This document shows, in pieces, positions 1 through 24,164 of a stretch of DNA of 24,164 nucleotides; position 1 is the first letter of the stretch; the number at the start of each line of letters is the position of its first letter. Source of the DNA: Spirochaetaceae bacterium (GTDB taxonomy: Bacteria; Spirochaetota; Spirochaetia; DSM-2461); contig JAQICO010000151.1 of NCBI GenBank assembly GCA_027858495.1, forward strand, positions 1 through 24,164. Reading direction: 5' to 3'. Below the pieces are notes generated by a model. The model was not told the origin of the DNA and did no database searches. It saw only the letters and a list, made by a program, of their open reading frames with translations. The translations under genes were made by a program, and so were the position numbers.

Positions 1-38
1 GAACGTAAGGGGAGAAGAAGGCGGGGGATTTTAAAGGA

Positions 39-266
39 ATGCAGGATAATATATGTGAAAACCCTTGTTTATTCTCTTACATCCTAACGGGTCTCGAAGA
101 CCATAGGAGTTTCGGAAACGCTGCCAACACGGTAAAACCGCTGTTTGATACGAAAGATGAAGCCCATGCTCAAGTCAAGAAGTTGGAGAAAGTATTAGAA
201 GTTATGGTTGCTGAAGATGAGGATGTGAAAATCCTAAAAACTGAGTATGTAATTTTTCCTGTGTAA
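39..266 (+). CDS. Hypothetical 75-aa protein, probably 3'-truncated by the IS256 insertion: its TAA stop lies inside the IS left inverted repeat.
   Basis: ORF from the supplied track. The stop codon 264-266 is part of IR_L (ctgtGTAActgc), so the native C-terminus is probably missing. No recognisable motif. Confidence 0.3.
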   Translation: MQDNICENPCLFSYILTGLEDHRSFGNAANTVKPLFDTKDEAHAQVKKLEKVLEVMVAEDEDVKILKTEYVIFPV

Positions 267-1554
267 CTGCCTTTTCTACTCATCTGAAAATCGATCCCCA
301 TATTCTAGTTGGAATCGGTTCATTGCAGGTTTCCAGTCTCTTAACGGCATAGTCCATTTTTTTGACGCTTGCTGTATGGCTAAGTATATAATTTTAAAGG
401 CCGATCTGTCATTAGGAAATATTCTGCGATTTTTTATAGCTTTCCGGATAACACTATTTAGAGATTCAATAGCATTGGTGGTATAAATGATCTTTCTTAT
501 CTCAAAGGGATAATCAAATATGGTGATTAGATTTTCCCAATGTTTATTCCACATTTTGCTGATGGCTTCATATTGGCTATCCCATTTTTTAGAGAAGTTC
601 TCCAGCTCTCGTTCTGCTTCATCCTGGGTGATAGAGGAGTAGATCGCCTTTAAGTCTCTAGCAGCCTCTTTACGATGTTTGTACGATACATATTTAAGAG
701 AATTACGTACCATATGCACAATACACAGCTGTACTTTAGTTTTAGGGAAAACGGTATTTATTGCTTCTGGAAATCCGGTAAGCCCATCAACGCAGGCTAT
801 GAAAACATCCTTAACACCCCGATTTTGAAGTTCTGTTAGATCAGACAACCAGAATTTGGCCCCTTCATTTTCAGAGATCCAAAGTCCCAGAAGTTCTTTA
901 ATTCCTTCTGTCGTAATGCCTAAGGCAAGATATACAGATTTTTTGATGACTCTTTTATCCTGGTGTACCTTAACGACAATGCAATCCAGATATATGATGG
1001 GATAAAGACTTTCAAGAGGTCGGTTTTGCCAGCGTTCAACTTCTTCTAGAACAGAATCTGTCACCTGCGAAATCAAACTATGAGAAACATCGACTCCTTA
1101 CATTTCATGAAGAGTATCCGCAATGTCTCTTGTGGTTTGACCTTTTGCATAGAGCGTCAGGATTTTTTGATCAAAGCCAAGTAATCTTCTTTGACCCTTT
1201 TTTATGAGTTGGGGTTCAAAATTCGAATCTCGATCTCTGGGTGTTTCAATTTCCAATTCTCCAGAATCCGTTTTGATTTTCTTGGAATTGTAGCCATTGC
1301 GACTATTCTTTTTATTCCGGCCTTCGCTGGAATGTTTTTCATAACCAAGGTGGTTATTCATTTCCGCATCCAAAGCTTTCTGAATGGTAAGCTTCATTAA
1401 CTGCCCCAAGGGACCTCCCAGATCGGCCTCCGTCTTAACTCCCTTGGCAAGTTCCTCTGCCAATTCTTCTAATCGATCTTTGTCTAACATAATACTGCTC
1501 ATTCTAACTCCTTTGCCCGATATGGGCTATTTAGAATTAAGCAGTTACACAGTT
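259..1554 (-). mobile_element. IS256-family insertion sequence, ~1.3 kb, with imperfect terminal inverted repeats.
   Basis: Left end 259-270 'ctgtgtaactgc' and the reverse complement of the right end 1541-1552 'gcagttacacag' match 12/12. A partial match ('ttcta') extends to ~24 bp. The element is ~1296 bp and holds a single Transposase_mut-type ORF. An 8-bp target-site duplication is not evident: flanks are 'aatttttc' versus 'tttaattt'. Confidence 0.75.
276..1502 (-). pseudogene. IS256-family (Mutator-like, DDE) transposase, ~408 codons, interrupted by one in-frame TAA at 1098-1100 (minus strand).
   Basis: The two track ORFs (1098..1502 and 276..1076) are in the same frame. The read-through translation '...KILTLYAKGQTTRDIADTLHEM[*]GVDVSHSLISQVTDSVLEEVERWQNRPLESLYPIIYLDCIVVKV...' matches the IS256 consensus '...LYAKGMSTRDI...EEIYG-EVSP-LIS...WQNRPLE...'. 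The stop replaces the conserved Tyr, consistent with a TAY to TAA change. The downstream 'M' of the second ORF is really an internal TTG Leu codon. The DDE-region motif 'CIVHMVRNSLKYV' is present. Confidence 0.8.
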
Positions 1555-1579
1555 TAATTTACAGACTCTTCTTACTGCT

Positions 1580-1820
1580 TGATCCGGGTGATCCGATGTT
1601 GTAAATCCCCTTCCCTATTCTTCTCCCCTTCCTTCCCATCTGTTCACCGCTCCAAAGCCCGACCCCTAATTTCCCTTCCGAGCCTTCTGTGCTTTCAGTT
1701 GTTTTACTTCCCTCTCCCTTCCCTTCTTCTTCTCCCATACCATCCGTTTGATCCGTGTGATCGGTGGTTAAACTCTTCTCCCCCTTCCCTTCCCATCTGT
1801 GTGATCCGTTGTTTAAAAAA
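1580..1820. repeat. Pyrimidine-rich degenerate direct-repeat tract outside the IS right end. It is GA/G-tract rich on the minus strand.
   Basis: Unit 'tgatccgGgtgatccgatgttgtaaa...ccccttcc(c)ttcccatctgt' sits at 1580-1644. It recurs as 'tgatccgTgtgatcggtggttaaa...cccccttcccttcccatctgt' at 1748-1800, and a partial third copy 'gtgtgatccgttgtttaaaaaa' is at 1799-1820. The repeat phase is ~168 bp. The + strand is about 75% C+T. The minus strand carries runs such as GGGAAGGGAAGGGGG and GGG-N10-GGG-AA-GGG-AGAG-GGG. Confidence 0.5.
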
Positions 1821-1877
1821 GAGAGCCGAAAACTGATCTCTCGAACTGTGAAGATCGGATGGAAATAATACTTACTA

Positions 1878-2102
1878 CTAGTCTAATTTATTAGGATTGA
1901 GAGTTACATTTTTTGCATCCACATCTTCGACTCCCATCAGTTTGTCCCAAATAATTTTTGCCTCTGGAGTATTGTTGAATTCATATGATTTCCCGTTAAG
2001 AATAATAAATCTTCCATCTATTTGCATTGTTGCAAGTCTATCGGTTTCAATGACAAGCTCACCTTTTCCTCTCCATCCCTTTGTGTCTATCTTGATTTTC
2101 AT
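1878..2102 (-). CDS. Hypothetical small protein (74 aa), no recognisable domain.
   Basis: Intact ORF with a good RBS (ggagaaaaaATG on the minus strand) and a sigma70-like promoter directly upstream. Sequence 'MKIKIDTKGWRGKGELVIETDRLATMQIDGRFIILNGKSYEFNN...' is not assignable to a family by eye. Confidence 0.5.
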   Translation of the reverse strand: MKIKIDTKGWRGKGELVIETDRLATMQIDGRFIILNGKSYEFNNTPEAKIIWDKLMGVEDVDAKNVTLNPNKLD

Positions 2103-2117
2103 TTTTTCTCCATTGAT

Positions 2118-2145
2118 ATTCTATCAAATCGTATGTTAATTACAA
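2118..2145 (-). promoter_or_regulatory. Putative sigma70-type promoter for the 74-aa gene: TTGTAA - 16 nt - TAGAAT on the minus strand.
   Basis: Minus-strand sequence reads 'TTGTAAttaacatacgatttgaTAGAATatcaatggagaaaaaATG'. The -10 element sits ~17 nt upstream of the start codon. Confidence 0.3.
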
Positions 2146-2657
2146 TAAACTCCATACCATAGGCAATCATAAAATCATTATACGGTGACTTTTTTTATTT
2201 TGCAGGTGAATCCCTTTTTTACTGTGTAAGAGTGTAACCAGAATATCTCCAGTAGGAATGACCATGTTTCAGAATCTATAGAGCATACAGATTTTTCAGC
2301 TGGTGATTACCCCCTTTCTACTGCTAACCATCCGTATACCAGTTGGGATGATTAAGGGCCTTTAATATTCTGATGAGACAGACTCAGAGGGGGTAGCTTT
2401 CATTTTGCCTGACAGTTATCACCTTGAGTCTAATCTTTAAACAGAAGAGAATAGAAATCACATACGTTAATGATTTATCAAGGACAAATCGATTATCTGC
2501 AGAAACTTGTTCTGGAAACATACTAATAGATCCTACTTTTACTGATCCAGAGAACTCTGACTATACTTTGTCTTCAATCCGGAACTTCAAGCATTACTTC
2601 CAGGACAAAAAAAGGTACCCTGTCATCTGTTGTCAAAAAAACAGCCACACCGACTGA

Positions 2658-2762
2658 TTAACAGGAAGCCAGATGCAGAGCATCATAGGCTGTAAATCCT
2701 TTTTTGCACAGCTGAAGACTTCTTTTTTCAATCTCATCGGTTAACTCAATCACTTCAGACAT
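2658..2762 (-). pseudogene. Possible remnant of a PIN-domain (VapC-like) toxin gene: a 34-aa ORF ending in a YDAxHLA motif.
   Basis: Minus-strand translation is 'MSEVIELTDEIEKRSLQLCKKGFTAYDALHLASC*'. The 'aYDAlhLA' segment resembles the third acidic-residue motif of PIN/VapC domains. The frame has a stop 10 codons upstream and there is no RBS. The ORF is far too short for a PIN domain (~130 aa), so this is at best a fragment. Confidence 0.2.
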
Positions 2763-2852
2763 ATCTTTGCAGAGTGCTAGCATATCCTTCTAAGCGAGCA
2801 AATAATTTTCTAGAAACTAATACTTAAGCAAAAAAAATTAGATTTAACCCCT

Positions 2853-2879
2853 TGATTATTTTTCCAAATGCTTTAATAT
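2853..2879 (+). promoter_or_regulatory. Putative promoter of the tetR-led operon: TTGATT - 15 nt - TAATAT.
   Basis: Sigma70-like hexamers 2853-2858 and 2874-2879 lie immediately upstream of, and overlapping, the 36-bp palindrome, ~55 nt before the TetR ATG. Confidence 0.35.
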
Positions 2880-2914
2880 GAACCTATTCACGAATGCATT
2901 CACGAATAGGTTCA
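2879..2914 (+). promoter_or_regulatory. 36-bp near-perfect palindromic operator, the probable TetR autoregulatory site.
   Basis: Sequence is 'TGAACCTATTC-acg-AATGCATT-cac-GAATAGGTTCA'. The 11-bp outer arms are perfect inverted repeats and the central 8-bp 'AATGCATT' is self-complementary. A direct repeat 'ttcacgaat' is nested inside. It lies between the -10 element and the RBS 'agggag' of the TetR gene. Confidence 0.5.
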
Positions 2915-2931
2915 TGGATTAGGGAGATTAC

Positions 2932-3546
2932 ATGGGAAAGCGTAATGAAAAAAAGGAAGAGATAAAAAATAGAATACTTCAGGGAGCCGGTGAGGTTTTT
3001 GAAGTAATGGGTTTTGAAGATGCCACCATGCAGGAGATTGCCAGGAAAGCTGAGGTTGGCCTTGGAACCGCTTATAACTATTTCAAATCCAAGGAAGAGC
3101 TGTATATGCTTACTTTGGCAGATAAAATGAATCAGACCACTGGCGCTCCCATTGACGTTGAGGACAATTCACTTTCTGGTGCAGATATGGTTTGTCAGCA
3201 GATAATTAAACAGCTAAATACCCTGAAGCATATCCCCAAAAGCGTCTGGAAAACAGTTTTTGGTATATCCTTTAACTCTATGAAAAGGGATAAGTCTTTG
3301 CTGAAAAAAATTATGATGGCCGATTATCAGGCCATGGATAAAATTGCCCAATTGATTGATCTGTTAAATAAGAAAGGAAGTCTACAAGTCCAGGAAGACC
3401 CTAAAGTAATATCAGAAATCATTTACGGCTCTCTTTTTTTAGATATCATGATGTTTGTTTTTGAAGAGGAAAGAACCTTTCAGGAAACCTGTGATGCCAT
3501 ATGTAAAAAAATTCACTTTATTTTAGGGGAAAAACTTGATTTCTAA
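2932..3546 (+). CDS. TetR/AcrR-family transcriptional regulator (204 aa).
   Basis: The N-terminal HTH 'AGEVFEVMGFEDATMQEIARKAEVGLGTAYNYFKSKEELY' is a classic TetR_N signature. RBS is 'agggagattacATG'. A palindromic operator lies immediately upstream. Confidence 0.85.
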   Translation: MGKRNEKKEEIKNRILQGAGEVFEVMGFEDATMQEIARKAEVGLGTAYNYFKSKEELYMLTLADKMNQTTGAPIDVEDNSLSGADMVCQQIIKQLNTLKHIPKSVWKTVFGISFNSMKRDKSLLKKIMMADYQAMDKIAQLIDLLNKKGSLQVQEDPKVISEIIYGSLFLDIMMFVFEEERTFQETCDAICKKIHFILGEKLDF

Positions 3547-3566
3547 GAAAGGGTGTATTATTATAT

Positions 3567-3592
3567 TATTGTACTGTAGCACTAGTACAATA
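3567..3592 (+). promoter_or_regulatory. 26-bp palindrome TATTGTACT-N8-AGTACAATA in the 5' UTR of the GntR/YtrA gene; candidate GntR-type operator.
   Basis: The 9-bp arms are perfect inverted repeats with a GT...AC core, as expected for GntR-family operators. They sit directly before the RBS 'ggag' (3593-3596) and the ATG at 3603. A 'tattatt' direct repeat lies just upstream. Confidence 0.45.
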
Positions 3593-3602
3593 GGAGCTTT
3601 GA

Positions 3603-3989
3603 ATGGAAGAGCTTAAAAAACTGGAATTTCGTTTGGATCCCAAAGGGGGAGTTCCTTTCTACAAGCAGATTATTCTTCAAGTTGAGATGGCCATTGCAGA
3701 CGGTCGCTTGATTTCTGGAGAGCAGCTTCCTACTGTCCGGGGTCTGGCGGTGGATTTAAAGATTAATCCTAATACTGTTGCCAGGGCATATAACGAAATG
3801 GAGATTCGAGGAATCGTCAACACTCAACAGGGAACAGGAACCTTTATCAGCGATAGAGAAATTTCCATGACCGATGTGGAGCGTGAGAAAATCCTTACGG
3901 AATTGGTCCGTTCCTTTGTGGCACAGGCTGCTTCCTACGGTTTAACCCAGCAGGATCTATTGGAGTATTTACAGGAGGTTAAGTTATGA
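3603..3989 (+). CDS. GntR-family transcriptional regulator, short YtrA-like subfamily (128 aa).
   Basis: wHTH 'YKQIILQVEMAIADGRLISGEQLPTVRGLAVDLKINPNTVARAYNEMEIRGIVNTQQGTGTFIS' is typical of GntR N-termini. The short C-terminal region is characteristic of YtrA-type regulators, which usually govern adjacent ABC-transporter operons. Confidence 0.85.
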   Translation: MEELKKLEFRLDPKGGVPFYKQIILQVEMAIADGRLISGEQLPTVRGLAVDLKINPNTVARAYNEMEIRGIVNTQQGTGTFISDREISMTDVEREKILTELVRSFVAQAASYGLTQQDLLEYLQEVKL

Positions 3990-4014
3990 CGTCACTTTTT
4001 AGGGGGAACGTAAA

Positions 4015-5127
4015 ATGAATAGTTTACTGTTAAAAAAATTCGATAAAATAAAAAATATACAGGATAAGGCTATTCCTAAGGATTTTTCCTTCAACGGATT
4101 CTCCTGGATGGTTTTAATGGTTTTCTTAAGCGGAGGAATTTTCCTTCAATGGCTTTTAGGTCTCTTTCCAGAAACCCTGGAACTGATTGAAATCTGCGGT
4201 GCCTTTGTAGGTGCAGCTCTGCTTTTATCCCTGCTTGGCCAATGGACCGTTTTGCTGGTTGCATTAATGGTCCTATGGGGCGGCATTTATTATCAGCAGG
4301 GGCTTCAGTCTCCCTGGCTATTGATAACAGCCTCCATGGGACTCATTCTTGCCGCGTCCTTTCAGCTGGTTTACCAATGGGACAAGGTGGTGGTTTTGCG
4401 GATGGGCAAATTTAAAAAGGTCCATGGCCCGGGGCTTTTTTTAATGCTGCCGTTGTTGGACCGAATCGCTTCATTCATCGATACCCGTATACGCGCCACA
4501 GATTTTTCTGCGGAAAAATCCCTAACCATGGATACTGTACCGGTTCATGTGGATGCCCTGTGTTTCTGGATGATCTGGGATGCCCAGAAGGCTATTCTGG
4601 AGGTGGAAAATTATATAGAAGCGGTAACCCTATCTGCACAAACAGCTCTTAGAGACAGTATCGGCCATCATGATTTACATACCCTGCTTTCCGATCGAAG
4701 GGAATTAAGCCTGGAAATCCAGAAGGTTCTTGATGGAAAGACCAATTCCTGGGGTATTAGTATTTTATCGGTGGAATTTACGGAAATCATCATACCTCAG
4801 GAATTGGAGGATGCCATGAGTAAACAGGCTCAGGCGGAACGGGAGAGGAAATCCCGGGTCATATTAAGTCAGGCAGAGGTTGAAGTGGCCCGGGAATTTA
4901 AGAAGGCTGCGGATATCTATAGAGACGATCCCACGGCCCTGCAAATACGTTCCATGAACATGGTCTACGATGGATTAAAGCAAAAGAAGGGTTCTTTAAT
5001 GGTTTTACCTTCTTCGGCATTGGATCAGATGAATTTGGGTACCGTAATGGGAATGCAAGCCCAAAAAGAGATTAAAGAGATGGAAGAAAAGATAAGGGAA
5101 ACAGAGATAGAAGGAGGCAATAAATGA
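4015..5127 (+). CDS. SPFH/Band-7 (stomatin/prohibitin-like) membrane protein with an extended multi-TM N-terminus (370 aa).
   Basis: Residues ~30-120 hold 3-4 predicted TM helices (FSWMVLMVFLSGGIFLQWLLGLF, LIEICGAFVGAALLLSLLG, WTVLLVALMVLWGGIYY, WLLITASMGLILAASFQLVY). A Band_7 core follows ('VVVLRMGKFKKVHGPGLFLMLPLLDRIASFIDTRIRATDF...DALCFWMIWDAQKAILEVENYIEAVTLSAQTALRDSIGHHDLHTLLSDRRELSLEIQKVL...ILSVEFTEIIIPQELEDAMSKQAQAERERKSRVILSQAEVEVAREFKKAADIY'), ending in a coiled-coil E/K-rich tail. RBS is 'tagggggaacgtaaaATG'. Its stop overlaps the downstream ATPase start (ATGA). Confidence 0.8.
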   Translation: MNSLLLKKFDKIKNIQDKAIPKDFSFNGFSWMVLMVFLSGGIFLQWLLGLFPETLELIEICGAFVGAALLLSLLGQWTVLLVALMVLWGGIYYQQGLQSPWLLITASMGLILAASFQLVYQWDKVVVLRMGKFKKVHGPGLFLMLPLLDRIASFIDTRIRATDFSAEKSLTMDTVPVHVDALCFWMIWDAQKAILEVENYIEAVTLSAQTALRDSIGHHDLHTLLSDRRELSLEIQKVLDGKTNSWGISILSVEFTEIIIPQELEDAMSKQAQAERERKSRVILSQAEVEVAREFKKAADIYRDDPTALQIRSMNMVYDGLKQKKGSLMVLPSSALDQMNLGTVMGMQAQKEIKEMEEKIRETEIEGGNK

Positions 5128-5804
5128 TAGCCATTAATGATGTGAAACGAACCTATATCAGCGGTGATGTGAAGGTTCAAGCACTAAAAGGGGTTAACTT
5201 AACCATAGAAAAGGGAGATTTTATCTCCATTGCAGGGCCCTCGGGTTCCGGAAAAACCACATTGCTCAATCTGGTTGGCTGTATCGATAAAATCGACAGC
5301 GGAACCATCACCATTGATGATGTGGATGTGACCTCCATGAGTAAAGAAGAAAAGGCCTATTTTAGGAGAGACACCCTGGGATTTATCTTTCAGAGTTATA
5401 ATTTGATACCCGTTTTAACGTCATATGAAAATATTGCCTTTGCTCTAAATTTACTGGATGTGGATGACAAAGAAATTAAAGAACGCACCATGGAAATTCT
5501 CAAGGAAGTAGGACTGGAAGGCATGGAAGATCGCCGGCCCAACCGGCTTTCAGGAGGACAGCAGCAGCGAGTAGCCATTGCAAGAGCCTTGGTGAAACAG
5601 CCCAAGATTATTCTTGCCGACGAACCCACAGCCAATCTGGATTCCCATACCGGTGAAGAAATTCTAACACTGATGGAAGAAATGAACCAGAAACACAAAA
5701 CCACCTTTGTTTTTTCCACCCATGACAAAATGGTTATGGATTATGCCCACCGTTTAGTGGAATTACACGATGGAGTGATTAAGAGCGATATAAGACGCAA
5801 GTAA
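5124..5804 (+). CDS. ABC transporter ATP-binding protein, MacB/LolD/FtsE-type (226 aa).
   Basis: Walker A 'GPSGSGKTTLLNLVG', signature 'LSGGQQQRVAIARAL' and Walker B 'ILADEPTANLD' are present, plus the H-loop 'FSTHD'. RBS is 'gaaggagg'. A 4-bp ATGA overlap with the SPFH gene indicates translational coupling. Confidence 0.9.
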   Translation: MIAINDVKRTYISGDVKVQALKGVNLTIEKGDFISIAGPSGSGKTTLLNLVGCIDKIDSGTITIDDVDVTSMSKEEKAYFRRDTLGFIFQSYNLIPVLTSYENIAFALNLLDVDDKEIKERTMEILKEVGLEGMEDRRPNRLSGGQQQRVAIARALVKQPKIILADEPTANLDSHTGEEILTLMEEMNQKHKTTFVFSTHDKMVMDYAHRLVELHDGVIKSDIRRK

Positions 5805-5816
5805 AAGGAGGGCGCC

Positions 5817-7070
5817 ATGAAAGGATTGGTTTCCCTGGGATTAAAAAATATTCTGCGGTATAAACGCAGAACCATTATAACTGCCCTTGCCATCGGCATG
5901 GGTTTGATGATGTTCATATTAACCGATTCCATGCTGAAGGGTCTCAGCCTGGATTCTGAATTAAGTATTATAAAATACGAGGTTGGAGCGGGACGAATAG
6001 TCACTTCGGAGTATGCCGAGGACTTTGAGGATATGCCGTTAAAAGAAACCCTGGATCCTTCGGTGATGGCTAAGTTAGAGCAAGGTGATTTTATTTGGGC
6101 GCCCCGAATAGAATTTACCGCTGAGATGGTTTTTCGTAAAGATCCCTATCCTGTCTCGGGCCATATCAATGTCCGGGTAACCGCAGTGGATCCCCAACGG
6201 GATATACAGGTCTTTGATTTAGAGAATTTCCTCATTGAGGGAAGATATCCCTTTCCTCAGGAAGAGGGTGTTGTTCTGGGAAGCTGGCTGGCGGAAGATA
6301 TGGGAATTCACTTGGGCTACCCCGTAGATTTGAGTATTCAAACACGCTTTGGAGGCCAGGAGTTGATGGAACTGACGGTGGTTGGAATTGTGGAGAGTCC
6401 CGATTCCATGATCAATCGTGGCTTGGTAATGGTTCCATTAAAAGTAGCTCAGGATTATCTGGAGATGGATGGTCAGGTAACTCAAATCGCGGTGAAGGCT
6501 CCCATGTGGCGTTCTTTGGAGAATGGAGACCTACGGAGGCTGAAGGATTTACTTCAGGGGACAAATGGAGAATTCTATCCCTGGGAATTCTGGTCTCAGG
6601 ATTTTCTTTCCATAGCCGAGGGAAAACAAACCTCTGCCTCCACCATTCTTTTTCTTGTATTTATCATTGCTGCGGTGGGAATCTCCAACACCGTGTTAAT
6701 GAGTATTTTCGAACGGGTTCGAGAGCTGGGGATGATGCGGGCCTTAGGTCTGACCGAAAGGGATGTCCGGCTGCTCTTTTTAATAGAATCCGGAGCCATC
6801 GGTTTACTTGGATCCATCCTGGGTGTGATCATGGGCATTTTAGTTACCTGGGGAATGGTTACAAAGGGTATCGATTATTCCAGCTATACCGATATATTGC
6901 GGGAGCAGAATATGGGATACCGAATGGCCAGCGTGTTTTATGGTGTTTGGGTGCCCCAAACCATGATATTGGCGGCGGTGTTTGGCGTGGTTTTATGTGT
7001 TGTCATCGCCTGGTTTTCCACAAAAAAGATTAATCGTCTGGAGATAACCCAGTGTCTGAGGTTCCAGTGA
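5817..7070 (+). CDS. ABC transporter permease, FtsX/MacB/LolC-E family, with a large periplasmic domain (417 aa); permease 1.
   Basis: N-terminal TM 'LKNILRYKRRTIITALAIGMGLMMFILTDSMLKG', then a ~220-aa extracytoplasmic domain. A C-terminal 3-TM FtsX module follows ('ILFLVFIIAAVGISNTVLMSIFERVRELGMMRALGLTERDVRLLFLIESGAIGLLGSILGVIMGIL'). RBS is 'aaggaggg'. Confidence 0.85.
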   Translation: MKGLVSLGLKNILRYKRRTIITALAIGMGLMMFILTDSMLKGLSLDSELSIIKYEVGAGRIVTSEYAEDFEDMPLKETLDPSVMAKLEQGDFIWAPRIEFTAEMVFRKDPYPVSGHINVRVTAVDPQRDIQVFDLENFLIEGRYPFPQEEGVVLGSWLAEDMGIHLGYPVDLSIQTRFGGQELMELTVVGIVESPDSMINRGLVMVPLKVAQDYLEMDGQVTQIAVKAPMWRSLENGDLRRLKDLLQGTNGEFYPWEFWSQDFLSIAEGKQTSASTILFLVFIIAAVGISNTVLMSIFERVRELGMMRALGLTERDVRLLFLIESGAIGLLGSILGVIMGILVTWGMVTKGIDYSSYTDILREQNMGYRMASVFYGVWVPQTMILAAVFGVVLCVVIAWFSTKKINRLEITQCLRFQ

Positions 7071-7128
7071 TGAAACAATATAATTTTGGACCCCTTGGGT
7101 CAAAAGAAAGAAGTATAGGAGGGTTAGA

Positions 7129-8382
7129 ATGAAACTGGCTCAAATTGCATTAAGAAATATCAGCCGTAATCGGCGTCGAAGCATTTTGTCTGGTTCCGCT
7201 ATTTCCGTGGCCACCATGAGTATTGTGTTGCTCTTTTCTTTAATGGCGGGAATGACCGTGGATTTAAAAGACAATATGCAGACCTATAGAACCGGTGCTA
7301 TCCGGCTTAGGAACCGGGATTTTGGGAAATATGAAAGACTGAATCCAACACACTTAGTGGTTAGAAACGGTCAAGCCATCATGAATATTCTGGAAGAGCA
7401 GGAAGAGATATCCAGCCTGTCTCCCAGAATCAATTTTATGGGAGCCTATACCTGGGATGATAAATTAAAAAATGTCATGGGTGTCGCCGTGGATTTCCAG
7501 CGGGAAGAGGGCTTTCAGAATATTTCAGAGGTTTTGGTTGCCGGCCGGCTTCCCACTCCTGGAACTTCTGAAGCACTGGTTGGTGTTAAAATGGCCCAGA
7601 AACTAGGGGTTAATTTTGAAGACGATTTAGAGGATAAAATAACCATCGTCACCACCACGGCTCAAAGAAGAAAGAAACTTTTCACCATAGAGATTGTGGG
7701 TATTGCCGGATTTCCCATGTCTGCCTTAAACGATGCCATGGTTTTAATACCCCTTGATAGGGCCCAAGACCTGCTGCGCATGCCCGATGCCTATTCTGAA
7801 ATCCTGATAAAGGTGGACGAAGATGTGGTTGACGTAGATCTGTACACGCCTCAATTGGCAGAACTGCTCCCTCTGGAAACCGAAAGAGAAGAAGATTCCC
7901 TGGAATTGAAAAGCTGGAAAGAAGACAATACCATCTGGGGTATGATGAGCATGGCTCAGGCCATGTATATGATCTTTGCCTTTTTCTTCTTCGTGCTGGG
8001 CAGCTCGGTAATCATCAATACCACCATGATGGTAATTTTTGAACGCATGCGTGAAATCGGTACCCTTGCAGCCATGGGGATGAGAGGTCGAGAGTTAACT
8101 AAATTATTCTTCTTAGAAGCCTTTTTTATATCCTTCTTCGGGGCCTTGGCGGGATTGATTGTGGGCATGATAATTACCCAGATTTTTCATGTCTTCGGAT
8201 TGAATCTGGGAGCCATGATGGAGGGCATCGACTTTGATATTTCCACCATTATCTACCCTCAGCTGGATCTCTTTTATACCGCCTTTACCTTTGTCTTTGC
8301 CGTGCTGGTGGCATCGTTGGCAACCTTTATACCCTCAATAAGAGCTTCAAGAATCGAACCGGTAGACGCGTTGAGGGCATAG
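7129..8382 (+). CDS. ABC transporter permease, FtsX/MacB-like (417 aa); permease 2, divergent paralog.
   Basis: Topology matches permease 1: N-TM 'IALRNISRNRRRSILSGSAISVATMSIVLLFSLMAG', a periplasmic domain, and a C-terminal module 'MYMIFAFFFFVLGSSVIINTTMMVIFERMREIGTLAAMGMRGRELTKLFFLEAFFISFFGALAGLIVGMII'. RBS is 'taggaggg'. Confidence 0.8.
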   Translation: MKLAQIALRNISRNRRRSILSGSAISVATMSIVLLFSLMAGMTVDLKDNMQTYRTGAIRLRNRDFGKYERLNPTHLVVRNGQAIMNILEEQEEISSLSPRINFMGAYTWDDKLKNVMGVAVDFQREEGFQNISEVLVAGRLPTPGTSEALVGVKMAQKLGVNFEDDLEDKITIVTTTAQRRKKLFTIEIVGIAGFPMSALNDAMVLIPLDRAQDLLRMPDAYSEILIKVDEDVVDVDLYTPQLAELLPLETEREEDSLELKSWKEDNTIWGMMSMAQAMYMIFAFFFFVLGSSVIINTTMMVIFERMREIGTLAAMGMRGRELTKLFFLEAFFISFFGALAGLIVGMIITQIFHVFGLNLGAMMEGIDFDISTIIYPQLDLFYTAFTFVFAVLVASLATFIPSIRASRIEPVDALRA

Positions 8383-8408
8383 TAGATTTAATATTTTAGG
8401 AGGAAAAA

Positions 8409-9134
8409 ATGAAAAATTGGATAATTGTAAGCATGATATTTGCATTGACCACAGGGCTTTGGGCCATCACCGGTGATGAAATTATAGAACGTTCCGATGC
8501 CCAGCAGCGGTTTGATACAATGAAAAGTACTGGAATAATGAGAGCTGATGACCGTTTTGGTACCATTGAAAGTACCTTCATTTCACATAGCAGAGGAGAC
8601 AATGAGTTTTTGCTGGAGTTCACCAATATCGAAGAACAGGGTCAAAAGGTTTTACGGGTGGACGGAGATATCTACCTTTACGATCCCGATGCCGAAGAAA
8701 CCCTCAGAATGAGCGGTTCCTCCTTAAAGGATTCCATGTTCGGAGACATCTCCTATGAAGATGTCTCCGAGGGAAATGATACACTGAGTAAATATGATGC
8801 AGCGTTATTAAAGGAAGAAGCCATAAACGGAGTGAACTGTTACCTGGTGGAATTGACTGCCAAAACCCGCAGCGTGCCCTATCATCGTCAGCTCCTATGG
8901 ATCAGAGTGGACAATTTAGTACTGCTGCGTGGAGAATATTATTCCCGCCGGGGAACGCTGCTCAAGGAAATCCGTGTCTTGGAAACCATGGAGATCGGCG
9001 GTAAAGTGGTGTTGTCCCACTTGATTCTTGAAGATAAGGTTCGTGAGGATTCCTCTACCGAATTGATCATGAATAATATTGAGGTGAACATTGAATTGGA
9101 CGACCGTATGTTCACCGAGGAAGCGTTATTCTAA
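8409..9134 (+). CDS. LolA-like periplasmic protein (outer-membrane lipoprotein-sorting protein family, Pfam LolA_like type), 241 aa with signal peptide.
   Basis: Signal peptide 'MKNWIIVSMIFALTTGLWA'. The mature region is a beta-rich fold with the family-typical 'MSGSSLKDSMFGDISYEDV' (GSDFSYEDL-like) motif, plus 'CYLVELTAK' and 'YYSRRGTLLKE' segments. Strong RBS 'aggaggaaaaaATG'. It is embedded between FtsX permease genes, a typical neighbourhood for this family. Confidence 0.6.
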   Translation: MKNWIIVSMIFALTTGLWAITGDEIIERSDAQQRFDTMKSTGIMRADDRFGTIESTFISHSRGDNEFLLEFTNIEEQGQKVLRVDGDIYLYDPDAEETLRMSGSSLKDSMFGDISYEDVSEGNDTLSKYDAALLKEEAINGVNCYLVELTAKTRSVPYHRQLLWIRVDNLVLLRGEYYSRRGTLLKEIRVLETMEIGGKVVLSHLILEDKVREDSSTELIMNNIEVNIELDDRMFTEEALF

Positions 9135-10378
9135 TGAAATCCAAGTATATATTTACATTGGCCATAAAAAATTTAACCCGCCATAAGCGCAGGACCTTTA
9201 TTACTGTGTTGGTACTGGCCATCGGTATAGCAACCTTTATTCTTCTGGACTCCATGCTTATTGGAGCCCGGAGGGCTTCAGAGATAAATCTGATCCGCCA
9301 TGAGATGGGATCGGCCAAGTTAGTAACACCGGAATATTGGGACGAGTGGAGGGATTTCCCCTTGAAATCCTCCGTGGAGAATCCCCGGGATATAATCCAG
9401 GCCCTGGATGATGCGGGAATTACAGCAGTCCCCCGGATACAGATAAATACCACCATGGTAATCAATTCAGGAATTGGAGGTTCCCTGCCCTCCCTGCTGA
9501 TTGGAATGGATATGCAGCAGGATTCCAAGGTTTTTGATACCCAGGGAGCCCTGAGCAGCGGACGGCTGCCCCAACCGGGTGAGGAAGCCTTGTTAATGGG
9601 ATCATGGATGGCAACAGATCTGAAATTGGAACTGGGTGATATTGTCTTTTTTCAAGTGGTTGACCGTCAGGGAGGCAATGAGGTCCTGGAAGCAGAGATT
9701 GTGGGGCTACTGGATACTCCCGACCCCATGGTAAACCGTATGGGGGTATATATTCCCCTGGATACCCTGGACTATTATCTATTCATGGAAGAAAGTGTAA
9801 CGGAAATTGCCCTATCCTTTCCCATGGGACCGGGAAAACGATCCGCAAGAAAAAACGCTGAGAACATAGCCAAGGATTTCGGCTTGGAGCTTCATACTTG
9901 GCAGGATTGGTCACAGGATTATCTCGCTGCTTCTGAGGGTGACAAATACGGATCTTTCATTATTCTCGTGTTGGTGTTTATTATTGCGGCAGTGGGTTTT
10001 TCCAATACACTGCTGATGGCATTGCTGGAACGGGTACCGGAAACTGGAATGATGCGGGCCCTGGGAACCACACAGGCCCAGTTGAGACGGTTGTTTTTAA
10101 CAGAATCTCTAATGCAGGGCCTGGCAGGATCTCTATTTGGAATATTCCTTGGTGTTTTATTTAATATCCCGGTGGTACTAAAGGGAATCGATTACAGCAG
10201 TATAATGCGAGATATGAGTGTGGGCTATCGCTTTACGGGAATAATTTACGGAGTCTGGGCTTCCAGCAGCTATATTATCTCTATGTTAAGCGGGGTGTCC
10301 ATTGCACTTGCCGTGTCCTGGTTCAGCATTAAAAAAGCTCTCAAATTGAAGATAACCGATTCCATTCGGGGGAATTAG
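9134..10378 (+). CDS. ABC transporter permease, FtsX/MacB-like (414 aa); permease 3, close paralog of permease 1.
   Basis: Aligns with permease 1 along its whole length. Examples: 'IKNLTRHKRRTFITVLVLAIGIATFILLDSML' vs 'LKNILRYKRRTIITALAIGMGLMMFILTDSML', and 'LVLVFIIAAVGFSNTLLMALLERVPETGMMRALG' vs 'LFLVFIIAAVGISNTVLMSIFERVRELGMMRALG'. Its start overlaps the LolA-like stop (TAATG). Confidence 0.85.
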   Translation: MKSKYIFTLAIKNLTRHKRRTFITVLVLAIGIATFILLDSMLIGARRASEINLIRHEMGSAKLVTPEYWDEWRDFPLKSSVENPRDIIQALDDAGITAVPRIQINTTMVINSGIGGSLPSLLIGMDMQQDSKVFDTQGALSSGRLPQPGEEALLMGSWMATDLKLELGDIVFFQVVDRQGGNEVLEAEIVGLLDTPDPMVNRMGVYIPLDTLDYYLFMEESVTEIALSFPMGPGKRSARKNAENIAKDFGLELHTWQDWSQDYLAASEGDKYGSFIILVLVFIIAAVGFSNTLLMALLERVPETGMMRALGTTQAQLRRLFLTESLMQGLAGSLFGIFLGVLFNIPVVLKGIDYSSIMRDMSVGYRFTGIIYGVWASSSYIISMLSGVSIALAVSWFSIKKALKLKITDSIRGN

Positions 10379-10440
10379 ACTCAGCTCATTTCCAAGTATA
10401 ATTCCTTTCGACAGAGGGAGTGTCTTAGAGGAGAATAACA

Positions 10441-11649
10441 ATGAAAAAAAATATAATCATCATCTTTGTACTGGGTTTATTGACTTCCCTGGCCGCAGAG
10501 ACCAGTCTGAGTCTGGATATGCGTTTTATGCAGTCCCTCTATCGCGGTGCGGATAATAAATTATACAGTCAACCTGCAGGTACGGTGGAAATGACCATGC
10601 GATCTGCAGGAAACAGCGATGTTAAGGCCGATCTAATGATCGATTACATACCCATGAATGCCCCGCCAGGCGGAATGGCGCTGCCCCTTTTTGATCTTAA
10701 AAAAGCCTCGGTAAAGCTTCGTTTCCCCGGTCTTAGAATAACCATGGGTAAAACCCGGGTAGGCTGGGGTGAAGGGTCGGTTTTTAATTCCGGCGCTGTG
10801 CTTTTTGGAAGTCTCTCTCCCCTGGTTGACCTGACCCAGGATGAAGCCCGAACTGATACAGCCTGGCTGACCTTGCTTCGCTGGAGTCCCTCGGGAGATT
10901 TCTGGGTGGAGGGGATTTATATGCCTCCCACTCCCTCCTGGGATATTTCCATTGATAATGATGCCGACGATGTTACCCCGGAATATTTTTCCTTAAATAA
11001 CAGTGTTCCCGATGTCTACAGCAGTTCTGCCGGCTTGCGGATGGTGGGTGAATTGGGAGACCTGATTGTGGAAACCGGATATCTTGCCAAGGGAGAGTTA
11101 AAGGCCCTGGGTGATGTCACTGGTCATCGGCCCTATATTACCCTTCATGGAGAAATGTATTTTGATCTTTATGGCTCGGCATCCATGGCCATACCCTGGC
11201 AGGATTTTGACTGGGATACAGATCGAGGGTCCTTTAATATCAGCGCAGGTCTGTTCCGTCAGTTTCAACTATGGTATGACGGTACATTGTCCGCACGGAT
11301 GGAATTTTTGGTCTTTCCCTATCAAAAATGGGAGGAACAGGATTTCAGGCTAAATCCTCTGGCAAATGAGACCTACAGTCTTTATTTATACCCCGAGTTT
11401 AATTTAGCCATAGGACGAAATTTAAATATCCCCCTAATGGCCATGATTTCACCGCTGGATCAATCTGCCCAGATAACCGCGGGATTCTCCTGGAAGGTAT
11501 ATCAGGGATTCAGCTTCTTGGGTTACGGAATCTTTTCTGTAGGCCAATCGAAAGATGTTTTCGCCTGGGACAGACTATCCTCCGATCTTATGGTGGGCGA
11601 TGTAATAAATGGCTGGTCCGTAATGACTGGGCTTAGGTATACCTTCTAA
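10441..11649 (+). CDS. Predicted outer-membrane beta-barrel protein (402 aa) with signal peptide and C-terminal beta-signal.
   Basis: Signal peptide 'MKKNIIIIFVLGLLTSLAAE'. Amphipathic alternating-hydrophobic strands run throughout. The C-terminus '...WSVMTGLRYTF' has the OMP beta-signal pattern: terminal Phe and hydrophobic residues at -3 and -5. RBS is 'agaggag'. No family assignment possible by eye. Confidence 0.55.
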   Translation: MKKNIIIIFVLGLLTSLAAETSLSLDMRFMQSLYRGADNKLYSQPAGTVEMTMRSAGNSDVKADLMIDYIPMNAPPGGMALPLFDLKKASVKLRFPGLRITMGKTRVGWGEGSVFNSGAVLFGSLSPLVDLTQDEARTDTAWLTLLRWSPSGDFWVEGIYMPPTPSWDISIDNDADDVTPEYFSLNNSVPDVYSSSAGLRMVGELGDLIVETGYLAKGELKALGDVTGHRPYITLHGEMYFDLYGSASMAIPWQDFDWDTDRGSFNISAGLFRQFQLWYDGTLSARMEFLVFPYQKWEEQDFRLNPLANETYSLYLYPEFNLAIGRNLNIPLMAMISPLDQSAQITAGFSWKVYQGFSFLGYGIFSVGQSKDVFAWDRLSSDLMVGDVINGWSVMTGLRYTF

Positions 11650-11722
11650 TAAACTGGGATTGTGGGAATATTTAATAATCTCTAAACAGCTTTTGTCATG
11701 GTGTGTTATGATTATGCCTAAT

Positions 11723-12805
11723 ATGAAATTTTTTATATCGATTATTAGCCTATTATTATTTACCCAATGTCTCAGTTATGATGGACCGGAGATGGATTTA
11801 TCCAATGATCCCTTTTATTTGGGAGCAGACCTGTCATCGGTAAATGAAATGGAAGATCAAAATATTGTTTTTACCAGGGGAGATCAAACCATTGATCCCT
11901 ACGAATTTTTTTCCCATTGGGGCATGAATCTTGTAAGACTTCGCCTTTGGCATAGCCCTACTTGGACGGAGTACTTTACCTTGCCTGATGTCAAAAAAAG
12001 TATATCCAGGGCCAGGGAGCAGGGAATGACCGTTCTCTTGGATTTCCATTATTCCGATACTTGGGCTGATCCGGGAAGTCAAATCCCCCCTGCCAGCTGG
12101 CAGGGATCCTCCGATGAAGAGATGGCGGAGCAGTTGTATTTGTACACCTATGAAACCTTGGAGGCTCTGAACCAACAAGATTTACTTCCAGAAATGGTGC
12201 AGCTTGGTAATGAGATAAATCAGGGAATATTAAAATCACAAAGTGATATAGATTGGCCCAGACAATCCTTGTTATTCAATGCTGCCATTGCTGCTGTTCA
12301 TGAGATGGAGCAGACCAGTGGGAAATCCATTGAAATTATGCTGCATATAGCTGGGCCGGAGAATGCCCAATGGTGGTTTGATAAAGCCATAGAGGCAGGC
12401 ATTCAAGACTTCGACCTCATTGGGTTATCCTACTATCCCACGTGGAGTACCCTCGGGCTAAAGCAATGCGGTTCAATGCTGAGTTTTTTGGCTCAGCGAT
12501 ACCAGCGTCAAGTGATGATTGTTGAAACTGGATATCCATGGACATCGGAGGATTCCATAGATACAGCGGATAATATCCTTAATAAAGGGTTGCGCCGCTA
12601 TGGAATTTCCAAAGACGGACAGAGGCAATTCTTTGATGATTTGGTAGATATTGCCAGGGAGTCAGGAGCAATCGGCGTCGTTTACTGGGAGCCCGCATGG
12701 GTGTCCACCGATTCCCCCAGTCCCTGGGGAGTTGGTTCCCATTGGGAAAATATAACCTGGTTTGACTTTGAGAATCGATTACACCAATCATGGGAAACTC
12801 CATGA
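11723..12805 (+). CDS. Glycoside hydrolase family 53 endo-beta-1,4-galactanase, secreted or lipoprotein (361 aa from the ATG at 11723).
   Basis: Shows the GH53 hallmarks 'DFHYSDTWADPGSQ', acid/base motif 'VQLGNEINQG' and nucleophile motif 'MIVETGYPW'. The N-terminal signal is 'MKFFISIISLLLFTQC'. The track ORF begins at a TTG at 11660 and ATGs also occur at 11708 and 11714, so the exact start is uncertain. Confidence 0.75.
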   Translation: MKFFISIISLLLFTQCLSYDGPEMDLSNDPFYLGADLSSVNEMEDQNIVFTRGDQTIDPYEFFSHWGMNLVRLRLWHSPTWTEYFTLPDVKKSISRAREQGMTVLLDFHYSDTWADPGSQIPPASWQGSSDEEMAEQLYLYTYETLEALNQQDLLPEMVQLGNEINQGILKSQSDIDWPRQSLLFNAAIAAVHEMEQTSGKSIEIMLHIAGPENAQWWFDKAIEAGIQDFDLIGLSYYPTWSTLGLKQCGSMLSFLAQRYQRQVMIVETGYPWTSEDSIDTADNILNKGLRRYGISKDGQRQFFDDLVDIARESGAIGVVYWEPAWVSTDSPSPWGVGSHWENITWFDFENRLHQSWETP

Positions 12806-14316
12806 CAGATCTTAAGGATTTTCTTCAATCTCATAGGCTTTTCACTCATCTTAACAGTAAACAGTTAAAATCCTTGGTACAGCATTGCAGGGTATTACAA
12901 TGCCCTATGGACTCCACTTTGTTTTATCCCAGAGAAAGAATCGATTCTCTTCTATTGGTGAGGGACGGATGTCTTTCCTTGGGAAAACAGAGGGCCTTTG
13001 GGGGCAACAGCCTGTTTATAAGCTCTCTGGCCCTTCCAATAGAAATGGATGAACCATTGATTGCCGCAGAAGAAAGTCGGATTATCATTCTAAAAAGAAA
13101 TGCCTTTCTTCGTTGGATTCGTGCCAATAGAGGAGCATTAAGACGTTTGGGTGCACATACTTTTGGCCAAAAAGAATGGGGATTCCCCTGGATTTTTTGG
13201 AAGGAATACGGTGCATTGCTGCCCCTGGGGCGAAAAGTGAAGAACCAGAAGGCCCTTTTGGTTCTCCGACGATGGTGGCCCCTATGGCTGGTTCGGCAGC
13301 TTCCATTTGTGGGTATAGCAGGGTTCTCCCTGTTCTTTCCTGTGGTTTGGTGGCTCGCCATACCTGCAGGACTGGCATTCCTCTTTTCTTTGCTTCTAAG
13401 ACATTCCAACGGGCTTTTTATAACACCTGCCTCGGTAATTGTCAGGATTTTTAAACTTAGAGGACTCCATCGTCAGGTGATGAAGATACCCCTTGAGCAA
13501 ATAAAGGCTCTGGAAATTCAGCGCCGTGGGATAATACCCTCCATATTAAGGGTGGGTAGTCTGGCCATGAAAACCAGTTCCTTACAGGGCTCCTTTGTGG
13601 TCCCTCAGATCAGAAAACCAGAAAGGGCAGAGCAGCTGCTAAACTCTTTAAGAGAACAAAGGGGTGGAGCGAAACCCGACAGATTAACCCGACTAAAAGA
13701 AGCATGGCAACGTAGAAAGTCCGATAATAATCACCCTAAAGAACTTTTCCAAGGATCGCTCTATAATCCTACTGTAAAAACCCAAGAGGTAATCCGTTTT
13801 AAGAAATCTCCCTTTGTATTATTTAAACATATATTTATACCATTATTGATATGGTTACTTCCGCTGAGCGCCTTGGTTTTCCAATTTTTTCCCGAGCCTT
13901 GGAATATTCCTCTTCTCCTTTTATCTCTTCCTCCTTTAGGATTGCTGCTCTATCGATGGGAGGATTGGCGAAATGATATTTTTAAGGTGGCCGGTGATTC
14001 TGTTTTTGACGTAGATAAAAAGCCCCTGGGTAAAGAGATGACCCGCCGCCAAACCCAGTTGGTTCAAATAGAAAATATCACCGCACGTCAGAAGGGTTTT
14101 GCTTCCTGGCTGTTCAATGCAGGGTCTGTTCGAATTATCTTACCGGGAGAAACCGGAGAATTTGAGTTTGAGGATGTAAAAGATCCTTGGTTTGTACAGG
14201 ATGAACTATTAAGGCTGCGCACAGAGGCTTTGGAAAAACAAAAAATGAGCCAACAGGATGAACGTTTTCAAGAGCTTTTGGATTTGGCTGATCTTTTGGC
14301 TCAAGAGCTTCGATAA
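12802..14316 (+). CDS. Membrane protein with an N-terminal cNMP-binding-like domain followed by two TM-hairpin + bPH_2 (YdbT/YdbS-like bacterial PH) modules (504 aa).
   Basis: Start taken at the ATGA overlap with the GH53 stop at 12802-12805 (the track start at 12790 is also possible). Residues ~10-110 resemble a degenerate cNMP-binding fold ('LFTHLNSKQLKSLVQHCRVLQCPMDSTLFYPRERIDSLLLVRDGCLSLG...FGGNSLF'). The first TM pair is 'LLVLRRWWPLWLVRQLPFVGIAGFSLFFPVVWWLAIPAGLAFLFSLLL'. bPH-like 1 is 'ITPASVIVRIFKLRGLHRQVMKIPLEQIKALEIQRRGIIPSILRVGSLAMKT'. The second TM pair is 'IFIPLLIWLLPLSALVF...LLLLSLPPLGLLLY'. bPH-like 2 is 'IFKVAGDSVFDVDKKPLGKEMTRRQTQLVQIENITARQKGFASWLFNAGSVRIIL'. A coiled-coil C-tail follows. 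Confidence 0.55.
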   Translation: MTDLKDFLQSHRLFTHLNSKQLKSLVQHCRVLQCPMDSTLFYPRERIDSLLLVRDGCLSLGKQRAFGGNSLFISSLALPIEMDEPLIAAEESRIIILKRNAFLRWIRANRGALRRLGAHTFGQKEWGFPWIFWKEYGALLPLGRKVKNQKALLVLRRWWPLWLVRQLPFVGIAGFSLFFPVVWWLAIPAGLAFLFSLLLRHSNGLFITPASVIVRIFKLRGLHRQVMKIPLEQIKALEIQRRGIIPSILRVGSLAMKTSSLQGSFVVPQIRKPERAEQLLNSLREQRGGAKPDRLTRLKEAWQRRKSDNNHPKELFQGSLYNPTVKTQEVIRFKKSPFVLFKHIFIPLLIWLLPLSALVFQFFPEPWNIPLLLLSLPPLGLLLYRWEDWRNDIFKVAGDSVFDVDKKPLGKEMTRRQTQLVQIENITARQKGFASWLFNAGSVRIILPGETGEFEFEDVKDPWFVQDELLRLRTEALEKQKMSQQDERFQELLDLADLLAQELR

Positions 14317-14335
14317 TTTTCCCGATTCTAAAAAT

Positions 14336-15904
14336 ATGAGATACCAATGGCTTTGTCTATTATTTATATTCCTTTTGAGTTTTGGGCTCCATGCCCAAGA
14401 GGCCTATTATAGAGCTGTAGGCTACGATGCCTTCCATCGTATTGAGGGTCAATTTCCTCTGGATGCCACTGACAGTGAGGATCTAAACTGTTATCGTTTT
14501 ACCTATGACGAATTAGAAGAGCCTGTACGTATTGAGTACCTAAATCGCGGCAGAGCTCTGGCAGATCCTTTTTTTAAAGTTCCCGTTGTAGAAATTGAGT
14601 ATTCAGAAGGTTTTATCCACAGAATATATAAGGATTCTCAGGGCAAACCGGCTCCCGACGAACAAGGTGTATACTCACAACGGTTAAAATTAAACACACA
14701 GGGATTCGCTCAATCTCTCTTTAACTATGACCGCTTGGGTAATCTACGCAGTGACAATATGGGAGTAGCAGCCTATTACTGGAATCTTGATAAGAACGGT
14801 TTATCCGTTGAGGCGTTATTTCTTAACAGTTATGGAGAGCCCGTGCAAAATCGAGAAGGTATATCTTTAATAAGATATGACTATGATGAAGCTTTCAGAA
14901 TGAAGGAACTTCGCTATCTAAACCCTCAGGGAGAACCCATAACCAGTAATGAAACGGCCATCGCTGGAATGACTTTCAGTTATAATGATCAGGGATTGAA
15001 GGAAGAGCAAACTTTTTTGGATGAACAAGGAAACCTTGCCAGCAATATAGAAAATATATCAAAAATCCGCTGGGCCTACGACGAACAGGGCTCTATGCTT
15101 CTGCAGGAGCATTATGATGATCAGGATAATCTAACCACCGATGTGCACCATGTGGCAGTATACTTTTGGGGTTATGACTCAAGGGGTAATAGAATCCTTC
15201 AGGAGCATTACAATACCCTGGGAGAGCCCACTGAGGATGATGCCGGAGTTTTCCGTTATAGATGGATTTATTACGAACAGGGCAATGAACTTGAAAAAAT
15301 CAATGAAAATCTAGATGGTTCTCTTACCCTAGATGATTGGGGGCTTGCATCCTACCGATGGACCTTTGATGAACGTGGTCAAATCACCGAAGCCAAGTAT
15401 TACGGAATAGACGACAGCCTGAAAGAAGACAATTGGGGCGTTGCCATTTATCAATGGGATTATGACGATAGTGGAAATATGGTTGAATCCAGGTCTTTTT
15501 CTGATTGGGAAACCCTGCAGGATGATTCCAGAGGTGTTGCTGTTTACCGTTGGGCCTATGATGATCGGGGAAACCGTATAATGGAAAATCATTATGACAG
15601 CCGAGAGATTCAGGTAGAAGACAGCGATGGAATTGCTTCTATCGGCTGGAGTTACGATGATGAGAATAATATGAATAAGCAGGAACAGTTTGGACTATAC
15701 GGACAATATAGAGCCGATAATAAGGGTGTGGCCATATATCATTGGGATCATGACCGTTTTGGGAATATCATCGAAGAGACTTACCTCGGAATCGATGAAC
15801 AGAACGTAGAGAATGTTTCAGGTATTGCCTTGGCCAGATGGTCCTATGACAACCTTGGAAATAGATTAAGAGTTGCCAGATTTGATCGAAAAAGTATTCC
15901 CTGA
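14336..15904 (+). CDS. Secreted tandem-repeat protein with ~14 YD-like (Rhs/YD-repeat-related) 33-aa repeats (522 aa from the ATG at 14336).
   Basis: Signal peptide 'MRYQWLCLLFIFLLSFGLHAQ' (the track start at 14258 would add a second hydrophobic stretch). The repeated unit is 'G-[VI]-A-x-Y-x-W-x-YD-x-x-GN-x-[IL]-x-E-x-[YH]-(x8-10)-D-x-x-G'. Examples: 'VAVYFWGYDSRGNRILQEHY', 'VAIYQWDYDDSGNMVESRSF', 'VAVYRWAYDDRGNRIMENHY', 'VAIYHWDHDRFGNIIEETYL', 'IALARWSYDNLGNRLRVARF'. There is no C-terminal toxin or other domain. Confidence 0.55.
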   Translation: MRYQWLCLLFIFLLSFGLHAQEAYYRAVGYDAFHRIEGQFPLDATDSEDLNCYRFTYDELEEPVRIEYLNRGRALADPFFKVPVVEIEYSEGFIHRIYKDSQGKPAPDEQGVYSQRLKLNTQGFAQSLFNYDRLGNLRSDNMGVAAYYWNLDKNGLSVEALFLNSYGEPVQNREGISLIRYDYDEAFRMKELRYLNPQGEPITSNETAIAGMTFSYNDQGLKEEQTFLDEQGNLASNIENISKIRWAYDEQGSMLLQEHYDDQDNLTTDVHHVAVYFWGYDSRGNRILQEHYNTLGEPTEDDAGVFRYRWIYYEQGNELEKINENLDGSLTLDDWGLASYRWTFDERGQITEAKYYGIDDSLKEDNWGVAIYQWDYDDSGNMVESRSFSDWETLQDDSRGVAVYRWAYDDRGNRIMENHYDSREIQVEDSDGIASIGWSYDDENNMNKQEQFGLYGQYRADNKGVAIYHWDHDRFGNIIEETYLGIDEQNVENVSGIALARWSYDNLGNRLRVARFDRKSIP

Positions 15905-16123
15905 TTAACCAAGCTCAGCTATGGCTAAATAGGCTTTATCCTTTTCATCGGGATATAGGTCCCCTGGGACTTTATCCTCTCCTACTGAAGTGGCCACCAT
16001 ATAGCGGGCACAATGTAGACTGTTACTCTCACAGTATTCCTGTTTGAGTTTATCTATATCTGGTGTGTCGGTCATTTTTCCCTGACCGAAGGGGCATTTG
16101 TCGTAAATCTCACAATTTGCCAA
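15905..16123 (-). CDS. Hypothetical small Cys-containing protein (72 aa), possible metal-binding.
   Basis: 'MANCEIYDKCPFGQGKMTDTPDIDKLKQEYCESNSLHCARYMV...' has Cys pairs C4-x5-C10 and C31-x6-C38. RBS is 'aggaaagaaaATG' and a near-consensus promoter lies upstream. The composition is protein-like. Its stop abuts the YD-repeat gene stop (tgaTTA). Confidence 0.4.
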   Translation of the reverse strand: MANCEIYDKCPFGQGKMTDTPDIDKLKQEYCESNSLHCARYMVATSVGEDKVPGDLYPDEKDKAYLAIAELG

Positions 16124-16154
16124 TTTTCTTTCCTAGTTGTTTTGATATAGTAAT

Positions 16155-16183
16155 ATTGTAAGGCCAAATTGTCCTGCGGTCAA
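16155..16183 (-). promoter_or_regulatory. Near-consensus sigma70 promoter TTGACC - 17 nt - TACAAT on the minus strand, upstream of the 72-aa ORF.
   Basis: Minus-strand sequence reads 'gagTTGACCgcaggacaatttggcctTACAATattactatatcaaaacaactaggaaagaaaATG'. It lies in the 124-bp gap after ispF. Confidence 0.35.
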
Positions 16184-16247
16184 CTCAGAAGAATTTGAAA
16201 AGCTGTGGGTTCAGAGTGAAGATTTTCGTTCTCTTCTTCACAATAGC

Positions 16248-16736
16248 TTAACCTATATTCTCTGTTGCTAATAATACAACCACAGAGGCTTCAATGGATA
16301 ATCCTTCACCAACAGGACCAAGTTTCTCCGCCGTTTTTGCTTTTACGGATATTTGTTCTTCCTGGATTTTTAACAGATTTGCCAGACTTTTTTTTATGGG
16401 TTCTATCCATTGAGATAATTTGGGGCTTTGAAGGACCACGGTACTATCTAGGTTTATTATCCTATATCCCCGTTTTTCAATTTTACTCATTGTATCTTTT
16501 AACAAAAAGGCGCTATCAACATCCTTCCATTTTTCCTGACTTGGGGGATAATATTTGCCAATATCGCCCAAGGCTAGTGCTCCCAGTAATGCATCTATGA
16601 TTCCATGGATCAACACATCTCCATCGGAATGAGCCTCTTCTCCAAATCCACAGGGAATATGAACTCCTCCCAATATTAATGGACGTCCCAATACCAAGGC
16701 ATGGCAATCCCAACCCTGGCCTATTCTTAGACTCAT
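16248..16736 (-). CDS. ispF: 2-C-methyl-D-erythritol 2,4-cyclodiphosphate synthase (MEP pathway).
   Basis: 'MSLRIGQGWDCHALVLGRPLILGGVHIPCGFGEEAHSDGDVLIHGIIDALLGALALGDIGKYYP' matches the IspF consensus (RIGxGxDxH...SDGDV..H...DALLGA.ALGDIG). It has a 4-bp ATGA overlap with ispD. Confidence 0.9.
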   Translation of the reverse strand: MSLRIGQGWDCHALVLGRPLILGGVHIPCGFGEEAHSDGDVLIHGIIDALLGALALGDIGKYYPPSQEKWKDVDSAFLLKDTMSKIEKRGYRIINLDSTVVLQSPKLSQWIEPIKKSLANLLKIQEEQISVKAKTAEKLGPVGEGLSIEASVVVLLATENIG

Positions 16737-17383
16737 AGATCCCCCTGGTAGGTGATTTTTTTATTTTCTGGATTGCCTTCCACAGTCCAGACATCTCCAA
16801 TGAAGGTCGACCAAACCTCACTATCATCTATAAAATCAATATCAGAATGAATTGCCAAATCATGAGCCCAAAGAATTTTGTCAAATCTGAAGGCCTGAGG
16901 TGTCTGCGCCGCCCAGGTTTCCTGTCGCTTGAGGTGTGTAATTATTTTTCCTTGAGCATCTATGATTTTCATAGCTTGGGTGGATGGTTCTACAGGGATA
17001 ACTGCTTCATTTTTTTGCTGCGTTTGATAGATCTTTTTGATCAGTTTTTTATTTATCCAAGGACGGGCTCCATCATGGATAAATATGACGTCCTGAGGAT
17101 TGAGGTATTCCTTCAGAAACTGCAGACTTTGGTAGACCGATTGCTGTCTTGTTTTACCGCCCTGGGTATAATAGAGGCCGGAAAAATCTGACAGCGCCTG
17201 CCGAATCTGCTCTATTCCACCTTCTGGACAGGTTATTAATAGAGTATCAAAGAGTTCAGAATCTATAAATGCTTTAACTGAATGGTAAATTACCGGACGG
17301 CCTTGCAACTGCAGCAGCTCTTTTTTTCCCTGGCTGCCCATGCGTTGACTTGAGCCGGCGGCCAGGATAACCGCCCCGGTCAT
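16733..17383 (-). CDS. ispD: 2-C-methyl-D-erythritol 4-phosphate cytidylyltransferase (MEP pathway).
   Basis: N-terminal 'AVILAAGSSQRMGSQGKKELLQLQGRPVIYHSVKAF' matches the IspD nucleotide-binding motif (AAGxGxRMG...K.y). About 216 aa, immediately upstream of ispF. Confidence 0.9.
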   Translation of the reverse strand: MTGAVILAAGSSQRMGSQGKKELLQLQGRPVIYHSVKAFIDSELFDTLLITCPEGGIEQIRQALSDFSGLYYTQGGKTRQQSVYQSLQFLKEYLNPQDVIFIHDGARPWINKKLIKKIYQTQQKNEAVIPVEPSTQAMKIIDAQGKIITHLKRQETWAAQTPQAFRFDKILWAHDLAIHSDIDFIDDSEVWSTFIGDVWTVEGNPENKKITYQGDL

Positions 17384-17890
17384 CTATTCCTTTTCTAACT
17401 GGCAGAAGACCAGCTGTTCCACTTCATCTTTGCTTTTAACCATGGAGAAGGAAACCTCATCCACCATTAGTTTTAAGGCATCATCGTAGAGTTTTCTTTC
17501 TTGCACGGGCAATTCTTTCACCTTACTTCGGTGATAGAGTTTTGCAACTACTTCAGCGATATCGTTAATACCGCCTTTCTTAAGCAAATCCAAATTCATG
17601 GTATATCTTTGTTTCCAGTCTGAAGGACCGGGCTCATGTTCTTTGCTTATATGTTTTAATGCCTTTTCCGCAAGAGCCTTGCTAACGATTGGACGAATAC
17701 CAAGTTCTAAACTTTTATTCACTGGAACTCGAAGAATCATTTCAGCAGCTTCCAAACAAATAACATAATAAGGAATATCCTTACCTTTGAAGGTTCTGGT
17801 TTCTAAGTGATCGATTCTGCCAACACCTTGAATAGGGTAAACAACCATGTCACCTTGTTGGAATTGTTGAAGGGTTTCTGTTTTAGCCAT
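17384..17890 (-). CDS. carD: CarD/CdnL-family RNA-polymerase-binding transcription regulator (168 aa).
   Basis: The N-terminal RNAP-interaction (Tudor-like) domain is 'FQQGDMVVYPIQGVGRIDHLETRTFKGKDIPYYVICLEAAEMILRVPVNKSLELGIRPIVSKALAEKAL', followed by a helical C-domain. Its size matches CdnL. It directly abuts ispD with no gap. No obvious SD precedes the ATG. Confidence 0.8.
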   Translation of the reverse strand: MAKTETLQQFQQGDMVVYPIQGVGRIDHLETRTFKGKDIPYYVICLEAAEMILRVPVNKSLELGIRPIVSKALAEKALKHISKEHEPGPSDWKQRYTMNLDLLKKGGINDIAEVVAKLYHRSKVKELPVQERKLYDDALKLMVDEVSFSMVKSKDEVEQLVFCQLEKE

Positions 17891-18117
17891 AATGAGCGAA
17901 TAATATCAATAATTAACCAAAAAGTCAATCTATGGCTCCTGGAATACCTTTGATTCAACGGCAGTAGTGAATAAGCAATGTTAAAATAATCGTCCTATCC
18001 CAAAATAACTGTTATTATTGATCTATGTTTCTACAGTGATTAACAAATTATGCCGATTATCCAAAGGAAGATTCTATCTAAAATAAAATCTTTGGCGGCC
18101 CCATTGGAGTTATGGTA

Positions 18118-18909
18118 ATGAAAAAAATAAAGTATATCATTTTGTTATGTCTATTAACTCTTCCTTTTTCTTGCAAGGATGAAGAGGTGGCGTTTCCTTC
18201 CATGACCATGATGCACGATAGAGTGGAAGCTCAATTTAAACAATTAGTCAGAATAGATGAACCGGAACAATTCCACGAAATTACCCTAGAATTAATCGGT
18301 GACCTGCGGCAGTGGGAATCGGTGTTTATCCGTTTAAAAGGAGATAATGAATCCTATGAAGATGAAAACTTAATCCGTTCCTGGCATAGACACCAAAGGC
18401 ATTCTTATAACATGGTGGTGGACTACTTTGTTGAATGTTACAAATTGAAAGTGGAATATTCAAAGCCCGCATATTACACTTTTCAAGATTCTATACTTGA
18501 AGATTTGGATAATCTGATATTTGAAATCAATCGATTTATGATTCTTTCCTATCCAATGATGGATAACGATATGGCCTTTTATAAAAACATACCGGAAATA
18601 ACCAGCAGGACTTCAGATTCCCAGGGGAATTTGTATTACATTATCAATGTAATTGTTGGTTATCTCAGAGAAGAGCGGCAGACACAGACTGCATTAAACA
18701 GCAGTAAAATAGCCATGCAGGATCTTATCCGCAGTTATTGCAGTCTTCAAACGGTGGATGAGTTGCAAAACTGGAATGAATTGAATCTCAAGGCTGGATT
18801 GATGAAGGAACTTAATGATTATATCGGACAATTCTATGATTTTAATTCTGGTAAGATGGAAGGGATTAAATTGGTAACAATAAGTAAATTGCAGACCTTT
18901 GCTTTTTGA
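18118..18909 (+). CDS. Hypothetical lipoprotein (263 aa from the ATG at 18118).
   Basis: Signal peptide and lipobox 'MKKIKYIILLCLLTLPFSC|KDEE'. The GGAG RBS is better spaced for 18118 than for the track start at 18112. No recognisable domain. It is followed by a hairpin terminator. Confidence 0.55.
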   Translation: MKKIKYIILLCLLTLPFSCKDEEVAFPSMTMMHDRVEAQFKQLVRIDEPEQFHEITLELIGDLRQWESVFIRLKGDNESYEDENLIRSWHRHQRHSYNMVVDYFVECYKLKVEYSKPAYYTFQDSILEDLDNLIFEINRFMILSYPMMDNDMAFYKNIPEITSRTSDSQGNLYYIINVIVGYLREERQTQTALNSSKIAMQDLIRSYCSLQTVDELQNWNELNLKAGLMKELNDYIGQFYDFNSGKMEGIKLVTISKLQTFAF

Positions 18910-18918
18910 TTTGAGAAT

Positions 18919-18990
18919 ATGATGAGGGAGAGGGTTTAACGTAAAAGAAAAAACATCTCCCTCATCATTGATTTATTTCTCTTTTTTTTG
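18919..18990. terminator. Hairpin terminator between convergent genes: a 13-bp perfect stem (ATGATGAGGGAGA / TCTCCCTCATCAT) with a 24-nt loop, followed by a T-rich tract on the + strand.
   Basis: Stem arms are 18919-18931 and 18956-18968. Downstream is 'tgatttatttctcttttttttg', which overlaps the last codons of proW on the opposite strand. It is a good intrinsic terminator for the + strand lipoprotein gene and weaker for the minus-strand operon. Confidence 0.5.
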
Positions 18991-19821
18991 CGAAAAAGAA
19001 TAGGTTATTCGGTCAACTATAATTGCTAAGAATACAATGGAAAGACCTGCTTCGAAACCTCTGCCGACTTCAATCCGATTAATGGCCAGCAGTACTTCCA
19101 TTCCTAAACCCTTGGCCCCAATCATTGAGCCGATTACCACCATGGCCAGGGCCATCATGGTTGTTTGGTTTATTCCCACCATAATGGAGGGTTTCGCCAG
19201 GGGTAGTTGTACATCAAAAAGTACCTGCTTCGGGGTTGCGCCAAATGCCATGGAGGCCTCCACGGCTTCGGGGTCAACCGTTCGGATACCCACGTTGGTC
19301 AATCGGATTACTGGAGGAACAGCATAGATGATCGTTGCAATCATTGCTGGGACTTTCCCCATACCGAAGAGCATCAATGCAGGAATAAGATAAACAAAAC
19401 TTGGCATGGTCTGCATGGCATCTAGAATGGGTTTTAAAATGTTTTCCACACGGTCATTCCTTGCCATGGCAATACCAAGAGGGATTCCCATAAGCAGAGA
19501 GAAGAATACCGAGGCGATGACCAGGCTAATGGTGATCATGGCCAACTCCCAATAACCGAAAGTACCGACTAAAAGGAGCATCACCATAAAACTAATGGCG
19601 GTCTTCCATTTTCCTACTAATTTCCAACCGGCTAAGCCGGCCAGAGGAATCATGATGAACCAGGGGATAAAAAGGAATATTTTTTCAAAGGCCATTACCA
19701 CTAGCAAAATAACAAAGCCAATAGCATCAAAAACGCCAGACATATTTCTCAGCATCCAACTCATGGCGGCATCCACCCCTTCCGCTACGGGAAGGTTAAA
19801 AAAGTTTGGGAAATCAATCAT
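18973..19821 (-). CDS. proW: Glycine betaine/proline ABC transporter permease (ProW/OpuAB type).
   Basis: BPD_transp_1 signature region 'ARNDRVENILKPILDAMQTMPSFVYLIPALMLFGMGKVPAMIATIIYAVPPVIRLTNVGIRTVDPEAVEASMAFGATPKQVLFDVQLPLAKPSIMVGINQ'. It overlaps proV by 8 bp. Confidence 0.9.
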   Translation of the reverse strand: MIDFPNFFNLPVAEGVDAAMSWMLRNMSGVFDAIGFVILLVVMAFEKIFLFIPWFIMIPLAGLAGWKLVGKWKTAISFMVMLLLVGTFGYWELAMITISLVIASVFFSLLMGIPLGIAMARNDRVENILKPILDAMQTMPSFVYLIPALMLFGMGKVPAMIATIIYAVPPVIRLTNVGIRTVDPEAVEASMAFGATPKQVLFDVQLPLAKPSIMVGINQTTMMALAMVVIGSMIGAKGLGMEVLLAINRIEVGRGFEAGLSIVFLAIIVDRITYSFSQKKEK

Positions 19822-21049
19822 GGTTTACTCCTTCCAATGGGCTAATAGATTCAAAGATTTGGTCCGTTGTAACAACACCCATGAGTTTTCCCTTTTCGTC
19901 GACCACGGGGAGAGGATAAGGAGCTGCTTTTATTATGGGAAATAAATCTTCCAGAATAGTATCTTCAGTGGTTGTTGTGATTTTTTTTAGAATCGCCTGT
20001 GGAATCTTATCGGGTTTTTTTTGTTCTTCAAGTAGTTTTTCCAGGGCTTTATCATAGGCTACTCCAAGGAGTATATGATTTTTGTCCACTACAAATGCAG
20101 CATTTCTTTTGTTTGATCTAAGCAGGGTTAATGCTGTTTTTGGCCCTTCCCATGCATATAGTAAAACCTTAGGGGGTTCCATAATACTGCCCGCCGTGAG
20201 CACCTTGGCAGGAGAGGCATCTCGAACAAATTCTTCAACGTATGCGTCTGCCGGTTTGGTTACTATTTCTTCTGGGGTACCTTCTTGCACCAGTTCTCCG
20301 TTACGCATTATGGCAATACGGTCTCCCAGTTTCAGGGCTTCGTGTAAATCGTGGGTTACAAAGACAATGGTCTTTTGCAATTTATCCTGCAATTCCACCA
20401 ACTCATCCTGCATCTGACGGCGGATTAGTGGGTCAAGCCCGCTGAAGGGTTCGTCCATCAGTAATATTTCCGGTTCATTGGTCAGGGCTCTTGCCAGTCC
20501 TACTCGTTGCTGCATCCCTCCGCTTAGGGAGACGGGATAATAATCTTCCCAACCCTTTAGTCCTACCGTTTCCAGAGTTTCCATGGCCTTTGCGTAGCGT
20601 TCTCCCTTGGGAAGACCGCGAACCTTTAATCCATAGGCCGCATTATCCAAAACAGTTAAATGTGGAAGAAGTCCGTAATGTTGAAAAACCATTCCAAAGG
20701 TTTTTCTTCGAAACTGCAACAGTTGGTCGTGGTTCATTTTGGTGATGTTTTCACCGTTGATTGTAATATTCCCTGAGGTTGGATTCACCAGGCGGATAAG
20801 ATTTCGAATAAGTGTGCTTTTGCCGCTGCCGGAAAGGCCCATTAAAATATAAAATTGGCCCTTCTGAATTTCAAGATTGATGTTGCGCATCGCTAGAATA
20901 CAGCCGGTCTTTTTTTGTATTTCGTCCTTGGACTTTTCCCTCAGTTCCTTCCTTAAAACCCTTTTGGGATCTCTTCCAAAAACCTTCCAGAGGTCCTTGA
21001 TTATTATCTGGGCCCCGGAGGGCCCATTATTATTAGATATGTCGGACAT
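19814..21049 (-). CDS. proV: Glycine betaine/proline ABC transporter ATP-binding protein with C-terminal tandem CBS domains (ProV/OpuAA type, 411 aa).
   Basis: Walker A 'GLSGSGKSTLIRNL', signature 'LSGGMQQRVGLARAL' and Walker B 'ILLMDEPFSGLD' are present. The C-terminal ~120 aa are CBS-like ('AGSIMEPPKVLLYAWEG...FVVDKNHILLGVA...PVVDEKGKLMGVVTTDQIFESI'). Confidence 0.9.
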   Translation of the reverse strand: MSDISNNNGPSGAQIIIKDLWKVFGRDPKRVLRKELREKSKDEIQKKTGCILAMRNINLEIQKGQFYILMGLSGSGKSTLIRNLIRLVNPTSGNITINGENITKMNHDQLLQFRRKTFGMVFQHYGLLPHLTVLDNAAYGLKVRGLPKGERYAKAMETLETVGLKGWEDYYPVSLSGGMQQRVGLARALTNEPEILLMDEPFSGLDPLIRRQMQDELVELQDKLQKTIVFVTHDLHEALKLGDRIAIMRNGELVQEGTPEEIVTKPADAYVEEFVRDASPAKVLTAGSIMEPPKVLLYAWEGPKTALTLLRSNKRNAAFVVDKNHILLGVAYDKALEKLLEEQKKPDKIPQAILKKITTTTEDTILEDLFPIIKAAPYPLPVVDEKGKLMGVVTTDQIFESISPLEGVNHD

Positions 21050-21058
21050 CGGTTTACC

Positions 21059-22000
21059 CTAGAGGGCGGCCTTTACCTTTTCTGCCACTTCAGGAGACAC
21101 CCACTGTGTCCAGACGTCTTCTTTGTTCTTTAAGAACCATTGGGCTGCCTGTTGAGAATCCCAGCCTTCTGAATCCATCATTGCAAGGAATTCGTTGTTG
21201 TCTGCAACGGTGGTGGTATAATTTTTCAAAAATGCAACCACTTCAGGAGCCATTTCAAGCATATCATTACTTACCAGTATGTTTACCTTGGCCGCTTCGT
21301 ATTCTGTTCCTGCTAGACGGATCATGTCAAGCTTGCCCAATACTGCGGTTGGTTCCCAATAATATCCAATCCAGGGTTCCTTTTTTTCATAGGCCCCTAC
21401 CATGGTTCCAGCCAGTGCTGCTCCAGAACCGGCTATTGCCAGGTTAAAGCTGTCTTCTAAACCATTGGTGTTAAACAGTTCTTCTGAATAGATCATCTGA
21501 GACCAGCCTGCCACACCACCATAGATTATACCCTTATTACGATCTTCGGGGTCTGGAAAAAGATTGGCATATTGGGCCAGATCTGCAATGCTTTTTAAGC
21601 CAGGAGCCTGTGCATCGTCTCCTTCAACCAGATATCGAGGTATATACCAGCCCTGGGGTGCATCGGGGAGGTTTTTTCCTAGATCAACTATGGTTCCGTC
21701 AGCAATTCCTTTTGCGTAAACCTCTGGCCAATTTGAATGCCAGGATTCCATAAAAACATTGATGTCACCCTGGGTTAATCCATTGGCGATAGGTAGAGTA
21801 TCTCCTGGAGTATAATCCACTTTATAACCACCAATCCCGTTTTCAATAATAAAGCCTGTGATTCTATTATGTACTTGCACACTGTCCCATGAAGCATCTC
21901 CAAACATTATGGTTTGTACTTCTTCGGTTTGATCACAAGATACAAAAAATCCCATGGAAAGCACAACAACACATAATAGAATGAGTTTCGTTAATTTCAT
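21059..22000 (-). CDS. proX: Glycine betaine/choline-type ABC substrate-binding lipoprotein (ProX/OpuAC family).
   Basis: Signal peptide and lipobox 'MKLTKLILLCVVVLSMGFFVSC'. About 290-aa mature periplasmic-binding-protein fold with an aromatic-rich ligand region ('WYIPRY', 'GGVAGWSQ', 'GYYWEPT'). It is the first gene of the proX-V-W operon. RBS is 'aaggaagaaaattATG'. Confidence 0.75.
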   Translation of the reverse strand: MKLTKLILLCVVVLSMGFFVSCDQTEEVQTIMFGDASWDSVQVHNRITGFIIENGIGGYKVDYTPGDTLPIANGLTQGDINVFMESWHSNWPEVYAKGIADGTIVDLGKNLPDAPQGWYIPRYLVEGDDAQAPGLKSIADLAQYANLFPDPEDRNKGIIYGGVAGWSQMIYSEELFNTNGLEDSFNLAIAGSGAALAGTMVGAYEKKEPWIGYYWEPTAVLGKLDMIRLAGTEYEAAKVNILVSNDMLEMAPEVVAFLKNYTTTVADNNEFLAMMDSEGWDSQQAAQWFLKNKEDVWTQWVSPEVAEKVKAAL

Positions 22001-22177
22001 AATTTTCTTCCTTTTTTAAGTTAGTTACTTAGAATACTAATTAAATTATTGAATAAAGTCAAAGGAAAGAGTCTCTAATAATACCTGTTCGATGTAAGTG
22101 AATGGAGTTTAACCTGATTTAGCCCAAGTAATTTGATCATAAAGCAATATATACGTTATGGTGCAAATGATTAGCGT

Positions 22178-22195
22178 TGTAAATAATCCTTTACA
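22178..22195 (+). promoter_or_regulatory. Small inverted repeat TGTAAA-N6-TTTACA in the divergent marR / proX intergenic region; candidate MarR operator.
   Basis: A further 'TTTACA...TGTATAAA' pair lies at ~22235-22258 just upstream of the MarR RBS. This rests on pattern only. Confidence 0.2.
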
Positions 22196-22267
22196 TGATC
22201 TTGTTGAAATGATACCTTAGGTTACTATTTTGTTTACATATCTTTTGTATAAATCTATTGAGGAACC

Positions 22268-22798
22268 ATGGAAAAGCAGGATTCATCAGATCAGGTAGTT
22301 TCAACTCTAAGGCAAATCATTAGAGCAATAGACCTTCATTCAAAGAAGTTGACCAAGACCTACGGGCTTACAGGACCTCAGCTACTGGTTTTAAAGGAAA
22401 TTCAAAAAAAACCCCAATCGCCAATCTCAGAGATTTCCCGCAGTGTAAGCCTTTCCCAGGCTACCGTCACCAGTATTTTAGATCGCCTGGAACAGCAGGG
22501 ATTTGCCCAACGGATTCGTAGCCAAGAGGATAAACGAATGGTCACTGTGCAACTAAGCAATAAAGCCCTCGACGTTTTAAAAAGTAATCCCTCCATGCTT
22601 CAGGAGCAGTTCAGCCAACTGTTTAACGGACTTAACGATTGGGAACAGAATATGATTTTATCGTCGCTGCAGCGTTTGGTAAATTTGTTAAATGCCGAGG
22701 ATATTAAATCTCCTCCAGTATTGGTCAGTGGCCCAATTACGGCATCCTTCCAGGATGTTCATCGATATCTTGGAGAAGACGAATTAAAGGTTAAATAG
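22268..22798 (+). CDS. MarR-family transcriptional regulator (176 aa) with a ~35-aa C-terminal extension.
   Basis: wHTH 'TYGLTGPQLLVLKEIQKKPQSPISEISRSVSLSQATVTSILDRLEQQGFAQRIRSQEDKRMVTVQLSNKA' is typical MarR. RBS is 'gaggaaccATG'. It is transcribed divergently from the proXVW operon. Confidence 0.8.
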   Translation: MEKQDSSDQVVSTLRQIIRAIDLHSKKLTKTYGLTGPQLLVLKEIQKKPQSPISEISRSVSLSQATVTSILDRLEQQGFAQRIRSQEDKRMVTVQLSNKALDVLKSNPSMLQEQFSQLFNGLNDWEQNMILSSLQRLVNLLNAEDIKSPPVLVSGPITASFQDVHRYLGEDELKVK

Positions 22799-22847
22799 CC
22801 TAGACATATTTGTAGAGATAGTTTTTATAGGTTCGGCGGTATATGAT

Positions 22848-23939
22848 TTAAAGGTCTGGTGGTATTAGAACCATTTTTCCAATATGATTTTTCTTCAAGA
22901 ATTCCCTTTGAGCTTCCACCATATCTTCCATGGCCAGGGTCTTCCAAACCAAGGGTTTAATTTTTCCCCCTTCAATATAGCTTATCAAATTGGGAAAGAC
23001 ATCTTCATGCCATGCAGTAGCTCCCAGTAGCTGTATATCCTTTAAATAAAGTTTTCTTAAATCCAGCTGAACAATGGGCCCCCCAATAGCTCCGGAGCTG
23101 ACATATCGGCCGCGGCGTTTTAAGACGTCTAAAAGCTGTGGAAATGCATCACCTCCCACCATGTCTAATACTACGTCAACAGATTCCTTATCTAACTGTT
23201 CCAATATTGGCCGCTCACGAGACACTGCCACAGCTCCAAGATCTTCCAAGGCTTGTGCCTTGGGGCTGCTGCAAACACCATATACTTGGCAACCCCGGAG
23301 TTTGGCTAATTGAACAGCCGCTGAGCCCACCCCTCCAGAGGCTCCAGTTATGACTATACGCTGACCCTTCTGCAGACCAGAAAGAATGAGTAAGTTTTCA
23401 GCGGTCCCATAGGCACAGGGAATGCTGGCCAGTTCTGCATCGCTCCAATCCGTTTGGATGGGGAATACCTCAGTGGCGGGGACTTTTACATATTGAGCAA
23501 AGGCACCGTTGCAGTCGGAGCCCAACCAGGGAGTATAACCCTCCTGTGTTTGACTGATCATGCAGGGGCGCAGAATAACCCTTTGATTTAACAGCTGGTC
23601 ATATTTTTTTGAGCCCGATTGAATCACCATTCCACAGCAGTCGGTGCCCTGAATAAAGGGAAAGGGCGTGGCATTCCCCCAGCCACCATCTTCCCGCTGA
23701 CTCTCCTGCTGGGTTTCTTCCTGCAGCTGATTGGTTCCATCCTTTATTGAATCGGAGTACCAGCCCAGCCGGGTATTGATTTCAGTATTGTTCATGCCTG
23801 CAGCCAATACTTTAATCAATAGCTCATTGGTGTTAGGTTTCGGTATGTTCATTCTTTGGGGCTGGAGTTGATCGTAGCCGCCCTGTCCCAGGGTTACCAT
23901 TGCCCACATTTGAGGGATTTTATTTGCTGAATCTTTCAT
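22848..23939 (-). CDS. Medium-chain dehydrogenase/reductase (zinc-type ADH / NADPH:quinone oxidoreductase-like) with a Q/E-rich insertion in the N-terminal GroES-like domain (363 aa).
   Basis: Rossmann motif 'ITGASGGVGSAAVQLAKLRGCQVYGVCSS' (GxGxxG type of the Qor/MDR family). The N-terminal domain is 'ELLIKVLAAGMNNTEINTRLGWY...PFPFIQGTDCCGMV'. The insert 'SDSIKDGTNQLQEETQQESQREDGGWGNAT' is atypical. Confidence 0.75.
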   Translation of the reverse strand: MKDSANKIPQMWAMVTLGQGGYDQLQPQRMNIPKPNTNELLIKVLAAGMNNTEINTRLGWYSDSIKDGTNQLQEETQQESQREDGGWGNATPFPFIQGTDCCGMVIQSGSKKYDQLLNQRVILRPCMISQTQEGYTPWLGSDCNGAFAQYVKVPATEVFPIQTDWSDAELASIPCAYGTAENLLILSGLQKGQRIVITGASGGVGSAAVQLAKLRGCQVYGVCSSPKAQALEDLGAVAVSRERPILEQLDKESVDVVLDMVGGDAFPQLLDVLKRRGRYVSSGAIGGPIVQLDLRKLYLKDIQLLGATAWHEDVFPNLISYIEGGKIKPLVWKTLAMEDMVEAQREFLKKNHIGKMVLIPPDL

Positions 23940-24164
23940 AACCCTAGTGTAAGACGGGATTGTTCATAATTCAATGGGCAGGTCTTACCAAGGATAATGG
24001 TATTCCCTGATATCGTGGGCCGCCTTTCGGGGAATCAAAGAGAGCCGGGCGGTTTGCGCAAGCAGGGGTTAAAAGCGAGACTCGCAGCTTTTAGTGGGGG
24101 GGTGGAAGCCGCTTGCGAGGAAATATTAGTTATCCCCTATAATTCTCAAAAGGCACTTCTGCAA

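Follow-up and report, generated by a model that had tools for sequence, protein, structure and literature searches.

Do nine adjacent genes in a spirochaete genome encode a single envelope-spanning transport machine, and if so, which of its parts belong together and what might they move? The question was raised by a stretch of 24,164 nucleotides from Spirochaetaceae bacterium (contig JAQICO010000151.1; hereafter the window), for which the original prediction had proposed a type VII ABC transporter combined with a LolA-like carrier, an outer-membrane barrel, an SPFH protein and two regulators.

Organisation and conservation of the locus

Nine co-directional ORFs were confirmed at the coordinates first proposed, and their description as tightly spaced or overlapping is borne out by intergenic gaps of -4 to 62 nt, with a 4-nt overlap between the SPFH and ATPase genes and a 1-nt overlap between the genes of the LolA_like protein and FtsX permease 3. 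All of the proposed domain assignments were supported by Pfam profile searches, which identified TetR, GntR, Band_7, ABC_tran, three instances of FtsX with MacB_PCD, and LolA_like; no membrane-fusion protein family was matched by any of the nine window proteins. The features of the locus are as follows:

2878 to 2915, no strand assigned: probable TetR operator, a 38-bp palindrome 5' of the TetR gene
2932 to 3546, + strand: TetR-family regulator, 204 aa (Pfam TetR_N, E 1.2e-11)
3536 to 3564, + strand: promoter-like site TTGATT-17-TATTAT (consensus match only)
3570 to 3589, no strand assigned: conserved operator TGTACT-N8-AGTACA, 14-33 nt 5' of the GntR start codon
3603 to 3989, + strand: short GntR-family (YtrA-like) putative repressor, 128 aa (Pfam GntR, 2.1e-14)
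4015 to 5127, + strand: stomatin/slipin-type SPFH protein, 370 aa (Pfam Band_7, 1.9e-31)
5124 to 5804, + strand: ABC ATPase of the MacB/LolD/DevA type (Pfam ABC_tran, 2e-35)
5817 to 7070, + strand: FtsX permease 1, A type (Pfam FtsX and MacB_PCD; A-type clade in the tree)
7129 to 8382, + strand: FtsX permease 2, B type (Pfam FtsX and MacB_PCD; B-type clade in the tree)
8409 to 9134, + strand: LolA_like (PF17131 / TP_0789-like) protein (Pfam E 1.1e-45)
9134 to 10378, + strand: FtsX permease 3, lineage-specific A-type duplicate (Pfam FtsX and MacB_PCD; permease tree)
10441 to 11649, + strand: outer-membrane 18-stranded beta-barrel, 402 aa (from its model; apparent remote DUF1302/Wzi-like relative)

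The conserved unit comprises seven genes, in the order GntR(YtrA-like)-SPFH-ATPase-FtsX(A)-FtsX(B)-LolA_like-OMP. A gene order that is not kept in relatives had been named as a finding that would speak against a module; the seven-gene string is complete in 29 of the 32 untruncated Spirochaetota genome loci and also occurs in six distinct metagenome loci (seven fetched), a conservation far above chance. The nine-gene module is thus upheld as a seven-gene core, the TetR gene and the third permease being lineage-specific.

The ABC transporter

The ATPase possesses the Walker A motif GPSGSGKT, the signature LSGGQ and the sequence ILADEP, and matches the NCBIfam models of DarD, DevA, LolD, FtsE and MacB alike (1e-62 to 1e-70), in each case below the model's own cut-off. 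FtsX permease 1 has a layout of TM1, a periplasmic MacB_PCD domain of ~225 aa, and TM2-4, and the nearest solved chains to permease 2 are LolF, LolE, MacB and YtrF. The permease tree resolves A-type and B-type clades that mirror LolC/LolE, and most loci encode two permeases, one of each type. Permease 3 is restricted to the window and five other loci (L001, L002, L018, L088 and L089), and two Sphaerochaeta loci (L021 and L023) carry a separately derived A-type copy located 3' of the OMP gene. Permease 3 is a recent, lineage-specific A-type duplicate, such duplication having arisen at least twice in the tree. Three permeases per ATPase, originally regarded as a defining trait, consequently does not hold for the family.

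MacAB-TolC and DevBCA-HgdD employ the same class of ABC transporter (MacB_PCD and FtsX permeases), and the window ATPase lies near the DevA and MacB models. Unlike these systems, the window has no Pfam membrane-fusion family, its barrel is not TolC, and a soluble carrier is predicted instead. A further type VII system, YbbAP-TesA, is described as extracting hydrophobic compounds with a periplasmic partner.

The type VII fold, together with the fact that FtsX-family models also match the permeases, might equally suggest a regulator resembling FtsEX-EnvC, in which ATP switches periplasmic or outer-membrane partners and nothing is transported. The partner encoded here, however, is not an enzyme activator but a LolA-superfamily protein, whose relatives are predicted periplasmic members of that superfamily, mostly without an assigned function, and the operon has no conserved hydrolase gene. 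We find such a regulatory role barely credible.

The periplasmic carrier and the outer-membrane barrel

The LolA_like protein has a cleavable signal peptide, with no lipobox cysteine where cleavage is predicted, as judged from the N-termini of 36 homologues, and is predicted to be a soluble periplasmic carrier. Its relatives in the PDB are 4Z48, 3BUU, 9TP6 and 3BK5. The ninth protein, which possesses a signal peptide and ends in ...GLRYTF, models as an 18-stranded barrel whose best structural matches are 18-stranded barrels of the Wzi/OprD/AlgE type and not TolC. The proposed assembly of an ABC transporter of type VII, a LolA-like protein and a barrel in the outer membrane, without a membrane-fusion protein, is supported.

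Pfam returned no match for the window barrel, and Wzi matches, which are weak, were obtained for four of 16 members of its family. Alignment of the OMP profile to DUF1302-like proteins by hhalign gave a probability of 94% and an E-value of 1e-7 over 261 columns (controls, E >= 0.004), and the DUF1302 link suggested by these profiles is remote. A triad of transporter, LolA_like protein and DUF1302-like barrel is also encoded in Prevotella (with an MMPL transporter), in Burkholderia thailandensis (with a fused FtsX ABC protein) and at locus L084. On these comparisons, the carrier and barrel are distantly related to the LolA_like/DUF1329 and DUF1302 pairing, which is widespread but poorly characterised and usually adjoins RND/MMPL pumps such as AmeABCD.

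The modules used for comparison were AmeABCD of Castellaniella defragrans, Sama_1588-1591, PP_0765/0766 with PP_2018/2019, and the Prevotella MMPL-LolA_like-DUF1302 genes. As in the window, the gene of a LolA-superfamily periplasmic protein adjoins those of a transporter in the inner membrane and a barrel of 18 strands; published work reports cofitness of DUF1302, DUF1329 and RND genes and an AF-Multimer ipTM of 0.84 for DUF1302-DUF1329. The window differs in that its energiser is an ATP-driven type VII ABC transporter and not a proton-driven RND pump, in that it lacks a BNR/Ycf48-like protein and adds an SPFH protein and a YtrA repressor, and in that its barrel is too diverged for detection by the Pfam DUF1302 model.

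These relatives bear on the direction of transport. In P. putida, the related DUF1302/DUF1329 genes matter when cells grow on fatty esters or Tween 20 (mutants are defective on Tween 20 and butyl stearate), a role that might reflect uptake instead of export, and the barrel resembles the substrate-specific uptake channels of the OprD/Occ type; the barrel and carrier might then capture a hydrophobic nutrient such as a fatty ester or lipid, or a mislocalised lipid, and move it inward, in a retrograde manner akin to Mla. Against this stand the description of AmeABCD, a related triad, as an efflux system for apolar monoterpene, and the characterised type VII ABC systems covered by this analysis, which are described as acting in export or outward mechanotransmission. 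A dedicated repressor and a scaffold are, moreover, more suggestive of a stress-induced exporter, and we consider uptake improbable.

The operon also resembles the E. coli LolCDE-LolA(-LolB) system, in that both include a type VII ABC complex built from one ATPase gene and two non-identical FtsX-type permeases, a soluble LolA-superfamily carrier without a membrane-fusion protein, and an outer-membrane acceptor. Could the operon then be the housekeeping lipoprotein-sorting system of these spirochaetes, with the barrel in place of the missing LolB? The permeases match the LolC/E models, the ATPase matches LolD, and the logic of an A/B heterodimer fits; however, every score against a Lol model falls well short of its NCBIfam cut-off (80-111 against 362 bits for lolCE, and 222 against 308 for LolD), and the carrier belongs to PF17131, with no canonical LolA family among its Pfam matches. 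The acceptor is an 18-stranded barrel instead of the lipoprotein LolB, and the operon possesses an SPFH gene and a dedicated putative repressor. Furthermore, some spirochaete loci keep the GntR-SPFH genes but not the rest of the operon, and relatives of the carrier and barrel pair serve RND pumps acting on small lipophiles. A housekeeping Lol function is, in our judgement, very unlikely.

A computational description from 2026 of the BBJ23-BBJ29 cluster on lp38 of Borrelia burgdorferi (PMC13078400) likewise reports a spirochaete MacB-like ABC transporter of type VII together with its ATPase, a LolA-like protein and a barrel in the outer membrane, and proposes a route by which a non-polar ligand would pass from the inner to the outer membrane. 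That cluster differs in its Omp85/BamA-like barrel and in a permease modelled as a homodimer, and neither SPFH nor GntR occurs in the text of the report (PMC13078400). No Borrelia plasmid was matched by tblastn with the window LolA_like protein, which indicates that the two systems are not close homologues.

The SPFH protein

Four N-terminal hydrophobic helices characterise the SPFH protein (TM at residues 28-47, 54-74, 77-95 and 100-120), the monomer model of which is good for residues 30-110 (pLDDT 86-94) and poor outside the TM bundle (pLDDT 40-70). Sequence matches in the PDB are PH stomatin (5.9e-37), human stomatin and QmcA, Foldseek ranks stomatin top, and FtsH-HflK/C and stomatin-aquaporin 1, both SPFH assemblies with membrane-protein partners, are among the structural matches. 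More than 120 homologues were found at 54-71% identity, those with a named source being Spirochaetales. The protein shares the stomatin-type SPFH domain and coiled-coil region of HflK/C-FtsH, QmcA-YbbJ and stomatin-aquaporin 1, and its gene also adjoins that of a candidate client; in contrast to those cages, the operon has no NfeD partner, the candidate client is an ABC transporter, and four N-terminal TM helices replace a single hairpin or anchor.

The tight junction of the SPFH and ATPase genes, an ATGA overlap in the window that was proposed to couple them, is retained in relatives, with the genes overlapping in 24 of 44 loci and lying within 20 nt of each other in 41. GntR-SPFH is also an independently conserved pair: it stands alone in Acidobacteriota and in the spirochaete loci L016 and L027, three spirochaete loci in all having it without this transporter, and in Chloroflexota it accompanies another exporter, of the ABC-2 kind, lying 5' of YhfC, DrrA-like ABC and ABC-2 genes in Anaerolineales. 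The occurrence of the pair without the transporter suggests that the SPFH protein may be a co-regulated partner and not an obligate part of the machine, and contact with the pump may be absent. Indeed, the operon could hold two separate modules, of which YtrA-SPFH would serve membrane stress or organisation without contacting or controlling the ABC transporter; the operator, which travels with the GntR-SPFH pair even in the acidobacterial loci, agrees with this. Set against such a division are the overlapping or abutting SPFH stop and ATPase start in nearly all spirochaete loci, the retention of the complete string, and the position of the pair directly 5' of an ABC exporter in two phyla independently, the last of these hinting at a functional tie with ABC export that recurs. 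We therefore regard two separate modules as rather unlikely, though deserving of serious weight.

Regulators and operators

Both of the predicted palindromic operators are present, and their recurrence in relatives argues against chance. The palindrome at 2878-2915 (ATGAACCTATTCACGAATG followed by CATTCACGAATAGGTTCAT) is near-perfect, with 19-nt arms that are 89% complementary and have no spacer; it recurs 5' of TetR in L089 and, in part, in L088, is specific to close relatives of the window, and is probably the TetR operator. TGTACT-N8-AGTACA at 3570-3589 has no mismatches and is the sole match in the window when up to two are tolerated. With at most one mismatch per half-site, the motif lies 5' of GntR in 38 of the 46 spirochaete loci and in eight acidobacterial ones, against a chance expectation, estimated by hand, of ~1% per region; it is present in L088 as well. 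The promoter-like TTGATT-17-TATTAT, by itself a consensus match, gains support from its position directly 5' of this conserved operator.

The claim of two dedicated regulators stands for GntR, the first gene of the conserved string with its own operator and promoter-like site, and falls for TetR, which precedes GntR only in L088 and L089, both close to the window, and is absent from the other loci. TetR is an accessory of a narrow clade, outside the conserved operon; its best NCBIfam match is the Bacillus-type FadR, near full length (44 bits against a cut-off of 200). The GntR protein lacks a large effector domain, and its best NCBIfam matches, the Rv1152 family (1.3e-23) and PmtR (1e-16), both fall below cut-off. 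A short GntR repressor gene similarly heads the ABC exporter operons ytrABCDEF of Bacillus subtilis and PmtR-pmt of Staphylococcus, and B. subtilis YtrF, an FtsX-type permease, is among the PDB matches of a window permease. To our knowledge, both of these Gram-positive operons lack a carrier, a barrel and an SPFH gene.

Proposed mechanism

Each part of the operon is of a known kind, and the whole combination was not found described. Its originally claimed novelty holds for the joining of SPFH to an ABC transporter of type VII, of which no description was found in the literature, and not for the carrier and barrel pair, which has the DUF1329/DUF1302 precedent. We propose an inducible, Lol-like route of extractor, carrier and barrel for a hydrophobic cargo, co-expressed with a stomatin-type scaffold, and hold the case for this reading to be about evenly balanced. 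The lipoprotein, lipid or lipidated glycan of the original prediction would be candidate cargoes.

The gene content, folds, operon conservation and operators are shown by the analysis, and the transport direction, cargo class, physical contacts, inducing signal and SPFH role are inferred as follows. A YtrA-type, self-repressed operon would encode a relay of the Lol kind that lacks a periplasmic adaptor, held off by the short GntR repressor until an envelope or lipophile signal appears. A heterodimeric ABC complex of the MacB/LolCDE fold, in which the single ATPase is present twice, would use ATP-driven mechanotransmission to pull a hydrophobic or amphiphilic molecule from the inner membrane's outer leaflet and pass it to the soluble LolA_like carrier, which would bring it to the 18-stranded DUF1302-like barrel for insertion or release. 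The SPFH protein, translated from one transcript with the pump, may form an oligomeric membrane scaffold that confines the pump or, when the same stress acts, keeps the membrane stable. The operon products would thus probably move a greasy molecule outward, and the lineage of the window has gained TetR and a second permease of the A type, the latter probably giving an alternative A'B pump.

Gene order and conservation of the operon

The window stems from a Spirochaetaceae MAG, judging by the source name of an identical protein. Nine co-directional ORFs lie where the original prediction had placed them, with intergenic gaps of -4 to 62 nt in the window; the SPFH stop and the ATPase start overlap as ATGA, while a single base is shared by the LolA_like stop and the FtsX3 start. 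All of the testable domain calls were backed by Pfam (TetR_N, 1.2e-11; GntR, 2.1e-14; Band_7, 1.9e-31; ABC_tran, 2e-35; LolA_like PF17131, 1.1e-45), with FtsX and MacB_PCD matched in all three permeases. The same analysis returned zero matches to membrane-fusion or NfeD families among the nine window proteins. NCBIfam scores fall far under the curated cut-offs, and hence no window protein is an orthologue of a named system. Scans within the operon revealed no excess of terminators (18, versus 14.2 +/- 3.7 in shuffles) and no convincing promoter signals.

With the SPFH protein as query and one genome per GTDB species, 80 loci were obtained and annotated by tblastn, phmmer and an iterated HMM of the barrel.

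State of the operon in the 45 Spirochaetota loci
29 loci: complete GntR-SPFH-ABC-FtsX-FtsX-LolA_like-OMP
13 loci: same order, interrupted part-way by a contig end
3 loci (L016, L024, L027): GntR-SPFH kept, transporter of the operon missing

The SPFH and ATPase genes overlap in 24 of 44 loci and are no more than 20 nt apart in 41 of them, and the same gene order is present on three contigs carrying barrel homologues. Treponema-type MAG loci (L031, L034-L038, L041 and L042) also possess the operon; their barrel occupies the same position and is very diverged, being recovered only via profile iteration and hhalign. The predicted architecture was largely right, except that seven genes are conserved rather than nine: the unit found across Spirochaetota is an SPFH-associated, YtrA-regulated, ABC-driven LolA_like plus DUF1302-type module. 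Searches of open-access text found no description of this combination of SPFH protein and type VII ABC transporter.

Genes flanking the operon in the window
276-1502 (-): IS256-type (Transposase_mut) transposase, in two ORFs of 266 aa and 134 aa, ~1.4 kb upstream of TetR
11660-12805 (+): GH53 endo-beta-1,4-galactanase, directly 3' of the barrel gene (Pfam 9.9e-94)
12790-15904 (+): two large overlapping ORFs, of 508 aa (weak bPH_2 match) and 548 aa (single RHS-repeat match)
16248-17890 (-): ispF (YgbB), ispD and a CarD-family regulator
18973-21049 (-): ABC importer pair of a BPD_transp_1 permease and an ATPase ending in CBS domains

The transposase is probably frameshifted or decayed, as it is split into two ORFs; L088 and L089, the closest relatives of the window, carry FtsK and an unknown gene in its place. 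The GH53 gene likely starts at the Met opening the signal peptide MKFFISIISLLLFTQC, near position 11723, and it looks like a local insertion since it is missing in L088, where the bPH_2 gene directly follows the barrel. L088 has an ORF pair of 501 and 522 aa behind the operon, similar to that at 12790-15904. Local synteny between the window and L088 reaches beyond the operon, as the order of ispF, ispD and the CarD-family gene is common to both. The importer pair is unrelated to the operon and presumably resembles osmoprotectant uptake systems. The GH53, bPH_2 and RHS-like ORFs (in relatives, an MsrA or Fic-like gene) were considered as operon members and rejected, as they are not conserved with it.

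Regulators and candidate operators

Both predicted palindromes were located: the first spans 38 bp at 2878-2915, and the second, TGTACT-N8-AGTACA, lies at 3570-3589. With one mismatch allowed per half-site, the latter precedes the GntR gene by 20-55 nt in 38 of 46 spirochaete loci and in 8 acidobacterial loci, and it is present in L088 too; the chance expectation, estimated by hand, is ~1% per 181-nt region. In the window, a promoter-like site (3536-3564) precedes it. GntR is the first gene of the conserved string, and the conserved candidate operator together with this promoter-like site indicates that the conserved operon starts here. The regulator itself (128 aa) has its GntR domain at residues 20-82 (Pfam), with no more than a short tail beyond the winged helix, and its nearest NCBIfam models are the YtrA-type repressors of the Rv1152 family and PmtR. 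It thus combines the features of the YtrA subfamily: a GntR winged helix, a very short C-terminus, a position at the head of an ABC operon and a palindromic candidate operator.

The TetR gene had been counted as part of the system, yet it is lineage-specific, being present in the window, L088 and L089 and absent from the other loci. The TetR palindrome is found again in L089. Judged from these sequences, TetR was added recently, in this clade alone, and has a putative operator of its own. It weakly resembles Bacillus FadR over near full length (NCBIfam), which is only a hint at fatty-acyl compounds as possible cargo.

The SPFH protein and the GntR-SPFH pair

The SPFH protein matches Band_7 with 109.9 bits against a cut-off of 23.6 (Pfam), and its closest relatives are stomatins (31-38% identity) and QmcA; at least 120 homologues share 54-71% identity with it. 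The structural model contains four N-terminal hydrophobic helices (pLDDT 86-94 over residues 30-110) and, after Band_7, long helices at 262-301 and 306-323, as expected of the stomatin/slipin class. By analogy with solved relatives, the protein most plausibly forms a cage-like oligomer. In L086, a compared locus, an NfeD-FloA pair (FloA being a flotillin-type SPFH protein) lies at 15065-16738, ~6 kb downstream of the operon, and genomes of this kind therefore have two or more distinct SPFH systems.

Outside spirochaetes, the GntR-SPFH pair is found on its own in Acidobacteriota (L047, L052-L054, L058, L068, L070 and L074), with a candidate operator of the TGTACT-N8-AGTACA type seen in the spirochaete operons; this motif type is absent from the Chloroflexota loci. 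In at least ten loci of Anaerolineales, the pair is followed by a YhfC-type intramembrane metalloprotease, a DrrA-like ABC ATPase, an ABC-2 permease and a Big_7 protein. With this set, the pair is coupled to another ABC exporter, unrelated to that of the spirochaetes.

Anaerolineales/Chloroflexota loci with GntR-SPFH and exporter
L059, L063, L064, L069, L072, L073, L076, L079, L080, L083

The SPFH protein, then, belongs to an independently mobile regulator-scaffold pair. That this pair stands before two unrelated classes of ABC exporter argues for a functional link to export, while its stand-alone occurrence argues against the SPFH protein being an obligate structural part.

The ATPase and the permeases

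The ATPase has intact Walker A, signature and Walker B motifs, as in type VII ABC transporters (GPSGSGKT and LSGGQ by pattern search, ILADEP as read from the sequence). Its nearest NCBIfam models are DarD, DevA, LolD, FtsE and MacB, all of which it matches below the curated cut-offs (LolD, 222 bits versus 308). The permeases likewise follow the type VII layout: one TM helix at the N-terminus, a large MacB_PCD domain in the periplasm and the FtsX module of three helices at the C-terminus. Hydropathy puts TM1 at ~18-46 and TM2-4 at ~270-405. Their PDB matches are LolF, LolE, MacB and YtrF; in NCBIfam they are nearest to LolC/E, with lolCE scores of 80-111 bits versus a cut-off of 362.

A neighbour-joining tree of all loci separates the permease of the first position (A type, FtsX1-like) from that of the second (B type, FtsX2-like), and the third permease always falls inside the A type. 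In the group of the window, L001 and L018 it clusters with that lineage's own A copy, and separately so in the Sphaerochaeta loci L021 and L023, where its gene lies 3' of the barrel gene. From this tree, the ancestral pump pairs one A with one B permease and has a single ATPase gene, like LolCDE. The presence of three permeases, put forward as a trait of the system, is instead lineage-specific; the third copy reflects repeated local duplication and probably provides an alternative A'B complex.

The carrier and the outer-membrane barrel

The carrier (8409-9134) matches PF17131 with 156 bits against a gathering cut-off of 30, and the canonical LolA family is not among its Pfam matches. Its sequence relatives include proteins with solved LolA-superfamily structures (4Z48, 3BUU, 9TP6 and 3BK5). 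The N-termini of 36 homologues are signal-peptide-like, and none of the 36 has a lipobox cysteine at the predicted cleavage site. The word-indexed homologue search, which gave 40 matches, under-reports this family. The T. pallidum protein TP_0789 does no more than give PF17131 its name. In L086 and L087, a 52-aa gene is called at 7826-7984, between FtsX(B) and LolA_like; the corresponding gap in the window is 26 nt.

No Pfam family matches the window barrel (402 aa, 10441-11649) or ten distant representatives, and DUF1302 (PF06980) matches neither these nor 16 family members. A direct Pfam assignment was dropped, as there are only weak Wzi-family matches in 4 of 16 homologues (best E 4e-4); the Prevotella DUF1302 protein shows such a match too. 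A 51-sequence spirochaete barrel profile was aligned by hhalign to a profile of three proteins in the barrel position, from Prevotella, Burkholderia thailandensis and the metagenome contig L084 (probability 94%, E 1e-7, 261 columns), against E 0.71 for a reversed control and E >= 0.004 for twenty block-shuffled ones. A 16-member profile gave nothing significant against the single Prevotella DUF1302 or L084 sequence. Based on the profile alignment and the weak Wzi matches, the barrel is regarded as a remote DUF1302/Wzi-like relative; by Pfam criteria it is not a member. Its likeness to DUF1302 extends to a predicted 18-strand fold and adjacency to a LolA-superfamily gene, and its top fold matches are Wzi, OprD and AlgE, not TolC. 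The family is small: at 50% identity it comprises 333 clusters (E <= 1e-3) out of 1.84 billion representatives; its true spread was given by HMM iteration and the full representative search, the word-indexed search under-reporting with 16 matches. In the spirochaete chromosome L040, two barrel copies with equal HMM scores (15299-16573 and 18637-20115, ~2 kb apart) are a local duplication of the outer-membrane component.

The pairing of carrier and barrel is of a kind already known, though poorly characterised. In Prevotella nigrescens, an MMPL transporter gene is followed by LolA_like and DUF1302. In Burkholderia thailandensis, LolA_like comes first, followed by an ABC ATPase, a fused double FtsX permease and a 380-aa protein that matches DUF1302 weakly; in L084, a fused FtsX permease precedes LolA_like and a 413-aa protein. 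SPFH is missing from all three. In the 413-aa protein there is a signal peptide as well as the same GKxxxxWG motif, and its C-terminus reads ...RYSF.

Comparison with known systems

The operon differs from the Lol pathway (LolCDE-LolA) in that its components miss the curated LolC/E and LolD thresholds and its carrier matches PF17131 without a canonical LolA match. It differs from MacAB-TolC in the absence of a HlyD/MacA-type adaptor match in the window and in a barrel fold unlike that of TolC.

Price et al. reported cofitness of DUF1302, DUF1329 (LolA-like), a BNR protein and an RND exporter, and proposed export of a cell-wall component. AmeABCD of Castellaniella defragrans, of the same make-up, is described as an apolar monoterpene efflux system, and DUF1302/DUF1329 mutants of P. 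putida do poorly on Tween 20 and fatty esters. According to a 2026 study, DUF1302 forms a barrel of 18 strands that looks like Occ channels and AlgE, which are also the fold neighbours of the window barrel; a DUF1302-DUF1329 complex is predicted there with ipTM 0.84. In a 2026 computational paper (PMC13078400), a Borrelia plasmid cluster of a MacB-like ABC, a LolA-like protein and an Omp85 barrel is proposed to carry a non-polar ligand outward. Borrelia BBJ28 was rejected as a close homologue of the carrier, tblastn against plasmids returning zero Borrelia records. T. pallidum TP0785-TP0790 was rejected as the same operon: in models, TP0784-0786 belong to the Lpt components and TP0790 is an RND pump, and TP0789 has an RND pump, not an ABC, beside it.

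Proposed mechanism and significance

Beyond the parts list, we infer a scheme in which a YtrA-type repressor would keep the operon off until an envelope or lipophile signal leads to joint production of pump, carrier, barrel and scaffold. The A/B type VII complex would then use mechanotransmission to pull a hydrophobic or amphiphilic molecule out of the periplasmic leaflet, a mode of extraction established for LolCDE and MacB and, more recently, for YbbAP-TesA. The soluble LolA_like protein would shuttle the cargo and the barrel would receive it, while the stomatin-type protein may encircle the pump or else stabilise the membrane. Analogy suggests small lipophiles or envelope lipids, rather than lipoproteins, as the cargo.

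A bolder reading, which we consider unlikely, is that a stomatin-like cage obligately encloses and gates the type VII ABC extractor, in a supercomplex analogous to HflK/C-FtsH, and that the system is a spirochaete-specific, LolB-independent route delivering a native class of envelope lipid or lipoprotein via the DUF1302-like barrel. If true, it would give the widespread LolA_like/DUF1329 plus DUF1302 pairing its first mechanistic function.

The practical value of the operon is modest unless the system is also present and important in pathogenic treponemes. Its conserved, tightly packed genes, defined candidate operator and candidate client make three biological questions testable. These are how spirochaetes, with no identified LolB, bring hydrophobic envelope components to their unusual outer membrane; what role is played by the widespread, uncharacterised LolA_like/DUF1329 plus DUF1302 pairs; and which clients bacterial SPFH scaffolds have beyond FtsH, the ABC transporter being a clear candidate.

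Follow-up and report, generated by a model that had tools for sequence, protein, structure and literature searches.

Stomatins and slipins of the SPFH superfamily are abundant in bacteria, and to our knowledge almost no clients or regulators have been defined for them beyond the pairing of HflK/C with FtsH and the pairing with NfeD. In stomatin and in QmcA the SPFH domain faces the cytoplasm, which Chiba and colleagues reportedly described for QmcA in 2006, and eukaryotic stomatin organises or restrains channels and transporters. NfeD is the typical operon partner of prokaryotic stomatins (Hinderhofer 2009, PMC2636767). Neither this 2009 survey of prokaryotic SPFH operons nor a 2026 survey of Pseudomonas SPFH proteins mentions GntR regulators or ABC transporters, and our literature searches on GntR-SPFH or SPFH-FtsX/ABC pairing, on YtrA together with stomatin and on TP0789 returned nothing relevant.

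In the window, the whole 24,164-nucleotide stretch of spirochaete DNA that was analysed, we identified a stomatin-like SPFH gene between a small GntR regulator gene and the genes of a putative ABC exporter of lipid/lipoprotein type. The features are:

3536 to 3564, plus strand: promoter-like TTGATT-17-TATTAT just 5' of the operator, purely a pattern match from a consensus scan
3570 to 3589, unstranded: palindromic operator TGTACTgtagcacTAGTACA, the presumed GntR site (consensus TGTACTA-N6-TAGTACA)
3603 to 3989, plus strand: small GntR-family regulator of the YtrA subfamily, 128 aa (Pfam, PDB relatives, synteny)
4015 to 5127, plus strand: stomatin/slipin-type SPFH protein, 370 aa, ATG start (Pfam, phmmer, Foldseek)
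4015 to 4095, plus strand: N-terminal tail, aa 1-27, predicted cytoplasmic (conservation, charge)
4096 to 4374, plus strand: four predicted transmembrane helices, aa 28-47, 54-74, 77-95 and 100-120 (AlphaFold2, hydropathy, loop charge)
4381 to 4893, plus strand: Band_7/SPFH domain, aa 123-293, predicted cytoplasmic (Pfam, Foldseek, phmmer)
4798 to 5034, plus strand: wall and cap helices (aa 262-323) and C-terminal strand motif GSLMVLPSSALDQMN (aa 326-340) (AlphaFold2, alignment)
5124 to 5127, plus strand: 4-nt ATGA stop/start overlap of the SPFH and ABC ATPase genes (sequence)
5124 to 5804, plus strand: ABC ATPase of LolD/DevA/MacB-NBD type, a separate polypeptide (Pfam ABC_tran)
5817 to 7070, plus strand: FtsX-type permease 1, MacB_PCD and FtsX (Pfam; lolCE-type match under the cut-off)
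7129 to 8382, plus strand: FtsX-type permease 2, MacB_PCD and FtsX (Pfam, NCBIfam)
8409 to 9134, plus strand: periplasmic LolA_like protein, PF17131 (Pfam E = 1e-45; signal peptide without lipobox Cys)
9134 to 10378, plus strand: FtsX-type permease 3, FtsX and MacB_PCD (Pfam), found only in a subset of related operons
10441 to 11649, plus strand: outer-membrane beta-barrel, 402 aa (signal peptide, ends ...RYTF; AlphaFold2, Foldseek)

By sequence and structure comparison, the product of 4015-5127 is a member of the stomatin/slipin branch of the SPFH superfamily and not of HflK/C. Pfam places Band_7 (PF01145) at residues 123-293 (E = 1.9e-31), scoring 109.9 bits where the cut-off is 23.6, and phmmer matches PH1511 at 6e-37, human stomatin at 4e-36 (query residues 113-332) and QmcA at 2e-25, with weak matches to HflC/K (1e-9 to 1e-7). 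The protein stands nearer to PH1511, stomatin and QmcA than to HflK/C, prohibitin or flotillin. The order of the Foldseek matches agrees, the best being human stomatin, which forms 16-mers, and the P. horikoshii stomatin PH1511. In addition, residues 45-264 of human stomatin can be aligned end to end with the protein at 27-35% identity. Membership of HflK/C was ruled out by NCBIfam scores under the cut-offs (HflK 67 bits against 159.4, HflC 45 against 134.4), by the single gene and by the predicted cytoplasmic orientation. The start codon is preceded by GGGGGA, and residues 1-3 match the N-termini of homologues in the alignment. Pfam found no NfeD domain in the 10 proteins of the window's cluster and no HlyD-family match in the SPFH protein; an NfeD gene would also not fit into the gene order seen at 80 loci. 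A role in anti-phage defence was also set aside: PADLOC gave no match for the SPFH, GntR, LolA-like or barrel proteins and generic matches only for the ATPase.

The earlier note on this DNA had described a Band_7 protein with three or four N-terminal transmembrane helices, and this description was borne out. Given a 121-sequence alignment, AlphaFold2 modelled helices at residues 28-47, 54-74, 77-95 and 100-137, with pLDDT of 90-98 in 10-residue blocks over residues 21-110, and the hydropathy of the N-terminus of about 120 residues has four peaks. Since all four helices are modelled confidently, the count is set at four and not three. The monomer model is ill-defined at residues 121-156 and 327-332. 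TM4 (residues 100-120) directly abuts the SPFH domain. Averaged over the 121 sequences, K+R amounts to 6.05 in the N-tail and 4.77 after TM4, and to 0.10 in loop 1 and 0.00 in loop 3; the mean net charge of the N-tail is +3.9. The tail bears a conserved motif (R/K11, K13, N14 ... D23-F24 ... S30), with D23, S30 and W77 invariant in the alignment and R11, K13 and N14 conserved in at least 90%. A related motif, RADFRFAPLN, is found in distant four-TM relatives.

Four transmembrane helices, combined with a basic N-tail and basic residues after TM4, predict an N-in/C-in topology in which N-tail and SPFH domain are both cytoplasmic. A domain so placed could therefore neither serve as a periplasmic MacA-like adaptor nor link up with the LolA-like protein or the outer-membrane barrel, and the K+R pattern speaks against the bridge that had been suggested. 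The related claim that the SPFH gene sits in the adaptor slot of the operon stands in one part: neither Pfam nor NCBIfam finds an HlyD/MFP gene there. That the protein occupies this slot is an interpretation, at odds with the predicted cytoplasmic topology.

In both the alignment and the model, the N-terminus is a conserved four-TM bundle and not the ordinary single hairpin. The claim that a multi-TM anchor is exceptional could not be maintained, as such anchors are the rule in the clade, with two TM helices the commonest state among the nearest representatives. We also ruled out that the extra pair of helices is specific to transporter-linked forms: nine four-TM relatives in soil metagenomes have no adjoining ABC gene, and a two-TM relative with 44% identity (L087) carries the full transporter operon.

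The elements that close the stomatin cage can be traced in this protein. AlphaFold2 places the wall and cap helices at residues 262-301 and 306-323, and at the end of the phmmer alignment 'STIVFP' of stomatin pairs with 'SLMVLP'. In the 121-sequence alignment (A2), P332, M339 and G342 never vary, and conservation of S333, S334 and N340 reaches at least 90%. The C-terminal strand is unmodelled in the monomer because local pLDDT is low at 327-332; for stomatin, it has been described how this strand and its prolines contribute to the beta-barrel of the 16-mer (PMC12344292). Since the alignment with human stomatin runs through the wall and cap helices to the cage-closing strand motif, a homo-oligomeric ring or cage is plausible by homology to the 16-mer (PMC12344292), in line with the cage proposed in the earlier note.

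The overlap of the SPFH stop with the ATPase start, as originally noted, reads ...AAT AAA TGA / ATG ATA GCC..., and a Shine-Dalgarno sequence, GAAGGAGG, lies within the 3' end of the SPFH gene. The best NCBIfam matches of the ATPase are DarD, DevA, LolD and FtsE, each under its equivalog cut-off. With FtsX and MacB_PCD in all three permeases and ABC_tran in the ATPase, the predicted exporter is of the type VII ABC class, which is marked by a four-TM FtsX domain at the C-terminus, a large periplasmic MacB_PCD placed between TM1 and TM2 and a cognate ABC ATPase. It is not LolCDE proper, as the lolCE scores of 80-111 bits fall well short of the cut-off of 362. The LolA_like family is called TP_0789-like in newer Pfam, after Treponema pallidum TP_0789, and its relatives in the PDB, 4z48, 3buu and 3bk5, are uncharacterised members of the LolA superfamily. 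The 402-aa barrel protein has no Pfam match; its AlphaFold2 model consists of a signal helix and about 20 strands (pLDDT 74), for which Foldseek gives the porins OmpU, OmpF, OmpM1 and AlgE as the best matches. A barrel gene stands at the operon end in most related loci.

We then compared gene neighbourhoods in 80 spirochaete genomes, where 77 loci were informative for the gene after SPFH, and in soil or sediment metagenome loci scanned with a further alignment (A4). The clade comprises about 494 representatives (50% clustering) at E <= 1e-30, and more than 140 loci were inspected. An ABC transporter gene lies directly 3' of the SPFH gene in 75 of the 77 informative loci. Across 67 spirochaete species the SPFH-ATPase junction is conserved as a tight one, with stop and start overlapping by 4, 8, 14 or 17 nt at 52 of 67 junctions in other genomes. 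Both the linkage to the transporter and the junction that had drawn attention to this locus are thus recurrent. The SPFH gene still heads the transporter operon in the eight loci where an extra FtsX gene has been inserted, and in one lineage (L056) an ABC-2 type transporter has been swapped in. The earlier note had named a single ordinary hairpin, together with a lack of recurrent linkage, as findings that would speak against it; given the four-TM bundle and the recurrence, neither was encountered.

The same survey showed that an invariant upstream gene had been missed. A GntR gene is found immediately 5' of the SPFH gene in all 78 spirochaete loci, in 37 of which the two genes overlap by 4 nt, and in 68 of 69 loci from soil or sediment metagenomes, and among distant representatives it adjoins SPFH at every locus looked up, fused ORFs excepted. 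This pair is widespread without the transporter: no ABC gene is adjacent in any of 51 soil or sediment GntR-SPFH loci, and two spirochaete loci (L033 and L040) have the pair alone. The SPFH protein therefore does not depend on this transporter and, as the soil and sediment pairs include four-TM forms, neither do the extra helices go with it specifically. The third gene in soil is never a dominant one (a small secreted protein in 11/51, an SdpI/DUF1648-like protein in 5/51), and outside spirochaetes the downstream context varies between PEMT, YbjQ, YhfC, an SdpI-like protein, MFP-ABC and nothing recurrent. At one locus (L122) the SPFH homologue lies beside a genuine HlyD-type MFP (HlyD_D23). 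On gene order, the deeper partner of the SPFH gene is the upstream YtrA-type GntR gene.

Fused GntR-2TM-SPFH ORFs such as P0181 were found in Coriobacteriaceae. They form four singleton clusters against hundreds of unfused orthologues, and their junctions differ; at least one of them (P0289) has frameshift scars, and in an unfused locus (L169) the GntR and SPFH genes overlap out of frame by about 97 nt, where a 1-nt indel would fuse them. On these four grounds the fused ORFs may be artefacts, and the P0181 fusion was downgraded from Rosetta-stone proof of an interaction to weak evidence.

The regulator has a winged helix-turn-helix (residues 20-82, Pfam GntR E = 2e-14) followed by a short C-terminal helical tail of about 50 aa, and no effector domain. 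Its nearest solved structures are Lmo0741, 3by6 and Lin1836, small GntRs of 113-134 aa, and the NCBIfam matches of Rv1152 and PmtR type are under the cut-offs (PmtR-type E = 1e-16). This architecture, together with the palindrome in its own promoter, places the predicted protein in the YtrA subfamily. The operator is the single match in the window at up to 2 mismatches. It recurs near the GntR start in 75 of 77 spirochaete loci and 40 of 63 other loci, with four occurrences elsewhere in 1.3 Mb, and this conserved position at the GntR promoter marks the operon as presumably autoregulated, with GntR as the likely binder of the operator. The putative target DNA of GntR at this operator is TGTACTGTAGCACTAGTACA. 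At other loci, the operator directly adjoins a TTGACA box.

Based on these analyses, we propose that a stomatin-like ring organises or restrains an exporter made together with it, in an operon headed by GntR, and that it is not a periplasmic adaptor; we give this reading an even chance of being right. The usual short slipin anchor would have been expanded to four transmembrane helices, with the N-tail and the SPFH/coiled-coil region in the cytoplasm. Going by its homologues stomatin, PH1511 and QmcA, the protein would form a ring or cage at the inner membrane, on the cytoplasmic side, and its many helices could fence off a patch of bilayer. The YtrA-type GntR would repress its own operon, with SPFH as the second gene, through TGTACTA-N6-TAGTACA. 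GntR and SPFH would constitute an old, widespread two-gene module, which in Spirochaetota would have become translationally coupled to an ABC exporter of type VII (LolCDE/MacB-like) that would work with the periplasmic LolA-like carrier and the outer-membrane barrel. The ring would be made along with the transporter and may organise or restrain it from the cytoplasmic, NBD side within a membrane microdomain, and it could possibly report the state of the membrane or of transport back to a GntR that has no effector domain. Co-transcription and overlapping codons show co-expression and not binding, and a ring of about 16-26 subunits is not obviously supplied by 1:1 translational coupling.

The SPFH ring may instead be a sensor or anti-repressor that holds or releases GntR, perhaps by means of its conserved N-tail, depending on the state of the membrane or the load of substrate, with the ABC exporter as one output; we regard this as a tentative possibility, and it is compatible with the scaffold explanation. 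It would account for a GntR-SPFH adjacency that is far more universal than that of SPFH and ABC genes, and for the frequent overlaps of the two genes. The regulator, at just 128 aa, lacks a ligand-binding domain, and an even number of helices keeps the conserved basic N-tail in the cytoplasm. The Coriobacteriaceae fusions also point this way, although as four singleton clusters they may be artefactual, and an autoregulated operon would explain the adjacency without any contact between the proteins. A fuller version is rather unlikely: the cage would be the membrane-state sensor of the YtrA-type repressor, gripping and releasing GntR through its N-tail as a widespread, hitherto unrecognised two-gene switch from membrane to transcription, and the spirochaete ring would in addition surround the LolCDE-like exporter and gate it from the NBD side.

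It is improbable that the slipin is a generic, co-regulated membrane-stress protein which, on derepression, stiffens or organises the membrane alone and touches no specific transporter or regulator. The variable downstream context outside spirochaetes would suit such a role, as would the curvature-resistant microdomain that human stomatin forms on its own (PMC12344292). However, the very tight junction conserved across the spirochaete species, and the retention of SPFH at the operon head despite an inserted FtsX gene or a changed transporter, argue for a more specific one. The reading in which the SPFH domain replaces a MacA/DevB-type MFP as an HflK/C-like periplasmic cage reaching to the LolA-like protein or barrel was rejected as highly improbable: the absence of an MFP gene, the position ahead of the ATPase, like macA before macB, and the precedent of HflK/C for periplasmic SPFH cages are outweighed by the predicted N-in/C-in topology, the resemblance to proteins that face the cytoplasm (stomatin, PH1511 and QmcA) and not to HflK/C, a soluble LolA-like carrier that already covers periplasmic transit, and the coexistence of the SPFH gene with a real MFP at L122.

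In gene order, this large clade of stomatins has two fixed candidate partners, namely a YtrA-type repressor with its operator and, in Spirochaetota, a translationally coupled ABC exporter of type VII with a LolA-like carrier and an outer-membrane barrel. The clients of stomatin rings and sensing by effector-less YtrA regulators thereby become testable in spirochaetes that can be cultivated, among them Sphaerochaeta and Sediminispirochaeta. The locus also flags an uncharacterised envelope export system.

In comparison with known systems, the protein shares with stomatin, PH1511 and QmcA the Band_7 core, the wall and cap helices, the C-terminal strand with its conserved Pro, a membrane anchor directly before the SPFH domain and a cytoplasmic side, which is predicted here. 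Stomatin forms 16-mer rings and QmcA larger ones, whereas the ring here is deduced from homology; stomatin also binds membrane-protein clients such as aquaporin-1 (PDB 9zd2, in the Foldseek list). Stomatins and slipins have one TM helix or a half-inserted hairpin, in contrast to the four full TM helices and basic N-tail seen here, and this locus differs from theirs in having no NfeD gene, a fixed YtrA-type GntR neighbour and, in spirochaetes, coupling to an ABC ATPase. HflK/HflC with FtsH offers the likeness drawn in the earlier note, an SPFH cage enclosing a membrane-embedded ATP-driven machine, but HflK/C is a periplasmic heteromer of two paralogues with a protease partner, whereas here there is a single gene with a predicted cytoplasmic product.

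The exporter resembles LolCDE, MacAB-TolC and DevBCA in its FtsX and MacB_PCD permeases, separate LolD/DevA-like ATPase, LolA-superfamily periplasmic protein and outer-membrane component. Unlike them, it has no MFP, no TolC, up to three permease genes and a TP_0789-like LolA_like family, and all equivalog cut-offs were missed. The operon as a whole is closest in plan to ytrABCDEF and pmtR-pmtABCD, in which a small GntR without an effector domain likewise heads, and presumably autorepresses through a palindrome, an ABC exporter operon; YtrF of B. subtilis is itself an FtsX-type permease. In those operons no SPFH gene separates the regulator from the transporter genes, whereas the regulator here has an invariant SPFH neighbour and an optional transporter.

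The open reading frame at 4015-5127, which the earlier note had taken for an SPFH/Band_7 gene, is real: its 370-aa product matches Pfam Band_7/SPFH at aa 123-293, scoring 109.9 bits (cut-off 23.6). It lies within the following gene cluster.

Genes of the cluster in the window, with the search that placed them
2932-3546, + strand: TetR-family gene (family search of cluster proteins)
3603-3989: small GntR gene, 128 aa (family search of cluster proteins)
4015-5127, + strand: SPFH gene, 370 aa (Pfam Band_7)
5124-5804: ABC ATPase gene (Pfam/NCBIfam)
5817-7070: first FtsX/MacB_PCD permease gene (Pfam/NCBIfam)
7129-8382: second FtsX/MacB_PCD permease gene (Pfam/NCBIfam)
8409-9134: LolA_like protein gene (Pfam PF17131)
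9134-10378, + strand: third FtsX/MacB_PCD permease gene (Pfam/NCBIfam)
10441-11649: gene for a 402-aa protein without a Pfam match (Pfam search)

The stop/start coupling between SPFH and ATPase genes is present as ATGA at 5124-5127, and a ribosome-binding site, GAAGGAGG, lies inside the SPFH 3' end upstream of the ATPase start. Each permease carries FtsX and MacB_PCD domains, and a LolD/DevA-like ATPase is encoded on its own; none of them reached an NCBIfam equivalog cut-off. The LolA_like protein belongs to a family named TP_0789-like in newer Pfam, and its structural relatives are all uncharacterised. The 402-aa protein is predicted to comprise a signal peptide and about 20 beta-strands and matches the porins OmpU, OmpF, OmpM1 and AlgE. 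No HlyD-type adaptor was found among the cluster proteins by Pfam/NCBIfam search. Together these parts make up a type VII ABC exporter of the inner membrane, a soluble periplasmic carrier and an outer-membrane barrel, without a periplasmic adaptor (MFP), which is unneeded since the carrier already covers the periplasmic gap. By analogy with Lol, the substrate is likely a lipid, lipoprotein or glycolipid. Three permease genes to one ATPase are unusual for type VII ABC systems; a third permease after the LolA-like gene also occurs in related loci L002, L011, L047, L049, L074 and L080, most operons having two.

Other features flank the operon in the window. The TetR gene lies directly 5' of the GntR operator; none of the 80 related spirochaete loci has it, so it is a local addition. 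Just before it, at 2878-2915 (+), is a nested palindrome, ATGAACCTATTC-AC-GAATGCATTC-AC-GAATAGGTTCAT, a likely TetR operator. A Mutator/IS256-family transposase at 276-1502 (-) is broken into two ORFs (1098-1502, covering profile positions 18-127, and 276-1076, covering 137-377); the IS element is frameshifted or decayed, or else the frameshift is a programmed one. Directly 3' of the barrel gene, at 11660-15904 (+), three genes that are not conserved beside the operon elsewhere encode a GH53 (endo-beta-1,4-galactanase family) protein, a 508-aa protein with a weak bacterial PH (bPH_2) match and a 548-aa protein with RHS-repeat traces, the ORFs of the latter two overlapping by ~59 nt.

In PDB sequence searches, the SPFH protein was most similar to P. 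horikoshii stomatin PH1511 (E = 6e-37) and human stomatin (E = 4e-36, query 113-332 on stomatin 45-264), followed by E. coli QmcA (E = 2e-25). HflK/C identity was rejected, as HflC and HflK reached just 1e-9 to 1e-7 and the NCBIfam scores for both were far under the cut-offs. Stomatin 16-mers were also the top Foldseek matches of the model. The human stomatin alignment begins where the membrane hairpin ends, takes in the SPFH domain with the wall and cap helices, and extends as far as the 'STIVFP' strand, which aligns with 'SLMVLP' in the query. The 16-subunit cage of human stomatin, ~12 nm wide, is closed by a beta-barrel formed from the C-terminal strand with its conserved prolines (PMC12344292). 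Among 121 aligned homologues, P332, M339 and G342 never vary, and conservation at S333, S334 and N340 is 90% or higher. From the similarity ranking and this C-terminal conservation, the protein is of slipin/stomatin type and has the elements needed for ring formation. Domain, ranking, anchor and C-terminal elements all agree with stomatin/slipin membership; NfeD partnership, a further mark of that group, was not found for this gene. The cage suggested in the earlier note thus holds as a potential, from stomatin homology and the C-terminal elements, and the protein may well form such a ring.

Hydropathy revealed four hydrophobic stretches within the first ~120 residues, and AlphaFold2 (same 121-sequence alignment) placed helices at 28-47, 54-74, 77-95 and 100-137, with aa 21-110 the model's most confident part (pLDDT 90-98 in 10-residue blocks). 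The three to four N-terminal helices proposed earlier are therefore predicted to be four, not three. Positive charges fall at the two ends of this anchor.

Mean K+R and net charge per region over 121 homologues
N-tail: mean K+R 6.05, net charge +3.9
Loop 1: mean K+R 0.10, net charge -1.1
TM2-TM3 turn: mean K+R 0.02
Loop 3: mean K+R 0.00, net charge -0.7
16 residues after TM4: mean K+R 4.77, net charge +3.6

With four helices, this pattern predicts a clean N-in/C-in topology and a cytoplasmic SPFH domain. The SPFH domains of stomatin and QmcA also face the cytoplasm, the source for QmcA reportedly being Chiba et al. 2006. The N-tail carries a motif with D23 and S30 invariant and R11, K13 and N14 at least 90% conserved (121 sequences), which reappears as RADFRFAPLN in distant 4-TM relatives. 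By a crude hydropathy count, the nearest full-length relatives have two (n=48), one (n=11), four (n=10) or three (n=9) TM helices, so multi-TM anchors are normal in this clade. The periplasmic adaptor or bridge role, and with it MFP identity, was rejected because a domain predicted to be cytoplasmic can neither do the work of a periplasmic adaptor nor reach the barrel or the LolA-like protein, and because the 4-TM metagenome locus L122 (GntR-SPFH-PEMT-unknown-HlyD(MFP)-ABC) has a true adaptor alongside its SPFH homologue.

A homologue search returned thousands of matches, the best 120 all full-length (348-423 aa) with 55-71% identity, many of them spirochaete entries annotated 'slipin family protein'. 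Scanning a single genome for each species gave 219 relatives, of which the best 80 were all Spirochaetota, including Oceanispirochaeta, Sphaerochaeta, Sediminispirochaeta, Marispirochaeta, Pleomorphochaeta and Thalassospirochaeta. When the ORFs of these 80 loci were annotated by comparison with the window proteins, the order GntR-SPFH-ABC-FtsX-FtsX-LolA_like-(FtsX)-barrel was found almost everywhere that contig extent permits. The SPFH-transporter linkage clearly recurs: among 77 loci with downstream DNA, the gene 3' of SPFH is the ATPase in 67, and in 8 an extra FtsX permease precedes it (L034, L037, L041, L043, L048, L051, L052 and L062, including a Pleomorphochaeta sp., L052, and Spirochaetae HGW MAGs, L037 and L041). 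The remaining two (L033, L040) have unrelated genes. The window's junction was found in other genomes too, with overlaps in 52 of 67 cases (-4 nt, n=26; -8, n=10; -14, n=9; -17, n=7); given the inserted FtsX, the junction is not universal, though the linkage is. In L056 (7536-12035), GntR and a 4-TM SPFH gene precede an ABC_tran ATPase and two ABC2_membrane_3 permeases (ABC-2 type), and ABC transporters of more than one class can thus be joined to the GntR-SPFH module. In L033 (8881-13407) and L097 (4110-6665), both without the ABC operon, large HEAT-repeat proteins are encoded downstream of GntR-SPFH; the L097 protein joins an MFS/TLC-like transporter part with HEAT repeats.

The key partner of the SPFH gene, unrecognised in the earlier note, is the GntR repressor. 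A small GntR gene lies directly 5' of SPFH in 78/78 spirochaete loci with upstream DNA, overlapping it by 4 nt in 37. Among 1.8 billion cluster representatives searched exhaustively with HMMER, 494 were relatives at E <= 1e-30, and in all six distant unfused representatives whose contigs were examined a 124-154-aa GntR was immediately upstream. ABC genes follow in three of these (L084, L085, L087), L087 having a complete ABC-FtsX-FtsX-PF17131-410-aa operon with a 2-TM SPFH; none follows SPFH in L082, L083 or L086. When metagenomes were scanned with the 2-TM relatives as seed, 80 loci from soil and sediment were recovered, nine of them with 4-TM forms. Of the 69 that include upstream DNA, 68 have GntR adjoining SPFH; no ABC ATPase adjoins SPFH in the 51 with >900 nt downstream, and no third gene dominates. 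Eggerthellaceae/Coriobacteriaceae genomes likewise have the pair without the transporter.

Various other genes were seen after GntR-SPFH. PEMT-like (phospholipid methyltransferase family) genes follow soon after in two unrelated loci: L122 (4360-9253), where an unknown 271-aa protein, an HlyD-type MFP and an ABC ATPase come next, and L082 (6631-9023), with YbjQ, then PEMT, and a divergent YbhG-like MFP/ABC-2 cluster. Five of 51 soil loci (L127, L132, L133, L154, L155) have a ~215-240-aa multi-TM ORF (start MSTRTTTIVVLIMIAA...HWNINDQVNGYMP) that by eye resembles the DUF1648/SdpI family, and 11 of 51 have a small secreted protein gene.

The GntR product (128 aa, wHTH and a short tail; closest structures the small GntRs Lmo0741, 3by6 and Lin1836) has the YtrA architecture, without an effector domain. 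A palindrome just 5' of its gene, consensus TGTACTA-N6-TAGTACA, was found (at most two mismatches) near the GntR start in 75/77 spirochaete and 40/63 other loci, and just 4 times elsewhere in 1.3 Mb. Its single occurrence in the window (3570-3589) is preceded by a promoter-like TTGATT-17-TATTAT (pattern scan). In many loci it lies between TTGACA and TACAAT, the latter made by its right arm. This arrangement is typical of an autorepressed operon, which here comprises the SPFH gene and, in spirochaetes, also the transporter; GntR presumably binds this putative operator.

Beyond the data on identity, predicted four-helix anchor, charge-based topology, synteny with GntR and the spirochaete transporter, and operator conservation, we infer that the SPFH protein would form a stomatin-like ring on the cytoplasmic face. 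Co-produced with the transporter, this ring would organise or restrain it from the NBD side in a fenced membrane patch and may feed back on GntR. A model in which the SPFH protein acts on GntR as sensor or anti-repressor is attractive, since GntR is its universal neighbour and has no effector domain, and the conserved SPFH N-tail is predicted to lie in the cytoplasm. Its sole direct hint, a weak one, is the fused GntR-2-TM SPFH ORFs on Coriobacteriaceae contigs, with three different junctions (proteins P0181, P0287-P0289; loci compared L081, L168 and the unfused L169). These form four singleton clusters with differing junctions, one (P0289) with frameshift scars. In the usual unfused arrangement the two genes overlap out of frame, the SPFH ATG falling ~97 nt before the end of GntR, so that one indel could join them; the fusions may be genuine variants of particular strains or artefacts of indels. 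As a further possibility, the SPFH protein could be a generic membrane-stress protein that is co-regulated and has no specific partner.

Full-text searches found no paper linking SPFH/stomatin with YtrA/GntR or FtsX-type ABC transporters, and neither the 2009 prokaryotic SPFH operon survey (PMC2636767) nor a 2026 SPFH survey of Pseudomonas mentions GntR or ABC transporter partners. What is new is that a large clade of slipins has an enlarged anchor and fixed partners not described before. The SPFH protein may work like known stomatin-client systems, and its operon would be regulated like the ytr/pmt-type GntR-ABC operons.

Follow-up and report, generated by a model that had tools for sequence, protein, structure and literature searches.

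A GH53 galactanase gene probably inserted upstream of a conserved spirochaete gene pair for a YdbT-like membrane protein and a YD-repeat protein

The analysed window comprises 24,164 nucleotides of a contig from a public Spirochaetaceae MAG, the annotation of which already holds the gene names. A sequence-only reading had placed three plus-strand genes here, and the respective open reading frames were all verified at their coordinates in the ORF listing, i.e., a GH53 endo-β-1,4-galactanase gene (11723..12805, 360 aa), ORF2 for an inner-membrane protein (12802..14316, 504 aa) and ORF3 for a predicted Sec-exported protein with YD-type β-hairpin repeats (14336..15904, 522 aa). Their junctions are also as claimed. 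Direct reading of the sequence shows that the GH53 stop codon (TGA, 12803-12805) and the ORF2 start codon (ATG, 12802-12804) overlap in the plus-strand tetranucleotide ATGA at 12802..12805, and that the ORF2 stop at 14316 is followed by the ORF3 ATG at 14336, which leaves a gap of 19 nt. The junction running from the upstream OMP-like gene over GH53 into ORF2 was furthermore recovered, at 99.7% identity, in scaffold L055 from an independent assembly.

With regard to gene starts, the JGI gene call for GH53 comprises 365 aa (ATG at 11708), and the NCBI call for ORF2 likewise has 504 aa. An alternative ORF2 start at ATG 12790 was rejected, since the orthologues begin with MTEALDF or MLEALDF at the downstream ATG, and so was an ORF3 start at ATG 14258, where the orthologues also start downstream. 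On the upstream side, the three genes are neighboured by a plus-strand gene for a 402-aa signal-peptide protein with a C-terminal RYTF (10441..11649), a candidate outer-membrane barrel for which we found no Pfam match. On the downstream side follows a conserved Cys-rich ORF of 72 aa on the minus strand (15905..16123), which is convergent with ORF3 (0 nt between the stops) and shows 78% and 58% identity to its counterparts in the related loci L001 and L004, respectively. Rfam gave zero matches over positions 10000-16500, and the promoter/terminator scan produced counts no higher than in shuffled sequence.

The first gene is, as judged from its sequence, intact and codes for a signal-peptide-bearing, predicted endo-β-1,4-galactanase. 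Its assignment to GH53 is confirmed by the PF07745 scan (8.1e-94, 314.8 bits with a cut-off of 24, profile positions 1-336 of 340) together with both catalytic motifs, and solved GH53 structures match with E-values from 2e-47 to 3e-45. The catalytic glutamates of GH53 enzymes are located in an N-E motif (acid/base) and an E-T-G/A motif (nucleophile). Here, the respective motifs are GNEIN and VETGY, for which PDB 7osk has GNEIN and AETAY at the aligned positions. The N-terminal signal peptide is MKFFISIISLLLFTQC, and the protein may be a lipoprotein via Cys16. That is, the enzyme shares the full-length PF07745 match, the NE and ETG motifs and the signal peptide with known GH53 galactanases such as YvfO/GalA of Bacillus licheniformis (PDB 1R8L) and PDB 7OSK. 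Compared to these, it is a compact, single-domain protein of 360 aa, its closest database relatives are just 54-56% identical and, in contrast to the known enzymes, it is found outside any galactan utilisation locus. No other galactan-utilisation genes are present in the window, and the nearest GH53 relative (54% identity) is located on another contig in sugar-metabolism surroundings. A search for repeats flanking GH53 yielded no boundary repeats and only chance-level pairs within the gene, and no compositional anomaly marking an insertion was found.

ORF2, listed by NCBI as 'cyclic nucleotide-binding domain-containing protein' (MDA3850621.1), belongs to the Spirochaetota subfamily of a family that combines a cyclic-nucleotide-binding (CNB) domain with bacterial PH (bPH) modules, based on its homologues and an AF2 model (pLDDT 72.7). 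It starts with a CNB-homology domain (aa 1-116, 12802..13149), which is predicted to be cytoplasmic and has a degenerate phosphate-binding cassette. This is followed by TM hairpin 1 (aa 158-201, 13273..13404; model helices 158-178 and 180-201, hydropathy window >1.5), whose periplasmic turn spans only a few residues, and by bPH module 1 (aa 204-287, 13411..13662), modelled as a β-sheet with subsequent C-terminal helix. TM hairpin 2 (aa 337-391, 13810..13974; model helices 337-359, 365-374 and 376-391, in agreement with hydropathy) has the periplasmic turn PEPWN and leads to bPH module 2 (aa 392-460), which together with a long C-terminal helix (aa 462-503) covers 13975..14310; all these features are encoded on the plus strand.

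The Pfam scan called module 1 only (PF03703, bPH_2; 6.2e-06, 26.8 bits with a cut-off of 22, aa 212-282) and not module 2, for which the evidence is a profile-profile alignment with module 1 using hhalign (probability 98.9%, E 2.4e-17). Since model and hydropathy fit as well, the earlier proposal of two YdbT-type bPH modules holds. Conservation within the family is highest in module 2 (motif WEDWRND...DxDxKPxG), the profile of which has no match among PDB sequences. The periplasmic loops of ORF2 comprise at most about 7 residues according to the AF2 model and hydropathy, such that direct sensing of periplasmic galactan by this protein would be impossible; all globular parts are predicted to face the cytoplasm.

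This layout resembles YdbT/YdbS (COG3428/COG3402) and DdF/DdE of Firmicutes, where a TM hairpin plus bPH_2 module is likewise repeated within a single polypeptide and the PH domains are also predicted to be cytoplasmic. The likeness to YdbT is one of architecture. ORF2 has two bPH modules compared to three in YdbT, carries the CNB-homology domain as an N-terminal extra, and is neighboured by GH53 and ORF3 rather than by a YdbS-like partner gene as in ydbST of B. subtilis, i.e., a secreted YD-like protein takes the place of YdbS. CNB+bPH proteins from Chloroflexota (e.g., P0006, P0008, P0009; ~565-575 aa) show the same architecture, are homologous over the full length and share the second module's motif (WxDWxND...DIDxKPxG). 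Among 15 family members, 11 match PF00027 and 13 match PF03703. The sequence-only reading had considered the combination of a CNB-like domain with bPH hairpins uncharacterised, which is in accordance with our literature search: no paper or experiment on CNB+bPH proteins was found among results that consisted mostly of rice 'BPH' papers. The architecture is, however, not unknown, given more than 1,250 cluster representatives, Pfam pre-annotations of ORF2 relatives (PF00027+PF03703) and the NCBI name itself.

For the N-terminal domain, only one part of the initial description as cNMP-binding-like stands, namely the fold. Searches with the model confirmed a CNB β-barrel with helices, while PF00027 (cNMP_binding) stayed below its threshold on ORF2 (12.9 bits vs. 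27.5, E 0.11, profile positions 5-88 of 89) and gave no match at E<=1 on the full-length protein. Furthermore, the residues that contact the cyclic nucleotide are absent. The segment aligned to the phosphate-binding cassette reads GGNSLFISSLALPIEMDEPLIAA, aa 65-92 contain no Arg or Lys, and both the phosphate-binding Glu (FGE) and Arg (R-S/T-A) are missing. The same cassette loss is found in P0002, P0003 and P0163. In contrast, the Chloroflexota forms retain the canonical cassette FGE...R[ST]A; the clade of the window has lost the cassette as well as the β4-5 hairpin. From these residues we infer that ORF2 has lost cNMP binding, and its CNB-like domain, similar to the CNBHD of KCNH channels, is probably blind to nucleotides, where the comparison to KCNH/hERG is a structural analogy only (14% identity, unrelated membrane moiety). 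The degenerate domain would be a bacterial parallel to the CNBHD concept known from eukaryotes, where the CNB fold persists but no longer binds cyclic nucleotides.

The third protein was described as secreted and YD-like, and both attributes are borne out. ORF3 starts with a signal peptide (aa 1-20, plus-strand positions 14336-14395, cleavage between LHA and QE) and exceeds the thresholds of TIGR01643 (35 bits, cut-off 15.8) and PF05593 (35.6 bits, cut-off 22), the latter being a summed score for which no single Pfam stretch passes alone. The signal peptide is followed by an N-terminal cap and by hairpins with a period of 32 aa that can be read directly from the sequence. The AF2 model (pLDDT 86.8, pTM 0.71) shows 16 regular hairpins, and the C-terminus falls inside the repeats. 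Top Foldseek matches in the PDB are Rhs, Tc-BC and teneurin shells with E-values from 4e-19 to 1e-13 but TM-scores of only 0.12-0.37, so no closed cocoon is predicted. ORF3 thus has the YDxxGN motif and the local hairpin geometry in common with T6SS Rhs effectors, Tc toxin BC and teneurins, and differs from them by its length of only 522 aa (~16 hairpins) and by the lack of the Rhs-associated core, the aspartyl-protease plug and the C-terminal toxin. Correspondingly, neither a Rhs core nor a toxin domain was detected, and there is no other NCBIfam/Pfam match at E<=1. Repeats of this type (32-33 aa) also make up the extracytoplasmic portion of TIR-TM-repeat proteins in bacteria; our literature search returned no paper describing TIR+YD proteins.

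We also compared the gene order with that of related loci. The three genes had been read as one unit, which does not recur: GH53 is found beside ORF2-ORF3 in none of nine sequence-distinct related loci, and a tblastn search with GH53 in 63 loci matches only L055, a scaffold of the same population, and the two loci that had been retrieved with GH53 itself (L053/L054). In the nearest relative (L001/L002), the order is OMP-like gene, 22-bp spacer, ORF2, ORF3, such that the spacer takes the site of GH53. The OMP-like gene in question (L001 6803-7975) is the orthologue of our 402-aa candidate barrel (57% identity), and only 22 bp separate it from the ORF2 orthologue that follows, which delimits the GH53 insertion on its upstream side. 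In L004, the pair follows a divergent HD-GYP regulator, and L056-L058 as well as L059-L063 are also without GH53.

The proposed link between repeat gene and membrane-protein gene, on the other hand, is well reproduced. Beside the window, the same-strand pair with the ORF3 orthologue directly downstream of the ORF2 homologue is present in L001, L004, L056 and L059-L063, with measured spacings of -1 nt (L056, L059, L061), 16-19 nt (window, L001, L004) or 51 nt (L062, L063). It is kept in three deep spirochaete sublineages, for which identities go down to 23-29% (ORF2) and 38-43% (ORF3). The flanking genes are unlike between the two contexts of the pair. In the other sublineages, it is located directly after an NfeD-FloA flotillin operon. 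A metagenome scan with the ORF3 alignment (A5) provided five informative loci, while the ORF2-type alignment (A2) gave no loci in metagenomes and only 41 distant Chloroflexota loci in the genome scan, with no close relative among the GTDB species representatives. An ORF3-like neighbour was observed in 0/41 of these. The contexts of distant ORF2 homologues (P0006, P0007, P0009, P0164) show neither GH53 nor a YD-like neighbour, and those of distant ORF3-like proteins (P0024, P0025) no ORF2-like neighbour.

Given these observations, we consider it probable that the locus combines a conserved two-gene module (ORF2 and ORF3) with a single-gene GH53 insertion immediately upstream and does not form a three-gene functional unit. 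GH53 would be an orphan, lineage-specific insertion in front of a YdbT-like/YD-like envelope pair, and the enzyme most likely acts alone, as a periplasmic or surface protein. Since the gene would have entered a row of closely packed genes with the same direction, it is probably co-transcribed with its neighbours, and the ATGA overlap would be a by-product of compact gene packing. Between TetR and ORF3, the plus strand has 11 neighbouring gene pairs of equal direction, of which Band7/ABC and GH53/ORF2 share 4 nt each and a third pair shares 1 nt; for IspF/IspD, encoded on the minus strand of the same contig, a 4-nt overlap is seen too. Such overlaps are routine in the contig, i.e., that of GH53 and ORF2 is not beyond chance and alone says little on their function. 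The polarity of the event probably is that of an insertion by parsimony over few genomes (one gain vs. gain plus loss). The locus offers a clean case in which the gene for a carbohydrate-active enzyme has probably been placed within a tight, operon-like row of genes, and advises caution when reading function from a start/stop overlap alone.

Within the remaining pair, ORF2 would be a YdbT-like inner-membrane protein with degenerate CNB domain, two TM-hairpin+bPH modules and a coiled-coil-like C-terminal helix, and ORF3 a Sec-exported open sheet of 16 YD-type β-hairpins. For known members of the bPH_2 family, ydbS-ydbT are part of the sigma-W regulon along with floT, yqfB and yknWXYZ (PMC3498285), and DdE/DdF are needed for export of enterocin DD14 (PMC8657885), which ties these proteins to envelope stress and peptide export. 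By analogy to YdbS/YdbT (envelope-stress regulon) and DdE/DdF (leaderless-bacteriocin export), and given the position after the NfeD-FloA operon, we infer that the pair serves the cell envelope or the maintenance of the membrane and not carbohydrate sensing. The conserved, uncharacterised Spirochaetota gene pair unites bPH membrane proteins with short coreless YD-repeat proteins, and thus provides both of these poorly understood classes with a specific partner and, beside flotillin/NfeD operons, with surroundings that lend themselves to testing. How both proteins would touch is hard to picture, since ORF2 has nearly no periplasmic surface for a direct contact with a periplasmic ORF3. An extended reading, in which an undescribed Spirochaetota envelope module joins a nucleotide-blind YdbT-like bPH oligomer with the coreless ORF3 as stand-alone periplasmic receptor, is at present speculative and unlikely to hold as a whole; here, the same repeat type in TIR-TM-repeat proteins would point to a general extracytoplasmic ligand-recognition module.

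The preferred reading of a functional ORF2-ORF3 module competes with the view that all three genes are functionally unrelated and that the adjacency of the pair reflects inherited synteny within one spirochaete family without functional coupling. We rate this as rather unlikely, although several observations are in its favour. The two contexts of the pair are not fully independent, and some adjacency could be inherited, since the 72-aa ORF of the window recurs in L059 and L061 a few kb downstream, past an ABC-2 operon. FloA is 85-99% identical across the context-B loci, i.e., these genomes are related, and the small contact surface of ORF2 fits as well. Furthermore, there are exceptions to the pairing: L008 has an ORF3 orthologue without adjacent ORF2, and in L052 an ORF2 homologue is followed by FtsK and not by ORF3. 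On the other hand, the pair persists despite changing flanks (EamA and the ABC-2 operon occur in some loci only, GH53 has been added in the window, and the region upstream differs in L004), its spacing stays at operon scale (-1 to 51 nt), and 5/5 loci retrieved by ORF3 alone have ORF2 immediately upstream.

The interpretation originally offered was that of a possible galactan-sensing or galactan-binding surface module. In such a module, GH53 would free galacto-oligosaccharides, galactan would be bound by the YD-like protein, and signal transduction would fall to the CNB/bPH protein. A new glycan-sensing system would have followed from this; it is not borne out by the evidence, and what remains is modest. 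Tight co-directional packing with ATGA overlap and 19-nt gap, a junction repeated in the independent scaffold, and the lack of a terminator-like site at both the GH53/ORF2 and the ORF2/ORF3 junction, in a scan with counts no higher than in shuffles, are all compatible with such a module. We nevertheless consider it very improbable and, by gene order, already largely refuted: GH53 is missing from every related ORF2-ORF3 locus, further galactan genes are not found nearby, ORF2 has no periplasmic domain and lacks the residues of the cNMP pocket, solved YD/Rhs structures are by their descriptions shells and not lectins, and 4-nt overlaps are common in the contig.

Also very improbable is a role of ORF2 in defence, as an effector of Pycsar or another type, with ORF3 as sensor and a CNB domain that controls a membrane-disrupting TM module, which is suggested by the PycTM-like CNB-plus-TM layout, the PycTIR CNB domains (8jsk, 8jsj) among the fold matches of ORF2 and the fusion of ORF3-type repeats to TIR domains in other bacteria, but is opposed by a PADLOC scan without match for ORF2, ORF3 and P0165, by the lack of an adjacent (pyrimidine) cyclase gene at any examined locus, by the lost phosphate-binding residues of ORF2, and by the vertical conservation of the pair amid housekeeping genes (ispDF, carD, floA).

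The window is one entire contig (24,164 bp) from a public MAG that carries the label 'Spirochaetaceae bacterium'. In the existing NCBI annotation, its GH53 gene (11723-12805, + strand) is called 'glycosyl hydrolase 53 family protein' (MDA3850620.1) and the following membrane protein gene ORF2 (12802-14316, + strand, 504 aa) 'cyclic nucleotide-binding domain-containing protein' (MDA3850621.1). The sequence-only reading combined both with a third gene, the repeat protein ORF3 (14336-15904, + strand, 522 aa), into a possible galactan-sensing or galactan-binding surface module. All three ORFs are present as described, i.e., the GH53 stop (TGA, 12803-12805) overlaps the ORF2 start (ATG, 12802-12804), and 19 nt separate the ORF2 stop (14316) from the ORF3 ATG (14336), where the signal-peptide coding begins. 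Longer starts at 12790 (ORF2) and 14258 (ORF3) found no support among the orthologues and were rejected. Since the OMP-like/GH53/ORF2 junction recurs in L055 (sample 3300051640), a scaffold from the same population that was assembled independently and is 99.7% identical, the arrangement is not an assembly chimera. Nor is the GH53/ORF2 overlap special: Band7/ABC and IspF/IspD (4 nt each) as well as LolA-like/FtsX (1 nt) also overlap in the window.

We compared the three genes with related genomes, where the ORF2-ORF3 pair recurs but its linkage to GH53 does not. The closest ORF2 homologues (52-53% identity) are found in loci L001 and L004. Both show an ORF3 orthologue (60-62% identity) 16-19 nt 3' of ORF2 and retain the 72-aa ORF, ispF, ispD and carD, while GH53 is absent from both. 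The window's 402-aa gene has an orthologue in L001 (57% identity) that ends 22 bp 5' of ORF2, and this spacer is the exact site of the window's 1.15-kb GH53 gene. Among Spirochaetes MAGs, the full-length ORF2 homologue P0165 (28-29% identity) is followed with a 1-nt overlap by an ORF3 orthologue (43%) in surroundings unlike the window (5' NfeD-FloA-small ORF-EamA; 3' DUF4340, ABC_transp_aux and ABC-2 on the opposite strand). A metagenome scan seeded with ORF3 alone yielded five more loci (39-43% identity), and an ORF2-like gene lies immediately 5' of the ORF3 orthologue in 5/5. GH53 occurs in none of the P0165 loci or these five; that is, it is missing from every related ORF2-ORF3 locus checked, and the three genes do not form a conserved trio. 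Exceptions to the pair are L008, with ORF3 between FloA and ABC genes and without ORF2, and L052, in which FtsK follows the ORF2 homologue. In 41 Chloroflexota loci that combine a cyclic-nucleotide-binding (CNB) domain with bacterial PH (bPH) modules, neither GH53 nor an ORF3-like gene is present.

Judged by identity, L001 and L004 group as sisters with the window as outgroup, and the GH53-free, NfeD-FloA-linked loci fall outside all three. Because of this pattern, a single gain of GH53 in the window lineage would be the most parsimonious history, though only modestly so. One may also read the three genes as functionally unrelated and the adjacency of ORF2 and ORF3 as purely inherited synteny, which stays viable because the 72-aa ORF links both contexts of the pair. 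We consider this unlikely, since the operon spacing of the pair persists while the flanking genes change on either side.

In other spirochaete sublineages (L056, 1036-8179; L059, L061, L062 and L063), the pair directly follows the NfeD-FloA-small ORF operon, with an intervening EamA gene in some and not in others. FloA is 85-99% identical across these loci, and ORF2 identity between the L056/L059/L061 and L062/L063 groups is just 40-44%. ORF3 evolves more slowly than ORF2 (38-43% vs 23-29% identity between sublineages). The Cys-rich 72-aa ORF (15905-16123, - strand) has no family match, and its stop abuts that of ORF3 with 0 nt between; its conservation reaches 78% in L001 and 58% in L004. Since it lies beyond a four-gene ABC-2/aux/DUF4340 operon in L059 and L061, the window clade looks like this arrangement minus the ABC operon. 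Just a 124-bp spacer (16124-16247) separates the 72-aa ORF from ispF in the window; at this place, L001 and L004 carry a gene of the HhH-GPD (endonuclease III-like) type.

GH53 itself is identified beyond doubt by its matches to PF07745 (8.1e-94) and to solved GH53 structures (E about 1e-47 to 1e-45). Alignment with these structures shows the GNEIN and VETGY motifs to be kept, and an N-terminal signal peptide is found. The gene product is an ordinary new member of its family. No further galactan gene is located anywhere in the window. The closest relative with usable context (54% identity) resides on another contig in a sugar-metabolism setting. This gene (L053, 1462-2529) stems from a 30.7-kb contig of sample SRR31444225, which is also the source of L001; it neighbours a Fucose_iso_C-domain gene and a C11 peptidase, with no adjoining ORF2-like gene.

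For ORF2, Pfam reports one bPH_2 match (26.8 bits vs a cut-off of 22) and a sub-threshold cNMP_binding match (12.9 vs 27.5 bits) that covers nearly the entire profile. The AlphaFold model (mean pLDDT 72.7; N-domain 85-92) places a CNB-type domain at aa 1-116, a first TM hairpin at 158-201, a PH-like sheet and helix at 204-287, then a linker, a second TM hairpin at 337-391 and a second PH-like domain at 392-460, after which comes a long C-terminal helix. Profile-profile comparison matches the two TM-hairpin+PH modules to each other (98.9% probability, E 2.4e-17), so the description as 'double bPH' is right. The cNMP-binding-like domain holds as a fold in the model but probably not as a binding site: the segment aligned to the phosphate-binding cassette is without the FGE glutamate and the R-[ST]-A arginine, residues 65-92 contain zero Arg and zero Lys, and the beta4-5 hairpin is deleted. 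The Chloroflexota CNB+bPH homologues, in contrast, retain the canonical cassette. Since the periplasmic turns of both hairpins comprise few, uncharged residues with Arg/Lys-rich flanks, all globular parts are predicted by the positive-inside rule to be cytoplasmic. ORF2 is thus a membrane protein of the YdbT-like kind whose CNB domain is degenerate and which, by predicted topology, faces the cytoplasm. The ORF2 of L055 shows an in-frame 195-nt deletion relative to window 12927-13121 (L055 3661-3665), which removes residues ~43-107, i.e., the CNB-like core, and leaves the 439-aa P0001; it may be an artefact because the scaffold has low coverage with N gaps.

The CNB+bPH architecture is already catalogued (>1,250 cluster representatives at 50% identity, E<=1e-3), and Pfam pre-annotations with both domains exist for relatives; on the other hand, we found no experimental characterisation in the literature.

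ORF3 is secreted and YD-like as proposed, with scores above the RHS_repeat and YD_repeat_2x thresholds and a Sec signal peptide (cleavage LHA|QE) from which a periplasmic location is predicted. Its repeats follow a strict 32-aa period and are modelled, at high confidence, as 16 consecutive beta-hairpins (pLDDT 86.8, pTM 0.71). Foldseek matches it to Rhs effectors, Tc BC components and teneurins (E 4e-19 to 1e-13) at TM-scores of just 0.12-0.37, and neither an Rhs core nor a toxin domain was detected with Pfam and NCBIfam. Together, these observations suggest a short, open, coreless YD-type sheet. In the Spirochaetota subfamily, a CNB domain that is probably nucleotide-blind is joined to two bPH modules, and a coreless YD-type protein is the conserved partner.

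With synteny, predicted ORF2 topology and the missing cNMP residues all against it, a galactan-sensing role of the trio is very improbable; this headline idea is refuted, and a tidy uncharacterised ORF2-ORF3 pair remains. Even less credible is ORF2 as a Pycsar-like CNB-TM effector, given no PADLOC match, no neighbouring cyclase and the absent cassette residues.

We favour an intact galactanase gene with signal peptide that would have been inserted ahead of the conserved ORF2-ORF3 pair. GH53 would act alone, and the pair may serve envelope or membrane maintenance. The latter is suggested by analogy: B. subtilis ydbS-ydbT is part of the sigma-W envelope-stress regulon, which also includes flotillin (floT, yqfB) and a MacB-type ABC system (PMC3498285), the YdbS/T-like DdE/DdF are needed to export a leaderless bacteriocin (PMC8657885), and the pair neighbours either NfeD-FloA or SPFH/MacB-type genes. 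In the window and in L001, the pair stands last in a cluster that also encodes an SPFH protein, a LolA-like protein and a MacB-type ABC system including three FtsX permeases. Cooperation with the periplasmic ORF3 is difficult to reconcile with the near lack of periplasmic surface on ORF2.

YD-like repeats (32-33 aa) of the ORF3 type also form the C-terminal part of off-window bacterial proteins of 700-900 aa (P0011, P0013, P0016, P0021, P0032), in which a TIR domain at the N-terminus is accompanied by an Arg-rich stretch and one TM helix. This layout of cytoplasmic TIR and extracytoplasmic repeats recalls Toll-like receptors with reversed domain order. No paper on such proteins was found; they are a lead outside the window.

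Upstream of GH53, a long co-directional cluster (2932-11649, + strand) encodes TetR, GntR, SPFH/HflK-C-like and ABC ATPase proteins, three FtsX/MacB-type permeases and a TP_0789-like LolA-like protein. It ends with the 402-aa signal-peptide protein (RYTF end; no family match) and is conserved as a whole in L001. Near the contig end, two ORFs (276-1076 and 1098-1502, - strand) together represent a Mutator/IS256-family transposase: the 134-aa ORF matches the N-terminal and the 266-aa ORF the C-terminal part of PF00872. This is probably an IS element that has been frameshifted or degraded.

What the first reader, a model, noticed from the sequence alone, without database searches (positions are those of the whole stretch)
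14336..15904. Secreted protein built almost entirely of ~14 tandem 33-residue 'GVAxYxWxYDxxGN' repeats (YD/Rhs-like but longer period, no toxin domain)
The repeat consensus contains the YD-x2-G[RN] core of Rhs/YD repeats. It has a conserved Trp two residues upstream and a fixed ~33-aa period, versus ~21 aa for classical YD repeats. The protein is only ~520 aa, with a signal peptide and no RHS core or C-terminal toxin or cap. It could be a distinct beta-solenoid or beta-hairpin repeat class derived from, or convergent with, YD repeats. Its position beside GH53 suggests glycan binding.
Basis: seen in the sequence. Interest (0 to 1): 0.55.

Follow-up and report, generated by a model that had tools for sequence, protein, structure and literature searches.

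The report
Secreted 32-residue YD-like repeat protein
This gene encodes a secreted protein built from about 16 beta-hairpins, a longer-period (32-residue) cousin of the YD/Rhs repeat with no toxin, and it belongs to a large, uncurated bacterial family in which the same array is usually the outside part of membrane receptors.

Summary
Window 14336-15904 (+) encodes a 522-aa protein: a signal-peptide-like N-terminus, a three-hairpin cap, then 13 regular repeats. The period is 32 residues, not 33 (lag-32 autocorrelation z = 17.9; no signal at 21, 22 or 33).

It is related to YD/Rhs repeats. Pfam RHS_repeat and TIGR01643 score above their cut-offs. A repeat profile finds solved Rhs proteins first. 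An AlphaFold model (pLDDT 91.7) matches Rhs, teneurin and Tc shells best, but only locally (TM 0.34 or less).

It is not an Rhs toxin. It has no Rhs core domain, no DPxGL motif and no C-terminal cargo, and it is too short for a closed cocoon.

The repeat class is widespread: 7,639 50%-identity clusters at E <= 1e-10, with spacing almost always 32-33 residues. Most top members are TIR, Ser/Thr kinase or nSTAND1 domain + one TM helix + this array. That suggests an extracytoplasmic binding or sensor module. The Trp is specific to this protein's own clade.

The GH53 argument fails. GH53 is not adjacent and is absent from all related loci. The conserved partner is the upstream cNMP-binding/bPH membrane protein (20 of 24 informative loci).

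Verdict: a new variant of a known kind, of moderate interest.

The parts
14336..15904 (+). CDS of the 522-aa YD-like repeat protein, stop codon included.
   Evidence: ORF list and translation. Full-length orthologues at 38-44% identity occur in 24 other loci.
14336..14398 (+). Signal-peptide-like leader, residues 1-21 (MRYQWLCLLFIFLLSFGLHAQ). Cleavage is inferred after LHA or LHAQ.
   Evidence: Basic N-terminus, hydrophobic core and small residues before the conserved EAYYR. AlphaFold pLDDT is below 50 for residues 1-19. All 17 orthologues inspected have an equivalent leader ending just before EAW[YF]R. Distant relatives P0005 and P0015 have lipobox-like leaders. No dedicated signal-peptide predictor was available.
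14399..14665 (+). N-terminal cap, residues 22-110: three degenerate hairpins (YYRAVGYD...GQFPLD...CYRFTYD...VRIEYLNRG...).
   Evidence: Strands 21-30/36-42, 50-57/63-70 and 84-90/93-99 in the model. The segment aligns with the conserved membrane-proximal segment (YYxDYVxxxGxPxGxxxL...YRF...V...N..G) of the TIR-TM-array proteins.
14666..15901 (+). Thirteen regular 32-residue repeats, residues 111-522. Unit starts are at nt 14666, 14762, 14858, 14957, 15053, 15149, 15245, 15341, 15437, 15533, 15629, 15725 and 15821. Within a unit, positions 4-9 form strand 1 (xYxWxY) and positions 10-14 the DxxGN turn. Positions 15-21 form strand 2, followed by a 14-residue connector.
   Evidence: Register and autocorrelation. 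DSSP of the pLDDT 91.7 model shows 13 hairpins spaced 32 residues apart, with one step of 33. Pfam and TIGRFAM YD hits fall in this region.
12790..14316 (+). Upstream gene, 19 nt away on the same strand. It encodes a cyclic-nucleotide-binding-like domain plus two TM hairpins, each followed by a bPH_2 domain. It is the conserved gene-pair partner.
   Evidence: bPH_2 hit here. cNMP_binding plus bPH_2 hits in orthologues. tblastn finds it directly upstream of the YD-like gene in 20 loci, although it is only 21-42% identical. The intergenic gap is 19 nt with no terminator-like site.

Best explanation
The gene encodes an exported, acidic (pI 4.4), aromatic-rich protein. It is a stand-alone copy of a widespread extracytoplasmic module: a small cap followed by a tandem array of 32-residue YD-like beta-hairpin repeats.

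Each unit keeps the classical YD hairpin (xYxYDxxGN turn, then xIExxYF). It adds a connector of about 10 extra residues (G/D-x-D-G-x-P-x-L-x-x-x-G-x-A) before the next hairpin. The hairpins line up into a long curved antiparallel sheet that locally resembles the wall of an Rhs, teneurin or Tc cocoon. With only about 32 strands, no Rhs core or plug and no cargo, it cannot be a closed toxin container.

Inferred function: it is a binding or sensing surface outside the cytoplasmic membrane. Its clade-specific Tyr-x-Trp-x-Tyr ladder on strand 1 probably forms part of the ligand face. It works together with the co-transcribed cyclic-nucleotide-binding/bPH membrane protein. This would be a split counterpart of the fused 'cytoplasmic TIR, kinase or nSTAND1 domain - TM - array' receptors that dominate the family.

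Shown: repeat anatomy, YD kinship, fold class, family size and architectures, and the conserved gene pair. Inferred: export, the binding or sensor role, and physical or functional coupling to the neighbour. The ligand is unknown.
For: Repeat anatomy: (lag-32 z = 17.9).

YD kinship:
- PF05593 at 35.6 bits against 22, and TIGR01643 at 35 against 15.8.
- The A1 profile hits solved Rhs proteins first: 8h8a at 2.5e-10, 7q97 at 3.7e-6, Tse15 at 1e-4.

Structure:
- AlphaFold2 with a 56-row alignment gives pLDDT 91.7 and pTM 0.76, with 16 hairpins.
- The Foldseek top 43 PDB hits are all Rhs-repeat shells: Rhs, teneurin, Tc BC and mosquito SGS1 (E = 7e-18 to 2e-9). TMq is only 0.11-0.34.

Not a toxin shell: no TIGR03696 or any other domain at E <= 10, no DPxGL motif, and the last hairpin ends at residue 516 of 522.

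Family:
- The exhaustive HMM search finds 22,016 clusters at E <= 1e-3, 7,639 at 1e-10 and 2,910 at 1e-30.
- In the top 149 plus the first 28 homologues, 85% of 4,072 unit spacings are 31-34 residues. Spacing 32 occurs 2,458 times and 33 occurs 792 times.
- Architectures are N-terminal TIR (44 of 149), Ser/Thr kinase or nSTAND1, then one TM helix, then the array to the C-terminus.
- Secreted stand-alone forms also exist.
- In the literature, C-terminal variable domains of STAND, TIR and kinase conflict proteins are read as sensors (PMC10907252).

Export: leaders in all orthologues.

Gene pair: the cNMP/bPH gene lies directly upstream in 20 of 24 informative orthologous loci, despite 21-42% identity. 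The surrounding genes differ between loci.
Against: - No ligand, localisation or interaction was tested.
- The model's coordinates could not be inspected. The overall shape (open spiral or ring) and the face carrying the Trp ladder are therefore inferred from the DSSP pattern and search scores only.
- The partner protein's predicted periplasmic loops are only a few residues long, from reading the sequence. Direct contact with a periplasmic protein is therefore not obvious.
- Two orthologous loci with upstream sequence (L005, L022) show no partner at E <= 1e-5.
- Other secreted family members share no common neighbours.
- The MSA used for the model mixes paralogous repeats in shifted register. 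This can make the repeat lattice look more regular than it is.
Confidence: 0.62

Rival explanations
1. It is a conventional Rhs/YD toxin-delivery protein, or a truncated remnant of one. Its repeats would form a cocoon that encapsulates a C-terminal toxin.
For: Pfam and TIGRFAM YD-repeat hits. The best structural matches are Rhs, Tc and teneurin shells.
Against: - No Rhs repeat-associated core domain, no DPxGL motif and no toxin, PAAR, VgrG or TcB-type domain at E <= 10.
- The array runs to within 6 residues of the C-terminus.
- The period is 32, not about 21.
- Global TM-scores to cocoons are 0.34 or less.
- Full-length orthologues of the same 520-570 aa size and layout occur in 24 loci, so it is not a fragment.
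Confidence: 0.03
2. It is a glycan-binding accessory protein of the nearby GH53 endo-galactanase, part of a galactan-utilisation locus.
For: - GH53 is encoded at 11660-12805 on the same strand.
- The mature protein is acidic and rich in Tyr and Trp. It has a repeated Y-x-W-x-Y strand motif, as in some carbohydrate-binding surfaces.
Against: - GH53 is separated from it by another gene.
- tblastn with the GH53 protein finds it in none of the 29 related loci, whereas the cNMP/bPH neighbour is conserved.
- In orthologous loci the upstream genes are EamA, RluA-type or NfeD/FloA genes instead.
- No CBM or lectin family hit was found.
Confidence: 0.08
3. It is a structural or adhesive envelope protein. 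For example, it could be a periplasmic scaffold or surface adhesin acting by homophilic or heterophilic protein contacts, as teneurin YD shells do. It would have no signalling link to its neighbour, and the gene pairing would reflect only shared regulation.
For: - It is exported, and it forms a large rigid beta-sheet.
- YD shells of teneurins serve adhesion (PMC5851990, listed).
- Some distant secreted members sit next to outer-membrane or T9SS-type genes.
- The partner's periplasmic loops are tiny.
Against: - The same module is overwhelmingly fused to cytoplasmic signalling or effector domains across a TM helix. That argues for information transfer rather than pure structure.
- The pairing with one specific membrane protein persists at 21-42% identity while the flanks change.
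Confidence: 0.2
4. It is a MORN-type or YwqK-antitoxin-type hairpin repeat protein rather than a YD derivative.
For: In the viral structure library the best Foldseek matches are MORN-repeat and YwqK-family proteins (E down to 3e-13).
Against: - No MORN (PF02493 or PF07661) hit at E <= 10.
- Sequence profiles hit YD/Rhs models and Rhs structures specifically.
- In the PDB the Rhs, teneurin and Tc proteins outrank everything else.
- The BFVD similarity has TM 0.37 or less, and the BFVD list shows no Rhs-named entry among its top 50. That pattern fits generic hairpin-repeat similarity.
Confidence: 0.04

Closest known systems
YD / Rhs repeat (Pfam PF05593 RHS_repeat; TIGR01643 YD_repeat_2x)
   Same: - Shares the core xYxYDxxG[RN]-x-[ILV] hairpin motif and scores above both curated cut-offs.
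- Has one beta-hairpin per repeat.
- The best PDB sequence and fold matches are Rhs proteins.
   Different: - The period is 32-33 residues instead of about 21. Lags 21 and 22 give no signal.
- A conserved extra connector (G/D22-x-D24-G25-x-P27-x-L29...G1-x-A3) lies between hairpins.
- HMM matches cover only the 12-30 residues around the YD turn.
Rhs, Tc BC and teneurin beta-cocoon proteins (for example 8qjb, 7q97, 4igl, 6fb3)
   Different: - No Rhs core or aspartyl-protease motif, no plug and no toxin.
- About 32 strands, which is too few for a closed multi-turn shell. TMq is 0.34 or less.
- It is exported by a signal peptide rather than by a T6SS or Tc system.
Uncurated family of TIR-, Ser/Thr-kinase- or nSTAND1-TM proteins with C-terminal 32-residue YD-like arrays (for example P0002, P0035, P0043, P0069, P0072)
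   Same: - Same unit length and consensus, and the same cap next to the membrane or leader.
- Significant full-length similarity (E down to 2e-52).
   Different: - The window's protein has a cleavable-looking leader instead of a TM anchor and cytoplasmic domain.
- It has fewer units (13, against a median of 24).
- It has Trp at unit position 7 and a weaker G25/P27 second turn.
- It is paired with a separate cNMP/bPH membrane protein.
MORN repeats and YwqK-type antitoxins; small Bacteroides proteins DUF3836 (4r03, 4r8o) and BF3112 (3msw)
   Different: - No MORN sequence-family match.
- Different period and motif.

Membership tests
YD/Rhs repeat superfamily (PF05593, TIGR01643) | Whole-protein score above the curated cut-off of the family HMMs. 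| tested here: met
   PF05593 scores 35.6 bits against a cut-off of 22. TIGR01643 scores 35.0 bits against 15.8, with 4 stretches.
YD/Rhs repeat superfamily (PF05593, TIGR01643) | YDxxG[RN] turn motif recurring in tandem. | tested here: met
   There are 9-10 [WF]x[YF]DxxG matches in register. In the family logo, Y9 is 68%, D10 83%, G13 85% and N/R14 72%.
YD/Rhs repeat superfamily (PF05593, TIGR01643) | Repeat period of about 20-22 residues. | tested here: not met
   The period is 32. z = 17.9 at lag 32, 0.7 at lag 21 and -1.9 at lag 22. Family spacing is 32 or 33.
YD/Rhs repeat superfamily (PF05593, TIGR01643) | Beta-hairpin repeats forming a curved antiparallel sheet like the Rhs shell wall. 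| tested here: met
   [not shown]
Rhs/Tc-type toxin-encapsulating cocoon proteins | Rhs repeat-associated core domain (TIGR03696) with a DPxGL-type autoproteolytic motif. | tested here: not met
   NCBIfam at E <= 10 returns only TIGR01643. A regular-expression search finds no DP.GL.
Rhs/Tc-type toxin-encapsulating cocoon proteins | C-terminal polymorphic toxin or cargo domain. | tested here: not met
   The last hairpin spans residues 499-516 of 522. There are no further Pfam or NCBIfam domains.
Rhs/Tc-type toxin-encapsulating cocoon proteins | Closed multi-turn shell, with global fold similarity to solved cocoons. | tested here: not met
   Foldseek TMq is 0.11-0.34 and rmsd 13-34 A, despite E about 1e-17. 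The array is only about 410 residues. Model coordinates could not be viewed.
32-residue YD-like array family (uncurated; TIR, kinase or nSTAND1 - TM - array, and secreted forms) | Tandem units spaced 32-33 residues apart, with consensus G1-x-A3...Y9-D10-x-x-G13-N14-x-I16-E17...Y20-F21-[GD]22-x-D24-G25-x-P27. | tested here: met
   Query spacing is 32, with one step of 33. G1, A3, Y9, D10, G13 and N14 are well kept. The second turn (G25/P27) is kept in only some units.
32-residue YD-like array family (uncurated; TIR, kinase or nSTAND1 - TM - array, and secreted forms) | Conserved cap module preceding the array (YY..V...G.P.G...L....YRF....V...N..G). | tested here: met
   Query residues about 23-72 align with the juxtamembrane segment of the TM proteins in A3, and with P0001, P0005, P0015 and P0016.
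32-residue YD-like array family (uncurated; TIR, kinase or nSTAND1 - TM - array, and secreted forms) | Extracytoplasmic location of the array. | not testable with these tools
   This is inferred from leaders in the query and all orthologues. In fused members, basic residues precede the TM helix and the cytoplasmic-type domains lie on the N-terminal side.
32-residue YD-like array family (uncurated; TIR, kinase or nSTAND1 - TM - array, and secreted forms) | Fusion to a TM anchor and a cytoplasmic signalling or effector domain. This is typical of the family but not universal. | tested here: not met
   The query has only a leader plus the array. A separate membrane protein with a cNMP-binding domain is encoded 19 nt upstream.
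MORN / MORN-variant (YwqK) repeats | Match to PF02493 or PF07661, with a period of about 23 residues. | tested here: not met
   There is no such hit at E <= 10, and the period is 32. Only generic structural similarity is seen.

The most novel reading that the evidence does not exclude
The 32-residue YD-like array, with its cap, is an unrecognised and very widespread bacterial extracytoplasmic sensor domain. It is wired across a single TM helix to immune or death-type cytoplasmic modules: TIR, nSTAND1 and Ser/Thr kinase. The topology recalls Toll-like receptors, with an outside repeat ectodomain, a TM helix and an inside TIR domain. In this spirochaete-like clade the receptor would be split into a secreted array and a co-transcribed cyclic-nucleotide-binding/bPH membrane protein that relays or gates the signal.
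Probability: 0.25. Interest if true: 0.75.

Novelty: new variant of a known kind. Interest (0 to 1): 0.5.

Why it matters
YD repeats are known almost only as the walls of toxin cocoons (Rhs, Tc) and of the teneurin ectodomain. Here the same hairpin has been re-spaced to 32 residues. It is used, without any cargo, as an open extracytoplasmic array.

The family holds thousands of 50%-identity clusters. No dedicated Pfam or NCBIfam model was found in the copies searched. Members are annotated, if at all, by their TIR or kinase domain, or as 'YD repeat-containing' or 'hypothetical'.

Defining the family would give a name and a testable sensor hypothesis to the outside halves of many bacterial TIR, nSTAND1 and kinase membrane proteins. 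The stand-alone 58-kDa protein in this window, with its conserved single partner gene, is a convenient minimal member for structural and binding studies.

Tried and rejected
- AlphaFold2 without an alignment gave pLDDT 37 and was discarded.
- phmmer of the whole protein against PDB sequences found nothing meaningful. Only the repeat profile reached Rhs proteins.
- The search for related loci with the six-protein alignment A2 failed because it had no conserved stretch.
- The single-protein scan of metagenome contigs found nothing. It succeeded only with the three-orthologue alignment A4.
- The afdb50 fold library was unavailable.
- PF27244 appeared in precomputed annotations of two homologues. 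It turned out to be a faint GtfB_M hit and was ignored.
- Scattered sub-threshold or odd Pfam hits inside arrays were treated as spurious matches to the repeat. These were DUF2963, DUF1508, CENP-F_C, SNase, DUF6055 and DUF6443.
- Literature searches for a description of TIR, kinase or STAND proteins with YD-type ectodomains found none. That is absence in the library searched, not proof of absence.
- The alternative start at 14258 was rejected.
- Guilt by association from distant secreted members (L005, L006, L007) gave no common neighbour.
- A sandbox MAFFT --auto run on whole proteins and a slow shuffle script timed out. Both were redone in other ways.
Full report
**The sequence.** The finding's coordinates frame a real ORF. 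Translation from the ATG at 14336 to the stop at 15902-15904 gives 522 residues. A longer reading from ATG 14258 is possible but unlikely. It would overlap the 3' end of the upstream gene, which stops at 14316. Also, all 17 orthologues inspected begin with a basic-hydrophobic-AxA-like leader that ends just before the conserved EAW[YF]R motif. In the window that motif follows MRYQWLCLLFIFLLSFGLHAQ. The mature protein is about 58.6 kDa and acidic (pI 4.4). It is rich in Tyr (7.8%) and Trp (2.6%).

**The repeats.** Laid out on a 32-residue grid, the protein stays in register from about residue 111 to the C-terminus, apart from a single 33-residue step.
- BLOSUM62 autocorrelation of the mature sequence is +0.83 at lag 32.
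- The mean for 1000 shuffles is -0.94 +/- 0.10, so z = 17.9. Lags 64 and 96 give z = 13.7 and 13.0.
- Lags 21, 22 and 33 are at background. The best value at any lag in any shuffle was -0.40.

'~14 repeats' becomes 13 regular units plus three degenerate N-terminal hairpins. Units are only 25% identical on average, and Tandem Repeats Finder sees nothing at the DNA level. The array is ancient rather than a recent expansion. The motif GVAxYxWxYDxxGN is present in that form in 9-10 units.

**Relation to YD/Rhs repeats.**
- Pfam RHS_repeat scores 35.6 bits (cut-off 22). TIGR01643 YD_repeat_2x scores 35.0 bits (cut-off 15.8). Nothing else of note appears at E <= 10: no Rhs core domain, no toxin and no MORN.
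- The whole protein finds nothing in PDB sequences.
- A 64-column profile of 100 double units (A1) ranks solved Rhs proteins first: 8h8a at 2.5e-10, 7q97 at 3.7e-6 and Tse15 at 1e-4. Teneurins follow more weakly. The alignments cover only the xYxYDxxGNxxE core.

**Structure.** A single-sequence AlphaFold run was useless (pLDDT 37). With a 56-row alignment of family members that I checked to be in repeat phase, the model has mean pLDDT 91.7 and pTM 0.76. The leader is disordered, and 16 beta-hairpins follow.

In a regular unit, positions 4-9 form strand 1, and positions 10-14 (DxxGN) form the turn. Positions 15-21 form strand 2. A 14-residue connector with one bridging residue leads to the next hairpin.
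- Foldseek against the PDB returns Rhs, teneurin, Tc BC and SGS1 proteins, all Rhs-repeat shells, as the top 43 hits (E = 7e-18 to 2e-9). TM-scores are only 0.11-0.34.
- In a viral model library the nearest are MORN/YwqK hairpin repeats.

Locally, therefore, this is a YD-type hairpin sheet with Rhs-like curvature. Globally it is not a cocoon. I could not view coordinates, so the overall shape is inferred.

**What distinguishes the unit.** The logo below comes from 3,852 ungapped units of the 149 best family members.

| Position | Residue(s) | Frequency |
|---|---|---|
| 1 | G | 78% |
| 3 | A | 61% |
| 9 | Y | 68% |
| 10 | D | 83% |
| 13 | G | 85% |
| 14 | N | 54% |
| 16 | I/T/V | 77% |
| 17 | E | 47% |
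| 20 | Y | 58% |
| 21 | F | 48% |
| 22 | G/D | 90% |
| 24 | D | 47% |
| 25 | G | 71% |
| 27 | P | 66% |
| 29 | L | 31% |

I compared this with the classical YDxxGRLxxxxDxxGxxxxYx unit, as I know it from the Pfam and TIGRFAM consensus. The hairpin is about two residues longer. About nine extra residues (K-P-x-L-x-x-x-G-x-A) sit between the second turn and the next strand.

Position 7, where the window's protein has Trp, is variable in the family (Y 15%, A 11%, S 10%, R 10%). The Trp is a trait of this orthologous clade, where Y5-x-W7-x-Y9 is conserved. It is not a trait of the class.

**How widespread.** The word-indexed search found only 28 relatives. The best was 42% identical, and the query itself is not in that collection. 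The exhaustive HMM search with A1 over 1.84 billion cluster representatives found 22,016 proteins at E <= 1e-3, 7,639 at 1e-10 and 2,910 at 1e-30.

Classical Rhs proteins reach only about 43 bits with this profile. That would be about E = 1e-6 in this library, so the counts at 1e-10 or lower should be mostly the 32-residue class.

In the best 149 plus the first 28 proteins, 85% of 4,072 unit spacings are 31-34 residues. Spacing 32 occurs 2,458 times and 33 occurs 792 times. There are up to 52 units per protein.

**Architectures.** Of the top 149, 44 have an N-terminal TIR domain. Others have Ser/Thr kinase or nSTAND1 NTPase domains. A single hydrophobic segment follows, then a 100-200-residue conserved linker, then the array to the C-terminus. 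Some add a C-terminal PDZ domain. A minority are leader plus array only, such as P0005 and P0015 with lipoboxes, and P0013, P0016, P0034, P0081 and P0092.

The query's N-terminal cap aligns with the conserved juxtamembrane linker of the TM proteins. Cap plus array is therefore one module that is always outside the cytoplasm.

No dedicated Pfam or NCBIfam model covers the module in the copies searched. Source names are 'TIR domain-containing', 'serine/threonine protein kinase', 'YD repeat-containing' or none. I found no description in the paper library. The literature does read C-terminal variable domains of STAND, TIR and kinase 'conflict' proteins as sensors (PMC10907252).

**Genomic context.** Between the two genes lies a 508-aa membrane protein gene (12790-14316) with bPH_2 domains and two TM hairpins. 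Its orthologues also show an N-terminal cyclic-nucleotide-binding domain.

Genome and metagenome scans gave 24 orthologous loci at 38-44% identity, and two of the genome hits are Spirochaetaceae MAGs. tblastn with the window's neighbours gave these results:
- The cNMP/bPH gene lies directly upstream in 20 loci, although it is only 21-42% identical.
- GH53 is present in none of the loci.
- ispF-ispD-carD follow directly in two loci only.
- In many others a DUF4340 / GldG-like / ABC-2 transporter set lies between the pair and carD, and NfeD/FloA or EamA genes lie upstream.
- Exceptions are L005 and L022. L012, L025 and L026 lack enough upstream DNA.

The gap in the window is 19 nt with no terminator-like site. 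The conserved unit is therefore the two-gene pair. More distant secreted members share no neighbours.

**Interpretation.** Shown: a confident hairpin-repeat fold of YD ancestry with a 32-residue lattice; absence of every Rhs-toxin hallmark tested; membership of a large family whose array sits outside the membrane; and a conserved partner gene.

Inferred: the protein is exported and acts as a binding or sensing surface, and the clade-specific aromatic ladder and variable strand-1 positions probably contribute to that surface. It would work with the cNMP/bPH membrane protein as a split version of the fused receptors.

The weak point is that the partner's periplasmic loops look very short, so the coupling may be indirect. 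The ligand is unknown. Glycan binding remains possible on composition alone, but it gains nothing from GH53.

**Verdict.** The YD-derived, longer-period, toxin-less reading is right. The Trp and GH53 points are not. This is a new variant of a known kind: an ordinary-looking member of a large but uncurated family. Its main value is as an entry point to that family and to the conserved gene pair.

Noticed in passing
window 12790-14316 (+); L001, L002, L008-L011, L013-L021, L023, L024, L027-L029: A gene for a cyclic-nucleotide-binding + 2x(TM hairpin + bPH_2) membrane protein lies immediately upstream of the YD-like gene in 20 orthologous loci. It is only 21-42% identical across them, and the flanking genes differ. 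It looks like a conserved two-gene operon of unknown function.
   Followed up: yes
proteins P0002-P0177 (family members outside the window): The same 32-residue array is mostly the C-terminal, extracytoplasmic part of single-pass membrane proteins. Their N-terminal domains are TIR, Ser/Thr kinase or nSTAND1, and some carry a C-terminal PDZ. The layout resembles a receptor. No dedicated Pfam or NCBIfam model exists in the copies searched.
   Followed up: partly
window 10441-11649 (+): This 402-aa ORF has no Pfam hit. It has 36%-identical relatives a few kb upstream of the YD-like gene in L001 and L014, so it may be loosely linked to the locus.
   Followed up: no
window 4015-10378 (+): This is a run of SPFH/Band7, an ABC ATPase, three paralogous FtsX/MacB-type permeases and a LolA-like protein. 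TetR and GntR regulators lie upstream (2932-3989). It is a MacB/Lol-like export cluster with an unusual three permease genes.
   Followed up: no
[not shown]
   Followed up: no
window 11660-12805 / 12790-14316: The listed GH53 ORF (TTG start at 11660) overlaps the start of the cNMP/bPH gene by 16 nt. GH53 therefore appears inserted into this strand-wise gene run in this genome only, since it is absent from all related loci.
   Followed up: partly
L016 189-2713 and 6530-11181; L005 2789-3622: In many orthologous loci the gene pair is flanked by NfeD + FloA (flotillin-like) upstream. Downstream, on the opposite strand, lies a DUF4340 / ABC_transp_aux (GldG-like) / ABC-2 / ABC ATPase set. The window itself has an SPFH protein 9 kb upstream. 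This may be a recurring membrane-organisation neighbourhood.
   Followed up: no
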